Shown: in pieces, positions 1 to 64,000 of the stretch
Numbering within the stretch: the stretch's first letter is position 1
How the letters are laid out: each line of letters opens with the position of its first letter
NCBI GenBank assembly: GCA_030390025.1
Contig: CM059431.1
Coordinates: forward strand, 119,352,001 to 119,416,000
Origin: Squalus acanthias
Lineage: Eukaryota
Direction: 5' to 3'
DNA length: 64,000 nucleotides
Position numbers and translations under genes: made by a program
Notes under the pieces: generated by a model
Database searches by the model: none
Seen by the model: only the letters and a program-made list of their open reading frames with translations
Told to the model about the DNA's origin: nothing

Positions 1-840
1 TTTATCAAAATTTTTCATAATTTTAAAGACCTCTATTAGGTCACCCCTCAGCCTTCTTTTTTCAAGAGAAAAGAGACCCAGTCTGTTCATCTTTTCCTGA
101 TATGTATATCCTCGCATTTCTGGTATCATCCTTGTAAATCTTCTCTCCACCCTCTCCAGTGTCTCTATATCCTTTTTATAATATGGCGACCAGAACGGTA
201 TGCAGTACTTCAAGTGTGGTCTAACCAAGGTTCGATACAGGTTTAGCATAACTTCCCTACTTTTCAATTCTATCCCTCTAGAAATCAACCTGAGTACTTG
301 GTTTGCTTTTTTATGGCCTTGCTAACCTGTGTTGCAACTTTTAGTGATTTGTGTATTTGGACTCCGAGATCCCTTTGTTCCTCTACCCCACCTAGACTCG
401 CTCCCTCCAAGTGATAAGTGACCTCCCTATTCTTCCTACCAAAATGTAATACCTCACATTTATCTGTGTTGAACTTCATTTGCCAATTATATGCCCATTC
501 TGCAAGTTTATTAATGTCCTCCTGTAACTTGTTGCAGTCCTCCTCAGTATTGACTATCCCCCCCAATTTGGTGTCATCCGCAAATTTAGAAATTGTGTTT
601 ATGATTCCTAAATCTAAATCGTTAATGTAAATTGTGAACAGCAGTTGTCCCAGCACTGATCCTTGTGGAACACCACTACCCACCTTCTGCCACAGTGAAT
701 AGCTACCCTTTACTCTGACTCTCTGCTTTCTGTCCTGAACCCAGCCAGCAATCCATTCTGCTACTTGTCCCCTGACTCCGCATTATCTGACCTTGTTCAT
801 CAGTCTATTATGGGGTACCTCATTGAAGGCCTTTTGAAAA
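1..840 (-). mobile_element. CR1-type LINE fragment (RT region, degraded)
   Basis: ORF 285..683 reads SGVPQGSVLG...FTIYINDL...KFADDTKLGG, the CR1 RT core; broken by stops. Confidence 0.9.
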
Positions 841-842
841 GA

Positions 843-1168
843 CACAGTATCACAGAATCACAGAATCCTCACAGTGCAGATAGAGGCCATTTCGGCCCAT
901 CGAGCCTGCACCGACACATATCCCACCCTATCCCTGTAACCCCACGTATTTAATCCCGCTAACACTAAGGGTCAATTTATCATAGCCAAATCAACCTAAC
1001 CCACACATCTTTGGACTGTGGGAGGAAACCGGAGCACCCGGAGGAAACCCACGCAGACATGGGGAGAATGTGCAAACTCCACACAGACAGTCACCCTAGG
1101 CCGGATTTGAACCCGGGTCCCTGGCGCTGTGAGGTAACAGTGCTAACCACTATGCCACCGTGTTGCCC
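843..1168 (-). mobile_element. V-SINE/HE1-like tRNA-derived SINE
   Basis: Minus strand has a tRNA-like head (GGTGGCATAGTGG...GGTTCAAATCC), V-domain text (gtggagtttgcacattctcccc...gggtttcctccgggtgctccggtttcctccc) and a (GATTCTGT)n tail; second copy near 60539. Confidence 0.85.
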
Positions 1169-3145
1169 ACAAAGCACTGAAGATATGGTCAGAATGCAGC
1201 ACTATACAGTTTGGTAGTGCCTTCCTGTCACTTGTATTCTACTGCTCTGGCCCTATAATTTAGCCTTCTATTAACTTTATTGGTTGCTGCTGTGCATTGA
1301 TTGAACTTTTTGCGCATCAAGTTTACTAAGGCTCCTAAGTATCTCAACATCATTGCTGGCTATTTCAACATGTAGATCATGAACTGGAAATCCAGCAGAT
1401 TGGTGGTTTCATGGCATGGTTGTACATTCGCCCACCCATATCAACCCACCAGAAACCCACAGCATTTTCCTGGAGACAGCTTCCTTCCAGAGGGGATCGA
1501 TTACCGTTCTGAAAATGGCCATTTCCTCCCATTTTTGTTCAGCCTTTCCTAGGCCTCGGTATCTGCCATCAAAGCAGCATGGCGCTGCCTCAAATTTCCC
1601 GCTGGCAGTTGGGGTGGGACCTCGGATATACCTTTCCAAGTGTGGCCCGCCAGCCTCAATGGTGATAATCACCCTGTCCCCACGATTTAGGTTGGGGGGT
1701 CTGTGTCACTGACCATGAGTAGGCCGAAGTCTTGCGTCTGTCAGTGGAGCAAGTACTTAAAAAAAAAAAATCCTTTCAGTAAGTGGAGACCGCCCATTGA
1801 TGTTAAGTTCCTGTATGATATTATCCTGGCGACCAAGCTGGTTAAAGCAGTGAGTAACTGAGCTACCTTCACACCAGAGGCAGGTGCCATCAGGGTCATG
1901 CAACCCATGCAATTAGATGGGTCCCAGAGCAGATGGATTATCTGTAACCGGCTGCCGCTGGCATCATTGGTTCATCCAGGCAGACTGAGATCTCAGTCTA
2001 ATGTACTTTGTTTCTGCATGAGTTTTCTGTATGGAACCGCTACATTCCCATTTTCACTTTCGGACCGTGCAACCCGTGTAAGTCAGTGTCCCTGAGCAGA
2101 TCCAGTCCCCAAATTGTACCTTTGAAATGGGCCCCTACAAGACAAACACCTCCCCTGACACCAGAAAGGTTTTGGATTGAAACCACAGTTTGTGCTGAGT
2201 TAGCCAGATCAGTGGTAGGGTCCCATAATTAGCCTCTTAGTCCCTAGGTTTGAGAGTGGTGAATCAGCCAGGTTCCCTATACAGTGAGGCCCAACTTGAA
2301 GTGGGCCTGTGTAGATGTTAGTTGAGAACAGTATGTGACGCCCACCCGTCTCGCCTCACCCGACCATAATCAATTTGCCAGCTGAAACTCATTGCTAGGC
2401 TCACAGATGAAGGCCGGTGGATCACAGGAGATGATTGACATTCATGGAAGCCATGCCTTCAGGAGATGAGGGGGAAAAAATTGATGGAAATGTTACGAAA
2501 TAACTTATAACATCATAAAGTATGATGTTATTTAAGGAATGAGACAGTGGGTGAGATTTTCCGACACCCTGCACTACTGGGCAGGCGTACAGAGAGTAAT
2601 GGATGCACTGCCCATGTTTTTCCATCCACTGATTTCAAAGGGTAGAATATCACGGGCAGAGTCTTGAAAAATTTCACCCGAAGTATCAATTAATAGAACA
2701 TCGAGTTAAATATTCACAACTTAATCAAGGAGAGCAGGTGACATCAGGACTGATGATAGCAATGCTTTCCTGATTTCCAACTGTCACCCGAATCCAGTAA
2801 TCTGAGTTTGAACTCACCTCGGACTAAGAATTCCCCCGGTTGCTCTGTTTCGAAAATGCGTTTATGGAGATTTATTTTTGTCAGCATTGCCAGTGAAACG
2901 TGAACCTGATTCTTTTCGAATGTATTTACAACGGAGGAGCAGAGAAACAGAGGAAATCTTCACCAATGTATTAATGGTGTCACTATACATAATAGTGAGG
3001 AATTCTTACTGCCCATTTTTGCTTTTCATTCAGTATATCTTGGATAACATTTTTAAAAATTATTCGCAGTTTTTACTGTTATGAAAATATTTCAAATTCT
3101 CAGTGGTGTTTAGAGAGAGGTATAAGCTGTTCCTACAATGACTTT

Positions 3146-3874
3146 GGCCCGTATTTTCCGATGCCTACGGGTGTGTACGAGGTGTGTACACACCCGTAGG
3201 GACATCAGAAATGCCGGTTTCAGGCATGCGAAGCACATGCGCTGAAAACCGGCATTTCCGATCCGTCAAGAATGCTCTTGACAGATCGACGTCTGCCCTG
3301 GAGAAGGGCCTCTGCGGATGGAGAGTTCCGCTTTCTGCAGAACCTCCGCCCGCTGAAATCACTTAAAAATCTTATGCCTGGTAAAAGCAGGCGTAAGGCC
3401 TGCTTTTACCTGCATAAGAGTTTAAAAAAGTAAAAAGAAAAAAAATGTTTTTCACTCATTTATAATTTTAAAATACTTTTTAAAAAGGTAAGTTTATTTT
3501 TAGCCCCGTAAAAAACTTTAATTATTTTTTTCAAAAAATTAAATATTTGTTTAAAATAGTTAATTTAATGTAATTTTAACTCATTTTAAAAACGTGATGG
3601 TTTTTTTTTAATGTGTTTAATGTTTTGATGTCTTTTTTCAGTGATCCCCATTCATACTTTTGACAGGTCTATCTGTCAAAAGTATGAAGGGGGATTCCCT
3701 TCTCTCATTGGCTCGCCTGGCCCACGTGATCCCAGGGACGCTTGCGCATTTCGACTGTGGAGAGACCCAGGATCGGAAATGGCCGCACCTCGGGAGCCCT
3801 CAGGTAAGGACGTAGATTTTTTCCCGATAGGAGGCATCCGCACGCAGGAAGCCTCCTATCGGAAATTACGGGCC
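3146..3874. mobile_element. Harbinger-type MITE
   Basis: 17-bp terminal inverted repeats GGCCCGTAWTTTCCGAT (16/17 match), flanks TTT/TCT, AT-rich noncoding core; related partial copy at 33198. Confidence 0.8.
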
Positions 3875-3929
3875 TCTATGTCTGTAGCATTTTGTAATAG
3901 ATAAAAGAAGTAGAATACAAAAATGATGG

Positions 3930-4230
3930 AAAACAGCAGCAGAAAGCTAAATTAAAAGGCAGGAGCTCGAGGGTAATAATCTTGGGATTATTACCCAAGC
4001 CACGTGCAAATTAGCATGGGGCAAACAGATTAGGAAAGTTAACACGTGACTAAAGGATTGGTGTGGAAAAGAGGGGTTTCATTTCATGGGACACTGGCAC
4101 CAGTATTGGGACAGGATGGAGCTGTACTGCTGGGATGGGCTTCACCTGAATAGGACTGGGACCAAGGTCCTAGCTGAAAGGATCACTAGGGCAGTAGAAA
4201 GGACTTTAAACCAATAAAGGGGTTTAGGTC
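3930..4230 (+). mobile_element. CR1 LINE ORF1 (esterase-like) 3' remnant; the ORF2 endonuclease start resumes near 10190
   Basis: Degenerate translation ...GFHFMGHWHQYW...WDGLHLNRTGT...; after the Harbinger insertion an 'NSRSIRNKTSEL'-like endonuclease start appears. Confidence 0.6.
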
Positions 4231-4930
4231 TCAGGCAGAAATAAAAATAAAAGTTAAATAAAAGGATCAATACTGTTAAAGGTAATATATATGCTTCAGG
4301 TTCAGAAAAAAAATAAGAAATAACAACAAAATAGCTGAGAAGAGCACAACAGAAGTGATAAAAACAAGGGCCGGAATTTTCCTTACCAAGTCGGGTCGGG
4401 TGCGTGTGGGCCACGTGGCAGGTGGGTACTGCATTGTATTGATGAGCCCGCTCCTCAGAGCATCTTTCAGTTAATGGCTCCTATTAAGGAAGACATGCAT
4501 TTCCCGGCCCTATTAAATGGTGCGGGTCTGATTATGTCATCGATGACTCATTTTCAGCCGGGATATTTAAAGCAGCCTTGGGCACATCGCATTTGAAGGT
4601 TCATCGGGGAGTGTGGAGGGAGTATACTGGGGGATCTTGTTATTGCTCAGATTTGTAAACATGACGTCCTAAAGATGGAGGTCTGCACCCAGCTTTTTGG
4701 ATGACTCCCTACATATTCTTGTAGAGGGAGTCAGAGCACGCAGGGAGGTCCTCTTCCCTGCTGATGGGTGGCAGAGACCTCCCCAAGAGACAAAAAGAGC
4801 CTGGCTCCAAATAGCTGAGGAGGTGAACAGCAGCGATGTGGTGAGGCAGACCTGGGTGCAGTGCTGGAAATGCTTCAATGATATGATGAGATCAGGAAAG
4901 GTGAGTGCAAAGCCACACTCACCTTCATCC

Positions 4931-5355
4931 TAAATAACAACAGAAAACGCTGGAAAAACTCAGCAGGCGAGGCAGCATCCGTGGAGAGAGAAACAGAGTT
5001 AACGTTTCAGGTCGAAGACCTTTTGTCAGAACTGGAAATAGCAGGAAATGAAATAGATTTAAGGCAAGGATAAAGCTGGGAAAAGGGGGAGGGGATGAAA
5101 GAACAAAAGGAGAGATTAAGAGACATTAAGAGATGATCAAGGCAAGAGGTGGTGTTAATGTGACAGGTTGAGGCTAAAAGAAGTGTGAAATGCACTGGCA
5201 GAATGAAGGACAGCTGCCAGCTTCTGGGAGGAAAAAAAAGGGGGGGGGGGTAAACAAAAGGGTGGATGAAAAAATAAAATATAAATGTGATAGGGGCTGA
5301 GGTTATGATCTAAAATTGTTGAACTCGATATTGAGTCCAGAGGGCTGTAGCGTGC
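4931..5355 (-). mobile_element. Penelope-like element 3' fragment inside the Harbinger intron
   Basis: Matches 41290-41755, including the end of the ORF (..GLNIEFNNFRS*) and a mutated hammerhead motif. Confidence 0.8.
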
Positions 5356-5537
5356 CTGTCACCACATCCCCATCACTCTGCCTTCCCAAGCCAATTCCTG
5401 CACATCATTCCTCACACCAACATACCTTGCACGTCCACCCATCCCTCTCTCTCTATGTACATACTCACATCCCCCTCTGACTAAGCATCCCTCACACTCA
5501 CCCTCATCCGAGTGCAATCATACCAACTAACACCACA

Positions 5538-6642
5538 TGTAGAGATTTGGCCAATTAGTAGCTTATCTCTAGTCTTTTAAATAATCAGGATCGACTGCAA
5601 GCCAATATGGTGGGTATATTGTGTTTAATCAGAGTTTAAGGAGGAATATAACATGCTAGTTATACAGCAAAAACAGATGGCCGTGACAAGCAGCTGGTAC
5701 GGGTCCCGATCGGACAGACGGCTGGCGTGCGTGAACAGTTCTCTGGCTTCCGGCCTCTCTCTCTCTAGGGCCTTTGAGTTGGTGAGCGTGGGATCACTCT
5801 CAAAAGAGCGTTCGACCAGCCCAACTTCTGTCTGGCTCTCCCCTCCACCATCTGTGTGGGCAAGCACTCGGGGTGTCACTTTTATTCTCTTTTTAGGGGT
5901 GGGCCTGAGGCCAAATTATTCATAAGACCATTTAACCTATAAAGATTTCTCTAAAACCTCATCACCCAATGGCACCTCAAGTTCTTTGTCTTGGTTCTTG
6001 GATGAAAGCCCTCCCCAAAAGGGGGTCTCATTACTTCATCCAATTTGTCTTATTGTTTAATCTTTCTGAAGGTTCTTCCTTTGGAATTTGTGTCTTATCT
6101 CTCTTGTCTCTATCCTCCTTGACCCAGCAAGTACAAGATCTGACCTCATCCCTTTTCAATCAGGAGTCCCAAGCCAGAGCTGTCGCACTTTCATCCAGCA
6201 AATGGCCCATTCTAAGATGGATACCGTAACCTCCTCAAATTCCTTTCATTCTATGCCTTTTCCTAATTAACTTTTAATTCTCCCTACAAGCAGTTTTGTT
6301 AAGCTAACACCAATTCCTACCTTAGCATTGTATCATGGTTATTAGTAATAATAGAGAAAATGTAGGCATTTAGCCTTAGTTAGTCCAATTAGAGAAACAT
6401 AAACAAGGTTGAAATCCTAACTTGAAAACAAGATTATTTATGACCGTCACACTGCAGAATGCTATAACATCCGCAGGGAACCAAAACACAGGCAGATTCT
6501 ACGCATCTATCTAATTATTCTAAGACTAGTCTGAGAGACTTTCTGTCTCTAGTTCTAATACAATCATGTAAATACAGCATTACTCGCATCACAGTTTTAT
6601 CTGCAAAACCATATACATTTTGAACACCCCTGATTTCTAACA
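5538..6642. mobile_element. Probable solo LTR inside the Harbinger intron
   Basis: TGTAG...TAACA termini flanked by 4-bp direct repeat CACA; interrupts Harbinger intron sequence. Confidence 0.55.
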
Positions 6643-8329
6643 CACAGAAGAGGCCATTTGGCATTGGCACCACTCTCCCTCATAGTCACCCTCTAAAGAT
6701 GTAACCCACACAATCTTTACACTCATGCCATCACTCTCAATCAAACTTCTCTTCTTTCCCTCCTTGAAGAAGAGAGCGCACAACAGAGAGAGAGGGAGAG
6801 ACACAGGGGTGGCCCTCCATCCTTCAGCACTTTAGCTCCAGTAGAGGAGGTGGCCCTGGAGGTCTCAAGAGCTGCAGAGCTGCTGGCGGTGGGAGACGTA
6901 GAGAGGGGGACCTCTCAGCAACCTGGTGACAGAATTAAATCTCATACAGTCACATGGCATACAACAGTATCTCATATGGTGACTGATGTCAGCAGCCAGT
7001 GAATGTTCATCATGTGCATAATGGTATTGTTAACAATGCTTAGTATAACATTTCTAAATCATCTCTTTACTCTCCTACAGGTCCATCAAGAGCCCCCACC
7101 ACCACTCTCCAGCCGGAGGAGGAAGACGACTCCTCAGAGGAGCCTCCAGCCTCTGAGGGTGCACCGTCAGTAGACCTAAGCGCATCCAGCACCAGCGCAG
7201 ATACGCACACCTCGGTGGGTCCTATGCGAGATAGAGTAGTGTTGTCACCTGGTGTCTAACAAGTCACAAGTGAACAAGAGCAGATGGTGTAGACAGGGAC
7301 AGCAGTGGAGACCCTCGCTGGAAGGTGCAGGACGCTCCAAGCATGCAGACACTGAGCCTCGGGGGCCATCGAGAAAGAAGTGATCCTGGAGGGGCAAGAA
7401 ATACAGGAGGCTCTGGCAGTGTTTGCAGCCACGATGTCTGCAAATGTGCAGAGAATGGAGGAGTCCATCTCCAACATGAGCACCACCGCGTTGCAGACGA
7501 TAGCGACTAAGTGCTGTTCCATGGAAAGGATGGCCACCTGCATGGAGCAGCTAATGCGCCACTCACATGAGTACATGCTAGCTATGGACAGCAGATGGCA
7601 GAGGCTCATAGACTTCCTCTTTAAGAGGGATCTAAATGTAGACTTGGGTCCTCATGGCCCCACTGCTGTGCAGCAAGGTGCTCTCTATCTCCTTGCTAGC
7701 AGGGAAGTGCGGGTGGCCCATGAGAGGGATGATGGTGACAGGGGACATGGAAGAGGGGGCTCCTCACATTTCTCCCCCATTGCCCCCCCTCAGTCAGAGC
7801 CCCAGATGCCTCCTCGGATCGCTATGGCCGAGTCTGCCCTTGCACAGTCGCAGGAGGAGCAGATTTTGGCAGGGCCATCAGAGGCTCCAAAACCCAGAGG
7901 ACGTCCACCAAAAGTGTCTATGCAGTCGCAGCAGGGAAGTGAGCAGCCTGCCTCTGCTGAAGCCACAGGGGTTGCACCTCGTAGAAGCACGTGGAAAAGA
8001 AAAATGACACAGAAGTAGAGGCACAAGTGTAAGCACACATGTGTATAAGAAGTGTTATTGTTAAGGTTCCGTTACTGTTTTGACACATATAAAAGTATTT
8101 ATTTTCACCACTTTCCAGTCATGGCCAATATTGTCTGCTACTTTGGAAGTGGCCTAGTGAGTTGGAGTGAATGGTGAGACATAACGTTACCTCCAGCAAT
8201 GGGGGTCAGTGTGAAAGGAATGTCTTGGTCATTGTAGGGATGCTTTATGATGTTGTTGGATAGGGGGAACTTGGCACAGCATGTGGCAGCCATATGGGTG
8301 CAATGCAGGAAGTTAAGTGAATCTGGTCA

Positions 8330-9564
8330 TGATGAGGTCATCACTGGCCTACCGGGCAGCAATGTGCTCTGGTGCTGCTGGCATGTAGATCCCATGTTCC
8401 TCCTGCTCCTCCTCCTCGTCTTCCAGCTGATGTTCCTCCTCCTCCTCCTCCTCTGAAGAGGCTGTCTGTTCTGCACCTTGCTCCTCATGCAGCTCTAATC
8501 CTCGTTGCTGCACTATGTTGTGCAGCGCGCAACAAACAACAATGATTCTGGAGACCCTGGCTGGTGCGTACTGAAGGGCTCATCCACATCTGTCAAAGCA
8601 TCTGTCAAGACATCTGGCGTGCATCTTCAGCATGCCTATTGTTTGCTCTATGAAACATCTGGTGGACATGTGGCTTTCATTATAATGCTCCTCGGCCTCA
8701 GTACTTGGCCTCCTCAAGGGTGTCATAAGCCACGTCTTCAGTGGATGGACCTTGTTCAAGCAGCCAGCCGGAAAGTCTGTTTGGAGGAGCGAAGAGCTGA
8801 GGGAGGGTGGACTGGCGAAGGACGAAAGAGTCATGGCAGCTGCCAATGAATTTGGTGCACACATGCATGATGATGTTCCTATGGTTGCAGACCAGCTGCA
8901 CATTGAGGGAGTGGAAGCCCTTGCAGTTCACAAACACTCCTGGGTGATAATGGGGTGCCCTGATGCTCCACATGTGTGCAGTCGATGATGCCCTGCACCC
9001 GTGGGAATCCAGCCAGAGTGGCAAAGCCGAGTGCCCACTCAGTAACACTGGCTTCATCAGTGGCAAAGTTGACATGATTCGCTGACTTGTTAAACATGGC
9101 ATCGGTGACCTGTGTGATGCATCTGTGAGTGGCCGACTGTGAGATGCCACAAAAGACTGTTGTAGATCCCTGAAAGGAGCCTGAGGAAAAGAAGTTGAGG
9201 GCGCTGTTGACTTTGACAGCCACTGTCAAGGCCTGTCCACCATGTCCTCTGGGCTGCAGGTCTTGCTCCAGCAAGCTGCAAATGTCTGCGATGACCTGGT
9301 GTGATAGCCTGAGCCTCTTTTGGCACTGCTGCTCAGTTATGTTGAGGAAGCCCATCCTCTGCCTGTACACCCTGTTTTGGGGGTATCGCCTCCATCGCGG
9401 TGCAGCCCTGCGCTGATGCCCTCTGTCCTGTGGAGCATCAGGTCATTGAGAAGAGGGTTGTGGTGTTGTTGCTGCTGCTGCTGATGTGGCTGCTGCTGCT
9501 GGTGTTTGGGCTCATCCTGGTCCGATTCTGAGGACCAAGGTGAGACATTATAAGCATCACCCAT
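8330..9564 (-). pseudogene. Harbinger DDE nuclease (HARBI1-like transposase), frameshifted
   Basis: Fragments [58 protein letters not shown] spread over several frames. Confidence 0.9.
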
Positions 9565-10642
9565 GCTGATGTAATAGATGGCAGGTCAAGTAGAGATCAG
9601 AGGAGCAATCTGTCAATGTTGTGATAGTTACTAGCAATGTGGTGAGAATGGCTTCCGAGGTTGCAGAAAAGACTTGCAAACTCTAGATACCTAAATCTGT
9701 GTTCAAAATGCACTCAGCAAAAACCTTTCCCATAGGCAGGTAAGCAGGTATCACGTGGGAGTTTTTATTGGGATATCCATGCTCTGCATTAATGACCTCG
9801 ATCAATGGCCACTGAGATTCCACCTCAGGTTGACAGACGTGGTTTTCCAGTCTGCGTGATTCCCGCGGTCATCCAGTGAACTTCAAAATGTCTGGTTAAA
9901 ATCTCTGTTAAGGGTCTGACAACAAGGATTTATTGAGCTTAATTAGGTCGCCCACCTCTGCCGTTCGGGTCTGTGGCACGCTGGCAAACGCGCCCAAGTT
10001 AAAGACGCGAGGGGGCGGGATGACGGAGCGTTCCCGACGTTCTCCCATTTTCTGCTACTTTTACTGCTGATCCATCTCCAAACCCGCACACACGGCACCA
10101 GGAAAATTTCGGCCAAGGAGTGTGATAAGTTAAAATGTTTATTAAAACCAGCATCAATGCATAAAGGCAGGACAGGGTCTATTGCCCACTTAAACATTCT
10201 ATACTCAACTCACGTAGCATAAGAAATAAAACAAGTGAATTAGTTTTTAGCCCTCCAGATAGCAGTGATAAAATAGTGTTATACATAAACGCAGAGATCA
10301 GAGAAGCTTGTCGCAAAAACAAAGTCATTAATGACTTTAATTTTCACGTATACTGGGAGAAGCAGAACAGCTCGGGTCCCAAAGGCAGCAAATTTCTTGA
10401 GTGTATTCGGGACATCTGTCATTAGTTAGACCTGCCCTGGCATGTTTAGGTTTTCAAATTTTTTGCGTGGCAAGTTGCTGAAAGTGCGAGCTGATAACAT
10501 TACACCGAGAGGGAAACAGGGCATCTGGGACCAGAGTGAACAGAGCAAGAAACTGTGTATCTGCTTAACCAATTAGATTGAAGGATTGTGAAATTAACAG
10601 CGTGAGGACTGAGAAGGAAGTGAAAATTAGAGTGGGTGAATG

Positions 10643-12265
10643 TGTAAGGGATCCTCTCCTGACCCTGCGTGTCTCGTAGCCTGTGAGGTTCACGCGGCTC
10701 TGTGCAGCCTGTATGTCAGTGCGGGTCTAGGCCTGGTCTCCAGCCAGTCTGGGAACACTAGACACCCCTGTGAGTGGTTCGAATCACTCTCCCTTACGGT
10801 TCTAGACACTGGACTTAGATGCGAGAGCAGTAATGGAGATAAAACTCATGTAGACTTGGTTTGAACGGTACGAAATGGAAAATCTTTATTGCATGATACT
10901 TAAAATTATGAAATACATGTCATATGCACAGATTAATGACAGTACAATCTTACAAACAGTTATAATCACTCTTAGGGAAACGAGGAACGACCGGCACAAC
11001 GTAAATAGGGCACACATTACAAATATCCTTAATCTTTAAACCCTCCCCTATCAATAACTATCCTAAAACTAGCTTCGTAGGATCCCGAGACTCATGCTCA
11101 CCACTCGTAATAACTCGGAGAAATCCCGAATAGCTGATCGGATGTTTTTCACCGCAGCACCCACGTGTTGGTCAGGAGATCTCCTGGTCCCACTTGTTTA
11201 CTGCTTCTGCTGCTCGGTCAGTCGGCTGGACCGTCCGCTGTAGTGAAGACCTCTGTTGGTTGGATACAGGGTATGGTGGAGCACCGTTGTCAATATCGCT
11301 GATACGATGTGTTTGCACAGTCCAGTTATCATTGATGCAATATGTCTTGTTAAAGAAGAAAACTTCCTGTCGAGAAGACTTGGCTGATCGACCTACAGGC
11401 GCGGTCGGGATTTACTGACCGTGGCGATGGATAAGGTCTTCTTCTCTTCTCCTCTCATCTCATCTCATCTCATCTCATCTCATCCCGGGCCTTCGGTTCA
11501 GCTGCCAGCTACCAACATAGGTCTTTGCAACAGTCTTTTACCCAGGAGCAGCCACGAGGTTACGAATCGACCGGATAAAACACAGGAGCAGCCACGATGA
11601 TAACAGCAGCAAGCGGCAAGAGTCAAGAGCAAAAGAGCAAGAGAGCGAATGGACGGTTTGGGCCTGCAATTATAGTGCACAGTTCTTCCGTTTCCCGCCC
11701 AACTACAATGTCCATTCTTTTGTTTAAGGTTTGGCGCCCAAAAATGTCCTGTATGGGTGATCTCTGTCCTTAATGGGTTTCGGGGCTACTCCTGAATGTT
11801 TGAGTACCTGTTAATATTTCTCCCATTGTTAAATCGGTCGGTGTTCCCCCTGGAGGGGTTTGGGGCTTCCAAGTGTCCTGTATACCTACCTGCTAACGGC
11901 TCTCTCATCGTAGAGCCGTTGGGAGTTTACATATTAATGTCCTTTGGATGGGCCCTTGATGGCTTTCCTTTGTACCTGGGAGACCGATCCCAGTATCGAT
12001 GTTTATACTGTAAACCCATAATGTCCTGTGTATTGTCTTCACTGTGCTGAATCGTTATCGATCCTGCAAAAATGTTTATTGGAACGCCATCTTGTCTGCC
12101 TGCTGAAAAGTCTCGAATGTTCTGTCACGCGGTGCGGCGGCCATTTTACAGGCTGCTTGTGTCCAATTTAAACCTGACAGCATTCCGCTGAAATAAAAGC
12201 TGTTTTGAACGAAACTTGTGTTTTCTCCTTATAAAAATGAAATCGCGATAATTGCGAATTCTACA
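10643..12265 (-). repeat. 3' LTR
   Basis: Direct repeat of 18307-19929; AATAAA on minus strand at 10885-10890. Confidence 0.97.
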
Positions 12266-12277
12266 GTCCCTCCTGTT
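12266..12277 (-). promoter_or_regulatory. Polypurine tract
   Basis: Minus-strand AACAGGAGGGAC abuts the TG of the 3' LTR; short and impure. Confidence 0.7.
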
Positions 12278-12693
12278 GATGCGAATAACTCCGCTTATCG
12301 TATCAAAAAATCTCAGTGGTGAGCAATCTTATCTCGATTTCACTCCGAATCCAGTAAATTAATCCCATAAAATTTTAACTTCACTAGGGTCTCTGTGTCG
12401 TCCTCATTTCCCAAGAAAAAATCACATTTTATATCACCGTAGGCATCATTTGCCCTTAAACTTACACCACTTGTTTTCCTTCCCGGCGTAACCAGGCCGA
12501 TACCTCACGCATCACCTGTATATTTGTCTTTTATTCAAGGGAAGGAAAAACAAAACCCAAAAAACCGAACAATCAACACCATCACCAAAATAAACAAATC
12601 CCGACTCTTAAACATGTCGAGTTTCCAACGTATTTACAATGAGTACAAACTTCCGCGGCGCACGTGGCGAGCGGGAGTGACGCCATTTTCCCA

Positions 12694-15045
12694 TTACACT
12701 GCGCTCTCATCGTGCACGCGCACGTAACGTTCTCGCCACTCTCCCGTGTTCTCATGCTTGGTGAGGCGCTTGTCTCTTTTACAATGTATGAACAAAAGGT
12801 ATACTACAATAAACACTTGACAGACGACTAAAATGTGGGAGGCTATTCTGACCCATGAGGGCACTTCAATATTCGTGAACAGATTCCACCACGGTGGAAC
12901 CACTATGTCCAAAATGTCTGTACCTATCTCGACGGTTTTCTGTTCTAATGTATAGAAATGCTTTTGTGACACCGCGACGGCTTTTAGAAGTTTGGTTAAA
13001 TGCTCGGGGAGAGGGGGAATGAGGTACCCAAAATGTGCGACAAATCGCTGCAAGTCGGTAAAATTCTCTTTTACTGTGAGATGAACAGTGGATGGTTCAG
13101 GGATTGGGATAATTCGCTGTTGTGCTACTTGAACTTCAGCCCTGGGTTTAAAACAGAAACTGCTGTCACTCACCGGATACCGGCTACGGTTTCCATGCTG
13201 GTAGTGTTGCGCTGCAGTGGTAACACAATATGTTCCACCCCCGATGTATGCTACCTGCGGAGGCACATGATCTTGTGCCATTGCCTCCATGGTGCAATTC
13301 ATGGACTTGGCGCCAGCCGTTCTGAACCCGCACTGTGGTGTTAAAAAGGCATTCAAGTGCTGGGGGCACAGTATTATGTGTGCTCCCCTGCCACGACAAC
13401 CAGAGAGATCTGTACCTGTCATCGTTTGCTCCCAGCGGATGACGTAAGGTGGAACTGCTGCATAATGAATGTGGGCTCCCCCCTGAATGACACCAATGTT
13501 CTCTACCCGATACACCGGGGCGGGCTTTGCTGTGTTGCCCAAAACCGGCATGCGTAAAACTATACCCATAATGGTATGGTTTGAACGTCCGCAGTCCACG
13601 GGGACTGGGTAAGCTTCTGAAGCTAGCCTGAGCTGGCACGGACTTAATGCGTTCTGAAAAGGGTGGAGCGCCCGCAGGTGTTTGTTACTTATCCAGGACG
13701 GAACCAAACCTTGTTTTAAATCCTCCAAATTACTGCGGCCCTCGCCCAGTAACCACGCCCCGTAAAGCACGCACACCTCGTTCTGCGCAGCTTGATCGGA
13801 TGCATTCCGATCTTCCCTAATCAGGGCATTTACCGTACGCGCATGTTTCTCCAGCTCTGCTATAATCTCTTTTAAGTGTAGTGTCATGGCTTGGTCCTCG
13901 TGCAGACCCGACCCTACCACTTTATTCTCATCTGTAAGAATATCCTTTAACTGTGTTTTTAAACCATTAATCTGGGTCTGCAGCTCCACACTGTCTAGAG
14001 CGTTGACCACAGATGTCCCTGTGTTAAAAGCAGTGAACGCATCGTTCACCAAACCCCTTCTTTGCCTCCCTACTTGGTCCAAAACTTCCTGCGGTGCGGT
14101 GTATAAACTTGTCTTATCGATTTCTGCAAAATCAAATTCGTAAAATTGCCTGAACATCTTGGTCAACAGGATCTGGTACAACTGTTCCGTCTTTTTGGGG
14201 CACCACTCTGGTAACCGTACCTCAGTGAGATTTAAAATCACCGAGGCCACCGCGTAATGTACCCCCTGAAATAGTATCTGGTCTGTGGGGACCAGTACCA
14301 AACCGTTCCCGGGTCCCTTACTAGTTTTAGGGCACCCTTCTTCCTCAGTTAGAACTACCGGAATCGTGGGCGGGGCTTTGCGTGGGCGCGTAATGAGCTC
14401 AGTGGCATTTACTGGGATCGGAGAGTATGGGGCTCCGCACCCCCTGGTGCTCGCATCCCACCTCATCCCCTGTCCGTTATCCTGCCACTGGTTAATAAAG
14501 AATATGGAGATGCCTTTGGGGCAAACGTACTTTGACCCCCACATACAAACATAAATCCCCTCATCTGGTTCCCACCATTTGTCCCAACAGACTTTCACTT
14601 GTCCATCTGTCCCCGTAATTGTCCGATGGGTATTATTACCCAGTCGCTCCCACTCAACCGAAGAGTTCCTCATAGTTTTGCTCAGCTTTCGCAGCCACCA
14701 CCATCGGCTCAATGGGACATTCCCACTGCAGGTCAAACAAATCCGTTTGCCGACGGTGACGCTGATCCTGGGTGCGATGATCCGTACTTTGGGGCACATT
14801 AAAGAAGTCTCTTTGTAGGCGAACCCCGATGTGCTGGAATACTCCGTTGAGTTCGTTCCCAGCCATCCTGGCCACCTTCCCTTGTGGAAATAGGTGCTGG
14901 TCCCTTCTGCCTTCCGTCTTCCGGTCCCATCCACCGCGATGGGGGCCGTGTCCCCGGAACATCCAAACACCACGACATCCTTGGTGAGGCCCCGATAGGC
15001 CAATCCACATCCGATTGCCACGAGCAAAACTAGAAGTCGTTCCAT
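12694..15045 (-). CDS. env: Envelope glycoprotein, class I F-like fusogen with N-terminal Ig-like domain (783 aa)
   Basis: Signal peptide, N-glycan sequons, furin site RQRR (aa 327-330) followed by fusion peptide GLVNDAFTAF.., heptad region, Cys-rich domain, TM aa ~734-753, 30-aa tail; open frame. Confidence 0.9.
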   Translation of the reverse strand: MERLLVLLVAIGCGLAYRGLTKDVVVFGCSGDTAPIAVDGTGRRKAEGTSTYFHKGRWPGWLGTNSTEYSSTSGFAYKETSLMCPKVRIIAPRISVTVGKRICLTCSGNVPLSRWWWLRKLSKTMRNSSVEWERLGNNTHRTITGTDGQVKVCWDKWWEPDEGIYVCMWGSKYVCPKGISIFFINQWQDNGQGMRWDASTRGCGAPYSPIPVNATELITRPRKAPPTIPVVLTEEEGCPKTSKGPGNGLVLVPTDQILFQGVHYAVASVILNLTEVRLPEWCPKKTEQLYQILLTKMFRQFYEFDFAEIDKTSLYTAPQEVLDQVGRQRRGLVNDAFTAFNTGTSVVNALDSVELQTQINGLKTQLKDILTDENKVVGSGLHEDQAMTLHLKEIIAELEKHARTVNALIREDRNASDQAAQNEVCVLYGAWLLGEGRSNLEDLKQGLVPSWISNKHLRALHPFQNALSPCQLRLASEAYPVPVDCGRSNHTIMGIVLRMPVLGNTAKPAPVYRVENIGVIQGGAHIHYAAVPPYVIRWEQTMTGTDLSGCRGRGAHIILCPQHLNAFLTPQCGFRTAGAKSMNCTMEAMAQDHVPPQVAYIGGGTYCVTTAAQHYQHGNRSRYPVSDSSFCFKPRAEVQVAQQRIIPIPEPSTVHLTVKENFTDLQRFVAHFGYLIPPLPEHLTKLLKAVAVSQKHFYTLEQKTVEIGTDILDIVVPPWWNLFTNIEVPSWVRIASHILVVCQVFIVVYLLFIHCKRDKRLTKHENTGEWRERYVRVHDESAV

Positions 15046-15329
15046 CCTTCCTTGGTTCCTGTGATCAGATAGAATGAGGTAGCCAGCCTCGCAAAAAGTC
15101 TCTGGCTTTTGTGAAGGGTGAGCGGGTCCCCTGACCTCGCCTCACGTAAACTTCAACGTTTGCTAAATAGACTTCCTCTAAACCTAGCCTTAAAACTCCC
15201 ATCATTTTATCGTTATCTGTTAAAAACACTACAAACTTAACCTTATTAAAACTACTTAAAACTTTAAACTAAAACTTAAAACCTTAAACTAATAACTTTA
15301 CAATGCCGCCCGTTCTCAGGGCGGCCCCT

Positions 15330-16490
15330 TTAAATCCTGAGAAGGCTGCTGCGAGCTCTTCCCGACGGTGGGAGGGCACTGACCCTTCCCTCTGATCTGC
15401 CGCAGCCTGTTGCTGCGCTGACCCTTTCCTCTGATCTGCCGCAGCCTGTTACTGCTTCGATGTGGCCTGTCTCTACCCGGGTTATCTTAACCTGAAACTT
15501 ACGCCCTGGGGCAGCCTGTGGACCTGACCACATCTTCCTGGGCTGGGGTACTCTGCTTGACCTACGGGGAATTGCTATGGGCGGGGGCTCCGTGACGGAC
15601 GGACCGGGTCCCGAGACCTTCAACGGGATGACCTGGGGTTCCATCACAGGCGCCAGCCCCGCCTCCGCTGACTCCGCCTCCCTAACCTCGGGGCTGGCAG
15701 TTCGGGGCCCCGCCCTGCTCGGCCCAGCAGGCGGCCCTTCACTCGCGAACTCTGCCTCCCCTGAGGACTGGACGTTCAAAGCGGGCGGCCACACCTCTGG
15801 GAACCACATAGCGGCTGGCCCGGCCTCCTCTAGCTCCTTCCTCCTGCTGTCGGGACCTGCAGCTTGTGTGTCCACCCCGTATGGATCTCTACCTAGCGGC
15901 CCCAATCCTTCCAGACCGTTCCTCTGAAACCACCCGTCATCATCACTATGCTCATCTGCACTATCCTCATCTGACCAGGGTACCCTGGGGTCCTCGTCAT
16001 CTAACCCCCAACTCCAGAAAAACGCTGCATGATCGTCCGGGATGTCCCTTCCCCTGATGCAAGCTGCTACGCCTGCCGGTGTGCCTTGTGGTCCTACCTG
16101 GGGCTGTGTTTTCCCACTCGCAGGTCTGGCCCCTCCCTTAAGACAGGCCACCGCCCCTGCTTGTTTCTGTGAAATCTCACCTGCTGGAGGCTGCAGATTT
16201 CTATCCTGTTTTAAATCCTTATACTCCCTGCTCCTGGCTACCCTGTAGGCTGCTTTTATCTCTCTAAGCTGCCCTTCTAGCCTGAGCACGTCTAACTTTC
16301 CCATTGATCGGGCGTTCTCCTCCCGCAGGGTCTGCTCTCTAAGCTGCCCTTCCAGCCCATCTATTTTCCCTATTAAGCGGGCGTTCTCCTCCCGCAAGGC
16401 CTGCTCTTTTAACCTGGCCTCCTCACCGCAGACCCCCTCCTGTGCGTGTCTTTTAAAAGGACACAGGTAGGCAGGCTGCGTGGACTCTAG
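15330..16490 (-). CDS. Non-Pol ORF in frame with gag (putative readthrough extension, ~386 aa; coiled-coil plus low-complexity)
   Basis: Frame is open from 16490, directly after the gag UGA, through ORF 15330..16397; the track start is a TTG, and the first in-frame ATG lies further downstream. Confidence 0.7.
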   Translation of the reverse strand, partial: LESTQPAYLCPFKRHAQEGVCGEEARLKEQALREENARLIGKIDGLEGQLREQTLREENARSMGKLDVLRLEGQLREIKAAYRVARSREYKDLKQDRNLQPPAGEISQKQAGAVACLKGGARPASGKTQPQVGPQGTPAGVAACIRGRDIPDDHAAFFWSWGLDDEDPRVPWSDEDSADEHSDDDGWFQRNGLEGLGPLGRDPYGVDTQAAGPDSRRKELEEAGPAAMWFPEVWPPALNVQSSGEAEFASEGPPAGPSRAGPRTASPEVREAESAEAGLAPVMEPQVIPLKVSGPGPSVTEPPPIAIPRRSSRVPQPRKMWSGPQAAPGRKFQVKITRVETGHIEAVTGCGRSEERVSAATGCGRSEGRVSALPPSGRARSSLLRI

Positions 16491-18302
16491 TCATGGGGCA
16501 CTATTAGACGGTCCTGCGGCACCTACGGGGCCGGTTGCGACCGCCACCTGTCCACGCGCATTCAAAACCATCTTGCGCATGACTCCTAACACTGCTTCGA
16601 GGTCTTCAGGAGAGGTGGGTGCCTTTGCTTCCTTAGCCGGGACAGGCGCCTGGGTTCGGACCGCGGGATTTTTATCCTTGGAATCCTTCCAAGGGTTCCT
16701 GCAGTGCTTGCGCCAGTGCCCTGTCTTCCCACACCCGTAACAGGCATTACTTGCCTGTGGGGCGCGATTACCCTCCTGATGCCACTCTCTTTGAGTCGGG
16801 GCTGCGGGTCGTACCTCATGTACTCTTCCCTTAAAGGGACGTGTCGTCATACCCCTTATGTTACGGTAACCTAACGTGAGTCGATTCAAGACCGACTCTT
16901 CCGTAAGGTTGAGGTCATTGGGATCGAACCAGGCTTTTGCCTGCTCTCTAACGGCTGGTAAACTGTTGGCTATTATGCACCTAAGCCAATGAATTAAAGC
17001 GGCGCCTTCCACATCTTCGCGTTCGGGCGCACCTAGACAGCTGCGCTCATATACTGGCCACAGCCTGTCGGCAAAAACCTTCGGGGGTTCTCCCTCCATC
17101 TGCACTGTCTGTCCCACTCTAGCAAACGGACCTCCGTCGTTCGCTCCCACTACTTCTAGGACCTCATTTTTCAATTCCTCATAACTTTTATTACCCCTCT
17201 TGCTATCGCCTGAGAGACACTGAAGGACCGAGCTATCTAAAGAGAACAGCAGCATTTTTGCTGTCTCCCCATCATCGCAGCCGTTGATGGCTGCGGCTTG
17301 CTCAACTTCCCTAAAATGTACGGAAGGGTCGTCTATCTCGGTCAGCTTCCTTACGTGGTTTATCATGGCCCTCAGCTGATGTGAACTGTGAGGCAACACC
17401 AGCTGTCCGAGGAGATCCCCCGGTTCTTCCCCACCGTTTCTGCTTGGGCCCCTTTTAATCCCCGTTACTGGATACAACGATCCCTTTTCTACTTCCTTTT
17501 CAACGGGCTCTTTTGTTTCTTCCGTTGCTTCCTCCCTAACCCAGGTTTCTGAATAGCTGGGTGGCGCGGAGGGCGCAGTGGCTACTACTTCTTCTGCTTT
17601 ACTTGGTGGGGAATTTCTAAATCTCTCATTTACTAGCGGCTGGCGTGCCGACGGATTAATAAGGCACACCATGCCGTTCGCATTATTCACGGCCTTTTTG
17701 AGGCTCTCTATCTCTTTTTCGCAGGCGCTATGGTCGGCTCCCTGAAACTTATCCTCAAGGGCCAACTTATACGCCGACCTAACCCCCATTAAGCTCTCTT
17801 CTTGAGTTCTTATCTGGGCAGCTTGACGGTTACATCTTTCCTTCATCCTACTCTCGTTTAATTTTGCTTCAGTGATCTGGCACTCGAGATACTCTACCCT
17901 TGTTTTAAGGTAGCTGGAGACTTCCTGGCTTTCCTGGCGTAACTCATTTAAACTCTTAATGAGCGCCTCCCCTCCAGAAACCTTCTCCTCCATTTCCTCC
18001 TCTAGATGCTTGATTCGAGCGGTTAGCGCTGTATTGGTCTGGTTTGAAATCTGAACCTGCCTTTTGTAGCACATAAGCCAGACTGCTTTCTCAACTGCCT
18101 TTTTATGCTCCTTACTATCCGTCCACCTTTCAGCTGCCTCTAGTGGGCTCTTATCCGCTAACAATTCGCTTATCCACTTTTTCGTTAGATTAACCTTTCC
18201 AAACACGTAATCCGCTATCTTTTCCTGCATAACATTTCGTACAGTCATTCCAAAATCTAACACACTACCCTCTCGCTGCCAGCCTCGTGCCGCGGTCGCC
18301 AT
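16491..18302 (-). CDS. gag: Gag polyprotein with long coiled coil, late domains, CA and CCHC zinc knuckle (603 aa)
   Basis: CYGCGKTGHWRKHC knuckle (16701-16742), MHR-like QMEGEPPKVFADRL, PSAPPSY motif. Confidence 0.92.
   Translation of the reverse strand: MATAARGWQREGSVLDFGMTVRNVMQEKIADYVFGKVNLTKKWISELLADKSPLEAAERWTDSKEHKKAVEKAVWLMCYKRQVQISNQTNTALTARIKHLEEEMEEKVSGGEALIKSLNELRQESQEVSSYLKTRVEYLECQITEAKLNESRMKERCNRQAAQIRTQEESLMGVRSAYKLALEDKFQGADHSACEKEIESLKKAVNNANGMVCLINPSARQPLVNERFRNSPPSKAEEVVATAPSAPPSYSETWVREEATEETKEPVEKEVEKGSLYPVTGIKRGPSRNGGEEPGDLLGQLVLPHSSHQLRAMINHVRKLTEIDDPSVHFREVEQAAAINGCDDGETAKMLLFSLDSSVLQCLSGDSKRGNKSYEELKNEVLEVVGANDGGPFARVGQTVQMEGEPPKVFADRLWPVYERSCLGAPEREDVEGAALIHWLRCIIANSLPAVREQAKAWFDPNDLNLTEESVLNRLTLGYRNIRGMTTRPFKGRVHEVRPAAPTQREWHQEGNRAPQASNACYGCGKTGHWRKHCRNPWKDSKDKNPAVRTQAPVPAKEAKAPTSPEDLEAVLGVMRKMVLNARGQVAVATGPVGAAGPSNSAP
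18288..18301 (-). promoter_or_regulatory. Primer-binding site, tRNA-Arg(UCG)-like
   Basis: TGGCGACCGCGGCA begins 5 nt after the 5' LTR and is complementary to the recalled vertebrate tRNA-Arg(TCG) 3' end ...TGCCGCGGTCG-CCA. Confidence 0.75.
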
Positions 18303-18306
18303 TTTC

Positions 18307-19929
18307 TGTAAGGGATCCTCTCCTGACCCTGCGTGTCTCGTAGCCTGTGAGGTTCACGCGGCTCTGTGCAGCCTGTATGTCAGTGCGGGTCTAGGCCTGG
18401 TCTCCAGCCAGTCTGGGAACACTAGACACCCCTGTGAGTGGTTCGAATCACTCTCCCTTACGGTTCTAGACACTGGACTTAGATGCGAGAGCAGTAATGG
18501 AGATAAAACTCATGTAGACTTGGTTTGAACGGTACGAAATGGAAAATCTTTATTGCATGATACTTAAAATTATGAAATACATGTCATATGCACAGATTAA
18601 TGACAGTACAATCTTACAAACAGTTATAATCACTCTTAGGGAAACGAGGAACGACCGGCACAACGTAAATAGGGCACACATTACAAATATCCTTAATCTT
18701 TAAACCCTCCCCTATCAATAACTATCCTAAAACTAGCTTCGTAGGATCCCGAGACTCATGCTCACCACTCGTAATAACTCGGAGAAATCCCGAATAGCTG
18801 ATCGGATGTTTTTCACCGCAGCACCCACGTGTTGGTCAGGAGATCTCCTGGTCCCACTTGTTTACTGCTTCTGCTGCTCGGTCAGTCGGCTGGACCGTCC
18901 GCTGTAGTGAAGACCTCTGTTGGTTGGATACAGGGTATGGTGGAGCACCGTTGTCAATATCGCTGATACGATGTGTTTGCACAGTCCAGTTATCATTGAT
19001 GCAATATGTCTTGTTAAAGAAGAAAACTTCCTGTCGAGAAGACTTGGCTGATCGACCTACAGGCGCGGTCGGGATTTACTGACCGTGGCGATGGATAAGG
19101 TCTTCTTCTCTTCTCCTCTCATCTCATCTCATCTCATCTCATCTCATCCCGGGCCTTCGGTTCAGCTGCCAGCTACCAACATAGGTCTTTGCAACAGTCT
19201 TTTACCCAGGAGCAGCCACGAGGTTACGAATCGACCGGATAAAACACAGGAGCAGCCACGATGATAACAGCAGCAAGCGGCAAGAGTCAAGAGCAAAAGA
19301 GCAAGAGAGCGAATGGACGGTTTGGGCCTGCAATTATAGTGCACAGTTCTTCCGTTTCCCGCCCAACTACAATGTCCATTCTTTTGTTTAAGGTTTGGCG
19401 CCCAAAAATGTCCTGTATGGGTGATCTCTGTCCTTAATGGGTTTCGGGGCTACTCCTGAATGTTTGAGTACCTGTTAATATTTCTCCCATTGTTAAATCG
19501 GTCGGTGTTCCCCCTGGAGGGGTTTGGGGCTTCCAAGTGTCCTGTATACCTACCTGCTAACGGCTCTCTCATCGTAGAGCCGTTGGGAGTTTACATATTA
19601 ATGTCCTTTGGATGGGCCCTTGATGGCTTTCCTTTGTACCTGGGAGACCGATCCCAGTATCGATGTTTATACTGTAAACCCATAATGTCCTGTGTATTGT
19701 CTTCACTGTGCTGAATCGTTATCGATCCTGCAAAAATGTTTATTGGAACGCCATCTTGTCTGCCTGCTGAAAAGTCTCGAATGTTCTGTCACGCGGTGCG
19801 GCGGCCATTTTACAGGCTGCTTGTGTCCAATTTAAACCTGACAGCATTCCGCTGAAATAAAAGCTGTTTTGAACGAAACTTGTGTTTTCTCCTTATAAAA
19901 ATGAAATCGCGATAATTGCGAATTCTACA
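18307..19929 (-). repeat. 5' LTR
   Basis: Direct repeat of 10643-12265; TATA-like 19334-19338, splice donor at 18765, AATAAA 18549-18554 (all minus strand). Confidence 0.97.
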
Positions 19930-20782
19930 AATGCAATGTCAAATCAGCTACAGAAAGAGAAATAAAGAAAGGGAAAGAAAGACTGGATTATGAGAGAAAA
20001 AGAGGCAAAGGAAAAGGGAAAAAATTAAAATTTGCCTTTTTTAAATCTCCAATAGTTAAAACCTGAAGGAATGAGACTTCACACTTGTAATAGTTAATTT
20101 TCAGTGCAAGAGAGGTTGATTGGCAGTAATTAACACATCATGTCATTAAAAGGGTACGTAGACTGAAATGGACAAGACTTAACTTTCTGTGGCGAGTTTA
20201 GTTCATATCTACGCACGAATACAGCAACTTTATGTAATTCAATGCATTTCATTGGTGAGGCAGATGGCAACATGCCATTTTCATGAATCTAATGATGGAG
20301 CAGCGCATGTCGGACAGCAAGTTTTGGATATTTGAGTTTAACCGCGCATCTGCCCCTCGCCTGTAGTTACTGTACCATTTGCGCATAAATAACGGCGAGC
20401 GCCATTAGCTTCACTTTTAAATCAACAGCAAGAAATAAAAGGAGAGAAAGGAACCCTTAATACTACAAAACTTTTCATTTTAACCAGCATTTTAATAGGA
20501 AATCAGACAAAACTTGCTGGGAAAAGCCCTCCATAGGGACACAACCAGGGGAGGGAATATAGATAGAAGGGAACAGTCAGGACTGGGAACAGTCCAAACA
20601 TAGGCACAGAGTCTGGGGACGGGAATATGGATAGAAGGGAACAGTCAAAGTTGGGAACAGCCCCTTGAGATGGACAGAGCCATCCATACAGGGGGATTGT
20701 AAATAGGTGAACAGTCCCATTGAGTAATCTCAGCCCAGCACATCACGGGGAGTCCTGGGTGTCCCTATTCACCACTGTGACC

Positions 20783-21657
20783 CAACAACAACAACAACAA
20801 CAACTTGTAATTATATAGCGCCTTTAACGTAGTAAAACGTCCCAAGGCGCTTTACAGTAGTGTTATAAAACAAAATTTGGCACGGAGCCACATAGGAGAA
20901 ATTAGGGCAGATGACAAAAGCTTGGTCAAAGAGGTAGGTTTTAAGGAGCGTCTTAAAGGAGGAAAGAGGTCGACAGGCAGAGAGGTTTAGGCAGGGAATA
21001 CCAGAGCTTAGGGTCTTGGCAGCTGAAGACACGGCCGCCAATGCTTGAGCGATTAAAGTCAGGGATGCTCAAGAGGCCAGAATTAGAGGAGCACAGATAT
21101 CTTGGGAGATTGTGGGGCTGTAGGAGATTACAGAGATAGGGAGAGGCGAGGCCATGGAGGCATTTAAAAACAAGGATGAGAATTTTAAAATCGAGGCGTT
21201 GCTTAACTGGGAGCCAATGTAGGTCAATGAGCACAGGACTGCTGGGTGAATGGGACTTAGTTCACGGGCAGCCGAGTTTTGAATGACCAAGTTTACATAG
21301 AGTAGAATGTGGGAGGCCAGCCAGGAGTGCCTTGGAATAGTCAAGTCTAGAAGTAACAAAGGCCTGGATTAGGGTTTCCGCAGCAGATGAGCTGAGGCAG
21401 GGGCGGAATCGGGCGATGTTATGGAGGTGGAAATAGGTGGTCTTAGTTATGGCGCAGATATGTGGTCGGAAGCTCAGTTCAGGGTCAAATATGACACCAA
21501 GGTTGCAAACAGTCTGGTTCAGCCTCAGACAGATGCTAGGGAGAGGGATGGAGTCGGTGTCTAGGGAACGGAGTTTATGGCGGGGACCGAAGACAATGGC
21601 TTCGGTCTTCCCAATATTTAGCTGGAGGATATTTCTGCTCATCCAGAACTGGACGTC
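20783..21657 (-). mobile_element. L2-type LINE 3' fragment
   Basis: LQLNIGKTE..NLGVIFD..FVTSRLDYS..LHWLPVKQRLDFKIL..SFKTLLKTYLF; ends in a (TTG)n tail. Confidence 0.85.
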
Positions 21658-22039
21658 GAATCAAGGGAGGAAATATACTTTCTCAGCAGTATCAGGCCAT
21701 GCATTTGATTGCTGCTCACTGATGGTCGCACAGTAATCAGAGAAACTCAGAGGATGGTGAAATCTGGGGAGATTGTCACAAGTACAAACCTGAGGGAGGG
21801 CTCCGTCAGCTACTTGTGAGCTCGCAACCTCAGGTGAAACCTCACTATGACCAGTGCAGAATGAGAAAGTAAGTTTGCATCCACATTTTTTAACTTAAAA
21901 TAGCAGCATTCTTCTCATGATGTATCACTCTCCCCATGGAACATGCAACATAACAAAACACAACATTGACTTCAATGAAGCATAAAATGGGCTTCCGACC
22001 CAAGCCTGTCCTGTTCCTGATGGGTGGGTTGGGTTAAAG

Positions 22040-23616
22040 TGTAAGGGGTCACGGTACTGGTGCGAGGTGAGGCCTTCGTTGCCTATACTATTGCTTGCTC
22101 TGGTCTCCGGCCAGACTTTTGCAAAAAGCACCTGTGAGTGGTTCGACCCACTCGCCCTTACGGTTCTGACACATGGACTTAGATGCAAGGAGCAGTAATG
22201 CAGAGAAAAGACTCAAATAGACCCGGTTGAATAGCACAAAATGAATATCTTTATTGCATGGCGTCTAAAATCATGAAATACATGTCATAGGCGCAGATCA
22301 AAGAGAGTACAAGTATACACACGTTCATAAAACTTGGTCTATGGAAATGGGGAACACACGACACATCGTAAAAGGGGGAACACATTATACATTAACCTCA
22401 GAAAACCACCCTCCCTTAATATACCTAAACTACGTCTGGATTTGTAGGATCGGAAAACATGCTCACCACTCGGCTCACTTCGGAAATTTAAAGTGAGGCA
22501 CTCAGCTCGTTTTGCTGCAGCGCCTGACTGTCACGTGGTTGTAAGGGTTTCTGCACCCCACTTGTTTACTCTCGCTGCCGCGAAAGGTAAGCCAGATTCC
22601 CTGATGTCATGAAGTGGTCGATGGATTCAGACCGGATCGTGCAGTAGTCCATAGAATTCAAAGAAAACGGTTCATGTAGTAGTCTGTAGAATTTAAAGAT
22701 GGATTCTGTCGTTATATCTTCGGGCGCGGTCGGGGTTTACTGACTGTGGCGGCACGTGGAATTTCTTCTCGTCTTTCTTCTCGTCTTTCTTCTGGTTGCT
22801 CGGGCCTCTGGGTCCGGACACCGTTTACCGACGCTCGGGATGGTGTACCCTGTTACTTGCCCTGTCGAGGCGGCTCGTTCCGATTGAGCTCCACCCAACA
22901 CTCGAATAACCGACCAGCACGGCGAAGAGTCAAGAGCCAAGAGTCAAGGAAGAGTCCAGGAAGAGAGAGAGAGACCGATGGACATTTGTCCTCTATAGTT
23001 ATACTGTTTTGTCGGCCTTATCTCCCGCTCAAATCTAAATGTTTATTCTTTCTGTGATTTTGGCGCCCAAAACTCCCAGCATGGGGCGATTATCTTCTTA
23101 ACGGGTTTCGGTAACACCTGAAACTGGCCAACTATCCGTTAATACCTTCTCCATTGTTGAGCCAGCCAGGATGTGTATGAATCGTCTCCTCGACTGGTTT
23201 TGGGGACCCCCGAATACTGGCTTAATCACCCGCCAATGTCTCTCTCATTGTTGAGCCGGGGGGATATTTGTGTATTGATGTGTCTGGATGGGTTCTCGAT
23301 GGCCCAGTTCAATGATCCTTACTGTGCGTAGGAAACGATTCCAGCACTTATATCATTGCTATTGTTCAGGATGCAAACGGGTTGCATCCTGCCTTTTCAA
23401 TGTGTACCGAGTATGATCCGATCTCATACTGAATGTATATTCGACGCCATCTTGTCTGCCCACTGTGTCTCTGGAAGCTTCTGCCACGATGCACGGCGGC
23501 CATTTTACAGGCTTCTGTGTCATTTATTATCAGGATAGCATTTTGTTTAATAAAAATGATCAATTGAATCTGCTTCTCTCATGTTATTTGAATCGCGATA
23601 ATTGCAAAACTCTACA
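22040..23616 (-). mobile_element. Solo LTR related to the 10643-19929 element
   Basis: TGTAAGGG...CTACA termini, TSD AAAG on both sides, colinear similarity to the provirus LTR. Confidence 0.92.
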
Positions 23617-24483
23617 AAAGTTACCACCACAGTTTCACAACTTTAGCTGTTATAGTCTTTCTCTAGCCTTGCTCCTGTCCATATAGTGAAGGCAGTGAGA
23701 TTAGAGGAGAGCAAGGAGTTATGGAAGAGAGATGAGGAAATAATCGAAGATGGCCTTTGCCAGTAATCTAAACCTTCAGAGTTGCCTAGGCCTCATGTGA
23801 TGGCAAGATTGATGGGGTAACGTTGGGTGGAGAGTTTATGGGCTGGGTGAGATTGAGGACAGGAGGGTGAAGATGTCGGAGGAAGAAAACTCAATGAGGA
23901 AGTTGCCATGGGCCTTGGGAGGACATCAGACAATGAGGACGTTAAGATGCTCAAATGGGGCGAAGGTGCTGAAGCAGGGGACAGGTTGAGACAGGCCATA
24001 AAGGTGAAGACCACGCTGTTGCCCGGTCTGACTGTGCTTGAATGTAGGTATACTACTTACGTTGCTCTCTCTTCTGGTTGATACAGGTAATTCCTGAGTT
24101 ATCATGGTAACAGGCCTTTCTCCACCTAGGACAGGGATAATGATGCTTAGCCATGGAATTGTGCAGTGAGGCTTCACTGGTGCCTGGTGGTAGGTAAGGT
24201 TAATGCCACAACTCATACTAGCTGCTCCTCAGAGGAACTCACACTTCAAATGGCAAATAGGATGAATTGGAAAACCAACGGAGGAAACATTTTTCTCATA
24301 TCAATCTACTAACATGAAGTTCAGACCTCAGTAAAAGGCAATTTCACTCTCTACCAGCGCAAATGTTCTGTTTTTTTTTTCCTTTCTAAATTAGGTCATG
24401 TTACAAATTAAATTGACCCTTATTTTAAGCTTGTAATTGTATCGGTTTTTGGTTAAAATGAAAACAAACTCTCTGTGCCACTC

Positions 24484-27054
24484 TCGACATCTCTCTTCAG
24501 CAGCACCGACGCACTCTATCTCAAAGCTGTCCGGGTCCACAGTTCCATTTCATCCTTCGACTCATCCGACGCTTCAACAAAAAACTTTTCTTCTTCCTTT
24601 CCGATGTCAAGGATTGCAAGCTTCAACAACTCTTGGACACTAAAGCCCCTCCGGAACCTTCTTCCCCTTCACTTTCCTCTGACCCCATCCCTTCTCCCAA
24701 TCTCACTCCCTGCCGTGTTTTCACTATCCCCTCTGACCTTCCCCTCTCTGACTCCGAACGATCAGTCCTCAGCAAAGGCCTGACCTTCATCCCCTTACGC
24801 CCCCATCTCAATGAATTTCGAGCTCGGCACGATGCTGAGCTCTTTTTCCGCCGCCTCCGTCTCCGTGCCCACTTCTCTGGCCAGGAGTCTTCCCCCCGCA
24901 CGGCTGACCCTTTCTCCCGCTTTCAGAATTCTCGTTCCACCTGGACCCCTCCCTCTGGCCTCTTACCCTCTCTTGATCTTTTCATTGCTAACTGCCGCCG
25001 TGACATCAGCCAGCTCAATTTCTCTGCTCCCCTCACTCACTCCAACCTACCTCCCTCTGAACTTGGAGCACTCCATTCTCTCCGATCCAACCCTGACATT
25101 GTCATTAAACCTGCTGACAAGGGTGGCGCTGTTGTTGTTTGGCTAACCGACCTCTACCTAGCGGAAGTTGAACGCCAACTCTCTGACACCTCCTCCTACC
25201 TCCACCTGGACCATGACCCCACTACCGAACATCAAGCCACCGTGTCCAAGACTGTCACTGACCTCATCTCCTCTGGAGATCTTCCCCCCACGGCTGCCAA
25301 CCTCATAGTTCCCCAACCCCGCACAGCCCGCTTCTACCTCCTTCCCAAGATCCACAAACAGGACTGCCCCGGTAGACCCATCGTTTCAGCCTGTTCTTGC
25401 CCCACGGAACTTATCTCTTCCTATCTCGACTCTATTTTTTCTCCCCTTGTCCAGTCTCTTCCCACCTACATCCGCGACTCTTCCGATGCCCTCCGCCATT
25501 TTAACAGTTTCCAGTTTCCTGGCCCCAACCGTCTCCTCTTCACTATGGATGTACAATCCCTCTACACCTCCATTCCCCACCAGGATGGCCTGAGGGCGCT
25601 CCGCTTCTTCCTTGAACAGAGGCCCAACCAGTCCCCATCCACCACCACCCTCCTCCGCCTGGCTGAACTTGTTCTCACATTGAACAACTTCTCCTTTGAC
25701 TCTACCCATTTCCTCCAAATTAAAGGTGTTGCTATGGGTACCCGCATGGGTCCTAGCTATGCCTGCCTTTTCGTGGGATATGTGGAACACTCTTTGTTCC
25801 AGTCCTACTCGGGTCCCCTCCCTCACCTCTTTTTCCGGTACATTGATGACTGTATCGGTGCCGTCTCCTGCTCTCGCCCTGAACTAGAACATTTCATTCA
25901 CTATGCTTCCAATTTCCACCCTTCCCTCACCTTCACATGGTCCATCTCCGACTCTTCCCTTCCCTTCCTCGACTTCTCCATCTCCATCTCTGGGGATAGG
26001 TTATTGACTAACATTCACTACAAGCCCACCGACTCCCACAGCTACCTGGACTACACTTCCTCCCACCCCGCCTCCTGTAAGGACTCTATTCCATTCTCCC
26101 AGTTTCTCCGTCTCCGCCGCATCTGCTCTGATGATGCCACCTTCCATACCAGTGCTTCCGACATGTCTTCCTTTTTCCTCAACCGAGGATTCCCCTCTAC
26201 CGTGGTCGACACGGCCCTCGACCGTGTCCGTTCTATCTCCCGCACATCTGCCCTCACCTCTGCCCCTCCCTCCCGGAACCACGATAGGGTTCCCCTTGTC
26301 CTCACCTTTCACCCCACCAGCCTCCACATTCAACGGATCATCCTCCGCCATTTCCGCCACCTCCAGCGTGATCCCACCACCAAACACATCTTCCCCTCAC
26401 CTCCCCTTTCAGCATTCTGTAGGGACCGCTCCCTCCGCGACACCCTAGTCCACTCCTCTACCACCCCCAGCACCCCTTCCCCTTCGCCCGGCACCTTCCC
26501 GTGCAAGCGCAGGAGATGCAACACATGCCCTTATACCTCCCCTCTTCCCACTGTCCAGGGCCCCAAACACCCCTTCCAGGTGAAACAGCGATTTACTTGT
26601 ACTTCCTGCAATTTAGTATACTGTATTCGCTGCTCACGATGTGGTCTCCTCTACATTGGGGAGACCAAACGCAGATTGGGTGACCGCTTTGCGGAACACC
26701 TCCGTTCAGTCCGTAAGGGGGACCCCGAGCTCCCGGTGGCCTGTCACTTTAATTCACCGCTTCACTCCCACTCTGACCTCACCGTCCTCGGCCTATTACA
26801 CTGTTCCACGGAAGCTCAGCGTAAGCTCGAGGAACAGCACCTCATCTTTCGTTTAGGCACGCTACAGCCCTCTGGACTCAATATCGAGTTCAACAATTTT
26901 AGATCATAACCTCAGCTCCAATCACATTTATATTTTATTTTATCCACCCTTTTATTTGTCCCCCCCCCACCTTTTTTTTCCTCCTAGAAGCTGGCAGCTG
27001 TCCTTCATTCTGCCAGTGGATTTCACACTTCATTCAGCCTTAATCTGTCACATT
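24484..27054 (+). mobile_element. Penelope-like retroelement, 5'-truncated
   Basis: RT plus GIY-YIG ORF; flanked by a 14-bp direct repeat TCTCTGTGCCACTC (24470-24483, 27055-27068). Confidence 0.9.
24633..26909 (+). CDS. Penelope-like RT + GIY-YIG endonuclease (open frame, no native start)
   Basis: IKPADKGG, YLLPKIHK, MDVQSLYT, GVAMGT, RYIDD; NLVYCIRC..C..LYIGET..RF.EH endonuclease; frame stays open upstream to the truncation point. Confidence 0.92.
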   Translation: MDTKAPPEPSSPSLSSDPIPSPNLTPCRVFTIPSDLPLSDSERSVLSKGLTFIPLRPHLNEFRARHDAELFFRRLRLRAHFSGQESSPRTADPFSRFQNSRSTWTPPSGLLPSLDLFIANCRRDISQLNFSAPLTHSNLPPSELGALHSLRSNPDIVIKPADKGGAVVVWLTDLYLAEVERQLSDTSSYLHLDHDPTTEHQATVSKTVTDLISSGDLPPTAANLIVPQPRTARFYLLPKIHKQDCPGRPIVSACSCPTELISSYLDSIFSPLVQSLPTYIRDSSDALRHFNSFQFPGPNRLLFTMDVQSLYTSIPHQDGLRALRFFLEQRPNQSPSTTTLLRLAELVLTLNNFSFDSTHFLQIKGVAMGTRMGPSYACLFVGYVEHSLFQSYSGPLPHLFFRYIDDCIGAVSCSRPELEHFIHYASNFHPSLTFTWSISDSSLPFLDFSISISGDRLLTNIHYKPTDSHSYLDYTSSHPASCKDSIPFSQFLRLRRICSDDATFHTSASDMSSFFLNRGFPSTVVDTALDRVRSISRTSALTSAPPSRNHDRVPLVLTFHPTSLHIQRIILRHFRHLQRDPTTKHIFPSPPLSAFCRDRSLRDTLVHSSTTPSTPSPSPGTFPCKRRRCNTCPYTSPLPTVQGPKHPFQVKQRFTCTSCNLVYCIRCSRCGLLYIGETKRRLGDRFAEHLRSVRKGDPELPVACHFNSPLHSHSDLTVLGLLHCSTEAQRKLEEQHLIFRLGTLQPSGLNIEFNNFRS

Positions 27055-27219
27055 TCTCTGTGCCACTCACTCCCTCCACTCCACCATTGGCAGCCTCTTG
27101 CTCAGTCAGTCACCACACGCCAGAGTCCAGGCCTCTTGACTTTGCTATCCAGTGCACTCCATTGTACCTTCTGTTACCAATCCTAGCCTCTCCATTGCCC
27201 TCCCCTTTTCCCACACTTG

Positions 27220-30200
27220 GGCCAGAATATTTACCTGGAGACGGGCTGGGAGTGGAGGGGTCCGGTAGCGATGGGAAACCCAAAAGTTGCTGCACCAGGT
27301 CTAGCAGTGGCTTTTTAACCCAGCCATTGTATTTGCATCTGACTTCTGGGTTTCCTGACCAATTAACGTGAGCGAATGTGATGACCACATGCATGGGTCT
27401 ATTTCAGCTGAGGTATTTAAAGGAACACTGCAAAGATGACAGTTGAAGAATTGTGGAGGTGGGAGAAAGATTGGTTGGTGATAAAAATGGATTCTCAACA
27501 TTCCAAAGCGGCCCCTCACTTTAGTGATGCCTCCCTGGACCTCATGCTGCAAGGTGTTAGGGCCCGCAAGGAGATTTTATTCGCTTCTGATGGGTGGAAG
27601 AAGCCAGCCTCACTTACAAAGAAGGCATGGCTGGAGATAGTGCAGGAGGTCAGCAGCAGGAGTGTGGTGGCATACTCCTGGATACAATGCAGAAAGAGAT
27701 TTAATGACCTCATGAGGGCAGGAAAGGTGAATACAATGCTACATTCAACTATATCCTGATGTCCGTGTCACCACAACCCCCTCACTCTGCCTTCCCAAGC
27801 CTACACCTGTACATCACTCCACACACCAACGTACCTTGCAGATGTACCCACCCCTCTCTGTCTATGCACTTCCTCACATCCCCATCTAACCATCCACCAC
27901 TGACACTCACCCTCATCCTAATGCAGTGTCACGCCTCATTGTCACCCTCAACAGATGTTGTCTATCCATTCGTTCCATTCAATCCATGACTCTCAATTAA
28001 AGGTCTCTTGTTTCCCTCCTTGCAAGAGAAGAGAGTACAGAACACCAGAGAGAGGCAGAGAACAGGAGCTGGACCTCCAGTCCTAGCAACGCTCACAGCT
28101 GCAGAGAAGGAGGCGGCACTTGAAAAAAGTGGAGTGTCAGTGTGCATGGCGGTGGGAGATGGAGAGATGGGGAGCTCCCAGCTACCTGATGGCAGAATTA
28201 AATATCACACAGCAACATGGCATACAACAGTCAATCCTGTTGACTTGATGTCAACAGCCAGTGAAATATGATCATGTGCATAATGTTCACTTAAAACATT
28301 CTTACTATGACAGTTCTAATTTATGTCTTTACTCTCCAACAGGCCCAACAAGTGTTCAACAGGCGGTGGAGCCGGGAGGAAAAATTCTCCTAAGAGGAGG
28401 TCGCTAATTCTGAGGGTGCACCATCACAGGATGCATGCACACCAAGCACCAGCTCAGATACACACACATCGATGGGACCATCAAGACAGATAGTTGTGTT
28501 GTCACCTGGTGTCTCACAGATCACGGCTGGAATTTTCAAAGGTAAGAACAGGTGGGTTGCAGGCGTGGGGGGAAGTGAAAGTTGTGCAAATGTAAAACCC
28601 GACCCCAACCCGCCTGCAACCTGCCCACTTTCACCTTTCACTCAGGTGGAACGGGGAGGCCAGCTGCCATACCGCTGCCAAGAGGCGGGTTGGCAATTTA
28701 AATATGATAATGAGGCCTGAAGCCTCTACTTTAACCTGCTTTGCCGGTTTTACTGCAGGCAGCCGGGGATCCTGGGGCTCGGGATTCCCAATGGCTGCAA
28801 CGAGGCGGCCTCAGCCTCGGAGAGCAATCCTTGTGGGTCATGAGGAGCAGGAGTGCTTCCTCCCGGCCCCCCAAGCCCCCACACCATCAGACCACACCCC
28901 CCGTGGTTGGGGATCAGACGCCCCCCTCGGCCTGGAACACCCCCACCCACCCCCCCGGATCGCGACTCAGCCCTGGGGTTGGGGATCGGACCCCCACCCG
29001 GGGATCGATCTCACTTTCCCCCCCGTTGGTCAGGGATCGTACCCAACCCCCAGGGTCGGGGATCAGACCACCCCACCCCCCGGGGGATCGGACCCCCTCC
29101 CGGGCTTGGACCCCACCCCCCACCATCCTGGGCCCAGCACTTACCTTGTCCTGTGGTCCCCTGGTCTCTGATCTCCACCGCCTAGAATCCAGCTAATCAA
29201 TCAGGCTGACTTCTGGGCAGGCAACCTGCCCTTCACGTTGCACGCCACAGAGTGCTGGGAAACGTGAACTTCCGGGTTTCTGCTGTCTCCAGGTCCCCCA
29301 GCACTGTGCAAATGCTGAAACTCGGGGGCCATTGCCAAAGAGGATTATTCTGGAAGAGCAGCAAAAAAATGCGTGAGGCTCTGGCAGGATTTCCAGCTGC
29401 ATTGTGCACGCTTGCAGAGAGAATGGAGGAGTTCATCTCAAGCATAACTGGCTTGATGTCGCAGGCCATGGCTATGATGTGTTCGCCCATGGAAAGGATG
29501 GCCACCTGCATGGAGCATGAAACGCGGCAGTCAAACAAGTGCATGCTTTCCCTCACCAAAAGCTTTCACACTCTGAATGCCACCTTAACTAGGATGGATC
29601 AAAAACCTAGCCTTGGCCAATCATCACCCCACTGATGTGCAGCAAAGTGCTCTCCAGCTCATTGCTACCAGGGAAGTGCAGCTGAGCCATGAGAAGGATG
29701 ATGGTGAAAGGGGACATTAAGTGAGGACTCTGCTCAAAGCGCTTCCACTTCTCACCTGTTGCCCCACCCCCCCCCCCCCACCCGTCCCAGTCAGTGCCCC
29801 ACATGCTGCCTCCTGCCCTGAGTCTGCTCCTGCACAGGTGCAGGTGGAGCAGTCTATGCGGGGCCCTCACAGGCTGCATCTGAGCAGCCAGAGCAGCGAA
29901 ATGAGCAGCCTGCCTCTATGTCTGCTGAAGCCACAGGGGTTGCACATCGTAGGAGTTGTAGGAAAAAAATGAAAGATTATTAGTTGCACAAGGGTATGTA
30001 CATGGGTGCTTTAGACATGTCACAATAATAAGTTACTGTATTAGTTTTTGATGCAAATATACAATTATTTCTTTGCACCACTTTCCAGTCTTGCCGATCT
30101 GTTCCTGCAGCCTGCCAACTGGCCTTCTCAGTTCTGAAGAATGGTAAGACAAGACTTAAATCTGAGCAATGGATGTCTGTGAAAGGGATGCTTTGTTGAT

Positions 30201-30932
30201 TGCTGGACTACTTTGTGCTGGGGGAGGGGGTTGGGGCAACTGTGTTCAGCATGTGGCTCCAGATGGGTACAGTGGTGCAACCTAAGTAAGTGTTGCCATG
30301 ACGAGTCGAATCTCAGGCAGCAATGTGCGCTGCTGCTGGTGCTGTTGATGCTCGTACTCATCTGAGGTCCAAAGTTAAAAAGCATAAGCGGCACCCATGC
30401 TGATCTGATATATGACAGATTTAAAGTGAAGATCAGAGGCACAAACCTCCAATGTAGTGAGAGTCACCTCCAAAATAGAAGAAACCACTTCCAAAGTTGT
30501 AGAAATCACCTGCAAAGTACTGAAAGCAAACTCTCAGAACAAGTGCTGTGAGCAAAAGCCTTTCACTTCGGCAAGGAAGCACGTGTGAGGGTCTCTTTGC
30601 CTGTCATTTGTTCAGCCCCCGCAATTGTCGCTGTGCTCTCGCCTTGCTTCGACTGGCAAGATCCAGGAAGCTCGGGAAACCCGTGGAGCCACAGTGAAAG
30701 TTGGAAACCCCTGTTAAAATACCTGCTAACTATGTCTTAACTACCTCTTAATTGCTTTCAATTGGTAACCCGCCTCTCCCGAGGGGGTTCCTCGCACGCT
30801 GCCGAATGATCTCCAGTGAAATGCGGAAGTCAGCGGGTTGGAGCCGGCTTCCCGACGCGCTGTCAAATTCAATGTTTTTTACTACCCACCCGCTCCCAAA
30901 CCCACTTGCCGCTGCAACTAAAAATTCCTCCC
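27220..30932. mobile_element. Harbinger transposon, internally deleted (Myb gene retained, nuclease lost)
   Basis: Myb exon ..LMLQGVRARKEILF..AWLEIVQEVS..WIQCRKRFND; degenerate TIRs with TTG flanks; similar to 4369-10114. Confidence 0.7.
28525..29260. mobile_element. GC-rich MITE-like insertion with GGGGATCGGACCCC repeats
   Basis: Starts with a GGCTGGAATTTT TIR-like end and interrupts the Myb terminal exon; right end not found. Confidence 0.5.
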
Positions 30933-31382
30933 TTGGTCCCTGCCATGAACTCCATTCCCTAGCTACTAATTCTATCTTCCTCCCTGGACACAATCTGAGG
31001 CTGGACAAATCTGTTCACAACATTGCCATCCTATGTTGCTCTGAGCTCAGATTCTGAATGCATACAATAGAGGTTATATCTGCAAGAGCACAGAGACCTC
31101 AAACACAGAGACAGTGAACTTCTAAATGGAATGAATTGCAAACAGAGTGAAGACTTTCAAGTGGGAATTTGGTGACAGCGGGTTTGCTGCTAGGTGTATA
31201 CTATAGACCACCAGGTGCAGGCTAATCGCAAGTCATCATTGCCACAGGCTTTTTCCAGTTCTTAAAGGGGAGGTTCATTGATGCTACAGAATCTCATTCT
31301 CAGCATTGCTGGCTATGCAGCTGCCTCAGCAAGCAGCAGCAGGTCAAGGAGAAGGAGCCAGAGGACTGAAGCAGCAGTACTC

Positions 31383-33191
31383 ATGGCAGATCCAAGCCCC
31401 AGGGAGAGAGCCTGCAGATTCAGCGATCAAGCATTGGAGGCATTGATGTTCACTGTGGAGAGACAGAGGGCGGAGCTCTACCCGTCAAGTGACAGGAGGC
31501 CCTCGCCGCAAGTCTTCCGCACCATGTGGAGGGAGGGAGCACAGCACGTCTTGGCCAGCACTGTGGTCCCCAGGACCCACACACAGTGCAGGAAGAAATT
31601 TAACGACCTCACTAGGGTGGTCAGGGTGAGTGAATGCTTCAACAAAAGCTACATACCACCATCTGTACCATAATCTTCACACACTGCCCAAAGCACCACA
31701 CCCCCAGCACTCACCCACCAACAATCTTGACCTACCAACACTCACACCCACATCTCACACCTTGCACACAATGACAACTATTCAACTATAGCAAACACAT
31801 CACCCAAACACATTGCTCCACACTCACTCACACACTTTCCTTTCGCTTGCAGGCCAAGGTGGCTCACAACAGGAGGGAGCAGGAGTGCACAAGCAGGGGA
31901 CAAGCCAACACCCAACCACTGTCTGTGCTGGAGAATAGAGTGCTGCATATTATTGGGCGCCAGGTGGTGGGCGCCATGGCCACTGGTGATGTTGATCCCC
32001 TTGGGGACAACAATGGTATGTTTATCCCTACTCCTTCTTCTCACATCCCACTTCCCCCTCACCGCACAAACGTTTCGCACTTTCCAGCTAATCATGCTGT
32101 ATGCATGCCTTTCTCCCTTCCTGCCCCCCTCCCCTCACCTTAACCCAACTTTTGTGCCTTTATGCTTTCAGATAATGAGCAAGCACCCGAGCAGCCTGTC
32201 CCTGAGGGCACCGTAGAGAACGAGATGGAAGAAGAGGAGGACGAAGAACACACCGCGTCACTGCATGTCTCACTCAGAGGCACCAGCTCAGATACTGGCA
32301 CTACATGTTCTTTAGAGGCTAGTATAGTAGCGGGATCTGCACAGGGTGAGGCACCAGGGACGAGTGGGCTGCAGCATGGTCGGGCAAAAGAATAGCTCGG
32401 GGGCCAGCTCCCCGGAGGGCGAGTTCGCACGTGAGTTCTGCTGCACATGACTCAGATGAGGACCTCGATGGGGAGGCATTTAGAAAAAGGTGATGGGCAT
32501 GCACACAGAGATGATAGGTGTAATGGCTAGGGTGCTCGAGAGCCTCTCGGCAATGATAAGACGCGTGGAGGTGTCCGCCTCCAACATTGCACAATGGTCT
32601 GTGCACACCATGAAGCCCATCATTTGCAGTCAAGTAACACAACGTCTTATTGCTGTAATGCAGCCTATGCTTGGTGCCAACGATTTTCAGACTGCTCTCA
32701 TGCAGTCTCAGCTTGGTGCCACGCAAGCTCTGACTGCTACCATCGTGGCTGGGTCGACCACCGTCGACCGGAGCTTACACGGTGTTGCAGCCGGCCAGCA
32801 ATCTGTGCTCTAACAGATTGTTAGGGATCGTGAGGTGCTGCTCCGGGGGAGTGGCAGTGGATCAGTGGAGTAGGAACCTGCTGTCCTCTCTCAGGATGAC
32901 AGCTTTCCTGCTCCCACCACTGCCACTCCACCATTGCCCTTGTCGCTGACTGCCATCCAGCCAGGCCAGACTGCTGCCACCCATGCTGAGGTGGTGCAGT
33001 CTACAGCCGGGCCTTCTAGGCCCAGAGCTGGTCGAGGGCATCCTGCAAGGCCATCTGAAGTCTCCCACACGGACACTCAGCAGCCTTCCACCAGCCCTGC
33101 TGCAGCCACTGGGCCAACACTTTGTAGGAGCACTAGAGTAGGCAAAGGCACAGTAACGACAGGCACTAAGAGATTGCACAGAAGTGAATAA
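31383..33191 (+). pseudogene. Myb/SANT-like gene of a second Harbinger family (3 exons)
   Basis: MADP..RFSDQALEAL..MWRE..RTHTQCRKKFND; exons 31383-31625, 31853-32015 and 32172 onward with GT-AG borders; stops in exon 3. Confidence 0.75.
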
Positions 33192-33197
33192 TTGATG

Positions 33198-33715
33198 GGC
33201 CAGAAATTCAACTGTTGTCGGGTGAGTATGCGCTGTGTACTCATCCGTAAGGCCACCTGAAGTGCCGGTTTCCTGCATGCACTGCGCATGCGCGGGAAAC
33301 CGGAACTTCCGTTCCCCTGAAGGGAGGGGTTCAGAAGTCGAACGCGTGCGCGGGAGAGGCTGCGCACACGCAGTGAACTTCAGGTTTTTTTTCAGGTTTC
33401 TCCAGGAGGGTAAGTATGGAGAAGCTGCACTTTTAAAAAGGAGGCGCAAGGCCTGTTTTTAAGGTAAGTGGTTAATTAATTACAATTTAAACATTTTTTC
33501 AACAGGTTTATCTTTTTTAGATACTTTAAAGAAAGGTAAGTTTATTTTTAGCACCGTTAAAAAGTATAATTAATTTTTTCAAAAATTTAAATTTTTGTTT
33601 AAAGTAGTTAATTTATTTAACTTATAGTTATTTTTAAAAATGTGATTTAAAAAGAAAAAATATTTGAAGTTTAAGTGTGGTTTTGGCGCCGATCTCTATT
33701 CATAGATTTGACAGG
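33198..33715. mobile_element. MITE fragment related to 3146-3874
   Basis: Shared gaagtgccggttt..catgc and AT-rich core; right end deleted. Confidence 0.7.
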
Positions 33716-34683
33716 TCTTCCTCGGTTTTACGTCTCATCTTTAAGACGGCACCTCCGACACTGCAGCAGGGCTCCTCCCGAGCGGTTAAGGCAGCAGAAC
33801 AGTCGCTGGAGAACCCCGATGGTCTGCTCGATGATGTTCCTGGTGGCAGCATGGCTCTCATTGTATGAGTGCTGGGCAAGAGTCTTGGGGTTGCGGAGGG
33901 GAGTCATGAACCAGGTGAGGAGCGCATAGCCCTTGTCTCCGAGCAAGCAGCTGTGAGCTTGACGTGGTTACTGGAAGAGTGTTGGAACACCGGTCTGGCG
34001 CAGAATGAAGGCATCGTGGCTGATGCCAGGATAGCGGGTATTGACATTGAGGAGTAGCTGTCTGTGGTCGCACACCAACTGTACATTAATTGTGTGCTAG
34101 CCTTTGCAGTTACTGAAGATCTCAGGATGGTTATGCAGTGTCCACAAAGCTATGTGGGTGCAATCAAAGGCACCCTGCACCATGGGAAATCCCGCTATCC
34201 TGGCAGAGCCACATGCATGCTCGTCCTGCTTCTCTCTGGTAATGGGAAAGGAAATGTAGTCCCTTCTCCTACTGTAGAGAGCCTCTGTGACCTCCTGGAT
34301 GCAGCGATGGACAGGCAAACTATGAGATGTTAGCTATGTCTCCTGTTGTAGACTGGAAGGATCTGCTGGCAAAGAAATTGAGGGCGACGGTGACCTTGAC
34401 TGCCACTGAGAGAGCCGTGGCCGCCCTGATCTGGGGCTGGAGGTCTGGTTGCAGGAGGTGGCAGAGTTCTGTGACCACCTCCTTGGTGAAGCGGAGCCTT
34501 CTAATGCACTGCTCCTTGCTTAATTGAAGTAAGGAGAAGTGCTCTCAGAATACCCTCAAGGGGTAAGGCCTCCTGTTGAGAGCCCTGATGGCCCTCCTCC
34601 CTCTGGGCACATGTTCCAGTCTTTCTCGCTGCCTCCGCTACCCTCAACCATAGATCCTGGACAGCCCCCATTAATGTAACCAA
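33716..34683 (-). pseudogene. Harbinger DDE nuclease, degraded
   Basis: AGFPMVQGAFDCTHI, LGDKGYAL..MTP, YNESHAATRNIIEQTIGVL. Confidence 0.88.
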
Positions 34684-36203
34684 GTGTGGCAGTTTGATTT
34701 TTTTGAGAATAAATGTAGCTACTTTTTAGTTGCCACAACACTCCTGATACTAAATAACCTTGAAATTACAGAATGAGACTGTTGCACTATGTGAAACTGA
34801 AAATAAAGCACTGAAACTCCAATAACCTACAGCTGCGACTCATTACTGATGATCCCTTTAAATAACACCCTGGAGCCAGCTTCCAGCTATTTCACGCCAG
34901 CTCTCCCCGTCGCTATTTACTCCAAGCGCTAATGTAAGTAGTGACAATCAATTTTGCAGATTGGACTGCCAGAGAGCATTGCTAGCATCGGCACTGCAGG
35001 CAGGGGTGGGGGCGGTGACGGGATTTGGCGTGCGGCATTGGATTCTCCTCGCTGTACGCTGCATTGAACACATGCTGTATCTGAGTTGGCTGTGTTTGAT
35101 GAACATATTAAAGAGAGCATTACAATGAATCTAACCCGTGCTGTATCTGCACTGGCAGTGTTTGATGGGACAGTGTAGTGGGAACATTATCCTGTGAAGC
35201 GCCTTGGGATGTTTTACCATGTTAAAGGTGCTATATAAATACAAGTTTTTGTTGTTGTTGTTATTGTCCCAGATACAGCATGCGTTCAATGCAGCGTACA
35301 GCTCCCTTGGCACTACTGAATGAAGCACTTCAGCTCAGATACAACATAGGATGAATGGTGAGGTCCCTGGCTCAGTCACTTTCCTTTTCACTAATTATCT
35401 TGACTTGTCGATCCCTGCCTCATTCCAAACACCATTCCCTCAAACTGCCAGTGAAGGAGGGAGATAAACTGCCTGATATAAAGAGAGTGGAGACTTTCTG
35501 GTGTATAATGTAAGAGGGAGACAGGGGGGACATTGAATAGTAGTACCTCACATTTACAGAATGGGCGGGAAAATTTGTAAGTGGTAATTTTGGGAGCCTG
35601 TGCTCAGTTCTGGTGTCTCAGTACATGAGACCAGGGTTGGAGACATAACTGATTGCACAACCTGTGTTCATGCCCAATGAGACTGCACACCTGGGGTAGA
35701 TCTTGGTCCTGTGACTAAGTAGCACATTGAGTGGGAGGGGCTTGGGCTGCTTTGTGACATTAATATTGGCTGCTGTGTGATTGGCTCTGGTTCCTTTGTG
35801 ATGTCACCTGGAAACATGTTCATGCCCCTGGTTACACGTCACCAGTGGAGTTACTGTAGGAGGAGCTGGAGTGGGCAGCTGACACTGTGAGTGACTTTAG
35901 TCCATGTAAATAGGGGAAAGGAAAGAAAAGAACAATTTAATAATGTAAATAATACAACCAATTATCATAAATTACAAATATATTCAAATTAAATGTAATC
36001 ATAGTCACAAAAATAGTCCCAATGTATTCCAGTTACAGATTTGTGGATTAATATTAATCGTTAATATATTAAAAGCATCCAGGACTTCCCACATGGCACA
36101 GGATGTGCACTCCATGGGACTGAGCTGCCCTGCCATGCCTCTAGTTATTAGATTAATTAACTAAAGTATTTAGTATAACCATCTGCCCTTAGTTAAAGAC
36201 TAA

Positions 36204-37095
36204 GGGGTAAAAATTCAGTTGGTTGCGCCTCCCGTTAGCACCTTAAGAGGGCGCTAATGGGGCGCAAAGCCGCTAACGCCCGGGCGCAGCGATGTTTGCG
36301 CCGCTCGGGAACTTAACTTGACATTGTGCGGCGGCGCTAAAACTTACCGCTGCGACCACCTGCGCGTGCAGATTATGATGTCATTCCATGGTGCAACGCC
36401 CTTGTGGCGCCCCGGAGCGGAAATTGAGTGGCGCCCCCTGCCTTACCGCCTGGCGCATCCAACGACCAGAAGACTGGAACGCTATCAATCGCTGTGGGGC
36501 TGGGGGGGCGCTATTTAAAGGGGGCCTCTTCCTGTCTTTTATTGTTGGTGGCATTTTTGAACTACGCATTCTGAGAGAGAGAGGGAGAGACTTCTGGAGA
36601 GATTCAACATTGTGTGAAGGAGTTTTGGGTACTGAGCAGCACTTTGCAGGTTCATTTTGATTTGCCATTCCTAGTATCGATTTAGCAGAGACTGTGGGAG
36701 CTGCACTCTGAGCTCTTTGCCTGGTACTCTCCATTGTTCTTTCCAGCACATTTGATGTGCAAGTCTCTCCAGGCCGAGATTCAAGGCTGCAATGAGCAGG
36801 ATGTGGATGGAAAGCAAGATTAACCATCCCCTTTAAGAACTGGCCCGTGCCATTGTGTGTGTGTTCCATTGCTGACTGACATTACATGAGCTTCGCCAGC
36901 GCTCTGAGTTAGCGCCTCACTCCTTGGCCTTTGCGCCTTAAGACAGGTGTGCAGCGCCTGATTTAGCGCTCCACTCACCTCCCGGGGCGGTAAAAGTGAA
37001 GTTTCCAGTCAGTGCCGATAATTAGCGCCAGACGCTAATATTTGCGTCCAGACGATATTTGCGCCCCAAATGGGGCGCGACCTAATTTCTACCCC
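36204..37095. mobile_element. PIF/Harbinger MITE
   Basis: TIRs GGGGTARAAATT with canonical TAA TSD on both sides. Confidence 0.9.
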
Positions 37096-37437
37096 TAAAA
37101 GTCTACAGACAAAAAAAAAAGTGATACTCAAAAAAAAGAAATAAACTTCTAAAACTTAAAAAAAGACACTTACTAGCTACTCACCAATCAGCTCCTTCCC
37201 TCATGCCGATATCAGCTTTTTCACTCTGACGGCACTCTTTTGAATTTTGCCTCTCAGGTCCCGCGGCTGCTCCCACACAAGTCCGCCTCCTCCGGTGTTG
37301 GGACTCCTCTGCCGTGCTCCTTTATGGCCGCTCCGCCTTCTCTCAGGTCCCGCTGCCGCTCCCACGCAGGTCCACCTCCTCCTGAACACAGGTTGTACAA
37401 TCGGACCTGTCTGAACACAGGTTGTACAATTGATCCT

Positions 37438-39480
37438 GTCCAACCTTGGCTAACAAGAGAAGTAAAAGATAGTATTGGATCAAAGGAAGAGGCTTATAAT
37501 GTTGCCAAAAAGAGTAGTAAGCCTGAGGATTGGGGGGAGAATTCAGCAAAGGAGGACCAAGAAATTGATAAAGAAAGGGAAAATAGAATATGAGAGTAAA
37601 CTAGCGAGAGAAATAAAAACAGACTGTAAAAGCTCCTATAGATATGTAAAAAGGAAAAGATTAGCCAAAGTAAATGTGGGTCCCTTACAGACTGAGACAT
37701 GAGAAATTATAATGGGGAATAAGGAAATGGCAGAGCAATTGAACAAATACTTTGTGTCTGTCTTCACGGAAGAAGATGCAAAAAACTTCCCAGAAATAGT
37801 GGAGAACCAAGGCTCTAACGAGAATGAGGAACTGAAAGAAATTAGTATTAGTAAAAAAATAGTACTGGAGAAATTAATGGAACTGAAAGCCAATAAATCC
37901 CCTGGACCTGATGACCTACATCCTAGGGTTTTGAAAGAGGTGGCTATAGAGATAGCGGATGCAATGGTTGTAATTTTCCAAAATTCCATAGATTCTGGAA
38001 TGGTTCCCGTAGATTGGAAGGTAGCAACTGTAACCCCACTATTTAAGAAAGGAGGGAGAGAGAAAACGGGGAACTACAGACCAGTTAGCCTGACATCAGT
38101 AGTAGGAAAAATGCTAAAATCTATTATTAAGGATGTGGTAACAGGGCACTTAGAAAATAATAATGAGATTGGGCAGAGTCAACATGGATTTATGAAAGGG
38201 AAGTCGTGTTGGACAAATCTGTTAGAATATTTTGAGGTTGTAACTCGCAGAATAGATAAGGGGGAACCAGTGGATGTGGTGTATTTGGATTTTCAGAAGG
38301 CATTCCAAAAGGTGCCACACAAGAGGTTATTAAACAAAATTAGGGCTCACGGGATTGGGGGTAATATATTAGCATGGATTGAGGATTGCTTAACGGACAG
38401 AAAAGAGAGAGTAGGAATAAACGGGTCATTTTCGGGTTGGCAGGATGTAACTAGTGGGATACCGCAAGGATCAGTGCTAGGGCCTCAGCTATTCACAATC
38501 TACATCAATGATTTGGATGAGGGGACCAAATGTAATATATCCAAGTTTGCTGATGATACAAAGCTGGGTGGGAATGTAAGTTATGAGCAGGATGCAAAGA
38601 GGCTTCAAGGGGATATAGACAGGCTAAGTGAGTGGACAAGAACATGGCAAATGGAATATAATGTGGTGAAATGAGAAGTATTCACTTTGGTAGGAAAAAT
38701 AGAAAAGCAGAGTATTTTTTAAATGGTGAGAAATTGAGAAATGTTGATGTTCAGAGGGACCTGGGTGTCCTTGTACATGAATCACTCAAGTTAACATGCA
38801 GGTACAGCAAGCAATTAGAAAGCAAATGGTATGTTGGCCTTTATTAAAAGAGGATTTGAGTATAAGAGTAAAGACATCTTAATGCAATTATATAGGGCCC
38901 TGGTGAGACCACACCTGGAGTATTGTGTACAGTTTTGGTCTCCTTACCTAATGAAGATATACTTGCTATAGAGGGAGTACAACAAAGGTTCACGAGACTG
39001 ATTCCTGGGATGGGGGGATTGTCCTATGAGGAGAGATTGAGTAGACGAGGCCGATATTCTCTAGAGTTTAGAAGAATGAGAGGTGATCTCATTGAAACAT
39101 ACAAAATTCTTACAGGGCTTGACAGGGTAAATGCTGGGAGAATGATTCCCCTGGCTGGGGAGTCTAGAACCAGGGGTCACAGTCTCAGAATAAGTGGTTG
39201 GCCATTTAGGACTGAGATGAGGAAACATTTCTTCACTCGGAGGGTGGTGAATCTTTGGAATTCTCTACCCCAGAGAGCTGTGAAGACTCAGTCGTTGAGT
39301 ATATTCAAGACAGAGATCGATAGATTTTTGAATATTAAGCGAATCAAGGGATATGGGGATAGTGCTGGAAAGTGGAAATGAGGTAGAAGATCAGCCATGA
39401 TCTTATTGAATTGCGGAGCAGGCTCGAAGGGCTAAATGGCCTACTCCTGCTCCTATTTCTTATTTTCTTATTTTCTTATG
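37438..39480 (+). mobile_element. CR1 LINE 3' half (degraded ORF2)
   Basis: ORF 37712..38674 with NYRPVSLTS, YLDFQKAF, PQGSVLGP, KFADD; (TATTTTCT)n tail. Confidence 0.93.
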
Positions 39481-41263
39481 ACCAAGATCCCTAGTTTCAA
39501 TGCTGGGTTCAAACAGCAAGCACCAATGCTTGTAAAGTTGAGGAACTTTATTGAGATTCCCATCAGTCCAGTATTTTGCTGAGGTGAGAGTCTAACCAGC
39601 TCTTGCGAGCTTCTTTGACAGCTGCCATAAAGCTCGGCCTTTGATGCGACAAGTTGAATGGAGCTTGAGTCAACTATAAAGCTTGTTAATAACTCACATG
39701 TGAGTGCTTGAAATGTACATGTAGAGGGATTTTTATTCTGTAGTCATCCCATGCCCTACCTCAGCTGATGCACTTCACTGGGTAGTGTCACAGGAGCTTT
39801 ACGATGCATTTGATACATGCTGTATCTGAGTTGACAGTTTACACTGCATCCAACTCGTGCTGTACCTGGCCTGGGATTGTTTGATGGGGCGGTTGAGAGG
39901 GAATTTTACTCAGTATCCAACGCGTGCTGTACCTGGCCTTGGTAGTGTTTGATAGGACAGTGTAGAAGAAGCTTAAGCCAATTATTGCCCATGATGCTGA
40001 CTCTAATATGCTTCGATGGTCTTGATACCCTTGATGATACTGCTGGTTATCACTATTGACATGCCTTCCTGTTACAGGGAATAGACTGGTTTCAGAGCAC
40101 AAGAGAGGTTGTAATATCACTGTCTCATCCCACACACCATTCCCTCAAGCTGCCTCTCACTACCAGAGCAGGAAGGAAACACACTGCCTGATATAAAGAG
40201 AGGGGAGATTTTCGAGTATATAAAGCAAGAGGTAGACATGGGGGGCCATTGAATAGTGGGAACTCACATTTGGAGAATAGGATGGAGGACTTATAAGTGG
40301 TAATTTTGGGAGTCTGTGCTCAGTACTGGTGTCTCAGTACATGGGAGCGGGGTCGCAGACAGGACCGATTGTACAACCTGCATTCATACCCAATGAGACT
40401 GCACACCAGGAACAGAGCCTGGTAATGTCACCATGTAATACCTCGAGTGGGAGGGACTTGGACTGCTTTATGACATAGCTCCTGGCTGCTGTGTGATTGG
40501 CTCCTGGCTCCTTTGTGATGTCACCTGGAGACAGGTTTACGCCCCTGGTTACACATTATCAGTGGAGTTACGGTGGGAGGAGCTGGAGTGGGCAGCTGAC
40601 ACTGAGTGACTTTAGTCCATATAAATAAGGAATTAGAAAGAAGAGAATGATATAATATTAAAGGTAAGTAATTCACATAAATGTCATTAATTACAAATAT
40701 ATTCAAATTAAATATAATCATAGTCACAAAAATAGTTCCACTGTATTCCAGTTACAGATTCTAGAATTAATATTAATAACTTTTATGTTAAAAGATTCTT
40801 GGAGTGAGCAGTATCTCAGGAAGGTGGAGAGAGAGAAATCGACTCAACACCACACTAACTGGGACTGGAGAAAGGTCACTGGATTCACTGAACATATTTG
40901 GTGGGACCAAGACCCTCAGTATCAAAGATGGGTTAAAACAGCAACACTTCAACTATTGTAAAGGTAAGGAATGTTGGACATCCTGGAGAACTGTATGTTG
41001 GACATTTTGGGGAGTTAAGTAATAGTCGAACTACTTTGTATCTTGAAGCAACAGGTTTTCCGAAATAAACAGGATGGCTTTGAAGTGTCGTGAGAGGAAT
41101 GCATATCTTGTCTTCTGAAGTGTAAAGTGCTTGTGCAAAGAAATACATGAAGGTAACGTGTAAGACATGAATTATTAAGTTCTAACATTAGGGGCTTGGG
41201 CAATAAACATAGGTAGAAGTATCCATTAGCTTTAGTATAGAAATATAGCAGTTGATAAAGCCT

Positions 41264-43601
41264 ACTACAACAAAAAGAAAATACTGCAGATGCTGGAAAT
41301 CTGAAATAAAAACAGCAAATGCTGGAGATACTCAGCAGGCCAGGGAGCATCTGTGAAGAGAGAAACAGAGTTAACGTTTCAGGTCGATGACCTTTCGTCA
41401 GAACTGGAAAAAGCAGGAAATGGAACAGATTTTTAAGCAAGGGCAGGGGCTGGGAAAGGGGGGAGGGGATGAAAGAACAAAAAGGAAGGTCTGTGATAGA
41501 AGGCAGGAGAGGTTAAGAGACATTAAGAGATATTCAAGGCAAAAGGAGATGGTAATGGGACAGGTTAAGTAACAAAGGATGGCTCGAGATGAAGTGTGAA
41601 TTGCACTGGCAGAATGAAAGACAGCTGCCATGTGGGAGAGAAGAAAAAAAGACACAGACAAAAGGTGTGGATGAAAAATATATATATGATAGGGGCCGAG
41701 GTTATGATCTGAAATTGTTGAACTCTATGTTGAGTCCAGAAGGCTGTAAAGTGCCTAATCGAAAGATGAGGTGCTGTTCCTCAAAGTTCCGCTGAGCTTC
41801 AGTGGAACAATGCAAGAGGCCGAGGACAGTGAGGTCTGAGTCGGAGTGGAGCGAAGAATTAAAGTGACAGGCGACCGGAAGCTCGGGGTCCCCCTTACGG
41901 ACTGAACGGAGGTGTTCCACAAAGCGGTCACCCAATCTGCGTTTGGTCTCCCCAATGTAGAGGAGACCACATCGTGAGCAGCGAATACAGTATACTAAAT
42001 TGCAAGAAGTACAACTAAATCGCTGTTTCACCTGGAAGGGGTGTTTGGGGCCCTGGACAGTGGGAAGGGGGGAGGTATAAAGGCATGTGTTGCATCTCCT
42101 GCGCTTGCACGGGAAGGTGCCGGGCGAAGGGGAAGGGGTGTTGGGGGTAATAGAGGAGTGGACCAGTGTGTCGCGGAGGGAGCGGTCCCTTCGGAATGCT
42201 GAACGAGGAGGTGAGGGGAAGATGTGTTGTTGGTGGGATCATGCTGGAGGTGGCGGAAATGGCGGAGGATGATCCGTTGACTGTGGAGGCTGGTGGGGTG
42301 AAAGGTGAGGACAAGGGGAACTCTATCGTGGTTCCGGGAGGGAGGGGCAGGGGTGAGGGCAGAAGTGCGGGAGATAGAACGGACACGGTCAAGGGCCGTG
42401 TCAACCACAGTAGAAGGGAATCCTCGGTTGAGGAAAAATGAAGACATGTCAGAAGCACTGGTATGGAAGGTGGCATTGTCAGAGCAGATGCAGCAGAGAC
42501 GGAGAAACTGGGAGAATGGAATCGAGTCCTTACAGGAAGCGGGGTGGGAGGAAGTGCAGTCCAGGTAGCTGTGGGAGTCAGTGGGCTTGTAGTGAATGTT
42601 TGTCAATAACCTATCCCCAGAGATGGAGATGGAGAAGTCGAGGAAGGGAAGGGAAGAGTCGGAAATGGACCATGTGAAGGTGAGGGAAGGGTGGAAATTG
42701 GAAGCAAAGTGAATGAAATTTTCTAGTTCAGGGCAAGAGCAGGAAACCGCACCGATACATTCATCAATGTACTGGAAAAAGAGGTGAGGGAGGGGACCTG
42801 AGTAGGACTGGAACAAAGAGTGTTCCACGTATCCCATGAAAAGGCCGGCATAGCTAGGACCCATGCGGGTTCCCATAGCAACACCTTTGATTTGGAGGAA
42901 GTGAGTGGAGTCAAAGGAGAAGTTGTTCAATGTGAGAACATGTTCAGCCAGGCGGAGGAGGGTGGTGGTGGATGGGGACTGGTCGGGCCTCTGTTCAAGG
43001 AAGAAGCGGAGCGCCTTCAGGCCACCCCGCTGGGGGATGGAGGTGTAGAGGGATTGTACGTCCATAGTGAAAAGGAGACGGTTGGGGCCAGGAAACTGGA
43101 AACTGTTAAAGTGGCGGAGGGCGTTGGAAGAGTCGCGGATGTAGGTGGGAAGAGACTGGACAAGGGGAGAAAAAATAGAGTCGAGATAGGAAGAGATAAG
43201 TTCCGTGGGGCAAGAACAGGCTGAAACGATGGGTCTACCAGGGCAGTCCTGTTTGTGGATCTTGGGAAGGAGGTAGAAGTGGGCTGTGCGGGGTTGGGGA
43301 ACTATGAGGTTGGCGGCCATGGGGGGAAGATCTCCAGAGGAGATGAGGTCAGTGACAGTCTTGGAAACGGTGGCTTGATGTTCGGTAGTGGGGTCATGGT
43401 CAGGTGGAGGTAGGAGGAGGTGTCGGAGAGTTGGCGTTCAGCTTCCGCTAGGTAGATGTCGGTTCGCCAAACAACAACAGCACCACCCTTGTCAGCAGGT
43501 TTACTGACAATGTTGGGGTTGGATCTGAGAGAATGGAGTGCTGCAAGTTCAGAGGGAGGTAGGTTGGAGTGAGTGAGGGGAGCAGAGAAATGGAGATGGC
43601 C
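41264..43601 (-). mobile_element. Penelope-like retroelement, frameshifted, with complete 3' end
   Basis: Close paralog of 24633..26909; 10-bp TSD GATAAAGCCT (41254-41263, 43602-43611). Confidence 0.92.
41369..41406 (-). ncRNA. Minimal type I hammerhead ribozyme motif
   Basis: Minus strand cAGTT-CTGACGA-aAGGTCatcGACCT-GAAACGTT-AACT: intact core, 5-bp stem II, palindromic ACGT stem III. Confidence 0.75.
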
Positions 43602-46600
43602 GATAAAGCCTGTTCTTCAAAGAGGTTGGGGACAGTTACATCAGGAAGTCTTATCTAAGGGAAGTAGCTTTGGAATTATTAACTGCAGCTGTTTCCATGG
43701 ATAGACTATCTTCAATACATACGTCATGAGGTCTTATCTATGCCATATCCCTTTGATGCAGGCAACATATGGTGTATAAGCAAACATGGTTTTCAATAGT
43801 TCTTCGAAGAGCTTGTAAGATACAGAAACCGAAAAGCTGCTCCCTCTGTATACAGTTAGGCCGATCACTGTGCCATATATCAATAAAGACTGTTCAGTAT
43901 ACTACACTACTAAGTGTCTCTTGCATACTCAAAATTTGTTGTGAACCAGACTGCTAACAAGAAACTTATCTGAGATTCCCATCAATCCAGGATTTTGCTG
44001 ACCTGGGAGTCTAACCAGCTAATGGGAAGTTCTACGACAGCTGCCATAAGGCTCAACCTTTTATGCGACAATTTGTCTGGAGCTTAACTCATGTGTAAAA
44101 TTAGCCCATATCTTGACATTTACATGTAGAGGGATTTTTATTCTGTATTCATCTCATGCTGGACCCGAGCTGTGCTTCATTGGATAGTGTCAGAGGAGTT
44201 GTAAGCTGCATTTAACACTTGCTGTATCGGCGTTGGCTGTGTTTGATGAACCAATTTAGGAAGAGTTTTACACTGTATCTAACTCATACTGTATCTGCTC
44301 TGGGAGTGTTTTATGGGACAGATTCAAGAGAGCTTTTCTCTGTTTCTAACCCGCACTGTACGTGACCTGGGAGTGTTTGATGGGACAATGTAGAGGTAGC
44401 TTTATGCATTATTGCCAATGATGCACCCTCCAATTAATGCTCCGATCATCCCACCACTTAATACCCCTGATGATTCTTCCACTTATTGCTTCTGCAGCCC
44501 CTTCCTTTTATAAGGAATAGACTAGTTTCAGAGCACAGAGGAGATTGTAATAAGCCTGCCTCATCCCATACACCATTCCCTCAAACTGCCTCTCACTACC
44601 AGAGCAGGAAAGAGACAAACTCCCTGATAGAAAGAGAGGAGAGACTTTCTGGTGTATAATGCAAGAGGGAGACATGGTGGAACATTGATTAGTGGGACCT
44701 CACATTTGGAGGGTGAAAGGGAAAATTTCTAAGTGGTAATTTGGGGAATCTGTGCTCCCTGCCTGAAGTCTCAGTAAATGGGAGCAGGGTTGGAACAGGA
44801 CTAATTGTACTACCTGCATTCATCTCCAGTAAGATTGCAAACCAGGGGCAGAGCCTGGTCCTTTGACCATATAATACCTCGAGTGGGAGGGGCTTGGGCA
44901 GCATTGTGACAGTGATCCTGGCTGTTGTGTGATGTCACCTGGAGACAGGTTTACGCCTTTGGCTACACATCAGTGGAGTTACTGTGGGAGGAGCTGGAGT
45001 TGGCAGCTGACACTGTGAGTCACTTTAGTCTATATAAATAGGGCAAAGGAAAGAAAAGAACAATACAATGAACTAAGTAATAGAATCAAATATCATTAAT
45101 TGCCAATATATTCAAAATAAATGTAATCATAGTCACAAAAATAGTCCCAATCTATTCCAATTACAGATTCTAGAATTAATATTAATTCATTCTCAGGAAG
45201 GGGGAGAGAGTAACGTCAAATCATCACCATATTAACTGGGACTGGAGAAAGGTCGCTGGGTTCACTGAGCAGATCTGGTGGGGTCAAAACCCTCAGTACG
45301 AAGACAGGATGAAACTGCAAGCTTCAATTATTGAAAAGGTGAGGAACTTTACTGAGATTCACATCAGTGCAGATTTTGTTGGGTGAGAGTCTAACCAGCT
45401 ACTGCGAGCTTCTTTGACAGATGCCATAAGGCTCAGCCTTTGCTGTGACAAGTTGACTGCAGCTTAACTCATGTGTAAAGCTAGCCCATACCTCAGCTGG
45501 GAGTACTTGACACTTACATTTAGAGGGATTTTTAATCTCTATGCCTACCATGCTGTAACTGAGCTGGCGTGCTTCATTGGATAGTGTCAAAGAGTTTGTA
45601 CACTGCATTTAACACATGCTGTATCTGAGCTGGCTGTGGTAGGTGAACTAATTTAGAGAGAGCTTTACACTGTTTCTAACTCCTGCTGTACCTGGCCTGG
45701 GTGTGTTTGATGGAACAGTTGACAGGGAGGTTAAATCTGTATCTAATCCATGCTGCACCTTTCCTGGACGTGTTTGATAGGACAGTTTAGATGGAGCTTT
45801 CCCGTGCTGTACCTGGCCTGGGTGTGTTTATTGGGGCAATCCAGAGGAAGCTTTACTCCATTTTTGCCCATGGTGCCCCCTCCAATTAATGCTCCAATGG
45901 ATGCACCACTTGATACCCCTAATGATCCATCCACTTATTGCTTCTGATGCTCTTTTTTTACAGGGGATAGACTGGTTTCAAAGCAGAGAGGGGATTGTAA
46001 TATCACTGACTCATTCCATACACCATTCCCTCAAACTGCCTGTCACTGCCAGAGCAGGAGAGAGACAAACTGCCTGATATAATGAGGGGGAAGACTTTCT
46101 GGTGTATAACACAAGAGGTAGACCTGGGGTCCATTGAATAGTGGGATCTCACATTTGGAGGGTGTTAGGGAGAATTTATAAGTAGTAATTTTAGGAGTCG
46201 GTGCTCACTGCCTGGTGTCTCAGTACATGGGACCAGGGTTGGAGACTGGACTGATTGTACAACCTGTGTTCATGACCAGTGAGACTGCACACCAGGAGCA
46301 GATCCTGGCCATGTGACCATGCAATACCTCAAGTGGAAGGGGCTTGGGCTACATTGTGCCATTGTTTCACGCTGTTGTGTGATTGGCTCCTGGCTCCTGG
46401 AGACAGGTTCACGTCCCTGGTTACACATCATCAGTGGAGTTACTGTGGGAGGGGCTGGAGTTGGCAGCTGACACTGTGAGTGACTTTAGTCCATATAAAT
46501 AGGGGAAAGGAAAGAAAAGAACAACATAATATTAAAGTAAATAATACAACCAAATGTCATTAATTACAAATATATTCAAATTAATTATAATATAAAAATA

Positions 46601-46734
46601 GTCCCACTTTAATCCAGTTACAGATTCTAGAATTATTATTAATCACTTTTGTATTAAAAGATTCTTGGAGTAAGCAGTATCTTAGGAAGGTGGAGAGAGA
46701 GAAGTTGAATCAACACCACACTAACTGGAACTGG

Positions 46735-47986
46735 TGTAGGGGGTGGTGTGTGGGGTCAGTTTCACCTTTGACTCAGTGAGCGGTTCGAATCGCTCCCATG
46801 CCCCTGGTTCTAGTCCTTGGACTTATTTAGGGGTTGTGAACAAAGATGCAGTAGACAACAAGTTTTGACAAAAGAATTTTGACTTTATTAAAAAGAAAAA
46901 GGTAACAAACTTAAAACACTCTTAATGCTTAAACACAGGTTGGGGAACACATTGGTACAAGCAAGGGAAATAACCTTAGAAGAATACTTCACCCCTCCCA
47001 ATCCCACTTCACCCCTCCCTATCCCACTTCACTAGCTAGGTTGGACTCTGGAGAACCAGGGATAATGCTCACCAAACAAATCATTGACAGTTGAGAGTTA
47101 GGGTTTAGAGTCTTTTGAGTAAAAGGTTTCGTAAGGCCCTTGTTGCCGTGAGGTGTCCGATGGTCACTGAGTCAGTCGCTCTGGTTTCTTCTTGCGTGTC
47201 GGTCTGCTTGTGAAGCTGTTGGCCTTCTTTGTTTAACTTCTTGCTGTAACTCTGCCTCTGTTTAAACCATCTTCTTCCGAGCTGTGGAACTGCCTTCTTG
47301 CAGAACTGTGGAAACTGCCTTCTGCCTGCTTGTCCTGAACTCTGTAACTCCAGCCTTGACTTCTTGCTGAAAAACAGGCTTTTCGATTGAACTGCAGAAC
47401 TGCCTTCTGTTGAACTTGAACTGTAACTGTTTGATGGGCCTTCAATTATACTAAATTGAAGTGGCCTTATCTACCCCAAATCAAATCCCGGTCATTGTAA
47501 GACCTCGTTAACAGTAACGACTTTACTAAGTGTCAAATGGCTTGCCTCCTGTCGATCTCTTCGGTTGCTTACAGGTGATTGGTTTTGTGTTTTGTGTTTC
47601 TCGGCTGGACTCGGGTTTTTCTATAGAATGGTCCCGAGCGATTTGAATTATGCATGATTTTGATGGGTCTGTGATAGGTTTTAATGGGGCCTGTGTTTTG
47701 GGTGGGGCTGCCTTCTCCCAGGGTCTATTGTCCAAATGTTAATGCTTGCTGGGGCTTGAGTGAGGTCATCCCGATTCCCCAGACAATGCAATTAACTGCA
47801 ATTCCCAAAACTGCTGTGCAGCCTTTTCTCCCTTACAGGTCCAGACATGTCTTTTAAAATACCAAAACTTGGTTTTTGCTCTTAAATTCCTTATGTTAGG
47901 CCCAAATGCATTTTTATCACTTTGGGGTAGTTCCAAAGTCCTTTTTCCTTAGGTTTTGGGGATCTGCAAATTTTGGAAACCTTACA
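46735..47986 (-). mobile_element. Solo LTR, distant relative of the provirus LTR
   Basis: TGTAGG...TTACA termini, TSD CTGG, empty site visible in paralogous units (near 40860 and 45240); shares U5 hairpin, AATAAA and splice donor. Confidence 0.88.
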
Positions 47987-48049
47987 CTGGAAAAAGGTCG
48001 CTGGGTTCACAGAGCAGATTTGGTGGGACCAAGATCCCTAGTTTCAAAG

Positions 48050-48518
48050 AAAAAAAAAGACTTGTATTTATGTAGCGCCTTTCACAACCACCGGACATCT
48101 CAAAGTGCTCTACAGCCAAAGAAATACTTTTTCAGAGTGTAGTCACTGTTGTAATGTAGGAAACGCGGCAGCCAATTTGCACACAGCAAACTTCCATAAA
48201 CAGCAATGTGATAATGACCAGATAATCTGTTTTTGTTATGTTGATTGAGGGATACATATTGGCCAGAACACCAGGGATAACTCCCCTGCTCTTCTTCAAA
48301 ATAGTGCCACGGATCTTTTACGTCCACCTGAGAGAGCAGACGGGGCCTCGGTTAAACATCTCATCCGAAGGACGGCACCTCTGACAGTGCCGCACTCCCT
48401 CAGTACTGCACTGGAGTGTCAGCCTAGATTATGAGCTCAAGTCCATGGAGTGGGACTATGAACCCACAACCTTCTGACTTAGAGGCAAGAGTGCTGCCCA
48501 CTGAGCCACAGCTGACAC
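48050..48518 (-). mobile_element. Deu-domain SINE (SacSINE1/AmnSINE-like)
   Basis: tRNA-like head (gtggctcagtggg..gggttc), Deu-type body, L2-like tail; flanking repeat TCAAAG. Confidence 0.8.
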
Positions 48519-48944
48519 TCAAAGTCAGGGTGAAGCAGCAAGCTTCAATGATTGTAAAGGTGAGGAACTTTACTGAGATTCCCATCAGTCTAGGTTTTTT
48601 CCAAGGTGAGTGTCTAAACAGCTGTTAGGAGCTTCCTCATATCCAAAGCTAGCCCATACCTCACCTAGGAGTGCTTGATACTTACCTGTAGAGGGATTTT
48701 TATTCTGTAGTCATCCCATGCCCTACCTCAGTTAGTGTGCTTCACTGGGGTAGTGTCAAGGGAGAGATATGCTGCATTGAACACATGCTGTATCTGAGTT
48801 GGCTTTTTTTGATACAGCAATTTAGAGGGATCCTAACTCTATATCTAACCTGTGCTGTGCCTGGCCTGGGAGTGTTTGATGGGACAGTGTAGAGGGAGAT
48901 TTACTCTTTATCTAACTGAGACTGACTGATACATTCTTATGTCT

Positions 48945-49537
48945 TACTGCAATTATATACAGCCCTGATGAGACCACACCTGAAGTATTGTGTACAGTTT
49001 TGGTCTCCTTACCTAAGGAAGGATATATTTGCCATAGAGGGAGTGCAACGAGGGTTCACCAGACTGGATCCTGGGATGGGGGATTGTCCTATGAGGAGAG
49101 GTTGAGTAGACTAGGCCTATATTCTCTAGAGTTTAGAAGAATGAGAGGTGATCTCATTGAAGCATACAAAATTCTTACAGGGCTTGACAGGGTAGATGCA
49201 GGGAGGATGTTTTCCCTGGCTGGGGAGTCTAGAACCAGGGATCACAGACTCAGAATAAGGGGTCGGCCATTTAGGTCTAAGATGAGGAGAAATGTCTTCA
49301 CTCAGACGGTGGTGAATCTTTGGAATTCTCTACCCCAGTGGACTGTGGAGGCTCAGTCGTTGAGTATATTCAAGACAGAGATCGATAGATTTTTGAATAT
49401 TAAGGTAATCAAGGGATATGGGAATAGTGCAGGAAAGTGGAGATGGGGTAGAAGATCAGCCACGATCTTATTGAATGGCAGAGAAGGCTCAAAGGGCCAA
49501 ATGGCCTACAACTGCTCCTATTTCTTATGTTCTTATT
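48945..49537 (+). mobile_element. CR1 LINE 3' fragment
   Basis: LSYEERL..RRMRGDLIE..VVNLWNSLP; tail near 49530. Confidence 0.9.
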
Positions 49538-50147
49538 CATTGACCATTTCTTTCACGTGCCCAGCATTGGCCTGAGGTCAGATTCCCACATTCTGCACAC
49601 TCACAGAGATCAGTATAAGAGCACAAATCCTCCCATTCACAGGAGCTGACCTTGGGATGGTGCAGTAGCAACTCGCAGGTATATTGGCAACCTCTAGAGC
49701 TGAGCCCCTGTCTGCTCCCATTCTGCTTTATCCTTTTCTTGTGGTTACCGTTGGAATATTGTGTGTGTGTGTGACATCAAGCCTAAGGAATTCCATAACT
49801 TTGATCTCTTCAATTATTTTATTTCAGCTCATCTTTGATGACCAGGACTGTCCTTCAGATGTCACACATTTCCTGACAGTGCATTTCCAGGACTGTGCAA
49901 GAGACAAGAAAGTGACGCCAAAGAGGTAGGACATGTGCAGTCACACTCCTCAACATCCACCTTGCCCACACCTGTTGCTGTGCTGTGGCAGATCGAGAAA
50001 TGCTGGAGTTCCCCTGTGGGGGGAAAGAACGGAAACTCTACTGCAAAAGATAGTCCGTCACTCGACACAAGAGATGGTGAAGGGAAGAATCAGAAAATGT
50101 AAAGCTTTGAGGCACTGGATTCAGAACAAAATGAGGATCCTCAGATC

Positions 50148-50283
50148 ATGTTCTGACAAAAAGTAATCGACCTGAAATGTTAACTCTGTTTCTCTCTCCA
50201 CAGATGCTGCCTGACCTGCTGAGTGTTTCCAGCATTTTCTGTTTTTATTTCAGATTTCCAGTATCCACAGTATTTTGCTTTTG
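50148..50283 (+). mobile_element. Penelope-like 3' terminal fragment
   Basis: Reverse complement of 41270-41405, with a decayed hammerhead core. Confidence 0.75.
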
Positions 50284-51261
50284 TATCCTCAGATCATGGT
50301 GTGTTCATACCAGATACACGTGTTAGAAATGTTTGTTGTCCACAATTAATCCAGATTGCCTGCAGGTCAAGAGGCATAACAGTCAATACCAGATTAATAC
50401 ATATGAGGCCTATTACAAAGGTATTGGAAACCAAACAGGACAAAGATAAATAGCACTGAAGTATTGATCAATAGGAAGATCTGAATTATATTAAGATTGA
50501 CCCTGCAGGAAGGAAGAAAAAAAAGAAGGAAGGAAGGTGCTAATCTGTAATAACCAGGACACAATTGTGTTGTGCCATTGACTGAATAGGAAGATCAACA
50601 TTTCTCACTTTCAGATACTTTCCCACTGCTGCTTATGGAGTGGGTTGGCCCCGTTAGATGGGCTTACAGTGAATCTCACTCTTTGTTTCTAACATTGAAT
50701 TAGTTTAAATTCAGTTTATTTTTATGTTACTGCCCCAGAGGCTGATGGTACAGAGCTGACCAATGTACAGACACTGGCCAACACTGAATCAGAGGGGAAA
50801 TTTATAGAGATAATTTTCTCCTCTTTTACTTCACTCATAACTCTTTGGAGACACAAGTGGTAACTTTTGGCTTCCTTAGTCACCATTCCTGTTAATGCTG
50901 GGCCAGATTGGGGCAAAAGTCCCTGTCTCTCTGAAGTACTTAGGTGACATCTCCATAGCCATAGAAAGCTTCATCTGACTGATGTAGAATTCAGTCTCTA
51001 GCACTTCCTGAGTGGGAGGAGGATGCCCTCTAATGGCACCGACATTACCCTTGGGTCTTTTTCACCCATCAGCAGCAGAACATCCCTTTACCATCTCCTG
51101 CATCAAAAAAAAACAGGTTGACATTACTGGTCTTCCTTTAATTCCCTTTCTCAGGTTACAGACTTCTCTGCAGTCTATTTTTTGCAAATGTGAACCCAGA
51201 TGCATGGCCCAGACTTAATAGAAGCAGAGTAGGATTGAAGGTGAAGGCAATTTGTTGGGAC

Positions 51262-52131
51262 AAATCTGTGGGATATAGACAGGTTGACTGAGTGGGCAAG
51301 AACATGGTAAATGTAATACAATGTTGGGAAGTGTGAAGTTATCCACTTTGGTAGGAAAAACAAGAAAGCAGAATATTTTTTGAATGGTGAGAGACTGGGA
51401 AATGTTTGCACTCAGAAGGACCTGGGTGTCCTTGTACATGAATCACAGAAAGTTAACATGCAGGTACAGCAAGCAATTAGGAAAGCAAATGGTATGTTAG
51501 CTTTTGTTACAAAGGGATTAGAGTATAAGAGTAAAGAAGTCTTATTACAATTATACAGGGCATTGGTGAGGCCACACCTGGAGTAATGTGTACAGTTCTA
51601 GTCTCCTTACCTAAGGAAAGACAACTTGCCTTAGATGGAGTGCAGCAAAGGTTCACTAGACTGGTTCCTGGGATGAGGGGAATGCCCTATGAGGAGAGAT
51701 TGAGTAGACTAGGCCTATATTCCTTAGAGTTCAGAAGAATGAGAGGTGATCTAATTGAAACATATAAAATTCTTCAGGGGCTTGACAGGGTTAATGCTTA
51801 GAAAATGTTTCCCCTGGCTGGGGAGTCTAGAACACGGGGTCACAGTCACAGAATAAGGGGTAGGCCATTTAGGACTGAGATGAGGAGAAATTTCTTCACT
51901 CAAAGGGTTGTGAATCTTTGGAATTCTCCACCCCAGAGAGCCGTGGATGCTCAGTCATTGAGTATATTCAAGACAGAGGCCAATAGATTTTTGGGAGCGA
52001 AGGGAATTAAGAGATATGGGGATAGTGCAGGAAGGTGGAGATGAGGTAGAAGATCAGCCATGATCTTATTGAATGGTGGAGCAGGCTCGAAGGGCCGAAT
52101 GGCCTACTCCAGCTCCTATTTCTTATGTTCT
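51262..52131 (+). mobile_element. CR1 LINE 3' fragment
   Basis: Same C-terminal ORF2 motifs and 3' tail as 37438-39480. Confidence 0.9.
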
Positions 52132-52419
52132 AAGAATAGAATGACTGTGGGTAATTTTGCGTGAATTTTGGATCAAGGAGAACAATACAAGAGTATCTTT
52201 TGGTACTGGAGGAAATGCCCACCCGAGAGGTAGTGCTATTAGTTCCACTCAATGAGTGGGAATTTGCTGACAAGCTGTTGGACGGCTAAGGAATAGGCCT
52301 AGCCTGGTAATGTCCCAATCTTAGTGAATATTTCAGGGAGCTCCCAATTGCTTCAGAGTAAGGACTGAGTAAAAGCTGATAGTGACAGTACCACCACGGT
52401 GTGCCACTGTTTGAATTAA

Positions 52420-53880
52420 AAATGAGAGATATAAAAGAGAAAAAATGTTAGTAGAAAAATGCAGGAGACAAGAAGAGGAAAATTTAAGCAGGACTAATAA
52501 AGGGAAATATAAAAGTGAGATGTGAGGAAGAGAGAAATAGAAAAACAAAAATAATGTGATGGAGACAAAAAAAATACGTAGAAACGTGTGGCAGATGAGA
52601 AGAGGCAAAGGTTAGCAAAATTAAGCCTATAAAGAATAAAAAGGGAAATAGAATTAATATGAGGAAAAGGAAATTGAAAAATGAAGGAGAGGATTAAAAA
52701 AGAAAAAAAAGATTGAAATGTGAAATAGCGAAAGGAATTGAGCAACAAAAACATAAAAAGAAAATGAGAGTAACAAATAGGAGAATAGTGGAATGCAAAA
52801 TGAGATCACAGGAGAAGATGTGATTAAAAATAAGGATGAAAAGAGAAATTGTAAAACAAGAAATAATGAGGAAAGTTAAGTAGAATTAAGAGAGATGAGC
52901 AGGGGATGAGTGTTAAATCGAAGAAGAGCAATTAGATAAAAAGATATGGAACAAGAAATGCAAAGGAGAAAGAAAGGGAAATAAAAGTCAAAGGTGACAA
53001 GGAGGAGAATTAAGATGAGGGGAAGGAAAGGGAAATAAGAAAATGATAGAAGAGAAAAAGAAGGAATTGAGAGGAAAATTGAAAGAACAGAGAAAACACG
53101 AATGGAAAATGAGAGGGATGAGAAGTGGCAGGAAAAGAGTAGAAAATGAGAGATGGGGAAGGAAGAGGTAAGTATGATAAACAAAGGAGGAAAAGAAAGA
53201 AAAAGACAGAGATGAGAGAATTTGCAGTGAGAAAAGGTAGAACAGAAAAAGGAGTTCTGGAGAGGAAATGGTACATAGGAAATGAAACGGACGAGAAAGA
53301 GAAAAATGGAAACAAGAAAGTTGTGATGAAGATTGAGCAAGTTAATGGTAAAGTGGAGAACATAAATTTCGGAAAAGGACTGTGGAAAGTTAAGGGTGTG
53401 AGAAGCGGTGAAAAAGGAATCAGTAAAAAGGTCAGAAGGATTAAGCTGATAGATCAAATAGGAAAATTGAAACAGATAAATCAGTTCAGGATAGTAAAAC
53501 GTAAGTAGAAAATGAGAGCACTGAGAAGGAGATAAACGGGGAATTAGGAAAATGGGAAATAAGAAAAGCAAAATTATGTTACAATTAAAGAAGAGATTTT
53601 ATGGAGAGGACAGATTGCAATTGAGATGATACATTGTAAGTGCAAAATGAGAGATAAGGAATTAAGAAATAAAATTTCAAAGTGAAAGTTGAGGGAAACG
53701 TTAAGTACAAAATGAGAGAGATGCAGAGTTGAATAGGGCAATAAGAAAATGAGAAATAATTGGTGGAAAAAGTAAGTAAGAAATAATCATCAAAATAGGT
53801 ATGAGATGGAGAAGAAAAAAACAGTACAAAAATCAGTAGAATTAAGATGAGAAGAGGAAAAGGTGAATCAGAAATAGTAA
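52420..53880. repeat. Purine-rich (GA) low-complexity tract
   Basis: Plus strand almost entirely A/G; continues at 60430-62070. Confidence 0.85.
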
Positions 53881-53889
53881 GTAAGCACA

Positions 53890-54452
53890 GTGTGCCAGTG
53901 GTAGAGGCAGTGAATGTTTAAGGTGGTGGATGGGCTGCTGATCCAGTGAACTGCTTTGTCCTGGATGGTGTTAAGCTACTTCACTGTTGTTGGAGCTGCA
54001 ACCATCCAGGCAAATAGAGAATATTCCATCACACCTCTGACATGTGCCTTGTAGGTGGTGGAAAGCCTTTGGGGAGTCAGAAGGTGAATCACATGTGTCA
54101 GAATACCCTGCCTCTGACAAGCTCTTTTAGACTCTGTATTTATGTGGCTGGTCCAGTTAAGTTTCTGGTCAATGGTGACGCCGAGGAAATTGTCGGTGGG
54201 CAAATAAACTATGGTAATGCCATTGAATGACAAAGGTGAGTTTTGCCCATTGATTTCAGATTAACTAAGGCTCCTTGGTGCCACACTCGGTCAAATGCTG
54301 CCATGATGTCGAGAGTAGTCACTCTCACCTCACCTCTGAAATTCAGCTCTTTTGTCCATGTTTGGACCAAAGCTGTAATGAGGTCTGGAGCCAAGTGGAC
54401 CCGCGGAACCCAAACTGAGCATCGGTGATCAGGTTATTGGTGAGTAAGTGCC
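53890..54452 (-). mobile_element. CR1-group LINE RT fragment (second family)
   Basis: LDIMAAFDRVWH, LGVTIDQKLNW; same family as 58570-60330. Confidence 0.8.
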
Positions 54453-54501
54453 ACATATTCAGATACGCCTGACATGCTGCTCTTCACTCCTCATTGAACT
54501 A

Positions 54502-57500
54502 GAACATAACATAAGAATCAGTAGCAGGAGTAGGCCATATGGCCCTTCGAGCCTGCTCCGCCATTCAATAAGATCATGGCTGAACTTCGACCTAAACTTC
54601 ACTTTCCCGCCCGAGCCCCCATATCCATTGATTCCTCTAGAGTCCAAAAATCTATCTATCTCAGTATTGAATATATTCAACGAATCAGCTTTCACAGCCC
54701 TTTGGGGTAGAGAATTCCAAATATTCACAACCCTCTTAGTGAAGAAATGCCTCCACATCTCAGTATTAAATGACCGACCTCTTATCCTGATACTGTGTCC
54801 CCTGATTCTAAACTCTCCAGCCAGGGGAAACAACCTCTCAGCATCTACCCTGACAACTCCCCTCAGAATCTTATATGTTTCAATGAGATCATCTCTCATT
54901 CATCTAAACTCCAGAGAGTATAGGCCCAATCGACTCAATCTCTTCTCATAGGACAACCCTCTCATCCCAGGGATCAATCTAGTGAACCTTCATTGCACAA
55001 CCTCTAAAGCATGTATGCTTTTTCTCAGATAAGGAGACCAAACCTGTGCACAGTACAACAGGTGTTGGTCTCACCAAAGCCACAGAGTCATAGAGTTATA
55101 CAGCACAGAAAGAGGCTCTTCAGCCCATCGTGTCCGCGGCGGCTATCAAGCCCTGTCTATTCTAATCCCATAATACGCACTTGGTCCGTAGCCTTGTATG
55201 CGATGGCGTTTCAAGTGCTCATCTAAATGCTTCTTGAATGTTGTGAGGGTTCCTGCCTCTACCACCCTTTCAGGCAGTGAGTTCCAGATTCCAACCACCC
55301 TCTGGGTGAAAAAGTTTTTCCTCAAATCCCCTCTCAACCTCCTGCCCCTTATCTTGAAAATATGCCCCCTGGTTATTGACCCCTCTACTAAGGGGAAAAG
55401 TTCCTTTGTATCTACCCTATCTATGCCCCTCATAATTTTGTACACCTCAATCAGGTCCCCCCCCTCAGCCGTCTCTGCTCTAAGGAAAACAACCCCAGCC
55501 TGTCCAGTCTCTCTTCATAGCTGAAGCGCTCCAGCCCAGGTAACATCCTGGTGAATCTCCTCTGCACCCTCTCCAATGCAATCACATCCTTCCTATAGTG
55601 TGGCAACCAGAACTGCACACAGTATTCCAGCTGTGGCCTAACTAGCGTTTTGTACAGCTCCATCATAACTTCCCTGCTCATATATTCTATGCCTCGGCTA
55701 ATGAAGGCAAGTATCCCATATGCCTTTTTAACCACCTTATCTACCTGTCCTGCTGCCTTCAGGGATCTATGTACATGCACACCAAGGTCCCTCTGATCCT
55801 CTGTCCTTCCTAGGGTCCTACCATTCATTGTGTATTCCCTTGCCTTGTTAGTCCTCCCAAAATGCATCACCTCACACTTTTCAGGGTTAAATTCCATTTG
55901 CCGCTGTTCTGCCCTTCTAACCAACCCATCTATATCATCCTGTAGCCTCAGGCTTCCCTCCTCGCTATTTACCACTCCACCAATTTTCGTGTCATCTGCG
56001 AACTTACTGATCATACCTCCTACATTCATATCTAAATCATTAATGTACACTACAAACAGCAAAGGACCCAGCACCGATCCCTGTGGTACACCACTGGACA
56101 CAGGCTTCCAGTCACAAAAACAACCTTCGACCATCACCCTCTGCCTCCTGCCACTAAGCCAATTTTGGATCCAATGTGCCAAATTGCCCTGGATCCCATG
56201 GGCTCTTACCTTCTTGACCAGTCTCCCATGCGGGACTTTGTTAAAAGCCTTACTGAAGTCCATGTAGACTACATCAACTGCACTACCCTCATCCACACAC
56301 CTAGTCACCCCCTTGAAAAATTCAATCAAATTGTAGTAAAATTTCCTTACTCTTGTACTCCAACCCCCTTGCGCTAAAGGCTGACATGCCATTTGCCTTC
56401 CTAATTGCTTGCTGTACCTGTATGCTAACTTTCTGTGTTTCCTGTACGAGGACACCTAAATCTCTCTGAACACCAACATTTAATAGTTTCTCACCATTTA
56501 AAAAATATTCTGTTTTTCTATTCTTCCTACCAAAGTGAATAACCTCACATTTCCTCACATTATACTCCATCTGCCACCTTATTGCCCACTCACTTAACCT
56601 GTCTATATCCCTTTGCAGGTTCTTTGGGGTAAAAATTGGGGTAATTTTAGCGCCCTGAAAAAGTTAGCGCCCCCGTGGCCGATTTTCCCAGGTAGCGCAC
56701 TGAGAGGGAGGAGAGGCGCTACTGGAAGCGCCCCGTGACCCTCTTGGGGCGCTGCGAGCTAATATCGTGGTGCTACGTGCCGCGGAACTGCCGGCCTTCT
56801 TCCCCTTATTAAATGGGAGGGGCCTGGTGCAGCACATCCCAGCGCCCAGCTGGGCCGCCAGGCATCAGGAGTGCTGGCAAAAGAGCCCGGCACTCCTCAC
56901 AAAGAGCAGCCAGCACCCCGTGGGGGGGCTTCACAAGGGACGGGGACAGCAACAGGGGCAGGTGCTGGTAGGCGGCCAGCAACAAAAATGGCCGCCCGCC
57001 ACCTCCCCTTTAAATAGCGCCGCCCTGGCCACAGGTAGGCCCCCCTGACCCCGGCAGACATAGCGTCCGGCGATAAGTCAGGGGGCGCCACCCAATATTA
57101 CAGCCGGGGCATGAGCAGGGCGTGAGCGGGGCGCTGCGCACAGCGATGACGTCATCACTGGCGGCGCAACGCTGCCGCTAACCTCCCGCTGAATTTCGCG
57201 GGAGGCGTTAGCGGCGCCGCGCCCAGGCACTAGTTGATTTGCACCCATTAGCGCCCTCTTAGGGCACTAACGGGGGGCGCAAATCAACCGAATTTAGCCC
57301 CCTTTGTGTCCTCACAGCTTACTTTCCGACCTAGCTTTGTATCGGTCCTTTCATCTAAGTCATTAATATAGATTGTAAACAGCTGAAGCCCAAGCACTGA
57401 TCCTTGTGGCACCCCACTAGTTATAGCCTGCCAACCTGAAAATGACCCATTTATTCCTACTCTGTTTTCTCTCCATTAACCATTCCTCTATCCATGTGAA

Positions 57501-58560
57501 TATATTACCCCCGATCCCATGTACCCTTATCTTGCATAGCAACCTTTTATGTGGCACCTTATCGAATGCCTTTAGGAAATCCAAATATACTACATCCATT
57601 GGTTCCCCTTTATCCACCCTGCTAGTTACATCCTCAAAAAACTCTAATAAATTTATGAAACACGATTTCCCTTTCATAAAACCATGTTGACTCTGCTTAA
57701 AAATATTATCATTTTCTAAATGCCCCAATACCACTTCCTCAATAATGGATTCCAGCATTTTCCCGACGAGTGATGTCAGGCTAACTGGCCTGTAGTTCCC
57801 TGTTTTGTCTCTCCCTCCTTTGTTGAATAGCTGGGTTACATTTGCTACCTTCCAATCCGCTGGAACCGTTCTAGAATCTAGGGAATTTTGGAAGATCACA
57901 ACCAATGTAACCACCATCGCTGCAGCCACCTTTTTTAGAACCCTATGATATAGGCCAACAGGTCCAGGGGATTTGTCAGCTTTTAGTCCCATTAGTTTCT
58001 CAAGTACTTTTTCTCTACTGTTATTAATTACATTAAGTTCCTCACTCTTATTAGCCCCTTGGTTCCCCACTATTTTTGGTATGCTTTTTGTGTCTTTTAC
58101 TGTGAAGACAGATAGAAAATATTTGTTTAAAGTCTCTGTCATTTTCTTATTCCCCATTATAATTTCACCTCAGCCTCTAAGGGACCAATGCTTACTTTTG
58201 CTACTCTTTTCCTTTTTACATACTTGTAGAAGATCTTACAGTCTGTTTTTATATTTCTTGCTAGTTTACTCTCATATTGTATTTTCTCCCTTTTTATCAA
58301 TTTTTTGGTCATCCTTTTGGTTTCTAAAGCTTTCCCAATCCTCAGGCTTACTACTATTTTTCGCAACATTATAAGCCTCTTCTTTTAATCTAATACTATC
58401 TTTAACTTCTTTAGTTAGCCATGGATGGATCACTTTTCCCGTGGAGTTTTTATTTCTTAATGGAATGTATATTCGTTGAGAACTTTGGAATATTTCTTTA
58501 AATGTTTGCCACTGCTTATCTACTGTCATACCTTTTAATCTAATTTCCCAATCTACCTTA
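54502..58560 (-). mobile_element. CR1 LINE with nested CR1 (about 55081-56330) and MITE
   Basis: ORFs 57417..58157, 55451..56455 and 54459..54899 are CR1 ORF2 pieces; two separate 3' tails. Confidence 0.88.
56626..57302. mobile_element. PIF/Harbinger MITE related to 36204-37095 (opposite orientation)
   Basis: GGGGTAAAAATT / AATTTAGCCCCC termini, TTT flanks, shared subterminal sequence. Confidence 0.85.
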
Positions 58561-58569
58561 GCTAATTAG

Positions 58570-60330
58570 GTTTGGTCATCTGGTTTGATGATAATGATAG
58601 AGTGAGGGTTATGTCGGTCCATGAGGTTACAGACTGTGGTGGAATACAATTCTGCAGCAGCTAATGGCCCACATTGCCTTATGGATGCCCAGTTTTGAGC
58701 TGCTAGATCTGTTCTTATTGTAGTGGAGAATATTCCAGCACACTCCTGACTAGTGCCCTGTAGATGGTGGAAAGGCTTTAGGGAGGTTTTTTTTCATTAA
58801 TAGGATGTGGGCGTCACTGGCAAGGCCAGCATTTATTGTCCATCCCTAATTGCCCTTGACAAGCTGATGGTGAGTCGCCTTCTTGAACCGCTGCAGTCCG
58901 TGTGGTGAAGGTGCTCCCACAGTGCTGTTAGGGAGGGAGTTCCAGGACTTTGACCCAGTGACGATAAAGGAACGTCAATATATTTCCAAGTCAGGATGGT
59001 GTGTGACTTGTAGGGGAACTTGCAGGTGATGGTGTTCCCATGCGCCTGCTGCCCTTGTCCTGCTAGGTGGTAGAGGTCGTGGGTTTGGGAGCTGCTGTCG
59101 AAGAAGCCTTGGCAAGGTGCTGCAGTGAATCCTGTAGATGGTACACACTGCAGCCACGGTGCACCGGTGGCGGAGGGAGTGAATGTTTAAGGTGGTGGAC
59201 GGGGTGCCAATCAAACGAGCTGCTTTGTCCTGGATGGTGTTGAGCTTCTTGACTGTTGTTGGAGCTGCACTCATCCAGGCAAGTGGAGAGTATTCCATCA
59301 CACTCTTGACTTGTTCCTTGTAGATGGTGGAACGGCTTTGGGGAGTCAGGAGGTGAGACACTCGCCACATAATACCCAGCCTCTGAACTGCTCTTGTATC
59401 CACAGTACTTATGTGGCTGGTCCAGTTAAGTTTCTGGTCAATGGTGACCCCCAGGATGTTGATGCTGGGGGATTCAGCAATGGTAATGCCGTTGAATGTC
59501 AAGGGGTGGTGATTAGACTCTCACTTTAGGAGTTAGTCATTGCCTGGCATGTGTCTGGCATGAATGTTACCTGCCACTTATCAGCCCAACCAGAATGTTA
59601 TCCAGGTCTTGCTGCATGTGGACATGAACTCCTTCAATATCTGAGAAGTTGTGAATGGAACTGAACACTGTGTAGTCATCAGCGAACATCCCCACTTCTG
59701 ACCTGATGATGGAGGGAATGTTATTGATGAAGCAGCTGAATATGGTTGGGCCTAGGGCACTGCCCTGAGAACTCCTGCAATGATGTCCTGGGGCTGAGAT
59801 GATTGACCTCCAACAATCATAACCATCTTCCTTTGTGCTAGGTATGACTGCAGCCAGTGGAGAGTTTTCCTCCTGATTCCCATTCAATTTTACTTGGACT
59901 CCTTGATGCCACACTCGGTCAAATGCTGCCTTGATGTCAAAGGCAGTCACTCTCACCTCACCTCAGGAATTCAGTTCTTTTGTCCCTGTTTGGACCAAGG
60001 CTGCAATAAGGTCTGGAGCCAAGTGGTCCTGGTGAACCTGAACTGAGCATTGGTGAGCAGGTTATTGGTGAGTAAATGCCACTTGATAGCACTGTCGACA
60101 ACACCTTCCATCACTTTGCTGATGATTGAGAGTAGACTGATGGGGCAGTAATTGGCCGGTTTGGACTTGTCCTGCTTTTTGTGGACAGCACATACCTGAG
60201 CAGTTTTCCACATTGTCGGGTAGATGCCAGTATTGTAGCTATCCTGGAACAGCTTGGCTAGAAGCACTTATAGTTCCAGAGCACAGGTTTTCAGCTCTGC
60301 AGCCAGGATGTTGTCAGGGACCATAGACTG
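58570..60330 (-). mobile_element. CR1-group LINE fragments
   Basis: NYCPISLLS, DIKAAFDRVWH, QGSALGP, MFADD, LGVTIDQKLNW across broken frames. Confidence 0.85.
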
Positions 60331-60429
60331 AAGACTGGCATTATGATGGTGAGGACCTCAGGAGGAGTTTGAGATGGATTATCCAGTTGGCACTTCTGTC
60401 TGAATAGTGTTGCGAACGCTTCTGGTACA

Positions 60430-62070
60430 AAAAAATGATATCTGACATTTGATGGAAACAAAAAAGGTGAAAAAATGAGAGACATGATGTGCAGAACAGG
60501 TTAGTAGAAAATGAAAGGCATGAAAAGGAAATAGAAAAGCACTGGTGCCTCACAGCGCCAGAGACCCGGGTTCGAATCTGGCCTCGGGTGACTGTCTGTG
60601 TGGAGTTTGCACATTCTCCCCGTGTCTGCGTGGGTTTCCTCCGGGTGCTCCGGTTTCCTCCCACAGTCCAAAAATGTGCGGGTTAGGTTGATTTGGCTAT
60701 GATAAATTGACCCTTAGTGTTAGGGGGGGATTAAATATGTGGGGTTACGGGGATAGGATGGGATATGTTAGGGGGAATTAAATACATGGGGTTACGGGGA
60801 TAGGGTGGGATATGTGTCGGTGCAGGCTCGATGGGGATTCTGTGTGAGATAGCAGGGACAGGGTACTGGATTTGGATGATCAGCCATGATCGTATTGAAT
60901 GGTGGAGCAGCCTCGACGGGCCGAATGGCCTACTCCTGCTCCTAGTTTCTATGTTTCTATGTTTCTAAAACGCGTAAGTATAATTAAGATGAGAAGACAA
61001 TAATAGAAATAGAAAAAGTAGAGAGGTGAAAGGGAGAGAAAAAGAAGGAAATGAGCAAAGGAAGACAAACAGAAAAAAGCATTGAGGTGGTAGTAAGAGA
61101 AATAAGGGAAGTAAAACAGGGAAATCGAAAAAATGAGATACAAAGAAAGGAAAAACTAAGAATAAATAGAAAGAACAAAATGAGAAAGAGACAAGAATTT
61201 GAGGATATGAAAGAAAAATACATAAATGAGACTGTCGAGGAAAATTTAAGGAGAATATGAGTGATGAGAAGAAATACTGAAATAGAAAAATGAGACAGGA
61301 GAGGAAAAGATAAGTAAGCAGCAAGAAAGATCTTGAATTTCTGTAGTGCCTTTCATGACTTCAGGAATCTCAAAGCGCTTTACGGCAATTGAAGTACTTT
61401 TGAAGTGAAGCGACTGTTGTGATGTATGAAGCAAGGCAGCCAATTTGAGAGCGATGTGGAGAGGGAAGGGAAGAGCAGGAAAGGAACATGTAAATAGGAA
61501 ATGAGGGAGATAAGGAGAGGAATCAGTTGATATAAAAGGACAAAAAAGGGAAAATCAACAAAAGGTAAGTAGAATTACGATAAGCTAAATGGAAATAGAA
61601 AAAAAAGGGTTGAGGTGAGGAAAAAGTAAACAGAAGAAAAATGCTGAGAAGGAGAAAGAAATGAAATATCAAACTGAAAAATGGGACATGGAGGATTTGG
61701 GGAGAATAAAGGCTAAATAAAACATGGGCAAGATGAAGGAAGGAAAAGCTAAGTAAAAAAGGAGCAAGATGAGAAGAAGAGAAGCAGGGAAATAGAAAAA
61801 TAAGAAATAGAAAAGTTGTTCTGCAGAGGAAAAGCTGAATAGAAAATTAGAAGAATGAGGAGAGAGAAAAATAGAATAGAAAAATGAAAAATTTTCTAGA
61901 GACTAAAACAGCAAGTAGAAAAGTGAGTGATGAGAGGATTAGGTCGGTAGAAAATAGAAATATGAAAAGGAGATGAGGAGAAAGTAATGAAAATACAAAA
62001 TGAGCTGAGAAGGAGGGAAAACAAATAGAAACGCAGAAAGATGAGGAGAAAGAAAACTAAATACAAAAGC
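60430..62070. repeat. Purine-rich tract with SINE and LINE-tail insertions
   Basis: A/G-dominated plus strand; hosts a V-SINE, a CR1 tail (60850-60965) and a Deu-SINE tail (about 61322-61445). Confidence 0.8.
60539..60844 (+). mobile_element. V-SINE/HE1-like SINE
   Basis: B-box GGTTCGAATC plus V-domain; homologous to 843-1168; ~50-bp internal duplication. Confidence 0.85.
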
Positions 62071-62399
62071 TAGAGCTGATTTTAATCTTTTATTAATAAA
62101 ACATACCAAATATAAAACAAATGTTTGGATATTAGTGATCTGATTGGTCCATGCAATATGAGATCAATAGTGATGTCTCAAGGCTGCTTCCCCTCTTTTG
62201 CTGAGGGAGGTTTTCAATAAGCGTTAATTTAGAAAGTGATGTCCATCTGGACATTGTGTTCTGCCCAAAGGCAAGTCCTAGACTCACACATGAGATTCTT
62301 CAGCCACTTACTAGGGAAGAGGAGCTGAGGTGGTTTCCTTTTGCCTTCCTCATGGTTTCTATCTTCTGCTACATAGCCCAGTATCCCCAGTGTTTCCAG

Positions 62400-62536
62400 A
62401 GCCCAGGACAATTCTCCAGTGTTAGCTATGCCCAGATTCATTCCCAGCATTGCCAATGCCCAGGATCATTCCCCAGTGCCCCCAGTGCCCAGGATCATTC
62501 CCCAGTGCTGCCAATGCCCAGGATCATTCCCCAGTA
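62400..62536. repeat. Short tandem repeat (~29-bp unit, GCCCAGGATCATTCCCCAGT core)
   Basis: About 5 degenerate copies directly abutting the truncated LTR. Confidence 0.8.
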
Positions 62537-64000
62537 ATGCAGAGAAAAACTCAAATAGACTCGGTTGAATAGTACGAAATGGAAATCTTTATTGCATGGC
62601 GTCTAAAATCATGAAATACATGTCATAGGCGCAAATCAACGATAGTACAAGTATACATACATTCATAAAGCTTGGTCTGTGGAAATGGAGAACACACGGC
62701 ACATCGTAGAAAGGGGAACATATCTTAACCTTATTAAAACACCCTCCCTTAATAATACCTACACTACGTCTAGATTTGTAGGATCGGAAATCATGCTCAC
62801 CACTCGTTTAATTTCGGAGATTTTAAAGTGAGGCACTCGGCTCGTTTCACTGCAGCGCCTGACTGTCACGTGTTTGGAAGGGTCTCTGCACCCCACTTGT
62901 TTACTTTCGCTGCTGCGAAAAGCAGGCCAGACTCCCTGTTGTCATGAAGAACCCAACGGACCTCAGACACAGTTCAAAGAAGAGTCTTCCTGTGCTCAAT
63001 ACAGGTTGTCGGTAGACTTCAAAGAAAAGTTCTTTATTTATATTTTCGGGGCGCGGTCGGTGCTTACTGACCGTGGCGGCACGTGGATTCTTCTTCTCTT
63101 CTTCTCGTCTCGTCTCGTCTCTTCGGGCCTCCGGGTCCAGACACCGTTTACCGACACTCGTGATGGTGTACCCTGTTACTTGCCCTTGTCGGGGCGGCTC
63201 GTTCCGATTGAGCTCCACCCAACACTTGAATAACCGACCAGTACGGCTAAGAGTCAAGAGTCAGCAAAGTCCAGAGAGAAAATCAAGAGCCCACAAGTCA
63301 AAACGAGTTCATGAAGAGGCAAGCGAATAAGAGCATAAACCCTCAGCAGTCAGCAGCGAGATAAGAGCCAGCCGGGAGAATAAGAGACCGATGGACATTT
63401 GTTCTCTATAGTTATAGTGATGTGTCCTCTTATCTCCCGCTCAAATCTTAATGTTTGTCCTTTGTGTAATATTTGGCGCTCGAAACTCCCAGCATGGGGC
63501 GATTATCTTCTTTAACGGGTTTCGGTAGCACCTGAAACTGGCCAACTATCCGTTAATGTTTTCCCCATTGTTGACCCAGCCAGGATGTGTATGAATCGTC
63601 TCCCTGACTGGTTTTGGGGGCCCCCGAATACCGACTTAATCACCCGTCAATGTCTCTCTCATTGTAGAGCCGGGGGGGTATTTGTGTATTGATGTGTCTG
63701 GATGGGCCTTCGATTGCCCAGTACAATGATCCTTTCTGTGCATAGGAAAACGATTCCAGCACTTATATCTTTGCTATTGTTCCAAATGCAAACGGGTTGC
63801 ATCCTGTCTTTATCAGTGTTTACCGAGTATGATCCAATCTTATACTAAATGTATATTCAACACCATTTTGTCTGCCCACTGTGTCTCTGGAAGCTTCTGC
63901 CATGATGCGCGGTGGCCATTTTACAGGCTTCTGTGTCCTTTATTATAAGGACAGCATTTTGTTTAATAAAGCTGATCACACGAATCTGCTTCTCTTGTGT
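62535..64000 (-). mobile_element. LTR of the 22040-23616 family, U5 end missing, runs off the window
   Basis: Colinear with about 22196-23585. Confidence 0.9.

Follow-up and report, generated by a model that had tools for sequence, protein, structure and literature searches.

A very young member of a pol-less endogenous retrovirus family in Squalus acanthias, probably recombining with near-identical pol-bearing relatives

Structure of the provirus

The window, as we call the whole 64-kb stretch of Squalus acanthias DNA analysed here, carries a provirus whose minus strand reads, in order, primer site, gag, TGA-CTAG, ORF2, env and polypurine tract (Table 1). The LTRs end in TGTA...TACA and are flanked on both sides by the target duplication AATG. 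The two LTRs show 0 differences over their 1,623 bp, the (CTCAT)6 tract included. In all seven paralogous copies of the flanking repeat, the sequences left and right of the insertion point are continuous with each other, and the provirus in the window is therefore a true insertion. An earlier reading made from the sequence alone had proposed a young, intact insertion with LTRs that show no difference by eye, with gag, ORF2 and env all open and with no enzyme motif; on each of these points it is confirmed.

Table 1. Coordinates of the provirus and its parts in the window
Feature	Position	Strand	Remarks
Target-site duplication AATG (left)	10639..10642	.	Flanks contiguous in 7/7 empty paralogous repeat copies
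3' LTR, 1,623 bp, TG...CA	10643..12265	-	Identical to 5' LTR
Polypurine tract	12266..12277	-	Purine-rich, abuts 3' LTR; also present in pol-bearing relatives
env, 783 aa	12694..15045	-	ATG at 15045; signal-like N-terminus, predicted F-type ectodomain, C-terminal membrane helix
ORF2 residues 120-386: Pol C-terminal tail past the integrase GPY motif	15330..16133	-	98% amino acid identity to helper
ORF2 residues 85-119: patch derived from a more distant sister family's pol tail	16134..16238	-	89% identical to L088/L090 over 84 nt
ORF2 residues 11-84: coiled-coil-like filler, pol-less form only	16239..16460	-	Common to aligned pol-less copies
gag stop in TGA-CTAG context and first ~10 pol codons	16461..16493	-	Same junction heads pol in helpers
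gag, 603 aa	16491..18302	-	ATG overlaps primer-binding site; putative N-terminal coiled coil, capsid-like region, one CCHC knuckle
Primer-binding site, tRNA-Arg(TCG) type	18284..18301	-	5 nt from LTR; variant 3' end in window copy
5' LTR, 1,623 bp	18307..19929	-	Identical to 3' LTR
Target-site duplication AATG (right)	19930..19933	.	Matches left duplication

Host tRNA-Arg(TCG) genes match the commonest primer-binding site in the family, which 17 of 20 close copies carry. The variant 3' end seen in the window copy is also found in the other three, and a pattern search found no tRNA gene that fits it. A primer site of a second tRNA-Arg type is carried by two of 20 pol-bearing copies and by one copy without pol (L113). 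The provirus is embedded in a high-copy repeat (10165-10642 and 19930-20330), a reading frame of which we take to resemble a LINE endonuclease. Diverged LTR-related fragments (73-78%) lie elsewhere in the window, at 22131-22472, 23432-23526, 62532-62820, 63050-63124 and 63847-63938. Contig C26 (L143-L153) contains long arrays that repeat in tandem with a period close to 1,623 bp. A unit of these arrays includes tRNA-Arg(TCG) and tRNA-Ser(GCT) genes, and a pattern search gave 426 matches genome-wide. The agreement of this period with the length of the LTR is a coincidence, as the two have no sequence similarity.

Gag and Env

The gag frame runs from an ATG at 18302 to the TGA at 16491. The capsid-like region was recognised by eye, and in a check for an SMC-like gene the Gag N-terminus gave weak Pfam matches to coiled coils (E>0.1). 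Env has an RQRR site at residues 327-330 and a candidate Ig-like domain at about residues 85-175. When a structural model of Env (pLDDT 62) is compared with the PDB by Foldseek, the best matches are paramyxovirus and pneumovirus F proteins (E 2.5e-11). Foldseek matches also include F-type viral proteins, among them walleye epsilonretrovirus Env, and foamy Env. This suggests that Env folds like paramyxovirus F, and bears out the F-like Env that had been proposed from the sequence. SnRV Env is absent among the Env matches listed, and Pfam and PDB sequence searches gave no class assignment for Env or for ORF2. The Pfam family Ig_3 matches Env with an E of 0.02 in the window and of 9e-4 for a relative, neither of which reaches the Pfam cut-off. 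For a model of this region (pLDDT 61) the Foldseek rows listed are Ig-domain chains, none of them at E<=0.001, while VIA-align gives Z scores up to 5.3 to mixed beta-sandwiches. These weak matches point to a probable Ig-like domain at the N-terminus of Env. The distant Env relatives P0036, P0014 and P0021 also apparently begin with an Ig-like region (P0036 by a V-set match with E 0.045, the others by eye). The closest named Gag and Env relatives are from skate and sawshark. Env fragments (P0002, P0003) are also fused into two gene models of sawshark, Niban 1-like and ZFP2-like by name, which are probably annotation chimeras.

Both genes are under purifying selection. The dN/dS ratio among close copies, a comparison that the sequence-only reading had called for, is 0.19 for gag and 0.10 for env; the corresponding values are 0.28 and 0.10 in pol-less copies taken by position, and 0.26 and 0.09 in pol-bearing copies. 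As gag and env are exchanged with helpers (see below), this selection may have acted in the helpers, and it is no proof that the pol-less copies use their own proteins.

ORF2 and the missing enzymes

A six-frame motif scan of the element found no in-frame motif of protease, reverse transcriptase (RT), RNase H or integrase, and all six ORFs scanned are without a match to a Pfam pol family at E<=1. In the place of pol is ORF2 (16490-15330, minus strand, 386 aa), which lies in the frame of gag directly after TGA-CTAG and lacks a start codon near its beginning. UGA-CUAG is a readthrough motif, and the context is kept in 21 of 21 close copies, which suggests that ORF2 would be reached by readthrough of the gag stop. 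The last 267 residues of ORF2 are 98% identical to residues about 1234-1500 of the helper Pol. The patch from the sister family is found in the subfamily of the window copy; in more divergent pol-less copies the filler joins the helper's own integrase end directly. Read in this way, ORF2 is the pol frame itself, in which an in-frame deletion has exchanged about 1,220 codons for about 110. The idea that the pol slot was filled by a different ORF rather than deleted does not hold, since ORF2 consists of the pol start, the filler and the Pol tail; the pol remnants that the same reading had named as evidence against itself are present within 15050-16490.

A gag origin of the coil filler is possible. 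A Gag of the sister family matches the filler weakly (E 7e-4, in a single comparison). ORF2 compared with its own Gag gave no match, and in 81 gag- or pol-bearing loci no match to the filler beats shuffled sequences (best E 0.10; shuffles reached 0.025).

It may be asked whether a functional new gene has replaced pol, with a Gag-ORF2 readthrough protein that drives the success of the lineage, as for the gag-pol fusion of IAP 1-delta-1. Consistent with this, ORF2 is open for at least 360 aa in 18 of 20 pol-less copies taken by position, with lengths of 368-397, and the TGA-CTAG context is conserved. Filler length changes in the rows displayed are all in frame, and an in-frame insertion of 3 bases is found in two public runs; with the filler dN/dS of 0.63 (range 0.49-0.63) they hint, if modestly, that selection keeps the frame open. 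Against this, Pol tail makes up 267 of the 386 residues and pol start about 10, the start codon is lacking, and the filler estimate comes from 74 codons. The tail (dN/dS 0.83-0.91) is near-neutral in both forms, at 0.91 in pol-less and 0.97 in pol-bearing copies. Among close copies the pN/pS of ORF2 is 1.23, and ORF2 as a whole is under little amino acid constraint. We therefore consider a new gene unlikely, if still worth bearing in mind, and prefer to see ORF2 as the remainder of a pol deleted in frame.

Pol-bearing relatives and classification

A distant Gag (P0005) led to a sister family with the order gag-TGA-pol-env. Its Pol comprises protease, RT, tether, RNase H and integrase. Further pol-bearing copies were reached via the integrase region of this family. 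Ten such copies were compared with the element. Over LTR, gag, Pol tail and env, three of them show a nucleotide identity of 96-99%, while for another four the identity is 80-90%. The closest share LTR termini, primer site and polypurine tract with the window element, and pol-bearing relatives have gag-TGA-pol in one frame. A pol-bearing helper with similar LTR ends and primer site, which the sequence-only reading had predicted, does therefore exist, and what the two forms share in sequence favours a dependence on Pol supplied in trans. A 31-mer at the pol start has 1,230 matches in the genome (control 0), a number that spans several subfamilies and may include other deletion forms. In a sample of 20 early pol-start matches on contig C1, from which one match at the contig start and one adjoining another fetched copy were skipped, pol is open for at least 1,490 aa in 14.

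The coiled-coil Gag and F-like Env had suggested a lokiretrovirus. The family shares with lokiretroviruses the dual RNase H in Pol, an F-like Env with a basic cleavage site and a coiled-coil Gag N-terminus, but the RT motif and the tree position of the helper are different (PMC7947760). The helper RT is of the LPQG form. In a block of 47 residues compared by eye with the RT rows of that source, it is identical to SnRV at 36 positions, to Loki-Lch at 25 and to HERV-L at 23 (PMC7947760). In a quick RT tree (44 of 47 rows) the helper is placed among the LPQG-type rows and apart from three rows with the Loki motif, which had been picked by eye on the published motif. Clustering of the RT with lokiretroviruses is thus not seen, and the lokiretrovirus label is withdrawn. 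SnRV uses a tRNA-Arg primer and has gag and pol in frame across a stop; a tRNA-Arg primer and a single gag-TGA-pol frame are both present in this family. We conclude from the by-eye motif count, SnRV itself being outside the tree, that the helper is likely SnRV-like.

Two of the shared features do not discriminate. Pfam RT_RNaseH and RNase_H both match the sister-family Pol, and a dual RNase H is common to all retroviruses and so is not diagnostic of lokiretroviruses. An F-like Env is not diagnostic either, because walleye epsilonretrovirus and foamy Env are also among the F-like matches. An F-type Env together with a coiled-coil Gag is insufficient to identify a lokiretrovirus. The top named integrase matches are auto-named 'NYNRIN-like', and the Loki-motif rows rank lower. 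In Table S2 of PMC7947760, the four cartilaginous-fish genomes looked up appear without the asterisk given to species such as coelacanth, a mark which we understand to denote Loki-positive species. SnRV-like ERVs are already reported for elephant shark (PMC4977317).

Copies of the pol-less form

In the 3.7-Gb genome an exact 32-mer over the gag-ORF2 junction has 896 matches (control 0), and the internal region matches at full length with 99-100% identity in all 25 places scored, the window included. Fifteen of the 20 close copies have a 4-bp duplication of their own, two lie in tandem with one LTR in common, and the remaining three were unparsed. Tandem proviruses are represented by L035/L038, which share the middle LTR, and three junction matches lie about 7.7 kb apart at G000:C1:143657918-143673390. 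The first 20 junction matches on contig C1 were also taken in order of position, not chosen by likeness. Each of them aligns over the pol slot, lacks pol and is 79-99% identical to the window; LTR pairs are at least 99% identical in 16, and gag is open to its stop in 13, broken in four and unmeasured in three. The window copy is thus a very young member of a pol-less ERV family of about 900 copies. This family has what is expected of a non-autonomous ERV: no enzyme coding, many independent integrations, and an autonomous partner with shared cis signals. The further copies with other duplications that the sequence-only reading had proposed to look for are abundant, which supports its stable non-autonomous lineage over a one-off deletion and contradicts a single copy made by local rearrangement.

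Recombination with helpers

We compared the two forms in a gag tree of 45 rows (20 pol-less, 25 pol-bearing) and an env tree of 39 rows (20 pol-less, 19 pol-bearing), both quick searches on position-ordered samples from one contig, with six identity-selected copies excluded. A single pol-less clade is rejected for gag (p-AU 1e-5) and for env (p-AU 7e-37), and the starred branches force at least seven changes of label in the gag tree and at least five in the env tree. The gag tree is ladder-like and spans 20% divergence, with pol-less and pol-bearing copies interleaved along it. Pol-less copies lie up to 0.20 from the window in gag, yet within 0.06 of some pol-bearing copy, and every pol-less copy is nearer to some pol-bearing copy than pol-less copies overall are to one another. 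In addition, the filler and, at both junctions, helper-type loose ends are found in four of four public runs, so that both forms occur under four organism labels, possibly not all distinct species. One junction on many backgrounds implies that the cassette has moved between lineages, and the interleaving of the two forms suggests that one deletion cassette likely keeps recombining with current helpers.

Interleaving might also arise by gene conversion between integrated proviruses rather than by recombination inside particles, as the genome offers some 2,000 similar templates and the tandem proviruses show that ectopic exchange occurs. We think this improbable. Copies on deep rungs of the ladder (86% to the window) have LTR pairs 99.2-99.6% identical and duplications of their own, which fits fresh insertion of genomes that were already recombined, and gag, tail and env are mostly on the same rung. 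A much weaker alternative is that the pol-less copies are repeated, independent, dead-on-arrival deletions of helpers and form no lineage. The lack of a pol-less clade in either tree would agree with this, but one exact junction 32-mer is common to 896 copies, and the filler common to the aligned copies did not turn up in pol-bearing loci, so that this is very unlikely. That the element is an assembly artefact or the product of segmental duplication, as the 100% identity of its two LTRs might suggest and as the sequence-only reading had feared in the form of an assembly collapse, we practically discount, given an empty site in 7/7 paralogous repeats and other copies with different flanks, duplications and LTR variants of their own (the LTR pair of each of the 20 close copies differs by 0-1 substitution, and from the window LTR by about 1-6%).

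Discussion

Our results suggest that the window contains a recent copy of a pol-deleted ERV lineage which is likely co-packaged and recombining with near-identical pol-bearing relatives, a reading to which we assign a probability of roughly 0.87. A single ancestral in-frame deletion would have produced a cassette of pol start, coil filler and Pol tail. The pol-less RNA would be packaged together with the RNA of near-identical pol-bearing relatives, and these would supply protease, reverse transcriptase and integrase in trans. Template switching between co-packaged RNAs is established retroviral biology, and in this way the cassette could receive the LTR, gag and env of the current helper. We infer that template switching is the simplest route for transfer of the cassette, and the supply of Pol in trans would likewise take place through co-packaging. 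The element would still make Gag and Env, together with a minor Gag-ORF2 readthrough product, and the Pol tail may be partly retained because it may contain env splicing signals. More speculatively, the pol-less form could be a long-lived 'allele' of one recombining retrovirus population, its cassette persisting across about 20% gag divergence and several hosts, supplying Gag and an Ig-headed F-type Env, and with a Gag-coil-tail readthrough protein acting in favour of the RNA that encodes it. We hold this to be doubtful; if true, the pol-less form would be a partner in a division of labour and not a mere parasite.

Helper-dependent ERVs are already well known. Mouse IAP 1-delta-1 elements are likewise non-autonomous and very successful, carry a single recurrent internal deletion, in frame, which creates a fusion frame, and depend on full-length relatives for proteins in trans; the fusion is reported to have a function in cis (PMC6466679). 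In IAP env is missing and the deletion extends into gag (PMC6466679), whereas the window element retains gag and env complete and has lost the enzymes only. The C-type and D-type members of bovine ERVK[2-1-LTR] are also autonomous and trans-complemented forms of one active clade, but the bovine D-type is without functional genes, while the dependent form described here has two genes open and one defined deletion cassette (PMC10924933). Zebrafish BHIKHARI elements (Bik-1/Bik-2) are young fish non-autonomous ERVs that have kept a coiled-coil Gag; they are gag-only relatives of lokiretroviruses, unlike the window element, which keeps env and has a likely SnRV-like helper (bioRxiv 10.1101/2024.03.25.586437). 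What is unusual here is that gag and env are both kept and that one cassette is found along the whole ladder of the helper. We found no literature on this ERV family, in a search whose scope left aside most subscription journals, Repbase and bioRxiv supplements.

Most helper-dependent ERVs shed genes, while this family sheds enzymes only. In number the pol-less form (896) comes close to its helper (at most 1,230), and the ladder of both forms, measurable on about 2,000 copies within a single genome, provides a natural record of the co-evolution of defective and competent retroviruses by recombination. Pol-less copies of this kind would escape ERV screens anchored on RT, of which the screen described in PMC10435555 is an example. 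The loss of enzymes seems to have arisen twice, once in the family of the window and once in its sister. The sister family has pol-less forms of its own (L066, L074, L076 and others of L041-L065), with a different remnant, a degraded protease start plus tail, some of them gag-only and some with gag plus env.

Follow-up and report, generated by a model that had tools for sequence, protein, structure and literature searches.

Introduction

The paramyxovirus F protein is usually studied as a fusion machine that is triggered by a separate attachment protein. An envelope (env) gene in a 64,000-nucleotide stretch of the Squalus acanthias genome, referred to here as the window, raises the question of whether an F-type fusogen of a retroviral element carries a head of its own. 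The initial annotation of this locus had placed an immunoglobulin (Ig)-like domain at 14491-14787, which on the minus strand corresponds to Env aa 87-185, and a Pro/Thr-rich linker between this domain and an F-like body. We report here on the element that encodes this Env, the predicted folds of its body and N-terminal module, and the age and possible role of the module.

Results

The env gene belongs to a very young retroviral element

The env gene lies within a complete LTR element on the minus strand, composed of the following parts.

10643..19929, minus strand: whole LTR element of 9287 bp, in the order 5' LTR, gag-like ORF, ORF2, env, 3' LTR, without pol
18307..19929, minus strand: 5' LTR, 1623 bp
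16491..18302, minus strand: gag-like ORF of 603 aa containing a single CCHC knuckle; the ATG is found 4 nt past the 5' LTR
15330..16397, minus strand: ORF2, 355 aa from TTG or 324 aa from ATG, coiled-coil and then low complexity
12694..15045, minus strand: env ORF, 783 aa, intact
10643..12265, minus strand: 3' LTR, 1623 bp; a purine-rich tract lies before it

The element has TG..CA termini and is flanked by a 4-bp duplication, AATG, at 10639-10642 and 19930-19933. Its two LTRs are 100% identical across 1623 bp, and the endogenous retrovirus carrying this env is very young. An intact env without a stop codon was present in at least 57 near-identical copies in the same genome; having so many intact, nearly identical copies, the family is a candidate for recent activity. 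When positions 12000-18700 were compared with the contigs of three presumed-RNA runs and one presumed-DNA run, the contigs of the three presumed-RNA runs were without joints.

The gag-like ORF gave a sub-threshold zf-CCHC match (E 0.086) and was 33-53% identical to ORFs located upstream of pol in the related copies L061 and L063. ORF2 occupies the place where pol would be and had no tblastn match to L061-L063. Reverse transcriptase, RNase H and integrase domains were sought in the three ORFs of the element and none was found, nor does the element contain a second envelope gene able to supply attachment.

The Env body has an F fold in the structural model

The Env ORF was divided into the following segments, all on the minus strand.

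14989..15045, minus strand: putative signal peptide, ~aa 1-19, a hydrophobic N-terminus (MERLLVLLVAIGCGLAYRG) with an AlphaFold helix at 2-14; the cleavage point would lie at its end
14326..14988, minus strand: N-terminal extension, aa 20-240, which paramyxo/pneumovirus F lacks
14530..14781, minus strand: predicted Ig-like core, aa 89-172, based on AlphaFold strands, VIA-align, sub-threshold Ig_3 matches and dN/dS
14326..14433, minus strand: Pro/Thr-rich linker, aa 205-240, with sequon N213
14056..14325, minus strand: F2-like segment, aa 241-330, with the furin-type site R327-Q-R-R330 at its end
12865..14055, minus strand: F1-like ectodomain, aa 331-727, with the fusion peptide GLVNDAFTAF..., then helices and a beta-rich head
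12781..12855, minus strand: transmembrane segment, ~aa 731-755, a hydrophobic run with an AlphaFold helix at 730-766, followed by a 28-aa tail

The full-length Env was modelled by AlphaFold using an 89-row alignment, which yielded a mean pLDDT of 65. In the ranges aa 241-310 and 421-650, the 10-residue block means were mostly 80-94, with two blocks lower at 69-77. The top Foldseek match of this model was hPIV3 F (1ztm; E 7.6e-12) among 240 matches at E <= 0.001, and VIA-align returned Z 9.8-11.5 to nine F structures, with PIV5, NDV, measles, hMPV and RSV F among them (for example hMPV F 7sem, rmsd 5.9 Å over 278 residues). In the F2-like segment, block means are 94-88 over aa 241-300 and drop to 77 and then 57 towards aa 320; this segment matched the N-terminal part of F2 in solved F proteins. 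In the F1-like ectodomain the model contains a long helix (353-444), a beta-rich head (477-645) and a further helix (680-711). RQRR330 followed by GLVNDAFTAF, together with these two helices and that at 730-766, reproduces the F-type layout. Basic sites share the RQRR330 column in six of the seven other rows of alignment A3, and Env is presumably cleaved at this position.

At the sequence level, PF00523 gave no match to the window Env at E <= 1, the ORF of the intact same-genome relative L014 matched it at E 0.036, which is below the cut-off, and a profile of eight full Envs (A3) retrieved no F protein from the PDB. The F-like body proposed in the initial annotation was recovered by Foldseek and VIA-align with no sequence-level counterpart, and the paramyxo/pneumovirus F fold of Env from aa 245 is supported by structure only. 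Solved F proteins align from Env aa 243-245, at their own residues ~24-38. Since solved F begins where Env aa 245 lies, aa 20-240 represents an N-terminal addition, in agreement with the earlier statement that F proteins lack an N-terminal Ig module.

The N-terminal module carries a conserved Ig-like motif

The residue pattern described initially was found in the translation. RISVTVGKRICLTC ends at C106, W115-W116-W117 lies downstream, and VKVCWDKWWEPDEGIYVC, which ends at C167, contains D161-x-G163-x-Y165-x-C167 (D161-E-G-I-Y-V-C167 in the window). We took B- and F-strand Cys residues ~55-75 residues apart and a strand-C Trp ~10-15 residues after the B-strand Cys as characteristic of V/I-set Ig domains; the module has both, with a C106-C167 spacing of 61 residues. 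The D-x-G-x-Y-x-C tyrosine corner is present in the window Env and variable among relatives. Counting only non-gap rows of the 89-row alignment A4, Cys was conserved at C106 in 37/42 rows and at C167 in 45/48, Trp at W116 in 35/37 and at W117 in 30/36 (Phe or Tyr in the remaining 6), and Gly at G163 in 37/41, with Y165 being Tyr in only 26/47. At D161, most rows have Glu (21) or His (12), and the first residue of the tyrosine corner is therefore not a conserved one. The Cys/Trp/Gly pattern in this alignment exceeds chance, and C106 and C167 would form the core disulfide.

The Cys residues of the N-terminal part of Env are located at positions 13, 29, 84, 103, 106, 153, 167, 175, 203 and 238. 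Unusual for an Ig domain are the extra cysteines C103 and C153 and a Trp-rich E-F region (W154, W157, W158). Four of the 10 N-glycosylation sequons of Env (N65, N127, N137, N213) fall within aa 20-240. The linker noted earlier is indeed rich in Pro and Thr (8 Pro and 4 Thr in the 36 residues of aa 205-240), and it ends in the C238-P239 motif, which marks the start of the conserved Env body.

Structural and sequence evidence for an Ig-like fold

In the full-length model, the Ig-like core consists of strands at aa 89-97, 102-107, 116-121, 141-146, 149-154 and 164-169, and some residues of aa ~30-51 join the sandwich. Block means of pLDDT were 49-77 over aa 91-170 and below 50 over aa 170-234 on the linker side. 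VIA-align of this model against 48,161 chains gave 50 listed matches, 24 of which fell on model aa 29-32 to 171-176, and all 24 were Ig-superfamily domains, including CD79b, CD8 alpha, NCAM2, titin, Dscam, TCR and antibody V domains and skate IgNAR V. These matches had rmsd values of 1.7-3.5 Å over 77-88 aligned residues, an identity of 8-19% to the solved domains, and Z 7.6-8.2, where Z 7-8 is also a typical best score for models without a real match. Most Ig targets were covered nearly whole (e.g. 81/95, 77/90 and 80/93 residues). A two-sheet sandwich superposable on solved Ig domains was thus obtained, in a model of pLDDT ~50-77 at this place. AlphaFold of aa 1-250 alone with a 9-row alignment was too poor to count (mean pLDDT 37); Foldseek found no match to it at E <= 0.001, and many of its weak rows were Ig V domains.

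The sequence-based searches point in the same direction below significance. Pfam Ig_3 was the sole recurrent family, matching 15 of 17 module slices from diverged same-genome copies at the same position with a best E of 4.9e-4, although no match reached the 30-bit gathering score. For the 127-aa module slice of the window Env itself, Pfam gave no match at E <= 1. Pfam Ig_3 was matched at sub-threshold E-values by P0067 (0.0027), P0009 (0.0085) and aa 1-250 of the window Env (0.11), and V-set by the frog-clade relative P0034 (0.045). No curated Ig profile exceeded its own threshold for the module or its copies, and all of these sequence tests fell short of significance. Among the non-significant top rows of two PDB sequence searches, 3/5 were in-register Ig domains in one (JAM-A and two antibody VL chains) and 4/7 in the other, made with the clean module profile A5 (MXRA8, CRTAM twice, and VEGFR3). 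In this A5 search no PDB chain scored below E 0.036; the best was a non-Ig ArfGAP, and Ig proteins followed at 0.29-0.97. The PDB profile search with alignment A2 was uninformative about the module, as the profile was spoiled by zinc-finger sequence from P0003, a chimeric gene model. Protein-language-model neighbours all belonged to Ig families (0.78-0.80 for the window module and 0.82-0.84 for the N-terminus of a frog relative); scores below 0.9 count as leads only.

A beta-rich region of another kind, with a coincidental Cys/Trp/Tyr pattern for which AlphaFold drew the commonest sandwich, would account for the sub-threshold sequence matches, the pLDDT of only ~50-77, a Z of ~8 inside the range for which VIA-align is cautioned, and the atypical C103, C153 and tryptophans. 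We nevertheless consider this unlikely, given that the listed structural matches to the module are without exception Ig-superfamily and mostly near-complete domains, that Ig_3 recurs at the same position in 15 of 17 copies, and that the conserved positions are the canonical Ig positions. An Ig-like beta-sandwich of the V/I-set kind at Env aa ~30-175 (core 89-172) is predicted with moderate confidence, and the fold suggested in the initial annotation is to that extent supported by the conserved motif, the sub-threshold Ig_3 matches and the superposition of the model.

Distribution of the module and selection

When 1.84 billion representatives were searched exhaustively with phmmer, 49 proteins scored E <= 0.001. 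The 26 inspected individually were either fragments resembling Env or gene models to which pieces of Env are fused, and none of the 49 was recognised as a host Ig-superfamily donor. Few further relatives came from word-based protein searches. The module is common to skate, sawshark and whale-shark copies and to many diverged copies in the same genome, whose subfamilies are only 49-73% identical over alignments spanning the module. Shark and frog relatives likewise have Ig-like N-termini. An HMM of the close N-terminal group gave ~0-1 bit against the N-termini of P0011, P0012, P0019, P0034 and P0048, so that homology of the module with these distant shark and frog Env N-termini is not demonstrable. 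In the relative P0037 the signal peptide runs straight into the CP motif, which indicates that the module is dispensable in the Env family. The presence of the module in related Envs, raised earlier as a point to be checked, therefore differs between the shark and skate copies, which have it, and P0037, which lacks it. As to its novelty, the Chiloscyllium relative P0012 already bears the automatic UniRef name 'Ig-like domain-containing protein', while the literature searched makes no mention of an Ig domain in these Envs.

Purifying selection acts on the module. By the Nei-Gojobori method, four pairs among other copies gave dN/dS of 0.06-0.11 for the Ig core and 0.10-0.61 for the module flanks, and the two pairs with a usable value gave 0.11-0.12 for the Env body. 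The linker was the fastest-evolving segment, with 0.28-0.61 in the four other-copy pairs and 0.18-0.40 in those window pairs that gave a value. Synonymous sites between subfamilies were at or near saturation (pS 0.72-0.82).

These data bear on the earlier proposal of a captured host Ig domain. Recent capture of a host Ig-superfamily exon by this virus, possibly as an immune decoy, would agree with the abundance of this kind of fold among vertebrate hosts, with structural neighbours that include the lymphocyte receptors CD79b, CD8, TCR and IgNAR V, and with the modularity, the linker-like flanks and the absence of the domain in P0037. It is quite improbable in view of the failure to recognise a host Ig-superfamily protein in the phmmer search, the low identity to solved Ig domains (8-19%), the spread of the module over skate, sawshark and whale-shark copies and strongly diverged subfamilies, and the near-saturated synonymous sites between the latter. 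A recognisable, recent capture of a host Ig domain was not supported; the search for a nearest host relative named none.

Discussion

Our data probably reflect an Ig-like module and linker on an F-type fusogen, with the module serving as a proposed receptor-binding head and forming an old, selected part of the lineage. In this arrangement, the Ig-like sandwich would be attached through the Pro/Thr-rich linker to a class I fusion protein, at the N-terminal end of its F2-like part. Once RQRR330 is cleaved, the small N-terminal subunit would carry the module atop the fusion machine. The module may act there as a receptor-binding head, so that the F-type fusogen would need no attachment protein of another kind. 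On this reading it is an old, selected component of Env in cartilaginous fishes and probably also in related frog Envs, with no recent pick-up from a host. Receptor binding by the module is a plausible function on these grounds.

The module might instead act mainly as a regulatory cap or shield that holds the prefusion state or masks it by glycans. Consistent with this are the four of 10 sequons in aa 20-240, the position of the module on the F2-like subunit adjoining the fusion peptide region, and an Ig core whose rate of evolution is as low as that of the fusion body (dN/dS 0.06-0.11 versus 0.11-0.12), given that faster change might be expected of a surface that binds a receptor and is caught up in an arms race. 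The flanking segments, however, do evolve faster (dN/dS up to 0.61), and the element has no second envelope gene for attachment. A capping function is also compatible with receptor binding rather than exclusive of it, and we regard a role mainly in capping, in place of receptor binding, as very unlikely.

A receptor-binding head would fit into a broader picture that we put forward only tentatively and that may well not hold in full: a self-sufficient F-type fusogen with an Ig-superfamily domain as its built-in head, in a lokiretrovirus-like lineage of cartilaginous fishes and frogs, which would recreate the SU-TM organisation on an F scaffold and whose spread by env-dependent reinfection would be ongoing or very recent. 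Such reinfection would explain how a pol-less gag-ORF2-env derivative came to be present at dozens of copies encoding one identical Env.

If a naturally occurring F-fold protein has an Ig-like head of its own, it would illustrate how attachment and fusion can be combined on the F scaffold, and the module would offer a concrete domain for testing receptor use in a poorly known retroviral lineage. Furthermore, the many env copies represent an unusually rich natural variation for studying which parts of Env are constrained. The present Env also extends F-type retroviral Envs to cartilaginous fishes, a group for which the founding lokiretrovirus survey reports 0/5 chondrichthyan genomes as positive (PMC7947760).

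Comparison with known systems

According to the founding study, the lokiretrovirus Env resembles Mononegavirales F in its signal peptide, R-x-K/R-R site, fusion peptide, coiled coil and TM, and it matched PF00523 at 2.2e-7 (PMC7947760). The Env model published there lists no Ig domain, and the word 'immunoglobulin' occurs 0 times in the text searched (Wang and Han 2020, PMC7947760). The present element is likewise an LTR element with an F-resembling Env, but its Env has no PF00523 match and, unlike the LTR-gag-pol-env genome of lokiretroviruses, the window copy lacks pol, which related copies have upstream of env. The dual RNase H of lokiretroviruses, a tether plus a second RNase H, is found in the pol-bearing relatives L062 and L063, which carry a related env and contain RT_RNaseH_2/RT_RNaseH plus RNase_H PF00075. 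The named pols nearest to the related copies are from frogs and coelacanth (42-44% identity; next Ty3/gypsy, <= 32%), both being host groups reported for lokiretroviruses (PMC7947760). Going by these sequence comparisons, the element is likely lokiretroviral.

With paramyxo/pneumovirus F (1ztm, 2b9b, 3maw, 7sem, 8wsq), Env shares the fold of the body from aa 245 to ~650 and the order of a small N-terminal subunit, basic cleavage site, fusion peptide, long heptad helix, second helix and TM. It differs in a sequence identity of 7-16% with no sequence-level match, and in the N-terminal Ig-like module, which those F proteins lack. In most paramyxo- and pneumoviruses, attachment is the task of a separate protein (HN, H or G), whereas the present element encodes none.

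The module resembles host V/I-set Ig domains (CD79b, CD8 alpha, NCAM2 Ig1, titin I-band, IgNAR V) in its predicted fold and in its B- and F-strand Cys, C-strand Trp and G-x-Y-x-C. In contrast to them, it shows only 8-19% identity, stays below Pfam thresholds, lies inside a viral glycoprotein, and has a candidate extra Cys pair (C103, C153) and a Trp-rich E-F region.

The gammaretroviral SU consists of an N-terminal receptor-binding domain with an Ig-like sandwich core, a proline-rich region and a C-terminal domain. The gammaretroviral receptor-binding domain was absent among the 50 listed structural matches, though a relationship may still exist. The order of a beta-sandwich head, a proline-rich linker and fusion machinery in a class I retroviral Env is similar to that of gammaretroviral Env, with the difference that the fusion part has the F fold here and is a gamma-type TM there.

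Env reading frame and its carrier element

The env gene of the window is a single open frame of 783 codons, carried by an LTR element whose two LTRs of 1623 bp each are 100% identical. The features are:

10643-19929, minus strand: LTR element of 9287 bp with two LTRs, TG..CA ends and a 4-bp target duplication, in the order 5'LTR, gag-like ORF, ORF2, env, 3'LTR
within 10643-19929, minus strand: gag-like ORF, 603 aa, with a single weak CCHC knuckle
between gag and env, minus strand: ORF2, 355 aa, low-complexity
12694-15045, minus strand: env
14491-14787, minus strand: Env aa 87-185

A domain search of the ORFs identified neither reverse transcriptase nor RNase H nor integrase within this element, which is thus without pol. 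At 18298-18306, the ATG of the gag-like ORF lies only 4 nt past the end of the 5'LTR, and therefore the expected position of the primer-binding site overlaps the start of gag. Other retroelements are abundant in the window: five other ORFs match reverse transcriptase (25545-26909 and 37712-38674 on the plus strand; 42028-43320, 55451-56392 and 57417-58157 on the minus strand), one of which also gives a weak GIY-YIG match and may belong to a Penelope-like element.

The initial annotation had described an Ig-type motif in the N-terminal part of Env, and a script read of the translation recovered its residues. RISVTVGKRICLTC ends at the B-strand Cys, C106; the C-strand Trp is present as W115-W117; and VKVCWDKWWEPDEGIYVC holds the tyrosine corner D161-x-G163-x-Y165-x-C167, resulting in a spacing of 61 residues from C106 to C167. 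The proposed Pro/Thr linker at aa 205-240 contains 8 Pro and 4 Thr among 36 residues. Further Cys of the N-terminal 240 residues are located at 29, 84, 103, 153, 175 and 203, and 4 of the 10 N-glycosylation sequons of Env fall within the same region. In an alignment of relatives, the conserved positions of the module are the canonical Ig positions.

Fold of the fusion body

Env did not match the paramyxo/pneumovirus fusion protein family PF00523 in Pfam at E <= 1, no F protein was found in the PDB with a profile of eight full-length Envs, and an intact relative from the same genome reached E 0.036 at best for PF00523. We modelled full-length Env by AlphaFold from an 89-row alignment of database relatives and unaltered open stretches of diverged own-genome copies, which yielded a mean pLDDT of 65, with 10-residue blocks mostly at 80-94 over aa 241-310 and 421-650. 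The top Foldseek match of this model in the PDB was hPIV3 F (E 7.6e-12; 240 matches at E <= 0.001), followed by postfusion RSV F, Langya, NDV, PIV5, Nipah and others. VIA-align, run all-against-representatives, gave Z 9.8-11.5 to nine paramyxo/pneumovirus F structures, for example hMPV 7sem (rmsd 5.9 Å over 278 residues) and RSV 8wsq (6.2 Å over 287). Searches among predicted viral structures agreed, with matches that included Mononegavirales glycoproteins, baculovirus F and paramyxovirus F0. The linear arrangement of the body is likewise that of an F protein:

R327-Q-R-R330: basic site, with GLVNDAFTAF directly C-terminal
aa 353-444: long helix, followed by a beta-rich head
aa 680-711: helix
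aa ~731-755: TM, followed by a short tail

By predicted structure, and without support from sequence, the body of Env is an F-type fusion protein, as had been claimed. In every superposition the first residues of the solved F chains (~24-38 in their own numbering) pair with Env aa 243-245, which makes aa 20-240 an N-terminal addition missing from those F proteins; this agrees with the earlier statement that F is without such a module.

Predicted Ig-like fold of the N-terminal addition

Pfam Ig_3 aligned to aa 88-167 with E 0.42 for whole Env and 0.11 for aa 1-250, and more strongly to the relatives P0067 (0.0027) and P0009 (0.0085). In a Pfam search of 17 module slices from diverged own-genome copies, Ig_3 appeared in 15 (best E 4.9e-4) as the only recurrent family, with all matches under the 30-bit threshold and nothing at E <= 1 for the window's own slice. 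PDB sequence searches of the module returned Ig domains in the correct register at E 0.3-1.3, and those protein-language-model neighbours that have a family were all Ig (0.78-0.80), which we regard as a lead only. Taken as sequence evidence, these signals are consistent with an Ig-like addition but weak.

The predicted structure argues for such an addition better than the sequence does. An earlier AlphaFold model from aa 1-250 alone was poor; the full-length model places strands at 89-97, 102-107, 116-121, 141-146, 149-154 and 164-169, with 10-residue block pLDDT of 49-77. Of the 50 VIA-align rows listed, 24 cover the model from residues 29-32 through 171-176; without exception these are Ig-superfamily domains, including CD79b, CD8 alpha, NCAM2 Ig1, titin, Dscam Ig7 and obscurin-like, as well as TCR and antibody V domains, CD147 and a skate IgNAR V domain. 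These rows have rmsd 1.7-3.5 Å over 77-88 aligned residues, often nearly the entire target domain, at Z 7.6-8.2, although a Z of 7-8 can be the top score of a model without a true match. We consider it quite likely that aa 20-240 hold an Ig-like sandwich. The proposed Ig fold is supported, at moderate strength, by the AlphaFold/VIA-align sandwich, and not by any Ig profile match above threshold.

Spread and age of the module

The closest public proteins to Env come from skate (74% identity), sawshark and whale shark, and the farther ones from other sharks and frogs. The module is conserved, with 45-72% identity, in fragments from skate, sawshark and whale shark and in one protein of unrecorded source. 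Related Envs do not all possess it: in one relative (P0037) the signal peptide is directly followed by the CP motif. Diverged env copies are very numerous in the spiny dogfish's own genome (150 scored of 5830 candidates, all above E 1e-71), and the examined copies share 49-73% identity with the window Env in alignments covering the N-terminus. Three sawshark gene models (P0002, P0003, P0010), in which Env fragments are joined to host genes for a Niban-like and a zinc-finger protein, are probably annotation chimeras.

Distant full-length shark and frog Envs align only from the 'CP...G-L' motif (aa 238) on, and an HMM of the close group did not significantly detect their N-termini. These N-termini of 140-190 residues show a similar pattern: a V-x-I-x-C strand is followed at a distance of ~10-15 residues by a Trp, and a hydrophobic stretch closes in G-x-x-x-C; one gives a weak V-set match, and one from a frog has the same Ig neighbours as the module in the protein atlas. 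The same genome carries a second and diverse lineage of Envs (L011-L030), 34-81% identical to bamboo-shark P0012, with at least one intact ORF (L014:1189-3540, 784 aa). Starting at aa 154, the window Env aligns with this intact relative at 27% identity, and the alignment thereby reaches into the E-F strands of the module, where both have the stretch W-x-x-[FW]-W...G-x-Y.

From these sequence comparisons we conclude that the module is an old part of the Env lineage. The initial annotation had proposed a captured host domain, and a recognisable donor did not emerge: a search of 1.84 billion representatives gave 49 proteins at E <= 0.001, of which 26 were inspected individually, and none was recognised as a host Ig-superfamily donor. 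Host capture, if it happened, would be ancient and its donor no longer detectable. F-like Envs are already known in this retroviral lineage. The literature text searched makes no mention of an N-terminal Ig-like module on such Envs, and the term 'immunoglobulin' is absent from PMC7947760, PMC9040795, PMC13524379 and PMC13709493; novelty is nevertheless qualified by UniRef, where one distant Env is auto-named 'Ig-like domain-containing protein'.

Retroviral family assignment

Related own-genome env copies follow a pol with RT, degenerate RNase H, second RNase H and integrase. At three such loci (L061-L063), the domains upstream of env are RVT_1, RT_RNaseH, a second RNase_H (PF00075) and integrase, with SH3_Tf2-1 in one. 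The window gag shares 33-53% identity with the gag ORFs in pol-bearing L061 and L063. Among named proteins, the L061-L063 pol is closest to gene models labelled 'NYNRIN-like' from two frogs and the coelacanth (42-44% identity), followed by Ty3/gypsy at <= 32%. Dual RNase H and an F-like Env are given as lokiretrovirus hallmarks in PMC7947760 and PMC9040795. According to a supplement table of the former, the founding survey was positive in 0/5 chondrichthyan genomes, and positive frogs include Xenopus tropicalis and Rana catesbeiana. On this basis we call the family lokiretrovirus-like, a label limited by the survey result of 0/5 chondrichthyans, with the window copy as a pol-less derivative.

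Selection and recent copies

Rough Nei-Gojobori dN/dS estimates between subfamilies were usable only in four pairs among other copies, in which synonymous sites are unsaturated.

Table. dN/dS between env subfamilies (rough estimates)
Ig core, aa 89-172: 0.06-0.11 (4 pairs)
Fusion body: 0.11-0.12 (2 pairs)
aa 20-88: 0.10-0.30 (4 pairs)
Linker, aa 173-240: 0.28-0.61 (4 pairs)

Pairs of the window with a copy, mostly saturated, gave 0.17-0.43 for aa 20-88 and 0.18-0.40 for the linker where a value was obtained.

Nine near-identical young copies (L002-L010) are collinear over ORF2-env-3'LTR in 9/9, so the pol-less form itself multiplied. At the nucleotide level they differ from the window by 2.73% over the 3'LTR, 2.1% over the spacer, 0.54% over env and 0.22% over the Ig core. 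The nine share a single Env protein sequence, which departs from that of the window by two residues, each of them within the F1 body. Of 30 variable sites in env, 28 are synonymous. Neutral decay would not be expected to give this pattern, which suggests that env was under strong purifying selection while the family spread, in a sample biased by the choice of copies by protein score. Low dN/dS and the constancy of env in young copies therefore identify the module as a constrained part of a constrained protein.

At least 57 intact env copies with ~100% protein identity are present in the 3.7-Gb genome (12,861 first-look candidates). Near-identical env (54-76% of sampled 31-letter words) also occurs in runs of seven coded organisms A-G from 11 studies, and contigs from one run of organism C span the complete internal region with >= 95% likeness. 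The family is either common to close relatives or has moved between species. That a pol-less element multiplied very recently with its env under constraint, and that it occurs at near identity in runs of several organisms, merits separate study.

Proposed role of the module

On a body with the F fold, bearing a conserved addition under selection with a predicted Ig sandwich, furin-type cleavage would yield a small outer subunit, made up of the Ig module and an F2-like segment, seated on an F1-like fusion subunit. Paramyxoviruses possess a separate attachment protein, and the Ig module may stand in for it by binding a cell-surface receptor. A live alternative is that the module serves as a shield or prefusion cap, which is compatible with receptor binding. 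The order of parts in Env, with a predicted sandwich head, a proline-rich linker and a fusion part, is similar to that of gammaretroviral SU, a likeness of arrangement for which we claim no homology.

Follow-up and report, generated by a model that had tools for sequence, protein, structure and literature searches.

Introduction

The mouse IAP 1-delta-1 element is a non-autonomous, high-copy endogenous retrovirus (ERV) that needs helper proteins; its deletion takes part of gag and part of pol and leaves one ORF, and the resulting fusion of Gag with a Pol remnant reportedly acts in cis (PMC6466679; statements on this and the other papers cited by number refer to the passages available of them). 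Lokiretroviruses have a coiled-coil Gag, a tether and RNase H, and an F-like Env with an RxxR site (PMC7947760), and zebrafish Bhikhari is a non-autonomous, gag-bearing relative devoid of both pol and env (PMC7947760; bioRxiv 2024.03.25.586437). SnRV-like ERVs occur in chondrichthyans (PMC4422223; PMC12193657).

In MLV, WDSV, SnRV, SSSV and ZFERV, an in-frame stop separates the zinc knuckle from the protease DTG motif, and the retroviral contexts given in a 2026 review are UAGGGA, UAGGGC, UGAAGA, UGACGA and UGAAGU (PMC13517186). UGA-CUAG drives readthrough in reporters (UGA-CUA alone, 1.5%) and is read through in AQP4, OPRL1, OPRK1, MAPK10 and alphaviruses, with no downstream structure needed (PMC4132726).

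The element described here lies in a window of 64,000 nucleotides, the whole stretch of Squalus acanthias DNA that was analysed. Like IAP 1-delta-1, it has an in-frame deletion of the pol enzymes, a Gag-linked remnant, and a history of amplification beside autonomous helpers; unlike IAP 1-delta-1, it keeps gag and env whole, its fusion lies past a leaky-type stop, and the gap left by the deletion holds a stretch of gag from another lineage. Its family shares the lokiretroviral features named above, the tether and RNase H being those of pol-bearing siblings; unlike Bhikhari, the element retains env and part of pol. Its stop has the same position as in MLV, WDSV, SnRV, SSSV and ZFERV. The context, UGA-CUA(G), differs from the UAG-GGC of the SnRV gag-pol junction and is absent from the retroviral contexts noted in PMC13517186, where CUAG has a single passage. 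It is the same seven-nucleotide context as in AQP4 and the other genes, placed here at a retroviral gag-pol junction, where it would act as a readthrough site.

Results

Layout of the element

The TGA-CTAG site is enclosed by a minus-strand LTR element of 9,287 nt (10643-19929) that carries gag, a 386-codon frame past the gag stop (hereafter ORF2) and env:

10639-10642 and 19930-19933: 4-nt target duplication, AATG
18307..19929, minus strand: 5' LTR, 1,623 nt, TG...CA, identical in sequence to the 3' LTR
18284..18301, minus strand: primer-binding-site-like stretch, starting TGG and overlapping the first gag ATG (18302-18300)
16491..18302, minus strand: gag, 603 aa, with an N-terminal coiled coil, capsid and one CCHC knuckle, ending in TGA
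16487..16493, minus strand: TGA-CTAG junction, likely readthrough site (stop, 16493-16491)
12694..15045, minus strand: env, 783 aa, with a furin site RQRR and an extra N-terminal region
12266..12277, minus strand: polypurine-tract-like stretch
10643..12265, minus strand: 3' LTR, 1,623 nt

The primer-binding-site-like stretch is presumably of tRNA-Arg type. Enzyme domains were found in the window element neither among the ORF translations nor by Pfam search. The gag knuckle matched zf-CCHC with an E value of 0.087. In a low-confidence model of Gag, helix 69-183 forms a coiled coil ahead of the capsid (Pfam coiled-coil matches being weak), and the top fold matches were retroviral or Arc capsids only, at E about 0.01. 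Two gag homologues were found, one from a skate and one from a sawshark, and the dN/dS ratio of gag is 0.30. That of env is 0.06, from 3 copies only. Fold search with the Env model (pLDDT 57, low confidence) returned the RSV and hPIV3 F proteins, with a best E of 3.6e-9 for RSV F and TM-scores under 0.2, and points with low confidence to a paramyxo/pneumovirus F-like fold; Env gave no Pfam F match and no sequence match in the PDB.

ORF2 aligns with the two ends of Pol

Copies of the family were counted over the 3.7 Gb genome. It contains 2,179 exact copies of a 30-nt knuckle pattern. Junctions that lead into pol (pol-type) number at least 1,903, and those that lead into ORF2 (ORF2-type) at least 1,081 or at least 1,316 by two patterns, i.e. 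about 1,100-1,300. The pol-type comparator has an open frame of 1,494 aa that encodes protease, RT, tether, RNase H, integrase and SH3 domains (RT_RNaseH_2 at 470-558 and RNase_H at 650-793 in the pol-bearing sibling). The DNA of the window ORF2 matches pol-type DNA for 32 nt past the stop, and the match resumes about 325 nt later; residues 120-386 of ORF2 have 84% amino acid identity to comparator Pol 1234-1494. The parts of ORF2 are:

16459..16490, minus strand: retained pol start, first 11 codons, by DNA and protein alignment to pol-type copies
16134..16458, minus strand: insert of about 108 codons, in place of pol codons 12-1233 (about 3.7 kb)
16212-16421, minus strand: end of the Gag coiled coil from the older lineage C, read in the same frame as in Gag and including a 23-codon duplication
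15330..16133, minus strand: Pol C-terminal tail, 267 codons, acidic and Pro/Gly-rich, running to the pol stop

In Pol, the tail adjoins the C-terminal side of the integrase SH3 domain. The window insert is 79-83% identical in nucleotides to lineage C gag, and that of a sister copy with lineage B gag (L100) is 87-92% identical to lineage C over about 225 nt, at 14 of 15 donor loci. By alignment, ORF2 is an internally deleted Pol with a Gag-derived insert, and an unrelated captured gene was ruled out by the same comparison with the siblings. A Pfam search with ORF2 gave one weak coiled-coil match only, and the ESM Atlas no match above 0.78.

Lineages B and C of gag were found with queries from outside the window; B gag has 64% amino acid identity to the window gag, and C is older and decayed. 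The ORF2 sample consists of 90 of the first 100 ORF2-type junctions listed (contigs C1-C2) and falls into gag lineages A (64 copies), B (19) and D (7). The ORF2-type gags of B and D are about 74% and 61% identical in nucleotides to the window gag, and yet over its first 84 nt the insert shows 85-99% identity across gag lineages that are themselves 61-98% alike. The gag of the commonest ORF2 haplotype shares 98% identity with a pol-type gag, ten ORF2 tails tested are each 88-99.5% identical in nucleotides to one of 17 pol-type tails, and three different tails are joined to the insert in frame. Repeated recombination with helpers would be the simplest account of this lineage pattern, the comparison being unrooted.

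The stop context is shared with pol-bearing siblings

On the minus strand the junction reads GCC CCA TGA CTA GAG TCC, the frame stays open for 386 codons to 15330, and readthrough from the gag ATG at 18302 gives a product of 603+1+386 = 990 aa, as the first-pass annotation had stated. Its distance of 31 codons from the stop to 16397 is also correct, but the codon at 16397, given there as the ORF start, is TTG, and the first in-frame ATG past the stop is codon 63, at 16304. From base composition, CTAG would follow a given TGA by chance with a probability of about 0.0035.

That annotation had also proposed that the junction is an ancestral gag-pol signal, to be looked for ahead of a protease in relatives with pol. 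The first 30 knuckle-anchored copies, all from contig C1 and chosen without regard to the junction, read TGA-CTAG in every case; 9 run into ORF2, and 21 into LLDTGAS, i.e. the protease-RT-RNaseH-integrase side, the stop lying in frame between knuckle and protease in these pol-bearing members. TGA-CTA is kept in 40 of 42 pol-type copies from gag lineages A, B and C together: TGACTAG in 21/21 of A, TGACTAA in 5/5 of B, and TGACTAG in 13/16 of C, with three single variants. The proposal is borne out by this sharing and conservation, and TGA-CTAG is, as far as sequence comparison can tell, the family's own ancestral gag-pol junction. Genome-wide, 1,292 of 1,316 ORF2-type junctions starting with T read TGACT[A/G]G, a count that alone gives weak support because ORF2-type copies are young; conservation between gag lineages is the deeper support.

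For Pol codons 1-12 after the stop, the dN/dS ratios are 0.09 (A-B), 0.19 (A-C) and 0.25 (B-C), with intervals that exclude 1 in the first two cases and span 1 for B-C. The first Met of Pol is codon 24, and the match to the protease profile begins at codon 17-22. Purifying selection ahead of the Pol Met is expected if ribosomes translate through the stop, and readthrough of TGA-CTAG in pol-type copies is very probable. ORF2-type copies of lineages B and D read TGA-CTGG in 23 of 26 cases. The changed position mattered in OPRL1 reporters (PMC4132726). TGA-CTGG is predicted to be the weaker context, and its presence in the older ORF2 lineages fits a relaxed need for the signal.

A conserved 3' RNA stimulator was not found at the junction, unlike at MLV-type suppression sites: predicted hairpins differ between lineages, and folding z values are mostly +1.4 to -2. 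The predicted hairpin of the window copy is:

16439..16467, minus strand: hairpin of 6-7 bp, +24 to +52 past the stop, spanning the deletion junction

Both of its arms are present in 88/90 ORF2-type copies and its pair probability is about 1 in the window copy; no covariation was found in it, its folding z-scores are mostly -0.5 to -2, and no support for a function emerged. Among the database holders checked, no junction-bearing sequence is recorded as RNA; contigs from two studies span it, their RNA origin being a guess. Long Gag-Pol fusions were absent from 1,341 candidates in a protein collection, which is weak evidence. A match from the retropepsin family search belonged to a different, epsilon-like family.

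Position of the element among retroviruses

The RT is 51-54% identical to those of amphibian, coelacanth and further elements, 43.5% to an SnRV-matching protein (P0020, assigned by eye against SnRV text) and 35-39% to Loki-type rows, which were known by their CPFG/TPFG motif and include no named reference. The RT signature here is of LPQG type, in contrast to the CPFG/TPFG of Loki (PMC7947760; bioRxiv 2024.03.25.586437), and the RT motifs are similar to those of the snakehead retrovirus and elephant-shark CmiERV lineage I (PMC4422223; PMC12193657). With whole Pol, a Loki-type row scored 559 bits and SnRV 480 bits. A careful RT tree was built on 17 rows chosen from a quick one. In it the Loki-type rows make up a clade with 100/100 support that excludes the query RT, and a grouping of the query and its four nearest rows with the Loki-type rows is rejected (p-AU 0.005); an exclusive query-SnRV clade is also rejected (p-AU 0.014), both sitting at the same multifurcating node. 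The element thus appears to be a lokiretrovirus in layout with an RT outside the Loki-type clade, and is not classed as a lokiretrovirus.

Two further first-pass points did not survive these comparisons. The annotation had drawn its parallel with gamma/epsilon-type retroviruses; the element is not of that type, its RT falling outside the clade of the genome's epsilon-like family (L031) and its Env being F-like. ORF2 had been read as a non-Pol protein, a different cargo; 278 of its 386 codons (72%) are derived from Pol, and the insert comes largely from Gag.

Selection on the ORF2 frame

The first 40 codons past the stop are open in 89/90 ORF2-type copies, against the earlier concern that other copies might be broken there. 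ORF2 runs open over its whole length in 58/64 copies of lineage A, 7/19 of B and 3/7 of D, and broken in 6/64, 12/19 and 4/7, by lesions that look private. Length variants were measured anchor to anchor, pairwise indel calls being fragmented in divergent stretches. Among 63 lineage A copies (L214, which lacks the junction, was excluded), shared variants of ORF2 are in frame in 11/11 cases and private ones in 4/8, while in the mostly non-coding stretch past ORF2 shared variants are in frame in 5/12 (11/11 versus 5/12, Fisher p 0.005). The 11/11 count is partly inherited, because tail variants are common to pol-type copies. Since tails are traded with helpers, a separate count took in the ORF2-specific part only, using those 84 copies, out of 89, that have a tail anchor. 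Here the shared length classes preserve the frame in 7/7 cases (p 0.0005 at an expectation of one third) and the private ones in 7/14 (Fisher p 0.047). The 7 classes depend in part on one another, and microhomology may bias such jumps towards keeping the frame. An overlapping gene behind the in-frame indels was rejected, the five other frames all carrying shared stops (1-21 columns).

For the amino acids of ORF2, tail and insert dN/dS gave no significant purifying selection. In 57 open lineage A copies the ratio is 0.95 (0.74-1.26) for the tail and 0.61 (0.29-1.32) for the insert; for the insert across lineages it is 0.39 (0.14-1.39; 80 copies). The tail has 1.06 in pol-type copies, and the integrase C-domain 0.03. 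The insert values lie below 1 non-significantly, in a direction that leans towards a role for the protein. Taken together, frame statistics, dN/dS ratios and the TGA-CTGG change make the frame look protected, its sequence mostly not, and the signal let weaken.

A basic motif in the tail

One conserved piece stands out in the tail, whose four lineages are otherwise about 35% alike:

15528..15566, minus strand: RRSxRxPQP(R/K)xxW, candidate chromatin tether

The motif is present in 85/90 ORF2-type and 17/17 pol-type tails, with variants in lineages C and D, and within ORF2 its dN/dS interval spans 0.10-5.98. As the motif is conserved there, helpers keep the tail in frame. The Pol tail of the SnRV-matching protein carries RRRSPR. 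The motif may resemble acidic-patch arginine anchors.

Discussion

The reading that I favour, with a probability of roughly 0.55, is that the ORF2-type copies are a pol-deleted, helper-dependent lineage with a leaky gag-pol stop, whose frame is kept by selection for translation in cis and not for a cargo. A few percent of ribosomes would read through TGA-CTAG, yielding Gag-Pol in helpers and the 990-aa Gag-insert-tail protein in ORF2-type copies. Enzymes for the pol-deleted copies would be supplied in trans, and recombination with co-packaged helper RNA would replenish both gag and the tail. An open frame would benefit the RNA that carries it, through protection from nonsense-mediated decay (NMD) or cis-preferential packaging (IAP 1-delta-1 being the precedent). 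Readthrough inhibits NMD, depending on the distance to the mRNA end (PMC5360307). The idea of RNA protection also draws on a review passage about long retroviral 3' UTRs.

That the fusion protein itself is functional, the second coiled coil and tail motif that readthrough would add to a minority of Gag molecules tethering capsids to chromatin or recruiting them to helper particles, seems doubtful. Gag-borne chromatin tethers do exist in foamy virus and MLV p12 (PMC9040877), the motif is kept across four tail lineages and in nearly all ORF2 copies, and the insert sits in Gag's frame and has undergone in-frame duplication and triplication. The dN/dS of the insert against donor gag is 0.25 (0.12-0.53), and its shared variants are 15 synonymous to 22 non-synonymous versus 9 to 30 for private ones (p 0.14). 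However, the motif is selected in helpers too and enters ORF2 copies by recombination, its interval within ORF2 is wide, the insert-donor ratio includes time as true gag, and about half of the lineage B insert is gone in lineage A. An equally tentative reading sees ORF2 as a neutral relic that multiplies via intact gag, env and cis signals, its frame open through youth and helper recombination. A tail dN/dS of about 1, the near identity of tails to pol-type tails, identical LTRs and the relaxation to TGA-CTGG in older lineages would all follow, but the seven shared length classes in frame, where pol has no counterpart, the three different tails joined in frame, and an insert that outlasted gag lineages down to 61% identity speak against it.

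It is highly improbable that TGA is a true stop and that translation of Pol and ORF2 starts at internal ATGs on spliced mRNAs. Such ATGs are present at Pol codon 24 and ORF2 codon 63, and foamy virus pol is made from a spliced mRNA (PMC9143442); against this, the codons ahead of the Pol Met evolve under purifying selection, the protease profile begins before that Met, and TGA-CTA and the frame are conserved in three lineages.

The ORF2-type copies, over a thousand of them, amount to a natural experiment on why pol-less retroelements keep an open frame past gag, be it to protect the RNA, for translation that acts in cis, or for a real tether borne by Gag. A bolder and rather unlikely reading makes the recoding site a switch that would put an extra coiled coil and tether motif on a few percent of Gag, as a module whose usefulness carried it across several helper lineages; UGA-CUA readthrough would in that case be the shared, so far undescribed Pol route of F-enveloped retroviruses, some lokiretroviruses included.

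UGA-CUA readthrough can be named as the likely route of Pol expression for a deep retroviral lineage and some lokiretroviruses. A literature search found no paper on a UGA-CUAG gag-pol junction, and the papers checked appear, in the parts available, to be silent on Pol expression by UGA-CUA readthrough in such retroviruses: the available main text of PMC7947760 does not mention readthrough, stop codon or frameshift, the Odin paper mentions neither readthrough nor stop codon, and the passages of the 2026 review (PMC13517186) do not mention lokiretroviruses. In the available lokiretrovirus supplement (PMC7947760), translated by eye and with line breaks that may hide further TGACTAG, TGACTAG occurs at 17 places, and at 4 of them, in consensus sequences, it stands ahead of the protease and continues in frame to LLD(S/T)GSE.

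Variant copies and the region behind the integrase

Behind the integrase, the pol-type copies, which are the sibling ERVs carrying the pol enzymes, have an acidic, low-complexity tail of 260-280 aa (genome loci L091:5600-6381 and L228-L243), whose length is variable, whose dN/dS is about 1 and whose frame is kept. In lineage C, the older and decayed gag lineage, the tail is only about 80 aa long and surrounds the same basic motif, in a variant form of the RRSxRxPQP(R/K)xxW of the pol-type copies. Some lineage C copies (L165, L167) carry separate internal deletions in pol, with the protease followed directly by the region of RNase H or integrase. A deletion in L214, an ORF2-type copy lacking the pol enzymes, fuses the gag linker to ORF2 in frame and without an intervening stop, an arrangement found in one copy of the sample. 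At L095:7772-10000, an ORF2-type copy is followed, shortly past its 3' LTR, by a pol-type piece that begins at the final ~50 gag codons. ERV copies also occur in runs with a spacing of ~7.7 kb (G000:C1:143657923-143673398 and similar), which suggests tandem arrays with common LTRs.

A second UGA-C gag-pol junction exists in the genome that harbors the window ERV: in a distinct, high-copy epsilon-like family (L031-L050), gag ends in TGA-CGCAG, and a 1,190-aa pol follows in frame.

Gag start, Env N-terminal region and other sequences

18284-18302, (-), overlap of the first gag ATG with a primer-binding-site-like TGG stretch
about 14360-15000, (-), additional N-terminal region of Env; weak Ig_3 match, E 0.43

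The first ATG of gag, which overlaps the TGG stretch, is four bases past the LTR, and a skate Gag homologue has the identical start position. The extra region of Env is under strong purifying selection, with a dN/dS of 0.06 (three copies).

A sawshark PTGER4c gene model (protein P0005) terminates in part of a lineage-C-like Gag, probably a gene-model artefact.

The window also holds other repeats, including two Penelope-like copies that are inverted relative to each other and 92-95% identical.

24462-26909, (+), Penelope-like element, copy one; weak RT and GIY-YIG matches
41675-43604, (-), Penelope-like element, copy two; weak RT and GIY-YIG matches
37703-38674, LINE RT fragment
55451-56455, LINE RT fragment
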